Counted from the stretch's first letter, positions 1 to 42,539 are shown. The stretch: DNA of 42,539 bases from Myxococcota bacterium (GCA_025453525.1 JALOQD010000028.1:1-42539); one strand, 5' to 3'. Notes: a model not told the origin generated them from the letters alone. Numbers and translations: made by a program.

Positions 1-3000
1 AAGATCTCCATCCGCGACAAGGTGCTGGGAGGGTAGGGCTGTCCGTCGTTCTCGAGCACCAGCGAGGGATACCCATTGGAGCGCGCCCACGGGACGTACA
101 CCCCCTCGAGCAGCCGCCCGGGCAGGCAGGCAAAAGGAGAGATGATCACCACGCCACTCCAGTCCGCGTCCATGGCCTTTGCCCCGACTCCGGAGGAGAC
201 AGTGGCCTCGCTTTCGAGGGTCTTGTCGATGAAGAGCTTCTCCGCGTTCTCGACGATGGCGCCCATGTCGTGGGGCGCGCGCACGAGGAGGCCAGTGGGC
301 AACAGGTGACGCGCGATTTTGAACTCGATGATGTCTTTGTAGAGCTTTTCCAGGTGGAAAAGGGCGCGATCCTTAAGGGTGCCGCTCGCAACGGAGCGCA
401 GCAGGCCCTGACGCTTGTGCCGAGAATCGAGCTCGCGCTTGCGGGTATGGTCCATGTACCGAACCCACTCGGTGATATCGGTGACCTTTGGAAAGATGCC
501 TTGGTCGACGAGGTAGTCGCTCACCTCCCGCACCGAGAACGTGTCGCGACGGACGAAGATTTCGCCCACGACGAGGACCTTTCGCAGATCGCTCAAGGTT
601 CGGCGGCGTGGGATGGCGGCGAGCGTCATTCCGACGTCCGCAAGGACCGACTCCAGCGCGGATACTTCCTCTTCGATGGCAGCGACGATCCTTGCCCATT
701 GCTCTGCAAAAACGGCCAATCCGGCGTCGACATCCCTGCCGAGCAAGCGAATGCCCAGACGCAGGTCGGTGAAGTAGTCGCCCAGCGTAAGGGCCCACCA
801 CATCCAACGGTTGAACGTTGGGCCGAGCTCGCGGTAGGAATTGTCGGCCTCTGCGACCAAGATAATCGCGTTCTCAAAGCCGAGCTCATCGAGCAGGCGT
901 TCGAAGTAAACGTAGTACTGCCCGGTTCGGCACGGACCTGAAGTCGAGGGGACGAAGAACAAAAAGAGATCCTTTTTTTGGTCGTCGCGTTGCCGCTGCA
1001 TGAACTCTAGGATCGAGCCGAGCACGAGCAGCGCGGGGATGCACTCCTTGCCAGAGGCCACGCTGCGCGCCAGTTGTCCGGTCCGCGCGGTGGGCACAGG
1101 CAGGAACGTGGAGTGCACACCGGCCCTTCTTGCCGCGGCCGAGGCGGCTTCGGTGGACAGATCGCCCATGGAGGGAAAGACCACGGTGATGCCCGGACTG
1201 CGGATATCGATGCGGCGACCTGTATGGGAGTCGACGACGTCGGCGAATTCCTTCTTTTTCGCGATCCGGTAGCGCCGTCCGACTCGAGGCTCCATCGGAG
1301 TGAGGTCCGCTCGGGAAAAGCTTTCTACTACGTCGAGGAAGGCTTCGATGCGGGTGTCGAGCCCGGCATCCGCGGTGTGCGAGTCGATTTCGAGCACCAG
1401 ATAGGGCTTGTTGCCGAGCATCCAACGCAGGTAATGGAGCATGAAGGAGTCCGGTGCGCAGGAGAAGTTGGAAACCCAGCACAAGTAGAGGTTTGGGGTC
1501 GAGGCGACGCGGACTGCAGCCTTCATGTCCTGCTGCCCGTAGTGCCAATACATATTGGGGTAGATGGGCGCTTTTTCGTCGAACACCATATCGAACGGCA
1601 CCACGCTCACGCCCTGGGACGTGAGCTTGCGCGGAATGCCCATATTGGCGTCGCGGGTGAACGCGTTATAGGGACGCCCCAGCAACGCCACAAAGGTGCG
1701 GGTTGGGTGAGAGGCGATTTCTTCGAGGACTTTTTCCCCGAGCGTCTTGTAGGCTTCGAGATAGCGTTGGTACTGCTGTATGCCGACGTCGTAGGCAGCG
1801 CCCCCCTGCGCCTTCGTGAAGCCGAGCCGCTCTGCAACTTCGACGAATGCCGGACGAGAGGCCGCAAGGCCGCTTCGGAAAGTCACATGGGGCCGAAGCA
1901 GCTGGTGTTCGCTGATGTCGAATGCCTTGCGGGCGAAAAACGGCAGACCTTGGGTGAGAGGGCAGACCGTGCCGTGTTGAATCTCGGGCTCCATGGACGG
2001 CATGTCCGTGAAGTGCGGTAAGAAGATGTAGTCGACGCCTTTGTCGAGCACGTTTTGCACCGCGCCATGGGCGATTTCCGCTGGGTAGCAATAGGAGCTC
2101 TCGGTCTTGGCGATGCCGTCCTGGCTGATGCCGTCCGACAAGACCGTGCGCACTCCGAGGGTGTGGAAGAACCACGCGTACATGGGCCATAGGGAGTGGA
2201 ATGAGAAGGCCTTTGGCACGCCCACCACGCGCTGGCTGCGGGCCACGAGGGTCGAAGGGTCGGGAGCGAAGTCCTCGGTGAGCATTTTTGTACGTGTTTC
2301 GACGTAGTCTCTCACATGCTGGGTGTCTGCGCGGCGGCGTCTTTCCACGGTGAACTTCGAACACCGACCTCCAAAGGGGTAGCGCCGTCCATCCACTTCG
2401 AGGTTGCGGATCTCGCAGAGGTTATCGCAAGCCTTACAGGTGAACACTCCGCGATGGACGATGTCTTTGCTGGCCATGGCCTCTAGACTAAAGGCGCCCT
2501 GCGCGAGTAAGCCTTCTTCTGCCTTTCGCCGCGCGAGCAGCGCGACTCCGAAGCAGCCGAGGAGCTCGGGATCCGGGGGCACGGTGATGGACCGGCCCGT
2601 GATCTGCGCGAACGCCAGGGGAATGGCGGGGTTCTTGGCCACTCCGCCTTGCAACGCGATTCGATGGCCGATGGTGCGGTTGCCGACGACGCGGTTGAGG
2701 TAGTTCGACACGACGGAAAAGACCACGCCAGCGGTGATGTCTTGCCGGGTCGAACCCTCGCCGATCGCCTTGCGAATGTCGGAGTTGATGAAGGCCGAGC
2801 AGTGCTCGCCGAATTTGAGTGGAGCCTTTGCCGACAGGGCGACTCTGCCGATGTCGGTGACGTTGGTGATGTTCAAGTCACCAGAGGCGGACTCCTCGAG
2901 AAACGAGCCAGTGCCTGCCGAGCAGGCCTCGTTCATGGCGTAGTCGATGGGCACGCCGCCTTGGAGCCGGATGTACTTGGCATCCTGCCCGCCGATTTCG

Positions 3001-4238
3001 AAAATCGTATCAACCTCGGGCGCGAAGAACGACGTGCCCACGGCGTGAGAGACGATTTCATTGTAGACGCCATCGGTTTCGAGGAACACTCCGAGCAGCT
3101 CCCGGGACGAGCCCGTGGTGGCGACCAGCGTGATCCGCGGCGAGGCAAAAGAGCCGATCTGCGCCCGGATTTCGTCGATGCAGCCGCGCAGGGCCTCCAC
3201 GGGCTTGCCATGTGTTCTGCCGTAGTGAGCAGCGACGATTTCGAGGCTTTGCGCGTCGATGAGCGCAGCTTTGGTCGTGGTTGAACCGCCGTCGACTCCG
3301 AGGATGTAGGTTCTATTTGGGTTGTACGAGGCCCGGCGGGCTTGGCCGTGGTGCACGAGCGCGCTCGCGTCGCACAGCGGAGGATAGTTATCGCAGGAAG
3401 GGCGATCGGCGACTTGGAGCAGGGCCTCTGCGCCTGGTCGCAAGGCTCCTCGAGCGAGCGCCAGGTGCGCGGCTCCGAACGCTTCGAAGTACGGAGCCTG
3501 CTCGGGCACGACAAACCGGATGTCGCTCCACGCTTCGCGAAGGAACCCGACGAGAAACCGATTGCGCGTGCCACCGCCGATGAGCACGACCTCTCCGTCG
3601 CGAATGCGGGCCTTGACGAGGAAGTCCGAGACCTTGTCTGCCATCACCTTGCACAGAGACAGGGCGATATCGCCAGGCGTCGCCTCGCCTTTGTTGAGCC
3701 TGTGCGTGCAGTCCGACTTCATGAACACCGAGCAACGGGCCGAGAGGCGGAGCACCTTGGCGCCGTGAGCGACCTCGGCGAGCTCTTCGATGCAGAGCCC
3801 CATTCGACCCAGCTGTTGGCGGAAGAACTCGCCCGTACCAGAAGCGCATTTGTTGCCGGCAAACGTGCCGACGACTCTTCTGTCCTGCGAAATCGCGTAG
3901 ACGGCCAAATCCTCGCCGCCTATGGACACCACGGCTCGCGGTCGCAGCTCGAGCGCGGTGAGTCCGGCCTCGATGGCAATCGGAGCGATGACGTCTGGAA
4001 GGGCCAGGCGTTTGCGACTCGTGGCCCCGGTGACGAGCGCGCACCCCTGCTGCAACGCCCCGAGGACGGCGGGTCGAGCGGCGATCGCGCGCATGGTCGA
4101 GGCGATATCGCCTTCATGGGGAATCACGACCGAGTCGCAAACGGCGTTTTCCTGCAGGACGCACGCTTTAACAGTTGTCGAGCCGATATCGAATCCAACG
4201 AAGCCGCACGGGAGCGCGCTCCAAAATTGCTCATTCAT
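1..4238 (-). CDS. 2-hydroxyacyl-CoA dehydratase activase (BadF/BadG/BcrA/BcrD ATPase x2 + DUF2229-like C-terminal part); 3' end outside the window
   Basis: Not in the ORF track, consistent with no stop inside the window. Hand translation from ATG 4238 gives MNEQFWSALPCGFVGFDIGSTTVKAC (ASKHA phosphate-1 motif), with a second motif ILGVDGGSTTTKAA near 3270-3305. The left edge reads GVVIISPFACLPGR...LENDG...SRMEI in the same frame. Confidence 0.9.
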   Translation of the reverse strand, partial: MNEQFWSALPCGFVGFDIGSTTVKACVLQENAVCDSVVIPHEGDIASTMRAIAARPAVLGALQQGCALVTGATSRKRLALPDVIAPIAIEAGLTALELRPRAVVSIGGEDLAVYAISQDRRVVGTFAGNKCASGTGEFFRQQLGRMGLCIEELAEVAHGAKVLRLSARCSVFMKSDCTHRLNKGEATPGDIALSLCKVMADKVSDFLVKARIRDGEVVLIGGGTRNRFLVGFLREAWSDIRFVVPEQAPYFEAFGAAHLALARGALRPGAEALLQVADRPSCDNYPPLCDASALVHHGQARRASYNPNRTYILGVDGGSTTTKAALIDAQSLEIVAAHYGRTHGKPVEALRGCIDEIRAQIGSFASPRITLVATTGSSRELLGVFLETDGVYNEIVSHAVGTSFFAPEVDTIFEIGGQDAKYIRLQGGVPIDYAMNEACSAGTGSFLEESASGDLNITNVTDIGRVALSAKAPLKFGEHCSAFINSDIRKAIGEGSTRQDITAGVVFSVVSNYLNRVVGNRTIGHRIALQGGVAKNPAIPLAFAQITGRSITVPPDPELLGCFGVALLARRKAEEGLLAQGAFSLEAMASKDIVHRGVFTCKACDNLCEIRNLEVDGRRYPFGGRCSKFTVERRRRADTQHVRDYVETRTKMLTEDFAPDPSTLVARSQRVVGVPKAFSFHSLWPMYAWFFHTLGVRTVLSDGISQDGIAKTESSYCYPAEIAHGAVQNVLDKGVDYIFLPHFTDMPSMEPEIQHGTVCPLTQGLPFFARKAFDISEHQLLRPHVTFRSGLAASRPAFVEVAERLGFTKAQGGAAYDVGIQQYQRYLEAYKTLGEKVLEEIASHPTRTFVALLGRPYNAFTRDANMGIPRKLTSQGVSVVPFDMVFDEKAPIYPNMYWHYGQQDMKAAVRVASTPNLYLCWVSNFSCAPDSFMLHYLRWMLGNKPYLVLEIDSHTADAGLDTRIEAFLDVVESFSRADLTPMEPRVGRRYRIAKKKEFADVVDSHTGRRIDIRSPGITVVFPSMGDLSTEAASAAARRAGVHSTFLPVPTARTGQLARSVASGKECIPALLVLGSILEFMQRQRDDQKKDLFLFFVPSTSGPCRTGQYYVYFERLLDELGFENAIILVAEADNSYRELGPTFNRWMWWALTLGDYFTDLRLGIRLLGRDVDAGLAVFAEQWARIVAAIEEEVSALESVLADVGMTLAAIPRRRTLSDLRKVLVVGEIFVRRDTFSVREVSDYLVDQGIFPKVTDITEWVRYMDHTRKRELDSRHKRQGLLRSVASGTLKDRALFHLEKLYKDIIEFKIARHLLPTGLLVRAPHDMGAIVENAEKLFIDKTLESEATVSSGVGAKAMDADWSGVVIISPFACLPGRLLEGVYVPWARSNGYPSLVLENDGQPYPPSTLSRMEI

Positions 4239-4397
4239 GTTGTCAACCACCAGGGCGTTCCTCAGAGTATCGTTCTGAGAGGGGGCTGTTGTGTTTCTCT
4301 GCGGCGCCAATTTATGATCGGCCCGAGCGCTTGACAATCGGGTAGTGAAGCAGGGGCGTCGTCGATGTGGGGTTTTCGGAACGAGCTTCTTCCCGCG

Positions 4398-5501
4398 CTA
4401 TTCTCGGTTGCCGAGGATGGCGCTGCGCTCTTCGAGTAACGTTGCGGCCTCTTGCGTTTGTCCGAGCTTGCGGTGGCACTCTGCCGCCTCTTGCAAGGCG
4501 TCGACCCGGCCAGGATATCCCGAATGATCGCGCAGCAGTCGACGGTAGAGCGCGACGGCCTTGCCGCAGCTCCCCTGGCGCTTTTCACAGCGAGCCAAAT
4601 AGTGGAGAGAGGTCGCCACAGAGGTCGGCGGCGCGTAGATGTCGTTGGCGACGATTTGGAGGCTCGGGCGAGCGGACTCGCAGTCCCCTCTCTGATAGGC
4701 GATGAGGGCCTGGCGAAGGAGAGGCGCTGAGGAGGCGGTGTCGGCCTTGCCTTTGGCCTGCTCTGAATACCGCCGCTGGCGTGCTCGGGTGTCGAGCTCC
4801 TCATCGGCCACTGCTTTCGAGGTCGCCCGTCGCACAGCTTCCGGAGGGTCAGCGGCGCTGTGCGAAGGGCTCGGTGCACCGGATGCCGCTGGTGGACCAC
4901 CGGCCGAAGTGCCCAAACGAGAGGGCGCGGCAGGCTCGAGGGCGCGAGCCGAACTCCGCGATCGGAGGCCTTCGTCCTGTGGAAGAGGCGATTCGGAGGC
5001 AGGAGGAACGATGGAGGGCGGAGCTGGCTCAGAACCGGCAGAGTGGGGAATTTCGGGCGGGGATTCACGCAGCGCCACTGAGGGAGGAGCGCCGTTTTCG
5101 CCCGCCATGTCGGGGTCCATGCGCAGAATCACGTAGGCGCCGACGGCCACGAGCGCGGTGGTCGCAGACAGCACCAACGCCGGTCGAAGGAAGAACCTCT
5201 GGAGCGTTTGGGCAAAGCTCGGGGCGCGCTCGATGCCGAGGCGGGCTTCGGAGGACTGGGGCCCCATCTGTAAGGCCTGTTTTCTGGCTGCTGCGAGGAT
5301 GGCGTCGTCGATGGCGGCGGGCGGCTCGAGCTGCGGCAGACGCTTTGAAAGGCGCCGAACGAGCATCAGGCTTTCGAGCTCTCCGCGGCAACGAGGACAG
5401 CGGGACGCGTGCTCGCGCAGGGGTTCGGATTCGCACTCCGATAGCTCTGCGTAACAAAGGTCGAGGAGGGCCTCGTCGAAGCGGTGGCATTCGTCGGTCA
5501 T
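4398..5501 (-). CDS. Anti-sigma factor: zf-HC2 domain, one TM helix, Pro/Ser linker, C-terminal TPR
   Basis: HASRCPRC (HxxxCxxC) motif; hydrophobic ALVLSATTALVAVGAYVIL; TPR-like SLHYLARCE...AVALYRRLLRDH; ATGA overlap with the ECF sigma stop. Confidence 0.85.
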   Translation of the reverse strand: MTDECHRFDEALLDLCYAELSECESEPLREHASRCPRCRGELESLMLVRRLSKRLPQLEPPAAIDDAILAAARKQALQMGPQSSEARLGIERAPSFAQTLQRFFLRPALVLSATTALVAVGAYVILRMDPDMAGENGAPPSVALRESPPEIPHSAGSEPAPPSIVPPASESPLPQDEGLRSRSSARALEPAAPSRLGTSAGGPPAASGAPSPSHSAADPPEAVRRATSKAVADEELDTRARQRRYSEQAKGKADTASSAPLLRQALIAYQRGDCESARPSLQIVANDIYAPPTSVATSLHYLARCEKRQGSCGKAVALYRRLLRDHSGYPGRVDALQEAAECHRKLGQTQEAATLLEERSAILGNRE

Positions 5502-6097
5502 TGGAGGGTCCTCGCGTAGTCTTCGTACGGCGAGAGCGCTCGTCGGAGGGCCTCGAGCGCGTACCGCATCCGACTTTTAATGGTTCCCTCCTTCGCGCCC
5601 ACGACTTCGGCGATCTCCTTAAACGACAGGCCGTGGTACTCGCGCAGCAGGAAGACCTCTTTCTGTTCTTCCGGAAGAGTCTCGATGGCGTCTGACAGGT
5701 CTTTCTTGAGGCGTTCTGAGATGACACCGCGGTCGGCCAAGGGCTCTTCGCTGTGGATCTGCTCGGACAGGGGGCGACCTTCGTCGGCAGTGGGCTGATC
5801 GAGGGACTGATGACGTCGGTGTTGCTGTCTGCGCGACGCGTCGATGGCCACGTTTCTGGCGATGGTGAAGATCCAGGTGGCGACCCGCGAGCCATGGCGG
5901 AACCCTCCTCCGCTGCGAACGAGCCGCAGAAAGGTCTCCTGCGTGAGATCCGCGGCTCGATCCGGAGCGCTGGAAAAGCGCAATACGAACGAGAAGACCG
6001 GCCCGCGATATCGCCGGTACAGCTGGTCGAACGCGCACGCATCACCGCCTTGAAAGCAAGTCATGAGCTCCTCGTCTGTGTCGTGCCTGGCGGTCAT
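5498..6097 (-). CDS. ECF (sigma-70 group IV) RNA polymerase sigma factor
   Basis: Region 2 DLTQETFLRL...TWIFTIARN; region 4 LPEEQKEVFLLREYHGLSFKEIAEVVG..EGTIKSRMRYA. Confidence 0.95.
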   Translation of the reverse strand: MTARHDTDEELMTCFQGGDACAFDQLYRRYRGPVFSFVLRFSSAPDRAADLTQETFLRLVRSGGGFRHGSRVATWIFTIARNVAIDASRRQQHRRHQSLDQPTADEGRPLSEQIHSEEPLADRGVISERLKKDLSDAIETLPEEQKEVFLLREYHGLSFKEIAEVVGAKEGTIKSRMRYALEALRRALSPYEDYARTLQ

Positions 6098-6533
6098 TTG
6101 CGTTCCGTAGCTCGGTAATCTGCCAGCCGAGGCACATCGGACCCCGCCTGCCCAGGGTCCGATTCACACCTTTCAAAAGAAGGACGTGCGCGGCGGCGTT
6201 TTGGATCTATTCTGTTGGGCGGAGGGTATAGGTTTGACCGTTTCGGTGTCAAAGATTATCGTTATTCTGTTTTCTTGAGTGTATATTGCATGCAAACGTT
6301 TTTCGTCGCGTTTCCGCATGCACTTTGGGATCGCAGGAATTCCAAAGAGGTGAGCCGAGTAGCAGACGCGATGTTGGATGCGGAAGAATAACTTGTAGTT
6401 TCATGATTTTGTGCCTGTGGTCCGACGTTGACAGTGCTAGCTCTTTTCGTTATTAATTTTGGCACACGCGCTATTTGCACTGTTTGTCGAGGGCTGCGGG
6501 TCGAAGAAGGCCGAAGGCCGAGAGGGAAGCAAC

Positions 6534-7352
6534 ATGTACGAGCCGCGTAGATTCTCTTTGGTGCTGGGCGCTGTTTTGGGGATCGCCCTGAGCTGGCCTG
6601 TCGGTGCGGGCGCGCAAACCGGCAAGAGCGCTGCTCCAAAGCCCGAGCCGGCCGCCGCCGGAGGCAGCGTTGGCGCGGCAGCTCCGGCCGCGGACCCGCC
6701 AGCCGCAGCTCCCAATGCGGCAGCTCCCAAAGCCGCAGCTCCCAATGCCGCAGTTCCCGATGCCGCAGCCAAGGGCGGCCAAGAGATAAAAAAGGGAACC
6801 TACGCAGTGAGGCTGCGCGATTTGGAAGATCGCATCAACCGACTCAAGGAGCAGATTTTCCGCTCCAAGGCGCGGTTGTCGCTCCTCGCGGAGACCGTCC
6901 TCGATCGCAAGATCGCTGGCTCCAAGGCCTCGATTGTGTTCCGCAACGAGATGGGCGGCTCGTTTCGTTTGATCAAGGCCACGTTCCTCCTCGATGGAGG
7001 CCCAGTGTTCAATAAGGCGGACGAAACCGGCAGCCTGTCTGACCGCGAGCAGATCGACCTGTTCGACGGACCGGTGATGCCAGGGGATCACACCGTCAGC
7101 GTCGTGCTCAATTTCCGCGGCCATGGGTATGGGATTTTCTCGTATTTGAAGGGCTATTCCTTCAAGACGCGGTCGAGTCGCACGTTCACCGTGAATGAAG
7201 GGAAATCTTTGCGCGTGGAAGTCGTCGCCTACGAGAAAGGCGGTGTGACAACGCCCCTCGACGAGCGTCCAGCCGTGCGCTACGTCGAGAATGTCGTCGA
7301 GTACCAGAATTCGGAGCAGGCACAAGAGCGGCAGCCCGAGGCGCAGCAGTGA
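6534..7352 (+). CDS. Secreted hypothetical protein (signal peptide, Ala/Pro linker, coiled coil, beta-rich C-terminal domain), first gene of the Glt-like cluster
   Basis: GAGGG RBS before ATG 6534; signal peptide ...LGIALSWPVGAGA|Q; coiled coil RLRDLEDRINRLKEQIFRSKARL. Confidence 0.75.
   Translation: MYEPRRFSLVLGAVLGIALSWPVGAGAQTGKSAAPKPEPAAAGGSVGAAAPAADPPAAAPNAAAPKAAAPNAAVPDAAAKGGQEIKKGTYAVRLRDLEDRINRLKEQIFRSKARLSLLAETVLDRKIAGSKASIVFRNEMGGSFRLIKATFLLDGGPVFNKADETGSLSDREQIDLFDGPVMPGDHTVSVVLNFRGHGYGIFSYLKGYSFKTRSSRTFTVNEGKSLRVEVVAYEKGGVTTPLDERPAVRYVENVVEYQNSEQAQERQPEAQQ
6702..6770 (+). repeat. 15-bp coding tandem repeat, about 4.6 copies (AAAPN/AAAPK/AAAPN/AAVPD)
   Basis: gccgcagctcccaat gcggcagctcccaaa gccgcagctcccaat gccgcagttcccgat gccgcagcc. 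Confidence 0.9.
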
Positions 7353-7456
7353 GGGCAGAGCTCATGTCGAATCGCACCCTAGGAGCCTGTCGGAAAATAG
7401 ATCTCCGGCTGCAAAGCAGCGGAGCATCCGATCTGCGGCCCACAAGAGGTGGGCAC

Positions 7457-9783
7457 ATGCAACCAGCATGCACCCACCGCTTGTGCTCCACATCTCGAAC
7501 GCTCGGCCGCTTTTCGCTTCGGAGTCTTTTTCCCGACAGTCTCCTAGCGAGCGCTGGTCGAGGCGCTGTCGTTGCCTTGAGCGTGTGCCTGATGGCCTCG
7601 CCGGCCGTAGCCGCGGGCGACTCAGTGGCCAAGCTTCGGGCAGAGATCCAGGATATCGCGCGGGAGGCCGATTCCCTTGCTGGTCAGTATCTCAAGACCG
7701 GGAGTCTGCAGGGAAACCAGTACGCTGCCGAGCGACTCATCGACGGCGCATCGTCTTTCTCGACATCATCGAAAATCACCCCGGGAATGTCGCTTACGGC
7801 GATGCTCTCTATTATTACGCGGATTCGCTTTTCCTCGCGCGGGACTACCTCGGCGCCAAGGATTGGTTCACCCGGCTGCTCAACGAACGCACCAAGCCCG
7901 GAGTCGCGGCCCATACGCAACAGGCGATTGAGAGGCTCATCGAGATCGCGATTCACCTGGACAAGTTCGATGGAATCGAAGCGTATTTCTCTCAACTCGG
8001 ACAGGTGCCGAGCGAGGACGCGCGCTACACAAAAGGTAAATTCCTCTATTTCAAAGGTGACCTCGCGGCGGCCCTCACCGAGTTCGAAGCCATTCGAGGC
8101 GGTTCCCTCGTGGGGCTGAAGGCCGCCTACCTCAAGACCGCCGTGCTCACGAGGCAGGGGCGCTTTCAGGACGCCATCGCGGTCGTCAATCTAGCCCGCG
8201 AGCACAAGGCCAAGAACCCAGAGGAACAGGAGATCGTCGACCTGCTCAACCTCGCTGCGGGACGTCTGTACTACGAGCAGAATTTTATCGAGCACGCTTC
8301 GGAGTGCTATCAGAGGATAAACAATAGATCCCCTTATTTCGACGTCGCTCTATACGAAGCCGCCACCGTGCTGATCCGTTCGGGTGACGCCATCCGGGCC
8401 GAGCGCGTGCTGGAGGTTCTGACCGTGGCGATCCCGGACAGCAAGTACATCCCGAGGGCCAAGATGCTCCGGGGCAACTTGCTGCTGCGCACTGGGCGCT
8501 ACGAGGAAGCCGAGAAGGTCTTTTCCGAGATGTCCGACGAGTTTGGTCCGGTCATGAATGAGCTGGATCGGCTGATCTCCGAGCAGCAGGACACTCGGAA
8601 GTTCTTCGGCGATCTCGTCAAACGCTCCATCTCTTCATTGGACAACCAGTCGGCGTTGCCGCCCCTGGTGGTGAAGTGGGTGGGAGAGGAGCGCGACGTG
8701 CAGCACGCGCTCGGGCTCGCGGCCGACATCGGGACCGTGCGCGAGACGGTTCAGGACGCGGAGCGGCTGATTCGCCTGCTCGAAGCGGTCATCAATGGGC
8801 CCAGCAGAGTGAATGCGATTCCGATTCTGCGCGACGCGATGCGCAGGGCTCAACAGCTTCAGAACCGCTTGGTGCAAATGAGAGCCAAGCTCTTGTCTGT
8901 GGCGGAAAAGGAGTTCGCCGGCTCCTCCGAGCTCGCCCAACTCGCGGCCGAACGGCGCGCGTTGACCTCGCAGCTCAAGGCCCTGCCCACGACCGTGAGC
9001 GCCTTTGAGACGCGCGAAAACGAGTCTCGCAAGGTCTTCGAGAGGATGCACAAAGAGCTCTCTCGAAACGAGGTCAGAGTGGACCAGCTCTCCGCCATGA
9101 TCGTCGCCATCGACCGCTTCATCGCAGATCCCAGGTACACCGAAGGCGCGGATCCGGCTGCGGTGGCCGCACTTTCGGACGAGCTCGCCCGGCACAAGGT
9201 GGCGGTCGCGGGAATGGCGAGTGATTTGGGTATGCTCAAGGGGGATGTGGACGGCGCGCGTTACCAAGTGGGCGTGGGCGATTCGGCCGACGAGAGCGAT
9301 CGAGCTCTGGCAGATAGGTTGAAGGCCATCTCAGGGCGGCAGCGGCAGATATTCGCCTCTCGCGGGCCTGTCGGACAGAGCCTGGACCAGGCACTCGTAG
9401 AAGTGGACGCTACGGATGGCACCCTCCAGCGGTTTGCACAAGAGGTGGATGCCGAGGCGCGTCGCAGAGTCGAGGAAATGCGGCAGCTCGTTTCGTCGGA
9501 GCGGGACGCAGTGGTGACCTACAAATCAGATTTGGTTGTTCTGGGCGACGAGGCTCAGACTGTCGTGGGTGATATTACCTACGCCAACTTCAGCAACGTT
9601 CGGCGCAAGTTTCAGGATCTCATTCTCAAGGCAGACGTGGGGATTATCGACGTCGCGTGGCTGCGCAAGGAGGAGCATTCGTCTCGGCGAGACGAGCTGA
9701 CCAAGGAGCGGCTGCAGGACATCAGAATACTGGATGACGAGTTCCAAGAGGTCCGAACCGAAGAAGCGGAGTCGCGTCCCTGA
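7457..9783 (+). pseudogene. Frameshifted secreted TPR/coiled-coil protein (GltC/NfsC-like position in the cluster)
   Basis: The signal peptide and ...AERLIDG are in the 7349 frame. IVFLDIIENHP and the TPRs continue in the 7291 frame from 7750. The start (7457, after GAGGT) is uncertain. Confidence 0.7.
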
Positions 9784-12700
9784 TGTTTACCAAGGGAAGA
9801 ACGGGCGCCAAGGGTCTCGCGCCCGAGGGTCAACGGGGAATGATGGCGTTTTCCAAATACGCAAGTGTAGTAGCGGTGTCAGGGGTGCTGTCGATCCTGC
9901 TGCTGGGTAGCTTCCAAGCCTTGGCTCGAGACGGTGCGGGCAGGGCAGAGCGCAAGAAGAAGACTCCGATCATCGCATCGGAGGTCTCTCGCGAGCCGAC
10001 CCCAGAAGAGATCTCCGCGCTCGAAGCAGCGCGCGAAACGGACATGCTGCTCTACGTGAGCCGCGTGCAGGATTTCCGCGGCGTTGTCGACGGCATGGTC
10101 CAACGGGTGTACCGAATGCGGCGAGAGCACATCGACAAGTCCTTTCAGGACCGCATCGTCGCCGAAGAGGCCCTGGTGGAGAGCGCGCGCAAGAGCGCCA
10201 TCGCGTATTTCGAGGAGTTTCTGCGCAAGTATCCGAGCGCTCCGCCGTATACGCCAGACGCGATGTACCGGTTGGCTGAGCTCTACTACGATGACTCATA
10301 CATTAAGTATCTGGATGCTTCCCAGGAGTATGGAGACAGGCAAGAGAAGGGTCTCGAGGACGAGACCGAACCGCCGATGAAGGAGTTCGATCGCTCGATT
10401 GCGCTCTTCCGCGAGCTCATCGTGCGCTATCCCGAATATCGCAACATCGACGGCGTCTACTATTTGCTCGGCTATATCCTCAACGAGACAGCTCGCGAGG
10501 ACGAGGCCCGAATCGCGTGGTTGAGCCTCGTCTGTGCCAACAAGTTCCAGTACGACCCAGTGAAATTCGAGCAAGAAAAAGCAGCCAAACCCGGTGCTGC
10601 CACGAGGCCTTCGGCGAACCTCGACACGGGCGTGGACACGACCCCGAATAAGCCGTTCGTCGATCCTTTTGTGGACTGCAAGCCGGTGACCGCCAATAGC
10701 CGCTTCTTTTTTGAGACGTGGTGGCTCGTCGGCAACTACCACTTCGATTACGACATCTCTCGCCATGGCGTTGAAACCGCCATCGCGGCGTACAAGAAGC
10801 TCATCCAAGATCCAAAGCACAAGTTTTACGACAAGGGTCTTTACAAGCTCGCGTGGAGCTACTTCAAGGCCGACCGATATCCGGAGGCCATCGAGGCCTT
10901 TACCAAGGTGGTGGACTATTCCGACGCCCATGTGGATGCCCGGCGTTCGGGAATGCGTCCAGAGGCCATCCAGTACCTCGCAGTGTGCTTTTTCACGGAG
11001 GACTGGAACGGCGACAACCTGCCGGACTCTGTGGCTGGAATCGACCGGCTTCAGGATGGCAAGCTCATGCCGCAGGACCGGGAGTGGACGCGAGAGGTCT
11101 ATCTTCGTTTGGGTGCGATCTTTTCCGACAATGAGAAGAATCAAGAGGCCATTGCGGTCTATGAGCTCTACTTGAAAAAGTGGCCTCTCGACGTGCAAGC
11201 CCCCTTTGTGCAGGAGAAGATCGCTCTCGAGTACAACAAGATGCGAGACTTCGAGTCCGAGATTAAAGCGCGCGCCGCTCTGGACAGCTATGGGCCCGAG
11301 AGCGCGTGGTGGAAAGCCAATGCCAATCGCCCGATCGAGCAGAACGAGGTCGCGCGCATGGCTCGGGACGCCCTGCTCGAGATGGCCTATCATCGGCATC
11401 GCACGGCGCAGGCGCTGCGGCAAGAAGGCCTCGTGGCCCAAGATGCGGCGCTTCTCGAGCGCGCGATTAAAGAGTACAATTTGGCAGCGCAGGCGTATCG
11501 CAAATTCATTTCCCAAAACCCCGATATACCCGATGCCTACGACATCACCTTCAACTTGGCGGAAACGCTGTTCTGGTCAGGTCAATACGAGGCTGCGCGG
11601 AAGGAGTACACTTCGGTCCGCGATTCCAATCTCGATGACAAGTTCAGGGCCGATGCCGCCAACATGGTCGTGGTGTCTCTCGACAAGATCATCGAGCAGC
11701 AAATTAAAGCAGGCAAGGTCGACATGCGCGCCGAAGCACCCAAGCCAGAGGGCACGCCCCTGGCGGTCGCGCCTATTCCCATGCCAGAGCTGCTCACCGA
11801 GCTCATGAAGGAGCGCGAAACGCTCATCGCCATCAATCCGCAGCACAAGGACGCGGGCAAGTTCAAGTACCAGAGCGCTCAGAACTTTTTCCGCTATGGC
11901 TTCTGGGACGAAGCGAACAAGCGCTACGAGCTCGTTTACAATGAGTACTGCAAGACCGATCCGATCGCCTATGTCAGCTGGCAGACCATGATGAACATGG
12001 CGACGGACATGGGCAATCTGAATGAGAAAGAGCGCCTCGCCCTGATGCAGCAGGAGAAACAGTGCACGGTCGATGGTGTCGAGAAGCTCGGCGGCGACAT
12101 CGCGGCTATCGATATCGGCACAGTGCTCGGCGATGTGGCCATGCAGCGCGCTCTCGAAAAATTCAAGACGTGCATGGACAAGAAAGAGGCGCAGTTGTGC
12201 ACCACTTCAGCGGACGACCTCGTGGCCGCGGTGAACAAGGCGCCTCAACATCCCTCTGCGGACGCGGCGCTCCATAACGCCGCCTTGGCCTATGAGCTGG
12301 CACAGCGGTTCAATAGCGCCATGCAGATCTACGGTCGAATCATCGCCGAATACCCAAAGAGCCCCTACGTTGGGAAATGCCTGTTCCAGCAAGGTCTCGC
12401 GGCGCAGAAATTCTTCGAGTACGAAAAGGCGCTCGACAATTACCGGGTTCTGGCGGACGAGAAGCGCTTCGCTGACTATGAGAACCGCACGGTGTCGATC
12501 TACAACTCGGCGGACATTCTCACGAACCTGCAGAGCTACAACGAGGCGGTTCCCTACTGGCAGCGCTATGCGCGCGAGGAGAAGGATCCGGCCAAGAAGC
12601 TCGAAGCCGAGTTCAACGCTGCGGACATGTATTTCCGCGCCAAGAAGTGGAAGCAGGCGATCAAGTCTTATGATGACTTCATCAAACGCTACAATAAGGA

Positions 12701-13421
12701 CAAGACCGCAGGCCCCCTCGTCGTAAAGGCAGCGTATCGAATCGCCAAGGCGCAGGCAGAAAACGATCGCAAGGCCAAGGTTGCCCCCTCGTGGCGTCAG
12801 ACGATCAGCCACTACGACGCTCTCGTGAACGAACCCGGCTCCATGTCCGCGGAATACGCGGCAGAGAGCGCGTTCTTGCTGGTCGAGGAAGACATGCGCG
12901 CTTTTGAGTCGTTCCAAATCAAGGGCGCGCAGAAGGTGATTGACCAGAAGATTAAAGAGGGCGCTCAGAAGGTCAAGAGTTTCGAAGAGCGCTATCGAGA
13001 CGTTCAGAAATACCGCCGCCCCGAGTGGTCGCTGGCAGCAGAGTGCCGTATCGGCTACGCGTACGAAGTGTTCGCCAAGGCGCTGCTCAATGTTCCTTTC
13101 CCGCCCTTGGACAAAGAATCTCAGAAGATGCTCAAGCAGTTGCCGCAGGAAGATCGCGACCTCGTGATGGTCGAGCTCGAGGACAAGTTCCGCGCCGCCA
13201 TGGAGCAACAGGTGGCGCCCATGGAAGAGAAGGCTCAGTCCGAGTACAAGATCGCAGTTGACCTCGCGAGAAAAGGTAACATCAGCAACGACTGGACGCT
13301 GCTCGCCCTGGAGCGGCTCAATGCGTACGATCCCGACACGTACCCGCGCCAACACAACGGAGTCGTGCTCATGCAGGATTCGTCGCTCGCCGGTCCGCAG
13401 TGGGCCTCGGAGGCCAAGTAA
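9783..13421 (+). CDS. Large periplasmic TPR protein, GltD/AgmU/NfsD-like
   Basis: 1212 aa; signal peptide; many TPRs (DAMYRLAELYY, KGLYKLAWSYFK, AALHNAALAYE); TGATG overlap upstream and TAATG overlap downstream; gene context. Confidence 0.75.
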   Translation: MFTKGRTGAKGLAPEGQRGMMAFSKYASVVAVSGVLSILLLGSFQALARDGAGRAERKKKTPIIASEVSREPTPEEISALEAARETDMLLYVSRVQDFRGVVDGMVQRVYRMRREHIDKSFQDRIVAEEALVESARKSAIAYFEEFLRKYPSAPPYTPDAMYRLAELYYDDSYIKYLDASQEYGDRQEKGLEDETEPPMKEFDRSIALFRELIVRYPEYRNIDGVYYLLGYILNETAREDEARIAWLSLVCANKFQYDPVKFEQEKAAKPGAATRPSANLDTGVDTTPNKPFVDPFVDCKPVTANSRFFFETWWLVGNYHFDYDISRHGVETAIAAYKKLIQDPKHKFYDKGLYKLAWSYFKADRYPEAIEAFTKVVDYSDAHVDARRSGMRPEAIQYLAVCFFTEDWNGDNLPDSVAGIDRLQDGKLMPQDREWTREVYLRLGAIFSDNEKNQEAIAVYELYLKKWPLDVQAPFVQEKIALEYNKMRDFESEIKARAALDSYGPESAWWKANANRPIEQNEVARMARDALLEMAYHRHRTAQALRQEGLVAQDAALLERAIKEYNLAAQAYRKFISQNPDIPDAYDITFNLAETLFWSGQYEAARKEYTSVRDSNLDDKFRADAANMVVVSLDKIIEQQIKAGKVDMRAEAPKPEGTPLAVAPIPMPELLTELMKERETLIAINPQHKDAGKFKYQSAQNFFRYGFWDEANKRYELVYNEYCKTDPIAYVSWQTMMNMATDMGNLNEKERLALMQQEKQCTVDGVEKLGGDIAAIDIGTVLGDVAMQRALEKFKTCMDKKEAQLCTTSADDLVAAVNKAPQHPSADAALHNAALAYELAQRFNSAMQIYGRIIAEYPKSPYVGKCLFQQGLAAQKFFEYEKALDNYRVLADEKRFADYENRTVSIYNSADILTNLQSYNEAVPYWQRYAREEKDPAKKLEAEFNAADMYFRAKKWKQAIKSYDDFIKRYNKDKTAGPLVVKAAYRIAKAQAENDRKAKVAPSWRQTISHYDALVNEPGSMSAEYAAESAFLLVEEDMRAFESFQIKGAQKVIDQKIKEGAQKVKSFEERYRDVQKYRRPEWSLAAECRIGYAYEVFAKALLNVPFPPLDKESQKMLKQLPQEDRDLVMVELEDKFRAAMEQQVAPMEEKAQSEYKIAVDLARKGNISNDWTLLALERLNAYDPDTYPRQHNGVVLMQDSSLAGPQWASEAK

Positions 13422-14818
13422 TGTCGACCACGACTCGTCTTCTGGTGCGTGTTTGCATGGCGGCGAGCGTCGCGCTGTGGGCCGGATGTGGTGGGGCCTC
13501 GAAGAAGGACGGTGCCTCGGCGTCGACTCCTTCGGGCCTGCCTCCGGGCGCCGGCGGCCCGCAGTCGGCCGGGGGGACAGCCTCGCAAGCAGCGACACAA
13601 CCGAATGAGCATCAGCTCTCTCCTGACGCGCGATCCGTTTACAACGACGGTCTGCAGGCGGCGAAAGCCGGGGCCTTGGCCAAGGCAGAGCAAGCCTTCA
13701 AGAACACGGTGCAGCTCGACCCCAAGGCGCCCCAGCCGCTCTACAATCTAGGCGTGCTCGCTGAACGCAAGGGCGATGACGAGACTGCGCGCCGATACTA
13801 CCTGCAGGCCCTCTCGGTGCAGGAGGACTACGCGCCGGCTGTGCTCGCCCTCATAAAGCTCGACCTGCGCACCGGAAACGGCACCAAGGCGGTGGATTTC
13901 GGAAGAGCCAAGGCGGAAAAGTTTTCCAAAGACAAATGGATTCTTGCCGCGTATGCCGAGGCGCTCATCGGCGCACGTCGCTACAAGGATGCAATAGGCG
14001 TTTCCAAAGACATCCTGCGGGTCGACGAGCGGGACGCCGACGGTTTGCTCGCCATGGCCAAGGCCAATTTGGGCATGGGGCGACTCGAGCTCGCAGAGTC
14101 TGTCTTCGATCAGGTGTTGGCAGTGGATCCGAACCGGGTGGAGGTGTTCTTCCTGCGAGCGGGGATCCGCCTGGGCGAGGGTCAAAAGGCCGCAGCGATT
14201 GAAGAGTACAAAAAGGTGCTGGCAAAACAGCCCGACCACGTCGAGGCTCTCAATAATCTGGCGAATATGTACCTGCTTTCTGGCAACTACGCACAAGCGG
14301 CGGAGCTTTTGGGAAAGGCCGTGACCCTCGCTCCGAGCATTCCCGAGCTGCGGTTGAATTACGGCAATGCCTTGCGCGGCGCGGGCAAGTGGCCTGCGGC
14401 CAAGACCCAGCTTCTCGAGGCCCGGAAGATTTCGAATCGCTTCGCAGCGCCGCTGTTCAACCTCGCTTTGGTATACTACGTTGCCGAAGAGCTCGACGGC
14501 ATGGACCGGACCGCTCGGCTCAACGAATCCAAAAAATTGTTTGCTCAGTACAAATCAGAGATGGGCTCGGCTCTGACCAAGGACGACCCGGTTGCAAAGT
14601 ACCTTAAAGAGGTACAGATGGCTCTGGACCGAGAGGCCAAGCGCATCCAAACCGAGAAGGACCGCGTCGTGCGGGAAGGCGAGCGCGCCAAGCAGCGCGA
14701 GGCCGAAGAGGCGCGCAAGGCAGCCGAAGCTGCCGAGGCTGCCAAGGCGCCGAAGGATGGCAAGGCCGAGGAAAAGAAAAAAGACGAGAAGAAGCCGGCG
14801 GAAGACGGATGGTATTGA
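13421..14818 (+). CDS. TPR lipoprotein, GltE/AglT/NfsE-like
   Basis: ATG overlaps the upstream TAA; lipobox WAGC; tandem TPRs (PLYNLGVL, EALNNLANMY, LRLNYGNALR); charged C-terminal tail. Confidence 0.8.
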   Translation: MSTTTRLLVRVCMAASVALWAGCGGASKKDGASASTPSGLPPGAGGPQSAGGTASQAATQPNEHQLSPDARSVYNDGLQAAKAGALAKAEQAFKNTVQLDPKAPQPLYNLGVLAERKGDDETARRYYLQALSVQEDYAPAVLALIKLDLRTGNGTKAVDFGRAKAEKFSKDKWILAAYAEALIGARRYKDAIGVSKDILRVDERDADGLLAMAKANLGMGRLELAESVFDQVLAVDPNRVEVFFLRAGIRLGEGQKAAAIEEYKKVLAKQPDHVEALNNLANMYLLSGNYAQAAELLGKAVTLAPSIPELRLNYGNALRGAGKWPAAKTQLLEARKISNRFAAPLFNLALVYYVAEELDGMDRTARLNESKKLFAQYKSEMGSALTKDDPVAKYLKEVQMALDREAKRIQTEKDRVVREGERAKQREAEEARKAAEAAEAAKAPKDGKAEEKKKDEKKPAEDGWY

Positions 14819-14841
14819 CGTTTCGACCCGTCGCGCTGGTT

Positions 14842-14860
14842 GCGAAAAAACTTTTTTCGC
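14842..14860. promoter_or_regulatory. Perfect 9-bp inverted repeat upstream of the motor genes, possible operator
   Basis: GCGAAAAAA-C-TTTTTTCGC in an AT-rich 234-bp gap. Confidence 0.35.
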
Positions 14861-15052
14861 CAGGTGGCACAAGATGATTTGGAAGTTTTTGGCAAAAAAA
14901 ATTGGTGCACCATTGATCGTCATGCTAGGATGTTTTGACTTTCGCGTATGGAGAACGCGCGAGTTTGAACAGGCCGATAAACGCGAGAACGCTCGAGCAG
15001 ATGAACGCACCGCTTTTAGGGTGCCAGTGCCGAGATAAGGAGGAGACCCCCC

Positions 15053-15706
15053 ATGATGCAAGGAATCGCGGAAGCCTTCGTGACCGGTGGTGGCTGGATG
15101 TATGTGATCATCATCCCGTCTGTCGTCGGATTGGGTGTGATGGTCGAGCGTTTTGTTTTCCTGTTTTTCAAGTACAACATCAACGCTAAGGCTTTCATGG
15201 CCCAGATTAACAAGCTGGTCATGGCCAACAACATCGACCGCGCCATCAAGCTCTGCAACGCCGCCCCCAACGCAGCGCTGCCCAAGGTGATCAAGGCCGG
15301 TCTCACGCGCGCCAACAAGGGCGAGCTCGAGATCTCGAACGCCATCGAAGAGGCGACCCTCGAGGTCGTGCCGGTTGTCACAAACCGCACGCCTCTGCTC
15401 GGCGGTGTGGCGAACGTCGCAACGCTGCTCGGTCTGCTCGGAACGATCACCGGTCTGATTCAAGCGTTCGCCGCTCTGGAGTCTGCGGCTCCTGAGCAGC
15501 GCGCCGCCGCTCTTGCCCGCGGTATTGCCGTGGCCATGAATACGACGGCCTTTGGTCTGATCGTGGCCATTCCCTGCATGGCCGCGCAGATGTTCTTGCA
15601 AAGTGTCACCAAGAAGATTCTCGACGAGATTGACCAGTATTCGGTCAAGCTCGAGAACCTCCTCGTGTCTCGCATCCGCGCTGGCGGTATGCCGATGCAG
15701 CAGTAG
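15053..15706 (+). CDS. MotA/TolQ/ExbB proton channel protein (AglR-like)
   Basis: AAGGAGG RBS; three TMs; ANVATLLGLLGTITGLI and GIAVAMNTTAFGL motifs. Confidence 0.93.
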   Translation: MMQGIAEAFVTGGGWMYVIIIPSVVGLGVMVERFVFLFFKYNINAKAFMAQINKLVMANNIDRAIKLCNAAPNAALPKVIKAGLTRANKGELEISNAIEEATLEVVPVVTNRTPLLGGVANVATLLGLLGTITGLIQAFAALESAAPEQRAAALARGIAVAMNTTAFGLIVAIPCMAAQMFLQSVTKKILDEIDQYSVKLENLLVSRIRAGGMPMQQ

Positions 15707-15823
15707 GAATCGGTTCGCGGTGTTGAGCCGTTGCAGTGCGCGTGTTGCGAAGACGAAGTGTAAGGTCGAAGAGACACAGCGCACAAAAGGCTTTCGTTCC
15801 GTTCGGGAACTTCCACTTTCTCT

Positions 15824-15851
15824 TGGCGCAAGCCCGTTGGGCGCCATTTTT
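15824..15851 (+). terminator. Possible weak intrinsic terminator/attenuator between exbB and exbD1
   Basis: TGGCGC-N11-GCGCCA followed by TTTTT. Confidence 0.3.
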
Positions 15852-15874
15852 AAGTGGGTCGAAGGAGTGGTGTC

Positions 15875-16384
15875 ATGGCAATAAAACGGCGCGCTGAAGC
15901 CAACATGGATGGCGATCCCCTCATCCCCATCATGAACCTGGTGTGCATGCTCATTCCGCTGCTCCTCTATGGCGCGGTTTTCATCAAGTTCATGACGATC
16001 GAGGTCAATTCGCCCAAGATCAGCTCTGGAGCTCCCGCAGATCCGCAGGAGCAGGACGAGAAGCTCAATCTCACCGTGATGATCACGGACCAGGGCTTCA
16101 CGTTCAAGGTGAACCCCAAGTTCCGGCTGCCTTGGATGGGCATGGCGACCGATGCGGCAAACGCCGGTCCTGACATTCCCAAAAAGGATGACGACTGGGA
16201 CTACGCGGAGTTCAACCGCAAGCTCAAAGAGCTCAAAGAGAGCCATCGAGAAGAGACGCAGTTGATCCTGGGTGCAGAAGACGACATCAAGTACGACGTT
16301 CTCATCAAAGCCATGGACTGGTCTCGCGGAACGGGCGAAGATCCGCTCTTTCCTGCTGTGACCCTGACGCGTGGCGTTGTCTGA
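15875..16384 (+). CDS. ExbD/TolR family protein 1 (AglQ-like)
   Basis: AAGGAG RBS; N-terminal TM PIMNLVCMLIPLLLYGAVF; C-terminal LILGAEDDIKYDVLIKAMD...LFP. Confidence 0.88.
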   Translation: MAIKRRAEANMDGDPLIPIMNLVCMLIPLLLYGAVFIKFMTIEVNSPKISSGAPADPQEQDEKLNLTVMITDQGFTFKVNPKFRLPWMGMATDAANAGPDIPKKDDDWDYAEFNRKLKELKESHREETQLILGAEDDIKYDVLIKAMDWSRGTGEDPLFPAVTLTRGVV

Positions 16385-16517
16385 GGTTTTTCGTTTTTTG
16401 TTCCGGCGTTCGCGTGTTCGGTGTGGGTTCGTCGGTTGCGCTGGCCTGGCTTCTTGAGTAGAATTTTTGGGTCTATCCAGAAGCAGGCGAGACAGACTAT
16501 TCCACGGAGGCGAGAGA

Positions 16518-17087
16518 ATGAACTCCCAGCAGCCAGATAATGAAGTCGACGCCCTGTGGCTCGAGAAACGCAAAGCAGCCAAAGCCAAGCGTAAGCAGCG
16601 GGCAATAGAGCCGCCCGTCCTCATGATCACGTCTCTCATGGACGCGTTCACGATCATTCTCGTCTTCCTCCTCAAATCCTTCGGAGCCGACCCTGTTCAG
16701 ATCCGCGAGTCGGACGACCTGCGGTTGCCTCGTACCACTTCGAGCAAAAATCTCGAGGATGCCGTGGTTATCAGCATCTCCTCCAAGGCCATTCAGGTCG
16801 ATGATAGGAAAGTGGCGGACTTGCGCAACGGAATGGTCGACGAGAGCCTGAAACGCGACGGCGCCGATGGCCTGCTCATCAATCCGCTGTATGATCAGCT
16901 CAAAGAAAAGGTGCAGCACCTCAAGATGGTGGCTGCTCGGACCGGTTCTGAGTTCAAGGGCAAGGCGCTGATCGTGGGTGACAAAGGCACGAACTACCGC
17001 GTCATCACCGAGGTGCTGTACACGGCGGGTCAAGCTGAATTCAACAATTTTTTGTTCGTGGCCGCCGAGGGCAAGCTAGAACCGTAG
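16518..17087 (+). CDS. ExbD/TolR family protein 2 (AglS-like)
   Basis: GGAGG RBS; TM ITSLMDAFTIILVFLLKSF; IVGDKGTNYRVITEVLYTAGQAEF. Confidence 0.9.
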   Translation: MNSQQPDNEVDALWLEKRKAAKAKRKQRAIEPPVLMITSLMDAFTIILVFLLKSFGADPVQIRESDDLRLPRTTSSKNLEDAVVISISSKAIQVDDRKVADLRNGMVDESLKRDGADGLLINPLYDQLKEKVQHLKMVAARTGSEFKGKALIVGDKGTNYRVITEVLYTAGQAEFNNFLFVAAEGKLEP

Positions 17088-17170
17088 CCTCCTCAATGCC
17101 AGGGGGCGTTTTAGAGCGGTTGCCGCGCCTCGACGTCCTAACGGTGACAACAGTGAAGAGGGTATAGTCG

Positions 17171-18655
17171 ATGGCGGCTCCGAATCCAACTCAAGCCAAG
17201 AACAATCCCCCACCAGGGGCTCGCGGCGCTCGACCGGCGGAACCTCCGAAACCCGAGGGGCCGAAGGTCCTGCGAATCGGCATTATTCAGGGCGGAAAGA
17301 TCATCGAAGAGCGCATCATTCGCACGCGTGACACCGTGACGGTGGGGCCTTCCGAGAAGAACACGTTCGTCATTGCCTCCAACGATTTGCCCAACCGGTT
17401 TGAATTGTTCGAGACAAAAGACGGCGCTCACTACACCTTGAATTTCACCGATGTGATGACCGGGCGCTTGGCCTTCGAGGGAGGCGTCAAGGACCTCGCC
17501 GAGTTGCGGACGAGCGGAAAAGCCCGCGCCAAGGGCAAGGTCTATCAGCTCGACATCGATGATAAGTCCCGCGGCAAGGTCGTGATCGGTGAAACCACGG
17601 TGCTTTATCAGTTCGTGGCGCCGCCGCCCATTCAACCTCGGCCTCAGTTGCCAGCCGCGGTTCGGGGTGGCCTGTTCAAGGACATCGAGTGGTTCGTCAC
17701 GATAGCGTTGCTCGTCTCGCTCGTCGGCCATGTCGGGTTCGTCGGTGCGCTCGTCGCTCACGATTGGCCCAAGGTGAGCATGATGGACAAGTACATGCAG
17801 CTCCAAGAGCTCATCGCGGCGAGCGACGCAACCTTCGAGGACAAAAAGCAAGCGGACCAGGCAGACACGAACGCCGAGGGCGACGCTGCCACGGACAAAG
17901 AGGAAGACAAGAAGGCGAGCGACGATAAAAAGAACGCCGGCAAATCCAAGGCGGCAGATGAGGACCAGGGGCCTAAAAAATCGGCCGAGGAGGTCGCGCG
18001 AGAGCGCGCCGAGCGTCGTGCGGCCCTTGCCGAACAACTCGCGCAACGAGGGCTCAATAAGATCCTCGGCAGCATGGGCGGAGGCGAGGCTGGCGGAGCG
18101 ATATCGGACGTGCTGCGCGGCGGCGACGTCGGCGCAGACCAAGACGAGCTCTTGTCCCAAGTGGCTGGCGTGGGCGTTGCGACCGGAGACGCTGCCGGAA
18201 AATTGCGAGGACCCGCCGGAGGCAAGGGTTCGGGCGAAGCGGCGGACATCGATCAAATTCGCATGGCCGGCGGCGATGCGGATGTGCGCACATCTGGCGC
18301 AGGGAGCGAGCGGGCCGTTCGCGGCAATGTAAAGCGCAGAGATCCCACTGCCGTAGACGGCACCGGCGTTCTCAATCCCCAGGAGGTGGCGAAGGTCGTG
18401 GCGCGCCGAATTGGGGCCATTAAAGGGTGTTACGAGAGAGCCCTGCGTCGCAATCCCAATCTGGAGGGTAAGATCACCGTGAGGTTTACTGTGGCGGGTA
18501 GCGGAAAGGTGACCTCTGCGAATGCCACACAGAATGAGCTGGGTGGCGAGGTGGGAGACTGCATCATCTCGGCCTTCAAGGCCTTCAGGTTCCCGCCGCC
18601 CGAGGGCGGCTCCGCTACGTTCGAATACCCGTTCATGTTTACTCCAGCGGGCTGA
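17171..18655 (+). CDS. GltG/PglI/AgmX-like transducer: cytoplasmic beta domain (FHA-like), TM, flexible linker, TonB-C-like domain
   Basis: TM WFVTIALLVSLVGHVGFVGALV with an SxxxH motif as in TonB/TolA; C-terminal VVARRIGAIKGCYERALRRNPNLEGKITVRFTV...VGDCI...FRFPPP...FEYPFMF. Confidence 0.85.
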   Translation: MAAPNPTQAKNNPPPGARGARPAEPPKPEGPKVLRIGIIQGGKIIEERIIRTRDTVTVGPSEKNTFVIASNDLPNRFELFETKDGAHYTLNFTDVMTGRLAFEGGVKDLAELRTSGKARAKGKVYQLDIDDKSRGKVVIGETTVLYQFVAPPPIQPRPQLPAAVRGGLFKDIEWFVTIALLVSLVGHVGFVGALVAHDWPKVSMMDKYMQLQELIAASDATFEDKKQADQADTNAEGDAATDKEEDKKASDDKKNAGKSKAADEDQGPKKSAEEVARERAERRAALAEQLAQRGLNKILGSMGGGEAGGAISDVLRGGDVGADQDELLSQVAGVGVATGDAAGKLRGPAGGKGSGEAADIDQIRMAGGDADVRTSGAGSERAVRGNVKRRDPTAVDGTGVLNPQEVAKVVARRIGAIKGCYERALRRNPNLEGKITVRFTVAGSGKVTSANATQNELGGEVGDCIISAFKAFRFPPPEGGSATFEYPFMFTPAG

Positions 18656-18899
18656 TGAGTGGGCCACGAAGAGGGAGCGTTCTCATGGCTTTGAACGCAA
18701 TGCAGAACCCTTGGCAAACAAGCGCATCTGGAAAGACGAAACGCGGCGGCGAGCGCTTTCGAATTTATTGGGTTGCGGCCCCACGGTTTGTGAGTATTGT
18801 TAACGCTATTCAAAAAGGTTTTGAAATTTCTTGTTCGAATGGCGGTTTGCTTGGGAGCGGTGCGCAAAGAGGCTTGAGAGCTCTCGAGGAGTGAGGGAG

Positions 18900-19520
18900 A
18901 TGACGAAACTGCGAAGGTTCTCTTGGGCATGGGTCAGCGCGGGGCTGCTCGTGACGGGCGTTGTCTTGGACGGCCCAGTGCACGCGCAGGAGTCTGCACC
19001 TCTCCCGACGTCTGGATCTTCGAGCGCTGCGGATGTCGCGGTGGATGTCACCGTGCGCAGTGACGCGCCGCTCACGGGAGAGCAGAAGCTCGCGTGGGTC
19101 GAAGAGCAAACCCGCAAGGCTCGCCAGAGCAAAATCGTCGTGCAAAACATGCTCGACCAGTCTCGACGCGAGAAGGACACCATCAAAATTACCTGTCTCG
19201 ATGACAAGTTCACGCAGATCAACGTGAACCTTCGAGGGATCGAAGAGCGCACCGTGGGCCTCGAAACCGCGGTTCGCGCGAACGACGAAGAGGGAGCCGG
19301 TCAGCAGTTCACCATTCTCAAGGTCTATGTGGTGCGAGTGCAGGGTCTCGTGGCAGAGGCCGAGAATTGCATCGGTGACGTTGACGTGGTACTTGGTGAA
19401 TCTGAAACTATCGTGACGGTGGACGACGACATCACGGCAGAAGATCCGTCGAATGCGTCGACCCCGGAACCCGTGGATCCAGGTGTTGAGCAGCCTACGC
19501 ATCGCAGCGGTTTTTATTGA
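18900..19520 (+). CDS. Secreted helical hypothetical protein with two Cys
   Basis: GAGGGAG RBS; signal peptide ...DGPVHA|Q; KDTIKITCLDDK and EAENCIG. Confidence 0.75.
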   Translation: MTKLRRFSWAWVSAGLLVTGVVLDGPVHAQESAPLPTSGSSSAADVAVDVTVRSDAPLTGEQKLAWVEEQTRKARQSKIVVQNMLDQSRREKDTIKITCLDDKFTQINVNLRGIEERTVGLETAVRANDEEGAGQQFTILKVYVVRVQGLVAEAENCIGDVDVVLGESETIVTVDDDITAEDPSNASTPEPVDPGVEQPTHRSGFY

Positions 19521-19618
19521 GTGCACAATGGGAGATATTTTGCGTTTCATTGGGCAAGCGAGCGCGGAAGTTGTCGAGATTAGGAGGGGCGAGGTGCCGT
19601 TAGGTGGCACAGCGTGAG

Positions 19619-20929
19619 ATGATGCACAAGCTCTTCGCAAGTCTACTGCTGGTGGCCTTTTTTGTTCTTCCTGGCGCGGTTCGAGCCCAAGGTTGGCTGG
19701 AAGACCGCGCCGATTCCGAAGGTCCGGGCATCCGCCTTGGAGACTCTCTTCTCTTGCATCCAGGTCTCGCTCTCGAGGGAGGCTATGACACCAACCCACT
19801 TCGACAAGAAGAGGATGTGTCTGGCGCCGGACGATTGCGAGTGACCCCCTATGTCGACCTTACGACCCGGGGCGCCAAACGGCGCGTGGAAGACGACGGA
19901 GCCATCGAGAAGCCTGCTGAGAAAGTTCGCTTTGGACTGGGGCTCGCTGGCCATTACGATTGGTATTTCTCGGATGAAGCGGCCATCCGAAGGCAGCGGG
20001 ACTTTGGAGTCGATTTCAAGACCAACCTCGCGGTGTTTCCCGAAGGCGCGTTCACGCTGCTCTTCGACGCGGCCTATTCGCGTTCCCTGACGCCCTACGA
20101 GACCTCTGCCGATTGGTGGGCGCACCACGTCTTCTCCCCTTCCTTGGGGTTCATCGTGCGGCCAGGAGGCGGCACCTTGAGCTTCGAGCTCGGCTATCGC
20201 CTCAACGGCATCTTGTTCGAGGACGAACCCCTGGCTACCTCGGACAACCGGTTGAGCCACGAGGTTCGCTTCTTGACGTCTTGGAAGGTGTTTCCCAAGA
20301 CCGCGCTCATGTGCAAGGTGTACTTTTCGCCGACCATGTACCTGAACGACGCCAGCCCCAACACGAACTCCAAGCCCATCCACAGCTTCCTCGGGCTGCA
20401 AGGCCTGCTCACCGACCGCGTGGGGCTTTCTCTGTTCGTGGGATATGGGGCTGGAATGTATGATCGAGGCGACGAGTTCGATAGCGTGATCGCCACAGCC
20501 GAGCTCATGGCCTTCATTACGCCTACGGCGACGGTTCGCTTGGGCGGTCAGCGGGACTTCTACGATTCTTTCTACTCGAATTTCTACGTCAAGAATGGCG
20601 GCTATCTCGGCTACGAGCAGCTCTTTGGCGGGATGTTCCTCGCGGCCTTGCGAGGCAGTGTCTACTATCGCCAATTTTCGGCCTTCAATGAGAACAACCC
20701 CGGAACGGTGATCGAAGCCAACGGGACCCGGGGCGACCTTTGGGCAGAAGCGAGCCTGCTCTTGGAGCTGAGAGCCACGGATTGGCTGAGCTTCCATCTG
20801 TCTGGCGCGTATCAAGGGAATATCAGCGACTTCACGACGACCTTCAATCTCGAAGATGGCACGTCGATGGAGCAGGGGTGGGGCTTCCACCGCTTCGAGG
20901 TCATGGCCGGTGTGCGAGGCCATTATTGA
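19619..20929 (+). CDS. Outer-membrane beta-barrel protein, probable OPX partner (Wzp/EpsX-like)
   Basis: Signal peptide ...PGAVRA|Q; LHPGLALEGGYDTN; alternating amphipathic strands; C-terminal aromatic residue (GVRGHY); lies directly upstream of the OPX gene. Confidence 0.8.
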   Translation: MMHKLFASLLLVAFFVLPGAVRAQGWLEDRADSEGPGIRLGDSLLLHPGLALEGGYDTNPLRQEEDVSGAGRLRVTPYVDLTTRGAKRRVEDDGAIEKPAEKVRFGLGLAGHYDWYFSDEAAIRRQRDFGVDFKTNLAVFPEGAFTLLFDAAYSRSLTPYETSADWWAHHVFSPSLGFIVRPGGGTLSFELGYRLNGILFEDEPLATSDNRLSHEVRFLTSWKVFPKTALMCKVYFSPTMYLNDASPNTNSKPIHSFLGLQGLLTDRVGLSLFVGYGAGMYDRGDEFDSVIATAELMAFITPTATVRLGGQRDFYDSFYSNFYVKNGGYLGYEQLFGGMFLAALRGSVYYRQFSAFNENNPGTVIEANGTRGDLWAEASLLLELRATDWLSFHLSGAYQGNISDFTTTFNLEDGTSMEQGWGFHRFEVMAGVRGHY

Positions 20930-20988
20930 GCGATCCCCAACGTGCCTCGAGTCACAGCGCATTCAAACTTTCACGAACTGGTCATGAC

Positions 20989-21603
20989 ATGAACAAGCAC
21001 TCGGAGCGCGTCGTTGTCGTTATGCTTCTCCTCCTCGCTCAAACCTTTGGATGTGGCGGAAGAATCGTACCGGCGCCGACCCTGCCCACCTCGGAATTCT
21101 CCCCGCCCCCAGACACGACTCTCGGGCCAGGGGACGTGTTCGATGTTCGCGTGTTCGGAGAAGAGGATTTGACGAGCACGTTCCGCGTGGCCTCTGACGG
21201 GGGCATCGACTTTCCGCTCGTGGGCGTCGTGACCGTGAGTGGCAAGACGCCCACCGAAGTCGCCAAGACCATCGAAAAAGGGTTGCGCGACGGCGACTTT
21301 TTGAGAAGCCCTCAGGTTTCGATTTTCGTCAAAGAGTACAATAGCAAAAAGATCTCCGTGTTCGGCCAGGTCAAGCAGCCTGGGACTTTTCCTTACAGCG
21401 ATGGGATGAGCGTGGTCGAGGCCATCTCCAAGGCCGGCGGTTTTACCTCCATGGCTCGAAAAAACGATACGACCGTCATCCGCGTCGTGGAGGGAAAAAA
21501 AGAGCGCTTTCAGGTTCCGGTCGAGGCCATTGGACAAGGCCGAGAGCCCAACTTCGTGTTGCGCACCGGCGATATCGTGTTTGTTCCAGAACGCATTTTC
21601 TAA
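20989..21603 (+). CDS. Short OPX polysaccharide export lipoprotein (Poly_export + one SLBB domain)
   Basis: Lipobox TFGC; LGPGDVFDVRVFGEEDL, DGGIDFPLVG, VFGQVKQPG, EAISKAGG; ends LRTGDIVFVPERIF with no C-terminal membrane helix; 204 aa. Confidence 0.92.
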   Translation: MNKHSERVVVVMLLLLAQTFGCGGRIVPAPTLPTSEFSPPPDTTLGPGDVFDVRVFGEEDLTSTFRVASDGGIDFPLVGVVTVSGKTPTEVAKTIEKGLRDGDFLRSPQVSIFVKEYNSKKISVFGQVKQPGTFPYSDGMSVVEAISKAGGFTSMARKNDTTVIRVVEGKKERFQVPVEAIGQGREPNFVLRTGDIVFVPERIF

Positions 21604-21801
21604 AAGTTTCAACGACCCGCTCAGTGGCAATGACGTCGGACCGAAGAATCCCCTCTCCAGGCCTGCGTAACTCAGACATCGAACATCGATTTGGACGCAG
21701 ACCGTCTCGAACAGTCCTCGGCCTTTCAAGGGGATTCTTCAATCCTGCATTATGATCGATAGCGGATCGTTGAAAATTCTGCTGGATTTGGCGCTGGCGC
21801 C

Positions 21802-21845
21802 ATTGACCGCTGTGGTGCAGTCGAATACCGTCCACTGTGGTCAAT
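21802..21845. promoter_or_regulatory. Inverted repeat / hairpin upstream of the TIGR04563-type gene
   Basis: ATTGACCGCTGTGG-N16-CCACTGTGGTCAAT; 13 of 14 positions pair, counting one G-U. Confidence 0.35.
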
Positions 21846-21883
21846 AGGCATACAGCTGCGCGTGGAGTACGCCGAGGGTGGCA

Positions 21884-22084
21884 ATGAGCAAGACAGACAA
21901 GCGAAAACAGAGCCTATATTTCCCAGAAGACATGCTTCAAGAGATCATGGCCGAGGCCACGAGACAGGACCGCAGCTTGTCTTGGATCGTGCAGAAGGCC
22001 TGGAAGATCGCGAGGAAGGAAATCTGCTCGTATCCGTCGGTCAACGAGCCTGACGACGACAGTGCGCGAGACGACGACGACTGA
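21884..22084 (+). CDS. TIGR04563-type myxobacterial small protein (ribbon-helix-helix-like)
   Basis: MSKTDKRKQSLYFPEDMLQEIMAEATRQDRSLSWIVQKAWKIAR matches the family signature. Confidence 0.88.
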   Translation: MSKTDKRKQSLYFPEDMLQEIMAEATRQDRSLSWIVQKAWKIARKEICSYPSVNEPDDDSARDDDD

Positions 22085-22113
22085 GACTCTCGTAGATCTG
22101 GTGGAGGAGTGCG

Positions 22114-22992
22114 GTGGAAGGCACGTTCATTTCGCCAGTGGATGGCACGAACCTGTTTTACGAAACACGGGGAAGTGGCCCGGCGATAACGCTGTGCGAT
22201 GGCGTGTTTTGCGACGGGCACATCTGGCGCTATTTCACGCCTGCGTTCGAGCGTCACCACACCATCATTCACTGGCATTACCCTGGTCACGGTCGTTCTT
22301 CCCTGCCACCGAGCGGAGGCGCGGTGGGGCCAGAGCGCCTCGCAGACGACGCTGCGGCGATCGTCGCCCACGTGGGGTGCGAGCGGGCGCTGTTCATCGG
22401 CCATAGCCTCGGGGTTCAAGTCGCCCTGGAGGTATGGCGCCGGCATCGGTACAGTGTCTTGGGACTCGTGCTCACCTGCGGCTCGCCCGGCCACCTCGTG
22501 GAGACCTTTCACGATAGAAAAACGTTCAGCTACGTCTTACCGTTTCTCGATGCCGCGACTTGGCTCATTCCCCGCGCGGTGTCTTCTCTTTGGAGGCATT
22601 TGCCCACCAAGGCCTTGCTCTACGCGTCCATGGCGACGCGCGAGGTGAATGGGCGGCTCATTCAGGCTTCGGATCTCCTCGAGTATTTTACCCGGCTCAC
22701 GCACATGGATTTTGCGCTCGGAGTGAGGATGATCGAGGCGGCTGGAAGGCACGACGCCTCCCCCTATCTGCGCGAAATCGACGTGCCCGTTCTCGTTTTT
22801 GGCGGTCAGGAAGATCGTTTCACGCCACCGTCTCGTTCTGCGCAGCTTGCCGGGCCCATCGAAGGGGCGGAGCTGCTGATCGTGCCAGGGGCGACCCACT
22901 CCCTGCCCATCGAGATGCCCGAGCTCTTCAATCTGCGGGTTCGCCGTTTTGGGGAGTCACGGATTTTTCGCATTCCAGCCACCACTGTTTGA
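22114..22992 (+). CDS. Alpha/beta fold hydrolase
   Basis: GHSLG nucleophile elbow, YPGHGRS, GGQEDRFTP, GATH; GGAGGAG RBS with GTG start. Confidence 0.9.
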   Translation: MEGTFISPVDGTNLFYETRGSGPAITLCDGVFCDGHIWRYFTPAFERHHTIIHWHYPGHGRSSLPPSGGAVGPERLADDAAAIVAHVGCERALFIGHSLGVQVALEVWRRHRYSVLGLVLTCGSPGHLVETFHDRKTFSYVLPFLDAATWLIPRAVSSLWRHLPTKALLYASMATREVNGRLIQASDLLEYFTRLTHMDFALGVRMIEAAGRHDASPYLREIDVPVLVFGGQEDRFTPPSRSAQLAGPIEGAELLIVPGATHSLPIEMPELFNLRVRRFGESRIFRIPATTV

Positions 22993-24901
22993 GCTCTGCA
23001 AAATCAGTGGTCGCCGGGCAGGGGGGCAATGAACGCAAAAACAGCTTGGCATAGGACATGGTCAGAAGTCGTCGATCCAAGATCGCGACGATGCCGCGAT
23101 CGCGCGCCGTGCGAATGAGCCTGCCAAACCCCTGCTTGAGCTGCAGTGCTGCTTGCGGCAATTGATAGGCATGAAAGGCGCCTCTTCCGCTTTCGTTCAA
23201 CGCCGCAATCCGAGCAGAGGTCAAGGGATCGCCAGGAAACGCAAAGGGCAGCTTGTCGATGACCACGAGCCGCAGGGCATGACCCGGAAGGTCGACCCCC
23301 TGCCAAAACGACGATGTGGCGCACAGAATCGATGTCGTATCTTGCATGAAGCGATCGATGAGCACGGATTTGGGGGCTTGCCCCTGAAGCAAGAGGGGAA
23401 AGGGAGCGCACTGCGCGAGTCTCTCGTACATGCCCTGCATGCCGCGGATCGAAGTGCAAAGCACGAGCGCTCCGCCGAGGGTGAGCTGTGCAAGCTGTGC
23501 GGTCCAGTGTGCGGCAGCGTCCATGAAGGTGGAGTCGCGGGGGTCTGGCAAGTCGGTGGGGAGGAACAGCCTGGCTTGGCGGGAATAGTCGAAGGGCGAG
23601 GGGAGTGACAGGTCCTGCGTGGGAAAATCGAGGCCCAATCGGCTCTTGAGGTAGGTGAAATCCCCAGCGGTCGATAAAGTCGCGCTCACCAAGACGACCG
23701 TGGGCAGATTGAAGAACACACCGTCTCGCAGCATGCCAGACACGTCGATGGGGCTCATCCCCACCACGACCGAACGCGCCCGCGTTTCGAGCCATGGCAC
23801 ATAGTCTTTTGGGGGCCGTCCGAGCAGGGAGGCCAAGTCCCTGCGCAGGTCATCGCATCGATGGGCCGCATGATCGACGGCTTCGTCTTGGCCTTCGATG
23901 GCCAAAAGAGAGTGCTGCAGAGCTTCGAGGGCGCTGTCGAGCCTGTGGTAACGCTCGATCTCCTCTCGAGACAAGCCCGTGGGGTCGAAGTCGACTCGCC
24001 CGGCCTCCTTTGCTCCCAGGTTGAAAAAGAGGTCTTGGGCCGCGGACCGGACGGCGTCGGCCAGCTTGGGTCGCGTGTTCTCATAGGGGTCGATGGAGAG
24101 CGCTGCGCAGCGAACGCTCGCCAGGGCATCCTGCGCAAGGTGCCAGATCTTGGATGAGGAGACCGCAACGCTGAAAAACTCCGTGGCGATATCCTCGATG
24201 AGGTGCGCCTCGTCGAATACCGCCGCGCTGTGCTTGGGCAGGAGCGTCCCGCCTTTGAGTCGCGTGGAAAGGTCAGCGAAGTACAAGTGGTGATTGACGA
24301 CGACGATGCGGGCGCGAGAGGCGCGTTGCCTGGCCAGGGTGACAAAGCATTCGCTGTGAAACGGGCACTTGGCGCCGATGCGAGTGTCCTTGGTGGAGCA
24401 GACCTCTTGCCACAGGGCGTCGTCGTCGGCAAGCTGTGGAAGCTCCATGCGATCGCCGCTGTGGGTGCGCTTGCTCCACGAGAGCAGCTCTTCGATGCGA
24501 TGGGCAGGATGGGCGAGCGCGCGTCCAGTGTGCGCCAGTTGGGCCAGCCGCCTGCGGCACACGTAGTTCTCCTGGCCTTTGAGATACGCGACGCTCGCGT
24601 CGACCTCGAGCGCGGTGAGCAGTTGGCTCAGATCCTTGAAGTAGATCTGATCTTGCAAATTGCGGGTGCCTGTCGAAATGACCACCGTTCGTCCACACAA
24701 AAGCGCAGGCACGAGATAGGCGAGGGTCTTTCCCGTGCCGGTGCCGGCCTCGGCGAGCAAGACTCCTCCTGCCTCGAGGGCGTCCTCCACGGCTTGCGCC
24801 ATCGTGGTTTGCGCTTGCCGGGGCTCATAGTGCGAGAAGACCCGCCGGAGCGGTCCGCCTTGGCAAAAAACGCTTTCGAGCGACATTGGGCTATTGGGCA
24901 T
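22928..24901 (-). CDS. DinG/YoaA-family ATP-dependent DNA helicase
   Basis: Q motif YEPRQAQ, Walker A AGTGTGKT, DEAH, four Cys for an FeS cluster, FWQGVD, LKQGFGRLIR; alternative start 24886. Confidence 0.93.
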   Translation of the reverse strand: MPNSPMSLESVFCQGGPLRRVFSHYEPRQAQTTMAQAVEDALEAGGVLLAEAGTGTGKTLAYLVPALLCGRTVVISTGTRNLQDQIYFKDLSQLLTALEVDASVAYLKGQENYVCRRRLAQLAHTGRALAHPAHRIEELLSWSKRTHSGDRMELPQLADDDALWQEVCSTKDTRIGAKCPFHSECFVTLARQRASRARIVVVNHHLYFADLSTRLKGGTLLPKHSAAVFDEAHLIEDIATEFFSVAVSSSKIWHLAQDALASVRCAALSIDPYENTRPKLADAVRSAAQDLFFNLGAKEAGRVDFDPTGLSREEIERYHRLDSALEALQHSLLAIEGQDEAVDHAAHRCDDLRRDLASLLGRPPKDYVPWLETRARSVVVGMSPIDVSGMLRDGVFFNLPTVVLVSATLSTAGDFTYLKSRLGLDFPTQDLSLPSPFDYSRQARLFLPTDLPDPRDSTFMDAAAHWTAQLAQLTLGGALVLCTSIRGMQGMYERLAQCAPFPLLLQGQAPKSVLIDRFMQDTTSILCATSSFWQGVDLPGHALRLVVIDKLPFAFPGDPLTSARIAALNESGRGAFHAYQLPQAALQLKQGFGRLIRTARDRGIVAILDRRLLTMSYAKLFLRSLPPCPATTDFAELKQWWLECEKSVTPQNGEPAD

Positions 24902-25148
24902 AGATGAGCAGCAGGACGGCGAGCATCACAGCCGTGAAAAGAAAAGCCGCGATGGCCACGGGGTCGAGGCCCATGGAACGCCTCATGCGCTCGCTTTCGG
25001 CAAGGGCGAGCGCCTCTTTGGACAAAGGTGGCTCGCCGGGCTTTTTCTGGAATGACGCCTCTTCTAGAACCCGGGAGGCTTGCGCAAAATCCCCGGCCTC
25101 GAAAAGGCGTCTGGCTTGGGCGACAATATCAGAGGGATCCTTGACCAT
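24891..25148 (-). CDS. Small hypothetical membrane protein
   Basis: 85 aa with a C-terminal TM (LDPVAIAAFLFTAVMLAVLLLIY); co-directional between ahcY and the helicase. Confidence 0.65.
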   Translation of the reverse strand: MVKDPSDIVAQARRLFEAGDFAQASRVLEEASFQKKPGEPPLSKEALALAESERMRRSMGLDPVAIAAFLFTAVMLAVLLLIYAQ

Positions 25149-25192
25149 GGCGCGATCATCTTAGGCCCAAGGCAGGGCGAGGGAGAAGCGAA

Positions 25193-26611
<1,419 letters not shown>

Positions 26612-26776
26612 CGGGGCATTCTCCTTGGCAGTGCGAAAGCTTTGGTTAGCGTTGCGCTTTCCTTGTATTGCAAGGGAACCAGCTTTCCGTCAACTGCTCG
26701 ATGAATGGGTGGCGCAACTCGATAGCGCTGCCCGGCTTTTGCCACACACTTAAATAGGACGGCGAAAGGAGAATGA

Positions 26777-27451
26777 ATGCGCGTCATCGCTTTGTCGGTG
26801 CTCAGGGAGAATCCAGGCAGATATGCAGAGGTGGCGGAGGTTCTTTCCCAAGGAGGGCTCGTGTGTTTTCCCGCAGGTTCGGGTTACAAGATCGCAGTGG
26901 AATTGGGCTCCGAGGGCGCCGTGACCTCGGTCATGCAAGCCAAGCGGCGCATCAAGAACGCCCCAGCGCTCGTTTTTGTGCCCACCGCGGAGGCGATCGA
27001 GGAGCTCGCCTCTTGCGTGTCGGAGCAGGCCAGAGTCCTCATGCGCGCGTTCTGGCCAGGGCCGGTGACGCTGCTCGTCGAGGCAAATGAAGAAATCGCT
27101 CCAAGGATCCGCAAGCCCCTCACCCAGGCCAAGGGTTGGATCGGCGTGAGATTGCCCCACGAGGAAGTTCCCATGGCTGTTCTGCAGGCCTTTGGCAAAC
27201 CGATCCTCGTATCCTCGGCCAATATCGCCTCGAAACGCGGCGCCCATTCTGTGGCCCAGGTCAAAAAGAATTTCGGCAGAACCGTGGAGCTGCTCGTAGA
27301 TGCGGGAGATATCGTTCCGCAGCCCAGCTCTACCCTCGTCGACGTGTCTTCAGACGCTGTGCATGTGATCCGCGCCGAAGCCGTGCCCGAAGCCGACATC
27401 CTCGCGGCTCTGGCGTTTTCGCGCTTGGACGCCTTGGTGGCTTTGCCGTAG
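26777..27451 (+). CDS. Sua5/YciO/YrdC (TsaC) family protein, divergent
   Basis: AKRR, FWPGPVT, IGVRLP, SSANI, VDAG, SSTLVD; the N-terminal motif is FPAGSGY instead of PT(E/D)TVY. Confidence 0.8.
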   Translation: MRVIALSVLRENPGRYAEVAEVLSQGGLVCFPAGSGYKIAVELGSEGAVTSVMQAKRRIKNAPALVFVPTAEAIEELASCVSEQARVLMRAFWPGPVTLLVEANEEIAPRIRKPLTQAKGWIGVRLPHEEVPMAVLQAFGKPILVSSANIASKRGAHSVAQVKKNFGRTVELLVDAGDIVPQPSSTLVDVSSDAVHVIRAEAVPEADILAALAFSRLDALVALP

Positions 27452-27488
27452 AAGCCGAACATGTCCGAGACATTCGTGACCCCCCTTC

Positions 27489-27530
27489 CCCCCACGAGTT
27501 CCGCCTTGGGGCTGATGTGGGGGACTTTTT
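27489..27530 (+). terminator. Possible intrinsic terminator after the Sua5-family gene
   Basis: CCCCCAC...GTGGGGG stem (21-nt loop) followed by ACTTTTT. Confidence 0.3.
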
Positions 27531-27743
27531 GGCGCATGCGCGCGTCTTTTCTGTTAACGTTTTCGCGATCATGATACGTGAGACAGCCAACAACGAGCCT
27601 GACGGACGCCTTTTAGGGCGTTTCGGTGGCGCGCTTGAGGTCGAACGGAGTGTCGGAATCGGGAAGGAAGGCGCTGGCGACCCGGCGGTGGCGGCGACGA
27701 ACGTAGTGCAATATTTCCTACGCTCCGCATCGATGGAGTCATC

Positions 27744-28397
27744 GTGGAAGAACTCATTTTTCAGCTAACCGAGCTCAACGGCGGGTTTGCGATACTGGTG
27801 GTTTTCGGAATCCTCCTTCTGTGTGGGTTGGGGCTGCCGATCCCAGAGGATATCCCGCTCATCGCCGCCGGCTACCTCATTTATTTGCACGAAACGACGT
27901 GGGCGATCGCCTTGCTCGCGGGCATGTCGGGCGTGCTCGTCGGTGACTCGATCATCTTCTGGTTTGGCAAGAGGCTCGGCGCCAAGCTGTTCCGCAGCCG
28001 CCTCGTGATGTTCCTCACCACCCCACAACGGATCCTCAAAATCAAGGCGTACTATCGTAAATACGGGGAGAAGATCATCATCGCTGGGCGGTTCCTTCCC
28101 GGGCTGCGGGCGGCTATCTTTTTCGTCGCCGGGAGCTCGGGCGTGCGCTACTCGAAGTTCATCGCGCTGGACGGCATTGCCGCTCTGGTGAGCGTGCCGG
28201 TGTGGCTCTTCCTGGGATCTAGGTTCGGCAGCGAGATCGATTCTCTGATGGACAAGATCCATCGCGGAAAGACGATCGCTCTGGCTGTGCTCGGCGGGAT
28301 CGTGCTCGTGTACATCATCTCCTTCATCTGGAAGGCCAAGACGACCGCGAAGCGCGTCGAGGCCGCCGCGACCATTGAAAGGGACGCTGACCTCTAG
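27744..28397 (+). CDS. DedA family membrane protein
   Basis: GLPIPEDIPLIAAG, GVLVGDSIIFWFG, GRFLPGLR. Confidence 0.93.
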   Translation: MEELIFQLTELNGGFAILVVFGILLLCGLGLPIPEDIPLIAAGYLIYLHETTWAIALLAGMSGVLVGDSIIFWFGKRLGAKLFRSRLVMFLTTPQRILKIKAYYRKYGEKIIIAGRFLPGLRAAIFFVAGSSGVRYSKFIALDGIAALVSVPVWLFLGSRFGSEIDSLMDKIHRGKTIALAVLGGIVLVYIISFIWKAKTTAKRVEAAATIERDADL

Positions 28398-28502
28398 AAG
28401 CCAGGGGTCAAAAGCCAGGGGATAAAGCCGACCACAAGTTCACCCAATATCGTGCTGGAAGACATGAGAGTGAGTGATCCACAGGTGACCAACAAAGGGA
28501 CA

Positions 28503-30941
28503 ATGCAAGTGATGCGGCAGCCATTCGTTATCGTGGCGTTCGTGGTTATGTCGGCAACGTTGGTGAGGTGCAGCGGCAGCGATGCCGTCAAAGACAGCAC
28601 GGACACCTCGCCGGCGTTTCCGAGCGACAGCAGCTCTGAGACGGACACCGCAGCGGCACCGAGTGATTCGGGGGACAGCCTCGACACCAACGACCCCGTG
28701 ACCACGGCGTCGTCGGACAGCGGCACCTCGGATTCTGCGACACAGAGCGGTGACGGCCCAGACACCGGCACAGCGGCTTCGGACAGCGATAGCGCGACCG
28801 GGACCGCGGCGATCGGCGAGTTCCTCGTGACCCATACGCTCGACGCGGATGGCGGGCTCTCTCTCTCCGTGGCTCACAAAGACGAGCCGGAGCGCCCGAT
28901 CTGGGAGACCCCCCCTGGACAGCCGTTCCTCGCCGCGCGCCTCGTCAAAACGACGTTTGAGCAGTGGCATGGCTCGTTCACCATCACCGAGAAGCAGCAG
29001 GACAAGTGCGGTGCACAGACCGTGGACAGCCTGCTGGCAGGCGCAAAGCGCTTTGTCGTCACAGGCGGCTTCGAGGGTTGCGAGGTGCGCTACGGCTTCA
29101 CTCTGACCCCGGCCAGCGCTCGTCAGCTCGCCTTCGACGTCAGCCTCAACGACGCCCCTGTTCCGGGCAGCAAGAACGCCGTCTGGCGAGCCAGCCTTCT
29201 CTACTCCTCGGATCCGGACGAAGGTTTCTTCGGCTTTGGCGAGCAGTACACCCACTTCAATCTCAAGGGACGCAAGCTGCCCATCCTTGTGCAGGAGCAA
29301 GGTCACGGACGCGGTCTCGAGCCGCTCAGCACACTGCTCAACACCTTTGGCAAGGGCGCGGCCGGGGACTGGTATACGACCTATTCACCAGTGCCGCAGT
29401 ACATCACCAACACCAACCGCTGCCTATTCCTTGAGAATTACGAATATTCGACCTTTGACTTCACGGACGATGACCTCGTGACCATCGAGCCCGACGCCGG
29501 GAACATCCGGGGCCGCATCGTCTACGGCAAGTCTCCGCTAGAGCTCGTCGAGGAGTACACGACCTTCTCTGGACGCATGCCGCCACTGCCAGACTGGATG
29601 GGACAGGGAGCGGTGGTCGGTCTGCAGGGCGGCTCGGAGGTCGTACGAAGCACCCTCGCGATGCTCGACGAGCACGACATTGCGCTGGCCGCGCTTTGGC
29701 TCCAGGACTGGGTCGGGCAGCGCGAGACAACGCTCGGAACGCGCCTGTGGTGGAACTGGGAGGTCGACCGGCGGACCTACCCGGACTGGGAAGGGCTCGT
29801 CGCCGAGCTCAACGACCGCGGCGTCCGCGTGATGGGCTACCTCAATCCGTTTCTGACCGATGCCAAGGACAAGCCCGGCGTGGAGCACAACTTCTATCCA
29901 GACGCCGTGGCGAACAACTACCTGCTCCGGGACCTGAACGGCAAGCCCAAGCTCATCGAGTCAGGGGGCTTCTCTGGCGCGCTCGTCGACTTTAGCAACC
30001 CAGAGGCCCGCGCGTGGCTCAAGGGCGTCATCCAGGACCAGTTGATCGGCAAGGGCCTGGCTGGCTGGATGGCGGACTTCGGCGAGGCAGTGCCTTTCGA
30101 CACCATGCCCTTCTCGGGCGAGAGTCCGCGCACCTACCACAACCGCTACCCCGAGGAGTGGGCTGCCTTGACCCGCGAGGCGATCGAAGAGGCGGGCGCG
30201 CTCGGCGAGATCGTCTCCTTCCACCGCACGGGCTTCAGGCGCGGCCCAGCGAGCTCGACGCTCTTCTGGGTCGGCGACCAGCTCGCGTCTTGGGATCAGA
30301 ACGACGGCATCAAGACCGCTCTCGTCGGCCTGCTCTCGAGCGGCCTGTCGGGCTACAGCATCAATCACAGCGACGTCGGCGGCTGCATCGCCTTCGACTA
30401 CGTGGTGCTCAAGTACCTCCGCACCGCAGAGCTGCTCGTGCGCTGGATGGAGCTGAACGCCTTCTCGCCTGTGTTCCGCAACCACGAGGGCAACAACCCC
30501 GAGAAGAGCGGCGAGCAGATCTACTCGACCCCCGAGCTGCTCGACGCCATGGCGCGCTTCACCAAGGTCTTTGTCGCGATGAGCGATTACCGCAAGGGTC
30601 TTCTGCGCGAGGCGAGCGAGAGGGGCTGGCCAGTGGTGCGCCCGCTACTGCTCCACTATCCCGAAGACCCCGAGGTTTGGAAGCTCGACCACCAGCTGAT
30701 GCTCGGCAGCGAAATCCTGGTCGCGCCCGTACTCGACGAAGGCGCCAAGGTCGTTGAGGCCTACCTGCCAAAGGGCGAGTGGGTGCACCTGTTCACCGGG
30801 CACACCTACGGCTCCAAAGCGAGCGGCGTCTGGGTCACGATCGACGCGCCGCTCGGCGAGCCGGCCGCGTTCTACAAGAGCGGCTCTGCTGCTGGCGAAT
30901 CCATCCGCCAAACCCTGCTCACCGAAGGTATCGCGCGCTGA
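28503..30941 (+). CDS. yihQ: GH31 glycosidase, sulfoquinovosidase (YihQ)-like, secreted or lipoprotein, with a Ser/Thr/Asp-rich linker
   Basis: GLQGG, LQDWVGQRETTLGTRLWWNW, WMADFGE (nucleophile), WVGDQ (acid/base), RNHEGN; motif spacings match E. coli YihQ as I recall them; signal peptide ending in Cys. Confidence 0.8.
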   Translation: MQVMRQPFVIVAFVVMSATLVRCSGSDAVKDSTDTSPAFPSDSSSETDTAAAPSDSGDSLDTNDPVTTASSDSGTSDSATQSGDGPDTGTAASDSDSATGTAAIGEFLVTHTLDADGGLSLSVAHKDEPERPIWETPPGQPFLAARLVKTTFEQWHGSFTITEKQQDKCGAQTVDSLLAGAKRFVVTGGFEGCEVRYGFTLTPASARQLAFDVSLNDAPVPGSKNAVWRASLLYSSDPDEGFFGFGEQYTHFNLKGRKLPILVQEQGHGRGLEPLSTLLNTFGKGAAGDWYTTYSPVPQYITNTNRCLFLENYEYSTFDFTDDDLVTIEPDAGNIRGRIVYGKSPLELVEEYTTFSGRMPPLPDWMGQGAVVGLQGGSEVVRSTLAMLDEHDIALAALWLQDWVGQRETTLGTRLWWNWEVDRRTYPDWEGLVAELNDRGVRVMGYLNPFLTDAKDKPGVEHNFYPDAVANNYLLRDLNGKPKLIESGGFSGALVDFSNPEARAWLKGVIQDQLIGKGLAGWMADFGEAVPFDTMPFSGESPRTYHNRYPEEWAALTREAIEEAGALGEIVSFHRTGFRRGPASSTLFWVGDQLASWDQNDGIKTALVGLLSSGLSGYSINHSDVGGCIAFDYVVLKYLRTAELLVRWMELNAFSPVFRNHEGNNPEKSGEQIYSTPELLDAMARFTKVFVAMSDYRKGLLREASERGWPVVRPLLLHYPEDPEVWKLDHQLMLGSEILVAPVLDEGAKVVEAYLPKGEWVHLFTGHTYGSKASGVWVTIDAPLGEPAAFYKSGSAAGESIRQTLLTEGIAR

Positions 30942-31234
30942 GAGAGCCTTTTTAGCCCCTCATAGCCGATCGGTTGATCGCTGAACGAGAATCCTCCAGA
31001 ACGCCCAGATTCTTTCGAAATCCGCGAGACTAGACCGCTGACGAAAGAGATTGTCCCCCTCTGCGGCCTGGCAAGGCATCCCGTCTTGAGACCCTGCACC
31101 ATGGCGATGATGCCATTCATTCTTGCTGACAACGTTTTCCTTCGCCCTGCTTTTGTGGGAGGAGACTGATGCTGCGCACTGGCAGTGGAGACAACCAGTG
31201 CTAAAAATAAAAGTTCGAAGGAGGGAAAAACCCC

Positions 31235-32602
31235 ATGGAAACCAAGATTCACCTCAGAGACGGCGACATCCCCCGGCAGTGGTACAACCTTGCGGCTGAT
31301 TTGGCCCACGAGCCGCTTCCTCCGCTCGGTCCAGATGGGTGTCCGATCTCACCAGAATCCCTGCTCAAGGTGTTCCCTGCCAAGCTCATCGAGCAGGAGG
31401 TCAGCCCCGAGCGATGGATCGACATTCCTGAGGGCGTGCTCGAGTTGCTTCTGCGCTTTCGGCCCACTCCGCTCGTCCGTGCGCGGCATCTGGAGCAGGC
31501 GCTTGGGACGCCAGCGCGCATTTACTACAAGAACGAGAGCGTCTCGCCGGCCGGCAGTCACAAGCCGAACACCGCCATGGCCCAGGCCTGGTACAACAAG
31601 CAGCAGGGCGTCGAGCGGCTGTGCACCGAGACTGGCGCGGGCCAGTGGGGATGCGCGTTGGCCTTGTCCTGCGCCTTGCTCGGCCTCGAGTGCAAGGTCT
31701 TCATGGTGCGTGTGAGCTTTGAGCAGAAGCCGGCGCGCAAGACGATGATGCAGGCCTATGGCGCCACCTGCCTTCCGAGCCCGAGCACCGAGACCGCCGC
31801 GGGCCGCGCCGTGCTTGCCGAGCATCCAGATACTCCTGGCAGTCTCGGCATTGCCATTAGCGAGGCAGTGGAAGCGGCCGTCTCAGACGCCTCGGGCCGC
31901 ACGCGTTACGCCCTCGGCAGCGTGCTCAATCATGTGATGCTGCATCAAACCATTATTGGCCTCGAAGCCAAAAAGCAGCTTGCCATGCTCGGCGAGAAGG
32001 TCGACGTGATCATCGCCTGCGCTGGCGGCGGCAGCAACTTCGCCGGGCTTGCCTTTCCCTTTGCCGCGGACAAGGCGAGCGGCGCTGACCTCGAGATCAT
32101 CCCTGTCGAACCGTTGTCCTGCCCGACTCTCACGCGGGGCCTTTTCACGTACGACTACGGAGATATCGCGGGCCTAACGCCCATGCTGCCCATGTACTCC
32201 CTGGGACGCGATTTCGTGCCAGACCCGATCCATGCGGGCGGTTTGCGCTATCACGGCATGTCGCCGCTCGTCTCACAGGGTGTGATCGAGGGACTGTTCT
32301 CTCCGCTCGCCCTACCGCAGACCGAATGCTTCCGGGCAGCGCTGCTGTTCTCTAGAACCGAGGGCCTGCTCGTGGCGCCAGAGACGAGCCACGCCGTGGC
32401 CGCGGTGATCCGCAAGGCCGAGCAGGCCAAGCAGGAAGGGCGCGAGAAGGTCATCCTCTTCAACCTCTCGGGCCATGGGATGATGGACCTCCACGGTTAC
32501 GACGCCTTTCTCAACGGCTCGCTCGTCGACCACGAGATCGGGGAAGAGCAGCTCGCCGCTGCCTTGGCCAAGCTCGCCACCCATCCGCCTGCGCGCTTTT
32601 AA
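31235..32602 (+). CDS. trpB2: TrpB2, stand-alone tryptophan synthase beta-like PLP enzyme
   Basis: IPRQWYNL, SPAGSHKPN (PLP Lys), TETGAGQWG, LGSVLNHV, IHAGGLRYHG, FNLSGHG. Confidence 0.93.
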   Translation: METKIHLRDGDIPRQWYNLAADLAHEPLPPLGPDGCPISPESLLKVFPAKLIEQEVSPERWIDIPEGVLELLLRFRPTPLVRARHLEQALGTPARIYYKNESVSPAGSHKPNTAMAQAWYNKQQGVERLCTETGAGQWGCALALSCALLGLECKVFMVRVSFEQKPARKTMMQAYGATCLPSPSTETAAGRAVLAEHPDTPGSLGIAISEAVEAAVSDASGRTRYALGSVLNHVMLHQTIIGLEAKKQLAMLGEKVDVIIACAGGGSNFAGLAFPFAADKASGADLEIIPVEPLSCPTLTRGLFTYDYGDIAGLTPMLPMYSLGRDFVPDPIHAGGLRYHGMSPLVSQGVIEGLFSPLALPQTECFRAALLFSRTEGLLVAPETSHAVAAVIRKAEQAKQEGREKVILFNLSGHGMMDLHGYDAFLNGSLVDHEIGEEQLAAALAKLATHPPARF

Positions 32603-32665
32603 TCAACGAGCCGCTCAAACGCCACAATCCAAGGTCTGACGTCTGTCAGCTGGATTCAAGGGGAC

Positions 32666-33154
32666 TCAACCGTCGTCCCTCCTCAGGAGCGAAATCAGCA
32701 CCGGAAGCAGCAGCCGATCCTTGGCGCGATGTGAATGCCGTTTGATTTCGACGATTTTGGGCAGACCGAGCACCCAGAACGAGGTCGAGTCGCTTTGGAA
32801 GCGCACGGCGTGGGGTAGCAATTCCTCGTAGCCCAGGTCCCCCTCTATTTCGCACAAGAGGTCGAGGGGGCCGAGGTCGGTCATGAGATTGAGATGGCCC
32901 TGCCCGAGGAGGGCCGATTCGGTCGGCTGGAGGATGCGTCCCTTGGGTTGTTCTCGATAGTGAGCGTTGATTGATTGAAGAGTCTCGAGCAGGCGTGTGG
33001 CGTTGGGGCGCGTGCGAGCGTGCACAATATCCACGTCGTGCGTGGAGATGGGCGCTCCGTGGAGCACCGCGGCCATTCCTTCCACCAAGATGAAATCTAC
33101 GTCGCGCTCGACGAGCAGGGGGATGAGCTCTGCGCCAGACACGTCTCTATCCAC
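32666..33154 (-). CDS. Nucleotidyltransferase-fold protein (MNT/AbiEii-like)
   Basis: FILVEGMAAVLHGAPISTHDVDI, TDLGPLDLL, KRHSHRAKD; GTG start after GAGGT. Glu stands where GG is usual, so the gene may be decaying. Confidence 0.75.
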   Translation of the reverse strand: MDRDVSGAELIPLLVERDVDFILVEGMAAVLHGAPISTHDVDIVHARTRPNATRLLETLQSINAHYREQPKGRILQPTESALLGQGHLNLMTDLGPLDLLCEIEGDLGYEELLPHAVRFQSDSTSFWVLGLPKIVEIKRHSHRAKDRLLLPVLISLLRRDDG

Positions 33155-33240
33155 GGCGATACCTCGCGAGCTCCACGGCGCTTTGTTGCGACCAGCGGAT
33201 CCGCTTGAGCGGCGGCAGAGACAGGAGCCAGAACCACGTC
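33147..33240 (-). pseudogene. Possible remnant of a small upstream partner gene of the nucleotidyltransferase
   Basis: Reads WLLSLPPLKRIRWSQQSAVELARYRRG*, with the stop overlapping the NTase start; resembles the LSLTPxER motif of small NTase partner proteins; no clear start. Confidence 0.35.
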
Positions 33241-33316
33241 CCACCCAAGCGGAAGGGTTTGTAACTGTTCGCGAATATCGGACGCCTCAATTTATTCGCA
33301 GAAAGTTGTCAATATT

Positions 33317-33559
33317 GGGGACAAGGGGGACGTTGCTAGAAAACTAAAGTTGTTTGGCAGAACATCCTCTGGCGTGAGCACACTCATGCCACGCGGACCC
33401 CGACTCGATACCCCTGGCCTCCACCACGTTCGCTTTCGCGCCATAGAACGAAGAGAGGTTTTTCTCGATGAAGAGGATCGAAGAAAGGCGCTTGAGGATG
33501 GAGACGCAGAAAGCGTTTGTTCTTCCTACACGCGCTACCGTCCCTGACGAGTTGTCCCC
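33317..33559 (+). mobile_element. Internally deleted Y1/REP-associated tyrosine transposase (RAYT) element
   Basis: ORF 33386-33547 MPRGPRLDTPGLHHVRFRAIERREVFLDEEDR is a RAYT N-terminus, truncated before the HUH motif; bounded by GGGGACAA..GGGACG and CGTCCC..TTGTCCCC. Confidence 0.75.
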
Positions 33560-36500
33560 TATGGCACGAGTGGCGAGACACTGTCGAATCTGGCTGTTGA
33601 GGGTTCGTCGATTCTGTGACTGGATACGACGACGCCCCACTGGGCCGAGGAAGAGAGTTGCACTTTCTGCTCGTCGCCGAGAGAGCTCCAGGTGGTCCCG
33701 TCCAATGAAACGAAGGCAGACACCGACTCTCCCGCGCGCGACAGCTTGAGCCAATACGGAAGTGTGGGGAAGCTGCCCGTCGCGACCACCGTGGCCGCCG
33801 CACCCGGACTCGCGCGCGTCTCAAACACGAGGCCCTGCGCCGGCGTCACCGCAAGAAGCGCATAGCTCGCATCGGCTGCCGTGTCCTTGCGGAGCACGAC
33901 GCCGGCCTTGGCTCCGAGGTCGGTGACTGTTTGTGATACGACGCGAACGACGACATCGCCGTCACTGCCCATTGTGGTGTGGGCCCAGCGTGCCCCTCGG
34001 TCCGCCTTCTCACCGGTGTCCCCACTGCCGGAGACCACCAGGTACTTACCGGATTGGTACGCCAGGCACGACGCCACCGAGCATGGAGAACCGAGCGTCC
34101 CCGTTTGCCACGACGACATGAGATCCGTAGGGTAGAACGTGATTCGCAGCGAACGACCGACGGCCGCGCCGTTCCTGGGGGTGGCGACAACGGTGTGGCG
34201 CACATCATCGGCCGTCCAGGGAATGGAGAATGCCTCAGCAGCATTGCCCGTCGTAATCTTTCCGCCCATGAGCGTGCTCACGTCAAAGGCCACAGCCGTC
34301 GCTGTATCAAGGACGTTTGCGCGTAGCTTCAAGTGGCGTGTGGGCAGAGCGGCCAACGCAATCACCTGGCTGTCGGCGATGGGATCATAGCCAACAATCG
34401 GTTGGCCCGTGTCGGCGTTCAGGAGACTGATACTTGCGACGATCGGACCCTGCCCATCGATAACGAGTGTATTGTCTGGCTCTGTCACGTTTGCCTGGTC
34501 GGCGACAGTCTCGCCCTTGACGGTGTTGTCGCGAAGATAGAGGGACGCACCGCTGAACGTGATGTGGCCCGCGCCTGGAAGGTCATTGGCCCAGAAAACG
34601 GCTTGTCTCACCGGTCCCGCAATGAGCGTCGGTACGTAGCCATTGCTCGACGGCCGGAAGGTGTTGCCAGCGAAGAACCAGTTGAACTCCGAGCCTGCTG
34701 GGTGGTTCTCTGCCTGGAACCAGTCCATCTGATTGCCGATGAACGTGTTGTCGAAGGCGAAAGGAGTCCCCGCTATTGGCCAGTACCCACCGAGTGTCGA
34801 GCCCTCCATGACGAACGAGCCATGCGGGCGCACCTGGGTACTCGCGAGCGATCGCCTTACGACGAAGCGCTCGCCCAGGTCGGTATCATCGATGACCAAT
34901 CTGACGGGGCTGGTGGGGGTGGACCCGTCCTTGGGGATTTCGACCACACGGTCCACGACCATGCGCAATCTGTCGCCGGACAGGACACGTGCGTGGCCCA
35001 ATGGGATCCCGGTGTCCGCGTTCACGATGACCACGCTGTCGCCCGGTGTCGCCGTTGGATGATCGCCGTAGCCGTTCGGCCACAGCTCATACTCGGTCGG
35101 CGAGACCAGGCGCGATATGCCTGCCTGCCACATATCTCCTTGGACGTGAAAAGTGTCGTCCCAGGCGCCGCCGAACTGGCAGTCCTCGTAGACAAGAGGA
35201 TCTCGGGTTCCTTCGTTGAGCGCGAGGTCGCGCATCGAAATGGCGGAACCGTGTCCTCCCTCGCTTTTCGGCCTAGGAAGTCCCACGAAGTTACGAAACG
35301 TCACCGGACCGTTGTGCATCGCCATCATGAGGAACAGCGCTGAGAGCTTGTGAAAAAATCTCCTCGGTCGCATTTCGGCCGAATTCGGGCGTTCGCTGCG
35401 TTGCTTCTCCTCGACGTATCGACGGATACGCCTCGTCGAGATTCTTTCACAAGCTCTGAGCTGTCCATGTTGTAGTCTTCGACGATGACGTTCTCGCTCC
35501 AGTAGATGGAGACCGATGGGAAATTCTTCATGCCTGGCCACATCCCAGTCACCGTGTCCGTGCCCGGCGTCAGGCTGCCGATCCAGTCCCCACCCTCCTG
35601 AACAGTCAATCGAACGGTCCGCTTGTCCGTCGAAGCGGCATCAATCGCCATGAACGACTGTGGCAGGAAAATCTTCCCGCCTGCCCAAGAGAGGTTGTAC
35701 TTGTCGGACGAGTCGGGCGACGTATCCAGTGGCGGCAAAGCCGGATACTGGCTCTGGAGCTTCACATCGACGGTGCCCTGGGCTTGGTTCATCGCCACGA
35801 TGTCCCACGACAGGAGGGAGTATGGGGTCATCTTCATGTTGAACCCCGAGATCGTGACGTTCGAGCATCCGTTGAGCCGGATGCCCAGCAGCGGACAGCG
35901 GTGCACAATGGTGGCGCCGTGACCGTTGAACGCCACGTTGCGAGCGCCATCGAGCTGGAAGACGGCGCTCTGCTCTGGCATCGTGGCCACGTAGTAGATC
36001 CGATTGGCTACGAAAGCGACTTCCGCACGCTCTCCGGCATTGGCGGCTGCGACGGCAGCTTGGAACGCTTTTTGGATCGCGGGACCGTCATCCGTATGGT
36101 TCTCGGCGTCGTGGTAATCGCCGACATAACCTAGAGCGCCGTAGTCGGCGACGTTGAAGACCTTTGTTGGGGGCAGAGCGCTGTGGAGTGCAACCTTCCT
36201 GAGCACGGGAAGTGAGCTGCCCGTGGCATCGGAAACTGCGAAGCGGATGGTCCGAGGATTCGTGTTGGGGGACTTGCCGACGTTGTCGTAGCGGAGCGCT
36301 CGCAAGGCACTCTGGTAGGCTGCCGGCGTCGCCGAGCCAGCGAGTGTGAAGGTTCCAGTCGCCCCGTCCCATGAGCCCTGAATCCCACCGGTCAGAGCGG
36401 CTCCGGCGGCCAGCGCGATGACATCTTGGTCAGCGTGGTACCCGCCCGCAATGCGAACAGTGGCCGAGGTGAGATTGTTCGGTGCTTTGACACGGAGCGT

Positions 36501-36683
36501 GTCGGTGAGAATCAGCGGCTCACTACCGACGGGCCATACTGGGCTGCTGTGCTCGAGAGCGAAGAGCTGCACCGACGAGACCACGCCCGTCGGGAGCGCG
36601 GGTGAGTCATTATCGCACGACAAATGAAAAACCGCAGTGAGGACCAAGGCCATCGCCATGATAACCACGCGTTTTATAGCCAT
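33559..36683 (-). pseudogene. Beta-helix glycoside hydrolase-like lipoprotein (Ig-like repeat + pectin-lyase fold + ConA-like domain) interrupted by a MITE
   Basis: Lipobox HLSC; VFNVADYGA...DDGPAIQKA; WDDTFHVQG; removing 116 bp (element + one duplication) joins the two ORFs into one 1002-aa frame. Confidence 0.85.
35344..35456. mobile_element. 113-bp MITE with 19-bp terminal inverted repeats and a 3-bp target duplication
   Basis: GAGCTTGTGAAAAAATCTC ... GAGATTCTTTCACAAGCTC (18/19 match); TGA at 35341-35343 and 35457-35459. Confidence 0.92.
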
Positions 36684-36848
36684 GTTGTTCTCCTTGGGTC
36701 TCTCGAATGCCGAGAAAACTCCTGACCAGGGCAGAAACGCGCACCCATTATGCCGCTGTACAAATGCTTCTAGTATTGAGCCGGGTCATGGAATTTTCCA
36801 TAGCAACACCATTTATAAAAGGAGAGACTTGTTCAAGTAGTAGGTCGC

Positions 36849-37003
36849 GGGGTCTGACACCGTTCTGACTCGAGGCGTGTGGTTCATTTCAGACTACCGA
36901 AGCATATCTCATAGATCGTCCCTGGTAAGTGAAAGATCGTAGGACCGTCCCCAGTTTCTGTGCTGCACAAGATCATTTTTGAAGGTACGTCCCCCATTGT
37001 CCC
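36849..37003. repeat. Cluster of REP/RAYT-type end motifs
   Basis: GGGGTCTGACACC at 36849; GTCCC(C) at 36918, 36947, 36989 and 36999; 36982-37003 is an imperfect inverted copy of the 33317 end. Confidence 0.6.
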
Positions 37004-37233
37004 GACATGCCTTTGTTTCTCTGCGGGGCAGGATCGATGCCATTTTCCGAGAGGATTCGCGCAATGGTGCTTCGCCCGACTTCGAAATTCAGGTTCTTCA
37101 AAGCGCCTTTGATGCGCGTGTAGCCCCAACCCGGATTTTCCTTGGCCAGCTTTAAAACCAGTTCTTGAATGGTTTCCGAAATATGAGGTCTCCCGGGTCC
37201 GCGTTTCTTGCTACCGTCGTATTTTATAGGCAT
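37004..37233 (-). pseudogene. Internal fragment of a DDE integrase/transposase (rve-type IS)
   Basis: KYDGSKKRGPGRP...LAKENPGWGYTRIKGALKNL..EVGRSTIARILSENGIDPAPQR; both ends missing. Confidence 0.85.
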
Positions 37234-37286
37234 GCCCGCTTCGCGAGACGCCAGTAATACGCTAGGAGTTAATAGCAGCGCAATTA

Positions 37287-37529
37287 TCAGACTCTATAAA
37301 TGAGAAGGAATATATGCTTGAAAACCACAAAACAACCTGCAGCTATAAATAAGATTCCGCCCAATAAGTATCCCACTTTAGTGAGCTTACGATAGAATTC
37401 AGTGTCCCACATGTGGCTTTGCGCTTTCATTGACCAATCCATGATTGCCTCGCGCCAGTGAATCAATGAAAAACCAAATAGAACCAATGCGCAACCTGCG
37501 AATATTCGAAATATCAACTCTGAATTCAC
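37287..37529 (-). CDS. Small two-TM protein, candidate RHS immunity protein 2
   Basis: 80 aa, low GC, AGGAG RBS with GTG start, two hydrophobic segments. Confidence 0.6.
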   Translation of the reverse strand: MNSELIFRIFAGCALVLFGFSLIHWREAIMDWSMKAQSHMWDTEFYRKLTKVGYLLGGILFIAAGCFVVFKHIFLLIYRV

Positions 37530-37601
37530 TTAGTCTCTCCTTTGTTTGACCGGTCCGATTATCGAATATGTTATTTTCTTGCTTCACGGCCCTGCCACGT
37601 T

Positions 37602-37835
37602 TTAGAAAATGAGCAGTATTTGTTTTGCAAGCAAAACTGAGCCGACAACTACGGCGCCAATTCCAAACAGAATAAAAAGAAATCTGTTTAGCCTTCGCTT
37701 AACATCATTCGATTCTGGAAACTTCGACAAATGCTCGGAATTCGGCTTAAGCAGTATTTGTTTATATAGAAACAAGACACCCACGTAAATAAATACAGCT
37801 CCCCCTATTGCGCTCAATAGTGATTGGTTGTTCAC
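37602..37835 (-). CDS. Small two-TM protein, candidate cognate RHS immunity protein
   Basis: 77 aa, starts 25 bp after the RHS stop, GGAG RBS, two hydrophobic segments. Confidence 0.65.
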   Translation of the reverse strand: MNNQSLLSAIGGAVFIYVGVLFLYKQILLKPNSEHLSKFPESNDVKRRLNRFLFILFGIGAVVVGSVLLAKQILLIF

Positions 37836-37860
37836 GTTTTCACTCCAAGGTACTTTGCAT

Positions 37861-40800
37861 CTAGAATTCGCATATATTTTTCACATAGTATGCCGTCAGA
37901 GAAGCACTTGGAGTTCCCAAGGCGACTCCAAACTCCATAAACGAAGTCGCATTAAGTAAGTTGTTATTGCGATCTTCTGGGAAGAGCATATCGCCTATCT
38001 GAGCGGAAAATAGGGCGGAGCCTGAAGCACCAAAATTCCAACCGGTAGTGGGGTCATTAAATGAGAAATGTATAGAAAGACCGCCACCAGGGGTTCCCGC
38101 TCCACCTCCGCCATAAACGAACAATCCCGTGCTACCAATCATAACGCCCGCAGTTCCAACAGCCCCATAATGGCCGCCAGTAAAATTGATGTCGATGTAC
38201 CACAACCCCATCGGGTCAAAATAATTGATGGGATCCGCGGCCACATACCCATAAAGATTCGCATCCCCACCCGCAAACCGAATGGGATCCTTCGCGGTCC
38301 ACCTTCCTGTGAACGCATCGTAGTCCCGAGCTCCAAAGCGGACGAGCTTGGTGTCTGGGTCGTACAAACCACCGGCGAATCCGAAGGGCTGGAAGCCTTT
38401 TCGGTTGTCTGAGAGCACGTTTCCGAACTCGTCGTAGGTCATTTTTTGAGCAATGGTTCCGCTGTTCACATCCACCACCAGCCTGGGACTGCCCAGATGG
38501 TTGGTGATGATACGGTAGGTCTTCCAGTTGGTGCCGTCCAGCTTTCGGCTGATCATGAAATCCGGGACATTGACCCTGGTCGCGTAGACGAAGCGACTCA
38601 CGACCTTGTTGCTCGAGTCCAACTCGGCGACGATTTGGAGCTGCTTGCCCCACAAATAGCCTCTGTTCTTTTGGGTCGGAGTGACGCTGCTCTGCTTGGC
38701 CACCCGCCGGCCCAAGGCATCGTGGGTGTAGGTCAGAACCTCACCGCTGGGCAGGGTGACTTTCGATAGGTTTCCGAAAACGTCATAGACATAAGTCGTC
38801 GCCGGCTGGGTGCCTTGTTTCTTCGTCGCAAGCTCGCCGTTGGCGGTGTAGGTGAAAGTCAAGTTGCCGTATTGAGTCAGGCGGTCCTGCGCGTCGTAGG
38901 TTCCCACGCGGGAAACCGTTGTGCCGCTTCGCAGGTCATGGTGAACTGCGCGAGCGCCATTGAGCTCGAATACAGAACCGTTTTCGTCGAAGGTGTAGTC
39001 ATACTCCGATACGAGAACCGCGTTTTCCTCAACGGCCTCGAGTCGGCCGGCGTCGTCATACTCGAAGGTCATGTCCTTCTGGACTCCTTCCGCGGTCTCG
39101 GTGATGGCACTGATACGCCCTAGGCCATCATACTCATAGCTATTTGAATACATCACGGTTCCGTTGTAGGTCCACGTCTCGCCCTTGATTTCGCCAAAGG
39201 CGTTGGGCTCGCGAAGGCTCGAGAGACCTCCCAACTTGGTTGCCTGCAACAGTCCGTTGTCGGGCCTAGGTGTCAGCGTCATGGCTCCGGCGCTTGTGAG
39301 GAGTCTGTCGTCGTCGCGACCATAGATCACCTCACTGTCCGTCCATCCGGAGGCCACAATCTGCTCTTTTTCAACCGCAAAGTCGCTGTTGTAAGTCCAT
39401 GTGACCTTGCCATCGAGCAGGCCCGGACCGTCCAATGCGACGCTGGTCACCAGATCCGCGTCATAGGTGAAATCGAGCGCGGTCTGCCCGTAGGTCAGAG
39501 CCTTGAGAGAGGCTGGATTCGGGTCTTCCGGCGTGGGGGAGTAATCGAAGTCTATCTGGGGGGTGTTGTTCACAAAGACGGTCGTCGGGCGACCAATCCC
39601 TTCTTCATACTCCACATCGATGATCGAACCATCCGGCCTCGTGATACTCGTCACTTGGTTGTCCAGGTTATAGAGGTAGTTCGTGGTATCGGGCGAAACA
39701 CCTGAAAGGTACGGCGGGTCATAGGTTTTGAGGTTATCTGCCAAGTCAAACGCGAAAACGTGGGGATCGCGACTCGGTGGCGTTACAGACTTTACGTTGC
39801 CGTTTTTGTCGTAAAGAATGCCGAACTGTGTACCGCCAGGTAGGAAGACGGTGGTCGCTCTGCCGTCTTTATCGCGGGTGTATCCCCAAGTTTGCGTTTG
39901 CGTCGCCGTTGTAGAACCTGGGAGCGCATTCGACTGCTTCAAGGTTTCCACGTAGCCGGAAGTGCTGTGATACCCAACTTCCCAAGTGCGATATCCGTCA
40001 GTGGCACCGTCTTGCCAGAGACCCTTGACTCTGCCCATGGTGTCATAGGTCACGTGTGTGTCTGCAATGCCCGTGCGCTGATACAATACAGGATCGTTTT
40101 CGGGATTGAGCGTCACTGAAAGTTTGCGCAACATTGGGGTGGTCAGCGTCCACGTGTTATCGTTCTGAGTGTAGTTTGTGACGTAGGCTTTGCCGTTGAG
40201 CGTGGTGGTTTTTTTGAAACTCGTAAGCGAGAAGACGTTCTGTTGGTTCGCCAAAGTAGCTTCCTTTGTCACATTCACTGTCTTCTGCAAGCGACTGGGA
40301 GTCCTCATCGTCGATTGGGCGACAAAAGGAGCGCTTTCGCCAAACCGCTGATCAGGCGCGTAGATTTGATCGACTTCCATCCCGTAGGTCGTGGCATCGG
40401 AAGACACGCCTGATCGAGCCAGCCTGATTTTGGTGCTCACGCCATGGATATCCTCCGACGTGTTGACCACTCCACTGGGTAGTCTGACCAGAGTCTTGGA
40501 GCTGTTTCCAGTCCACTTGGTATCAGCGAGGTACTCGGTGGAGACGCCCTCTGCCGTCGTCACGGTGGAAGCCTTCATAAAGGTGCCGCCGATGTTCTTC
40601 GATGAATCGGCCAGCGTAATACCAGACCTGCCAAGAGCGGCCGCGGCGGCGTTCGTGTCGCTTGACAGTTTTCCGGTTATTGCATCGAAAGAAAAGGTGC
40701 TCTTGTGACCGTTAGGGTCGATGTAGAACGACATGAGCCCGCCACTGCCGTAACCAAATTGATGTACAGAATTGGCAGGAGTTGTAAGCTTTGTCAAATA

Positions 40801-42539
40801 GCCATTTGCATCGAGCTCTACACCGGTGACTAAACCCATAGGTGAAACGATACGCAGGAGTTTGCCGGCGGCATCGCGAACAAATCTAGTAGTATTATCA
40901 TAGGCGTCCTTTACCTCAGTAAGACGCCCTGAAACGTAGGTGAACCTTGACTTTGAAGCATTCGTAAATAGGTCTTTCGTTTCAGAATGCCGAAGGTAGC
41001 CATCACTAGCAAACAAATACATCTCATTTTGAGGTTCATCGATCAATACAAGCTCGGCCGGGTTGCCCTCTTCCCGTCTAAAAATTTGTGCGTAGGATGG
41101 ACGGCCAACACTGAGCCCACCCCTAGGTGTTGTAAGGAGTGTGCCATCTTTGGACACTATTACCGTACTACTTGTATTGGGGAGCAAGGTGAGGAGGCCA
41201 GTCCCCGATTTGGAAAGATCCCCGCAGCCTTTTCCTACAACTGTTGAAACAAATCCGCTGGCATCGATTTTTCGAATCCGACAAACATCGGCAGTTTCTC
41301 CGCCTGCTTGGTATTGGGAAAAAAAGACATTATCGTCATTATCCACACCAAAATCAGAAACCATAGAAGTGTAGGCCTGATCGGCTGGGCCATAATCTCC
41401 ACCCCACACGCTAAAGCCATCTGGACGAGCTTTGAGCAGCGTGTCAATTGTTCCACTTGGCCGCCTACGCTCAATCGTATAGTAATAGCCATTTTGACCT
41501 TGATCGCGCATGAGGATATATAAGGAACCGTTTTTTCCAACGGTGATTCGTTGAGGTCCGATATAGGAACTTTGGCCCAATTTTTCTACATGGTCCACAA
41601 TTCCGTCTGCCGCAATTCTGATTAAGTTGGCGTTTGGCACACCACCCTGGGGTAGTACATATAGATCGCCCGATGGGCTAAAGGCGAAATCCACTATCTT
41701 TTCGAATTTGCTACGATTAGCCCTTTGACCAAGCACGCCGAGTAGTTCGCTTCCGCAACCGGCAATCACTGAGGTTTCACCGAGATGTGCCGGGTCATTG
41801 AGCTCTACCCTAAAGATCACCCCCTTAGTGAGACCACGACTGAAATAGAAGTTACCTTGGCCATCAAAACCAGAACTTGTATCACCGTCGTCGAGTCCCA
41901 TGATTTTCCAAAGATTATTATCAAGCGATATTCCGCAGCCTGTCCCACCTAATGTGCTCAGTGTCTGCCAAAACAAGGTGGCAGTTGTCTGCAACCCACC
42001 TGAAACATATCGATATTTTAATGGTATTACCTTGCTCGTGCTTCCATCAAACGGCACGGATCGCAAAAGGGCCTGTTCGGTAAGCTGAATTTTTTGAGAA
42101 TACAGCAACCATAATGTTCCAGCGTTGTCGAATGCAAAGGCGACATTGCGCGGTTCGTTCTCTGAAACCTTCTCCCCAACACGATAGGAGCTGATAATTC
42201 CATTTCTTTGTATCTCGCCATCGCCTTTATGCACTATATATTCCGAACTCGAATAGAGATGATTTTTATTGATCATCCAGCCACCAAGGCCGAGTTTATC
42301 AACTGTTTCTCTGCTATCGCCAATTGGAATTCGGAAGCTCGTCACAGTCCGAATTGGGTTAGAACATCGATTCAAGGGTGATTTACAAAGAAAAGGGACT
42401 TGCCAACAGATGGTATTACAAAAACCCCCAAAGCGGAAACCTTCTCTGGGGACCATAGATATTCTTCTGCCACAGTACGGCTCAACCATTGCGCTGTCAG
42501 AAATCGATTGTTCAACAACTTCTGCTTCTATCTGTGCCT
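37861..42539 (-). CDS. Teneurin-like RHS/YD-repeat protein (NHL propeller + YD shell + RHS core + C-terminal domain); 5' end outside the window
   Basis: Frame is open to the right edge; LGLGGWMINKNHLY..HKGDG; NHL-like repeats; YD repeats; core GFAGGLYDPDTKLVRFGARDYDAFTGRWTAKDPIRFAGGDANLYGYVAADPINYFDPMG. Confidence 0.93.
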   Translation of the reverse strand, partial: AQIEAEVVEQSISDSAMVEPYCGRRISMVPREGFRFGGFCNTICWQVPFLCKSPLNRCSNPIRTVTSFRIPIGDSRETVDKLGLGGWMINKNHLYSSSEYIVHKGDGEIQRNGIISSYRVGEKVSENEPRNVAFAFDNAGTLWLLYSQKIQLTEQALLRSVPFDGSTSKVIPLKYRYVSGGLQTTATLFWQTLSTLGGTGCGISLDNNLWKIMGLDDGDTSSGFDGQGNFYFSRGLTKGVIFRVELNDPAHLGETSVIAGCGSELLGVLGQRANRSKFEKIVDFAFSPSGDLYVLPQGGVPNANLIRIAADGIVDHVEKLGQSSYIGPQRITVGKNGSLYILMRDQGQNGYYYTIERRRPSGTIDTLLKARPDGFSVWGGDYGPADQAYTSMVSDFGVDNDDNVFFSQYQAGGETADVCRIRKIDASGFVSTVVGKGCGDLSKSGTGLLTLLPNTSSTVIVSKDGTLLTTPRGGLSVGRPSYAQIFRREEGNPAELVLIDEPQNEMYLFASDGYLRHSETKDLFTNASKSRFTYVSGRLTEVKDAYDNTTRFVRDAAGKLLRIVSPMGLVTGVELDANGYLTKLTTPANSVHQFGYGSGGLMSFYIDPNGHKSTFSFDAITGKLSSDTNAAAAALGRSGITLADSSKNIGGTFMKASTVTTAEGVSTEYLADTKWTGNSSKTLVRLPSGVVNTSEDIHGVSTKIRLARSGVSSDATTYGMEVDQIYAPDQRFGESAPFVAQSTMRTPSRLQKTVNVTKEATLANQQNVFSLTSFKKTTTLNGKAYVTNYTQNDNTWTLTTPMLRKLSVTLNPENDPVLYQRTGIADTHVTYDTMGRVKGLWQDGATDGYRTWEVGYHSTSGYVETLKQSNALPGSTTATQTQTWGYTRDKDGRATTVFLPGGTQFGILYDKNGNVKSVTPPSRDPHVFAFDLADNLKTYDPPYLSGVSPDTTNYLYNLDNQVTSITRPDGSIIDVEYEEGIGRPTTVFVNNTPQIDFDYSPTPEDPNPASLKALTYGQTALDFTYDADLVTSVALDGPGLLDGKVTWTYNSDFAVEKEQIVASGWTDSEVIYGRDDDRLLTSAGAMTLTPRPDNGLLQATKLGGLSSLREPNAFGEIKGETWTYNGTVMYSNSYEYDGLGRISAITETAEGVQKDMTFEYDDAGRLEAVEENAVLVSEYDYTFDENGSVFELNGARAVHHDLRSGTTVSRVGTYDAQDRLTQYGNLTFTYTANGELATKKQGTQPATTYVYDVFGNLSKVTLPSGEVLTYTHDALGRRVAKQSSVTPTQKNRGYLWGKQLQIVAELDSSNKVVSRFVYATRVNVPDFMISRKLDGTNWKTYRIITNHLGSPRLVVDVNSGTIAQKMTYDEFGNVLSDNRKGFQPFGFAGGLYDPDTKLVRFGARDYDAFTGRWTAKDPIRFAGGDANLYGYVAADPINYFDPMGLWYIDINFTGGHYGAVGTAGVMIGSTGLFVYGGGGAGTPGGGLSIHFSFNDPTTGWNFGASGSALFSAQIGDMLFPEDRNNNLLNATSFMEFGVALGTPSASLTAYYVKNICEF

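Follow-up and report, generated by a model that had tools for sequence, protein, structure and literature searches.

Two groups of envelope machinery come closest to the locus described here, namely the Agl-Glt-type motor complexes and the class-3 OPX proteins with their porins. The Agl-Glt 'core complex' of Gamma- and Betaproteobacteria, Geobacter and Fibrobacter comprises seven co-directional gene types (aglRQS and gltCDEG), whereas the same genes were described as dispersed in myxobacteria (Luciano 2011). The Agl-Nfs machine was found to move a glycan that is exported through a translocon of the Wza type (Wartel 2013, PMC3858216); it joins a Glt-paralogue envelope complex to a TolQR-type motor, borrows AglRQS encoded elsewhere, has the outer-membrane parts NfsA/B/H and is not adjacent to its exporter. 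A further Glt-paralogue cluster of Myxococcus xanthus, 'G4', has MXAN_1922 as its gltD homologue, and a mutant with a polar insertion in this gene did not differ from the wild type in gliding or in twitching on soft agar (Luciano 2011, PMC3169522; Figure S5). The translocon genes wzaB/wzpB of M. xanthus correspond to MXAN_1915/1916. The pairs WzaB/WzpB, WzaX/WzpX and WzaS/WzpS (PMC9603273, PMC9601211, PMC12819527) each consist of a short lipidated OPX protein without an outer-membrane helix beside a barrel of about 18 strands, and the accessible portions of these papers assign the pair to a Wzx/Wzy pathway, while neighbours of the Glt, TonB or ExbB type go unmentioned in them. In WzaB, the C-terminal Phe-Phe was assigned to the porin contact and Arg106-Arg107 to the PCP contact (PMC12819527). 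No literature linking G4 to WzaB/WzpB was found.

The window, a stretch of 42,539 nucleotides from an uncultured Myxococcota bacterium (GCA_025453525.1, JALOQD010000028.1:1-42539), was found to hold at 6534-21603 eleven co-directional genes (Table 1), whose families, strands and places agree with those given in a preliminary description of the same DNA. The seven Agl-Glt core gene types lie in a single locus on one strand (7457-18655), here within a myxobacterium, and, beyond the seven core gene types, the locus holds genes for two secreted proteins and ends in an OPX gene with a porin gene beside it. Compared with G4 and wzpB/wzaB of M. xanthus, the order is the same (Glt-paralogue genes, then a beta-barrel, then a short OPX), except that exbB and two exbD genes stand between the gltE-like and gltG-like genes. 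Adjacent genes of the locus are separated by -1 to 244 bp. The window was found to hold no gene for Wzx, Wzy, a PCP or a glycosyltransferase. The locus is best read as an ancestral, self-contained counterpart of G4 plus wzpB/wzaB, with its own ExbB-ExbD1-ExbD2 motor acting on an exported polymer and not in gliding, and we put the probability of this reading at about 0.5.

Table 1. Genes of the locus and the divergent regulatory pair upstream of it.
Feature	Position	Strand	Evidence and remarks
Putative anti-sigma factor	4398..5501	-	N-terminal Cys/His motif, C-terminal TPR (Pfam TPR matches)
ECF sigma factor	5498..6097	-	Sigma70_r2, r4_2 and ECF; divergent from cluster
g1, secreted 272-aa protein	6534..7352	+	Signal peptide read from sequence
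GltC-like periplasmic TPR protein	~7457..9783	+	TPR families, NF033756 47 bits; frameshifted, start uncertain
GltD-like large TPR protein, 1193 aa	9840..13421	+	TPR_6, TPR_16; signal sequence
GltE-like TPR lipoprotein	13421..14818	+	NF033758 88 bits; lipobox LWAGC read from sequence
ExbB/TolQ/AglR-type proton-channel subunit	15053..15706	+	PF01618, E 3e-24
ExbD/TolR-type subunit 1 (ExbD1)	15875..16384	+	PF02472
ExbD/TolR-type subunit 2 (ExbD2)	16518..17087	+	PF02472
GltG-like transducer	17171..18655	+	NF033760 161 bits; NF033768 89.5 bits
g9, secreted 206-aa protein	18900..19520	+	Signal peptide
Outer-membrane beta-barrel, WzpB-like position	19619..20929	+	Predicted structure, ~18 strands
Short class-3-type OPX lipoprotein, WzaB-like, 204 aa	20989..21603	+	Poly_export + SLBB

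The OPX protein carries Poly_export and SLBB domains at residues 39-114 and 120-199 and ends five residues past SLBB; it has no C-terminal outer-membrane helix and ends level with WzaB, which places it in class 3. An N-terminal lipoprotein signal (LLLAQTFGCGG, lipobox FGC) was read directly from the sequence. Residues 21-204 were found to align with all of PDB 9N9A, the sequence of the M. xanthus WzaB crystal structure (E = 1.1e-52), and a count on the printed alignment gave identity at roughly half of the aligned positions. Neither contact motif of WzaB was conserved in this alignment, since the C-terminal VPESFF of WzaB is replaced by VPERIF (Phe-Phe to Ile-Phe) and VRR by LRS (Arg-Arg to Arg-Ser). 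The barrel gene ends 59 bp before the OPX gene. The predicted model of the barrel (pLDDT 85.4, pTM 0.81) has some 18 strands, an approximate count from the DSSP string, and Foldseek searches with it retrieved barrels of 18 strands, among them OccK and AlgE, an alginate exporter, at TM values of about 0.5; no PDB relative was found by sequence. A conserved N-terminal extension, Q-x-W-L-x-D-R, follows the signal peptide. PF10082 (BBP2_2) matched 15 of 31 orthologues and not the window barrel itself. A predicted barrel of this size beside a class-3 OPX is the arrangement of Wzp-type porins, and the protein is putatively the partner porin of the OPX, in the position of WzpB.

The motor consists of one TolQ/ExbB-type subunit (a single PF01618 match) and two TolR/ExbD-type subunits (two PF02472 matches), that is, the aglR, aglQ and aglS types. 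The ExbB protein shares 61-72% identity (54% at one locus) with its equally placed counterparts in other classes, and 40% with the ExbB of the genome's other motor, on contig C298. In ExbD1 an Asn occupies the site where the proton-carrying Asp of the membrane helix would be, and this site is never Asp in the window protein and 25 orthologues (mostly Asn, Ser in two, Gly in one), whereas ExbD2 keeps the conserved membrane Asp in all 27 sequences; a pair of Asp-bearing and Asn-bearing ExbD proteins also occurs in the motor on C298. The GltG-like protein has the layout of a GltG-type single-pass transducer, with a cytoplasmic N-domain, one membrane helix, a K/E/A-rich linker and a TonB-C-like AgmX/PglI C-domain that carries two invariant Cys. 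The C-domain passed the NF033768 (AgmX/PglI) cut-off of 40 bits, and the whole protein missed the equivalog cut-off of NF033760 (650 bits; match over profile positions 173-649). No FHA domain was matched in it, the profile match beginning only at position 173.

TPR proteins of the GltC, GltD and GltE types are all present, as in the Agl-Glt core and G4-type clusters. The GltC-like and GltE-like proteins missed the equivalog cut-offs of NF033756 (450 bits) and NF033758 (225 bits; match over profile positions 22-407 of 411), respectively. As no GltD model was matched, the name of the GltD-like protein rests on its architecture (size, TPR content and position) and on Luciano 2011; size and position match gltD, and the gene was kept in 36 of 36 loci reaching that far. 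The GltC-like gene is split over two frames near 7723-7771 in the assembly: in alignments with orthologues, frame 2 (7520-7771) accounts for the initial 85-96 residues of five, and frame 1, from 7621-7738, for the remainder of all six. DNA contigs from the probable source sample break and vary in this region (7410-7972).

To survey conservation, the window proteins were compared by tblastn with 40 loci surrounding GltG-like orthologues (16 from the own family, 12 from other families of the same class and 12 from other classes). An OPX gene was found downstream of the GltG-like gene on the same strand in 32 of these 40 loci (14/16, 9/12 and 9/12 in the three groups, the two own-family gaps being due to contig ends) and the barrel in 15/16, 11/12 and 8/12. 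At E < 1e-4 the OPX went undetected in 8 and the barrel in 6 of the 40 loci, contig ends explaining two of the former and one of the latter. The whole genome holds only three OPX genes in 5.9 Mb. The gene arrangement is beyond chance because its order recurs in relatives of several classes; conservation of OPX and barrel beside Glt-like genes, for which the preliminary description had proposed a synteny survey, was thereby confirmed. All three motor genes were present in 15/16 own-family loci, in 0/12 loci of the other families of the class and in 11/12 loci of other classes, a distribution which indicates that the self-contained form is ancestral. The GltG tree follows taxonomy, with the family (support 100) sister to the motor-less clade (87) at a joint support of 98. 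The earlier proposal of a locus with its own motor is upheld, the motor-bearing state being ancestral by the 40 loci and by this tree. A small GltF/CglF-like gene was present in 24 of 24 loci outside the own family and is truly missing here, being absent from the gltE-exbB gap of the window; the preliminary description was right to list no GltF equivalent, though the gene is typical of this locus type. The OPX/barrel linkage outlasts the loss of the motor genes as well as that of the GltF-like gene. Full-length GltG-like orthologues were found in 17 of 21 genomes of the order, and orthologues at E <= 1e-30 in 277 of 401 sampled genomes of the phylum. Judged from sequence, the pairing of a Glt-like motor with a polysaccharide-export pore is old and widespread.

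The preliminary description had placed wzaB/wzpB of M. xanthus near a glt-paralogue cluster, and the published locus tags agree, MXAN_1922 being close to MXAN_1915/1916. This proximity, together with the WzaB match, points to the locus as the counterpart of G4 plus WzpB/WzaB; orthology to G4 would rest on the locus-tag numbers, the WzaB match and the synteny in 40 other loci. The BPS-pathway mutants of M. xanthus spread poorly, and the normal behaviour of the MXAN_1922 mutant shows in comparison that G4 is dispensable for BPS export in that species, where wzpB/wzaB are probably transcribed on their own.

Sequence of the locus was present in the RNA libraries of three wetland metatranscriptome runs, from which near-identical contigs cover the motor genes, bridging exbB-exbD1-exbD2 and exbD2-gltG; the TPR genes, g9 and the barrel gene are likewise represented among the contigs. 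In two runs contigs begin at 14956, between gltE and exbB, a hint that the motor genes have a start of their own and that there is more than one transcript.

Under the favoured reading, the stator, with one Asp-bearing and one Asn-bearing ExbD-type subunit, would turn proton flow into movement of the GltG-like transducer, whose TonB-C-like end, along with a scaffold of the GltC/D/E-like TPR proteins and with both secreted proteins, would reach the outer membrane at the short OPX lipoprotein and the ~18-strand porin. The barrel might conceivably be the target of the TonB-C domain, as the preliminary description had proposed. The substrate would be a polymer from a Wzx/Wzy pathway encoded elsewhere, and the machine might gate or drive its passage through the porin or, like Agl-Nfs with the spore-coat glycan, move the exit site or the polymer over the surface. 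Agl-Nfs serves as the working model for the locus, although the window proteins are not Nfs orthologues. We infer the functional coupling to polysaccharide export from synteny and from this analogy; physical contact between motor, scaffold, OPX and porin may likewise be supposed from the gene arrangement. Several observations speak against this reading, namely the normal motility of the M. xanthus MXAN_1922 mutant, the WzcB-WzaB-WzpB model with no need for a motor, the loci lacking a detected OPX or barrel, the altered contact motifs of the OPX, the RNA contigs that start between gltE and exbB, and the frameshift in the GltC-like gene.

The alternative that survives best is that of two independent neighbours, in which the Glt-like core has a different task in the envelope (such as tethering the outer membrane, or carrying a protein or lipid), the OPX/porin pair serves a Wzx/Wzy pathway alone, and the adjacency reflects an old tolerated linkage or shared regulation. 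This is a serious possibility, at clearly less than even odds. It accords with the lack of a motility phenotype in the polar MXAN_1922 mutant, with the published WzcB-WzaB-WzpB model, which is complete without a motor (PMC12819527), with the loci in which OPX or barrel went undetected, with the contiguity of wzaB and BPS synthesis genes reported for Sandaracinus (Islam 2020) and with the RNA contigs beginning in the gltE-exbB gap. However, order and strand are kept across several classes, with an OPX at 32 of the 40 loci against three OPX genes in 5.9 Mb here, and the linkage outlives the loss of the motor genes and of the GltF-like gene; the gaps of 59-244 bp showed no terminator signal above chance, and Nfs, which among characterised systems is the nearest relative, handles a glycan exported by Wza. 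If the locus were a system of the Tol-Pal or TonB-ExbBD kind that serves envelope integrity or the uptake of nutrients and holds TPR proteins incidentally, this would explain the ExbB and ExbD Pfam domains, a domain resembling the TonB C-terminus (25.7 bits to TIGR01352) and weak TPR matches of the YbgF/CpoB type; nevertheless, such an assignment is improbable, as the ExbB protein scored 59 bits against the TolQ equivalog (cut-off 221) and 30 bits against the ExbB equivalog (cut-off 206), no TolB, Pal or TonB-dependent receptor was found at the locus, the C-domain belongs with the AgmX/PglI domains seen in GltG and GltJ, and the entire gene order matches the Glt core complex. That the locus is the organism's gliding motor (Agl-Glt) or spore-coat machine (Agl-Nfs) is scarcely credible, for although the architectures are those of GltC, D, E and G with AglR, Q and S, all Glt equivalog cut-offs were missed three- to ten-fold, FHA domain and GltF-like gene are lacking, GltA/B/H, GltK and GltI/J were not recognised in the Pfam/NCBIfam scans of the window ORFs (outside which the models of these six families lay), contig C154 holds a closer pair (an FHA-bearing GltG with 442 bits against 161, set apart from the window group by a long branch in the GltG tree, and a GltE with 105 bits against 88), the second motor on C298 comes with an FHA/TonB-C protein and a CglB-like gene, and the M. 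xanthus G4 mutant glides. The preliminary description had already held the locus apart from the canonical gliding set, and the missed cut-offs, the lack of FHA and the better copies on C154 agree with this.

The linkage of motor and exporter hints at the job of M. xanthus G4, a cluster without assigned function since 2011. For class-3 OPX systems, the route of the polymer across the outer membrane and the energy behind its passage were still open in the 2026 WzaB paper, and the old multi-class linkage offers a testable candidate, a proton-driven periplasmic machine attached to the pore through which the polysaccharide exits. The form with its own motor lends itself better to testing, since one Asp-to-Asn exchange in ExbD2 is expected to put the motor out of action. 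More tentatively, and at a likelihood that we regard as modest, G4-type Glt complexes in general could be proton-powered accessories of class-3 OPX/porin translocons, in which the stator would open, drive or relocate a WzpB-type porin by way of the GltG-like TonB-C protein and the scaffold of TPR proteins, and so energise Wzx/Wzy polysaccharide export, an exporter-coupled machine of this kind being ancestral to both Glt (gliding) and Nfs (spore-coat). The finding also bears on the evolution of the gliding and spore-coat machines, which Agrebi et al., in an opinion in Nat Rev Microbiol of 2015, reportedly derive from a capsule-assembly system.

The two secreted proteins resembled no described family, g1 having no Pfam, NCBIfam or PDB match and g9 no Pfam or NCBIfam family. 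The g9 gene was found in 28 of the 40 related loci and rarely outside the class (3/12). The g1 gene, which opens the conserved locus and encodes a coiled-coil stretch followed by a beta-rich part, was found in 34 of the 40 loci at 37-81% identity; its family has at least 1603 proteins, and among the 120 listed all named ones are 'hypothetical' and the majority come from Myxococcota. Upstream of g1, the divergent ECF sigma gene was present in 8 of 10 loci (own family 6/6, other families of the class 2/2, other classes 0/2). The anti-sigma gene overlaps the end of the sigma gene, and in 8 of the 10 related loci tested a relative was found next to the ECF sigma gene that precedes g1, the anti-sigma factor being a candidate regulator with a putative action on the cluster.

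The stretch 6534-21603 was found to contain eleven genes, all on the + strand and separated by intergenic gaps of -1 to 244 bp, to which assignments were made with Pfam and NCBIfam models. The genes encode one conserved unit composed of a complete TolQR-type motor, a TonB-like transducer, three TPR scaffold proteins, two secreted proteins and a porin (the barrel) with an OPX protein (for outer-membrane polysaccharide export) of class 3. The restricted NF033760 match of the GltG-like transducer means that this protein has no FHA part. The two secreted proteins, g1 and g9, matched only unnamed Myxococcota clusters in the protein atlas. The locus is flanked upstream by an ECF sigma/anti-sigma pair and downstream by housekeeping genes, and no Wzx, Wzy, PCP or glycosyltransferase genes were found within the window. 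The GltC-like gene is frameshifted, with orthologue residues 1 to 85-96 lying on frame 2 (7520-7771; five orthologues), the remainder of all six orthologues on frame 1 (7621-9783) and the split near 7723-7771. DNA contigs that probably derive from the source sample show breaks and variant letters between 7410 and 7972, exactly at this place, so the split may have arisen in assembly, from mixed strains, instead of marking a dead gene.

Genes of the motor, scaffold and OPX/porin locus, with their model matches
Gene	Position	Strand	Product and evidence
g1	6534-7352	+	secreted; without family
GltC-like	about 7457-9783	+	TPR protein; NF033756 at 47 bits
GltD-like	9840-13421	+	TPR protein, 1193 aa
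GltE-like	13421-14818	+	TPR lipoprotein; NF033758 at 88 bits, nearly full model
ExbB/TolQ-type	15053-15706	+	PF01618, E 3e-24
ExbD1	15875-16384	+	PF02472
ExbD2	16518-17087	+	PF02472
GltG-like	17171-18655	+	NF033760 at 161 bits, model positions 173-649; AgmX/PglI C-domain at 89.5 bits
g9	18900-19520	+	secreted; without family
barrel	19619-20929	+	without family match
OPX	20989-21603	+	204-aa lipoprotein; Poly_export and SLBB, then nothing further

Of the order's 21 genomes, 17 (own genome included) had a full-length GltG-like orthologue (53-66% identity), and matches at E <= 1e-30 were present in 277 of the 401 sampled genomes of the phylum; a separate contig scan gave only three close loci. 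When the eleven window proteins were searched by tblastn against 40 loci around GltG-like orthologues, the adjacency of the OPX and barrel genes to the Glt-like genes, put forward in the preliminary description, proved to be conserved (OPX at 32 and barrel at 34 of the 40 loci). The view of the locus as having its own motor was likewise supported, all three motor genes being found at 15 of the 16 loci of the organism's own family (barrel at 15 and OPX at 14, both OPX-less loci ending before the OPX position) and at 11 of the 12 loci from other classes (barrel at 8, OPX at 9). At the 12 loci from other families of the class, the full set of motor genes was never found, and g1, GltC, D, E and G were all present, together with the barrel at 11 and the OPX at 9. 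Between the gltE-like and gltG-like genes, these motor-less loci (L059-L070) encode, at the position of ExbB, a membrane protein of 200-250 aa whose resemblance to MotA_ExbB is faint (E 0.005, under the cut-off); it has the look of an ExbB that has decayed or been re-purposed, and no ExbD accompanies it. Within the own family, the motor has eroded a second time, independently, at L053 (G014:C60), where a diverged ExbB (45% identity) is retained and no ExbD precedes the gltG-like gene. At L074, a locus from another class (G023:C78), neither a barrel nor an OPX could be detected downstream of the gltG-like gene; the same contig carries a gene for a Tgl-like TPR lipoprotein (174 bits, cut-off 225) at a distance of about 20 kb. 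In a maximum-likelihood phylogeny, built quickly from the GltG-like proteins and rooted on the long branch of a GltG from contig C154 of the same genome, the own family (support 100) was sister to the motor-less clade (87) with a joint support of 98, and the other classes branched outside both. The synteny counts and this tree argue that the locus was inherited vertically, that the motor-bearing form is ancestral and that one loss accounts for the motor-less families sampled in the class. The names carried by related sequences (Polyangia, Sandaracinaceae, Myxococcota) assign the window to the Myxococcota and probably to the Polyangia.

The earlier view that the locus is not a gliding motor was upheld by the other Glt and motor genes of the genome. 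An FHA-bearing GltG (442 bits) and a GltE (105 bits) are encoded on contig C154, and a second motor, with one TolQ-like and two TolR-like genes, lies on contig C298 (locus L084, G000:C298:30000-48005, about 8772-16934). This second motor is adjoined by an 807-aa protein with an FHA domain and an AgmX/PglI (TonB-C-type) C-domain, has a CglB-like gene nearby (77 bits, cut-off 200) and is probably the gliding-type motor of the organism; the window locus is not the gliding set. No paralogues of g1, the GltC-like and GltD-like proteins, ExbD2, g9 or the barrel were found in the genome at E < 1e-6. Searches for the GltG and Tgl equivalogs gave nothing over cut-off in 401 Myxococcota genomes (one run in degraded strict mode), nor did a follow-up in ten large genomes chosen by hand.

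The core complex and the Myxococcus xanthus Glt-paralogue cluster G4 have been known since 2011 and class-3 OPX proteins with a porin since 2022; the window locus is a further example of the former, with an OPX/porin pair of the latter type, and represents the G4/core-complex type in its ancestral self-contained form. The alignment of the OPX with PDB 9N9A (E 1.1e-52) began at OPX residue 21, ran to the C-terminal end and covered the PDB entry in full; a count on the printed alignment gave about half identical residues. PMC12819527 describes this entry as a crystal structure, that of WzaB (MXAN_1915) from M. xanthus. The barrel was modelled with about 18 predicted strands (pLDDT 85.4, pTM 0.81), and the nearest solved relatives, found by Foldseek, were porins of 18 strands and AlgE, the exporter of alginate, with TM about 0.5; PF10082 (BBP2_2) was matched by 15 of 31 barrel orthologues. 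Its N-terminal extension carries a conserved Q-x-W-L-x-D-R motif, a candidate docking site. According to the text of PMC9603273, WzpB (MXAN_1916) is encoded 23 bp from wzaB, a gene referred to as 'orphan-like' and placed 1.016 Mbp away from the BPS genes in the relevant passage of Islam 2020. The gltD homologue of G4, a cluster of unknown function, is given as MXAN_1922 by Luciano et al. 2011 (PMC3169522), and from these locus tags it follows that G4 adjoins wzpB/wzaB, in agreement with the neighbourhood given in the preliminary description. The passages and term counts of the OPX literature examined make no mention of Glt, TonB or ExbB neighbours, and a literature search with the MXAN_1917-1924 and RS09295-09320 tags yielded only Luciano 2011. 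A link of G4 to WzaB/WzpB is absent from the text of the searchable papers, and the figures and supplements of Luciano et al. 2011 and the review of Agrebi et al. 2015 may bear on it; the link is proposed here as a hypothesis from synteny.

The motor would drive the GltG-like transducer, which, together with the scaffold, would reach the OPX/porin pair. Such a machine might gate, drive or relocate the export of a polymer made elsewhere, by analogy with Agl-Nfs, the motor and spore-coat system reported in the text of Wartel 2013 (PMC3858216) to move a Wza-exported glycan. Three genes for OPX and two for PCP proteins are present in the genome, and a PCP-2A gene located where contig C244 ends, lacking an OPX on the assembled side and with the other side unassembled, is because of this position a possible partner. 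Alternatively, the Glt-like complex and the OPX/porin could stand together without functional coupling. The phenotype of G4 in M. xanthus counts against coupling, as a polar mutant of MXAN_1922 moved normally (Luciano et al. 2011, PMC3169522, text and Figure S5 legend), and the export model as published in PMC12819527 needs no motor. Absence of coupling is also favoured by the loci at which no OPX or no barrel could be detected and by the WzaB contact motifs, which differ in the window OPX.

For the motor itself, the membrane Asp of ExbD2 was found in 27 of 27 sequences, whereas ExbD1 (26 sequences) never had Asp at this position, showing Asn in most, Ser in two and Gly in one. These residues suggest a stator in which one ExbD-type subunit is probably protonatable and the other is not; the second motor of the genome, on C298, has a matching pair, one TolR-like protein with Asn and one with Asp. 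Three metatranscriptome runs from wetland contained near-identical contigs; the runs belong to three coded studies from a single year, possibly parts of one campaign. These contigs link exbB and exbD1 to the beginning of exbD2 (14956-16667), run from exbD1 into the gltG-like gene (15914-17232) and join exbD2 to the gltG-like gene (17007-17298), and further, shorter ones map to the TPR genes, g9 and the barrel; DNA is possible in such libraries, and neither the strand nor a single transcript can be read from contigs. In two runs, contigs start at 14956, within the gltE-exbB gap, and one of these has adapter-like letters before that place; this hints weakly at an RNA end lying 97 nt ahead of exbB. 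No contig from the three runs fell on 20888-21408, the stretch checked for the OPX gene, which does not argue for absence. A promoter and terminator scan of 5900-22300 gave nothing above shuffled expectation. The ECF sigma factor and its anti-sigma-like protein (Cys/His motif and TPR), encoded at 4398-6097 (-) and divergent from g1, are a candidate regulator of the cluster; the pair was upstream of g1 at eight of ten loci tested (8/8 in the class, 0/2 in other classes).

A small GltF-like gene (78-97 aa; weak CglF-model match, E 2e-4) follows gltE at all 24 loci outside the own family, 12 in other families of the class and 12 in other classes, and at none of the 16 inside; it is absent from the 234-bp gltE-exbB gap of the window (14819-15052). 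The sole GltF-like copy detected in the genome lies at C480:9062-9322 (-) and shares 56% identity with the L062 protein. Beside it lie a 164-aa ORF, putatively arginine-repressor-like, and genes for large secreted proteins, with no Glt genes. Elsewhere in the window, two long ORFs of 660 and 452 aa without a Pfam family were observed at 33559-36683 (-), and an RHS/YD-repeat protein of 1542 aa is encoded at 37861-42489 (-). The G+C content falls to 0.50-0.56 over 36000-42000, compared with about 0.60 elsewhere, and this stretch, which includes the RHS/YD-repeat gene, is possibly an acquired island of the polymorphic-toxin type.
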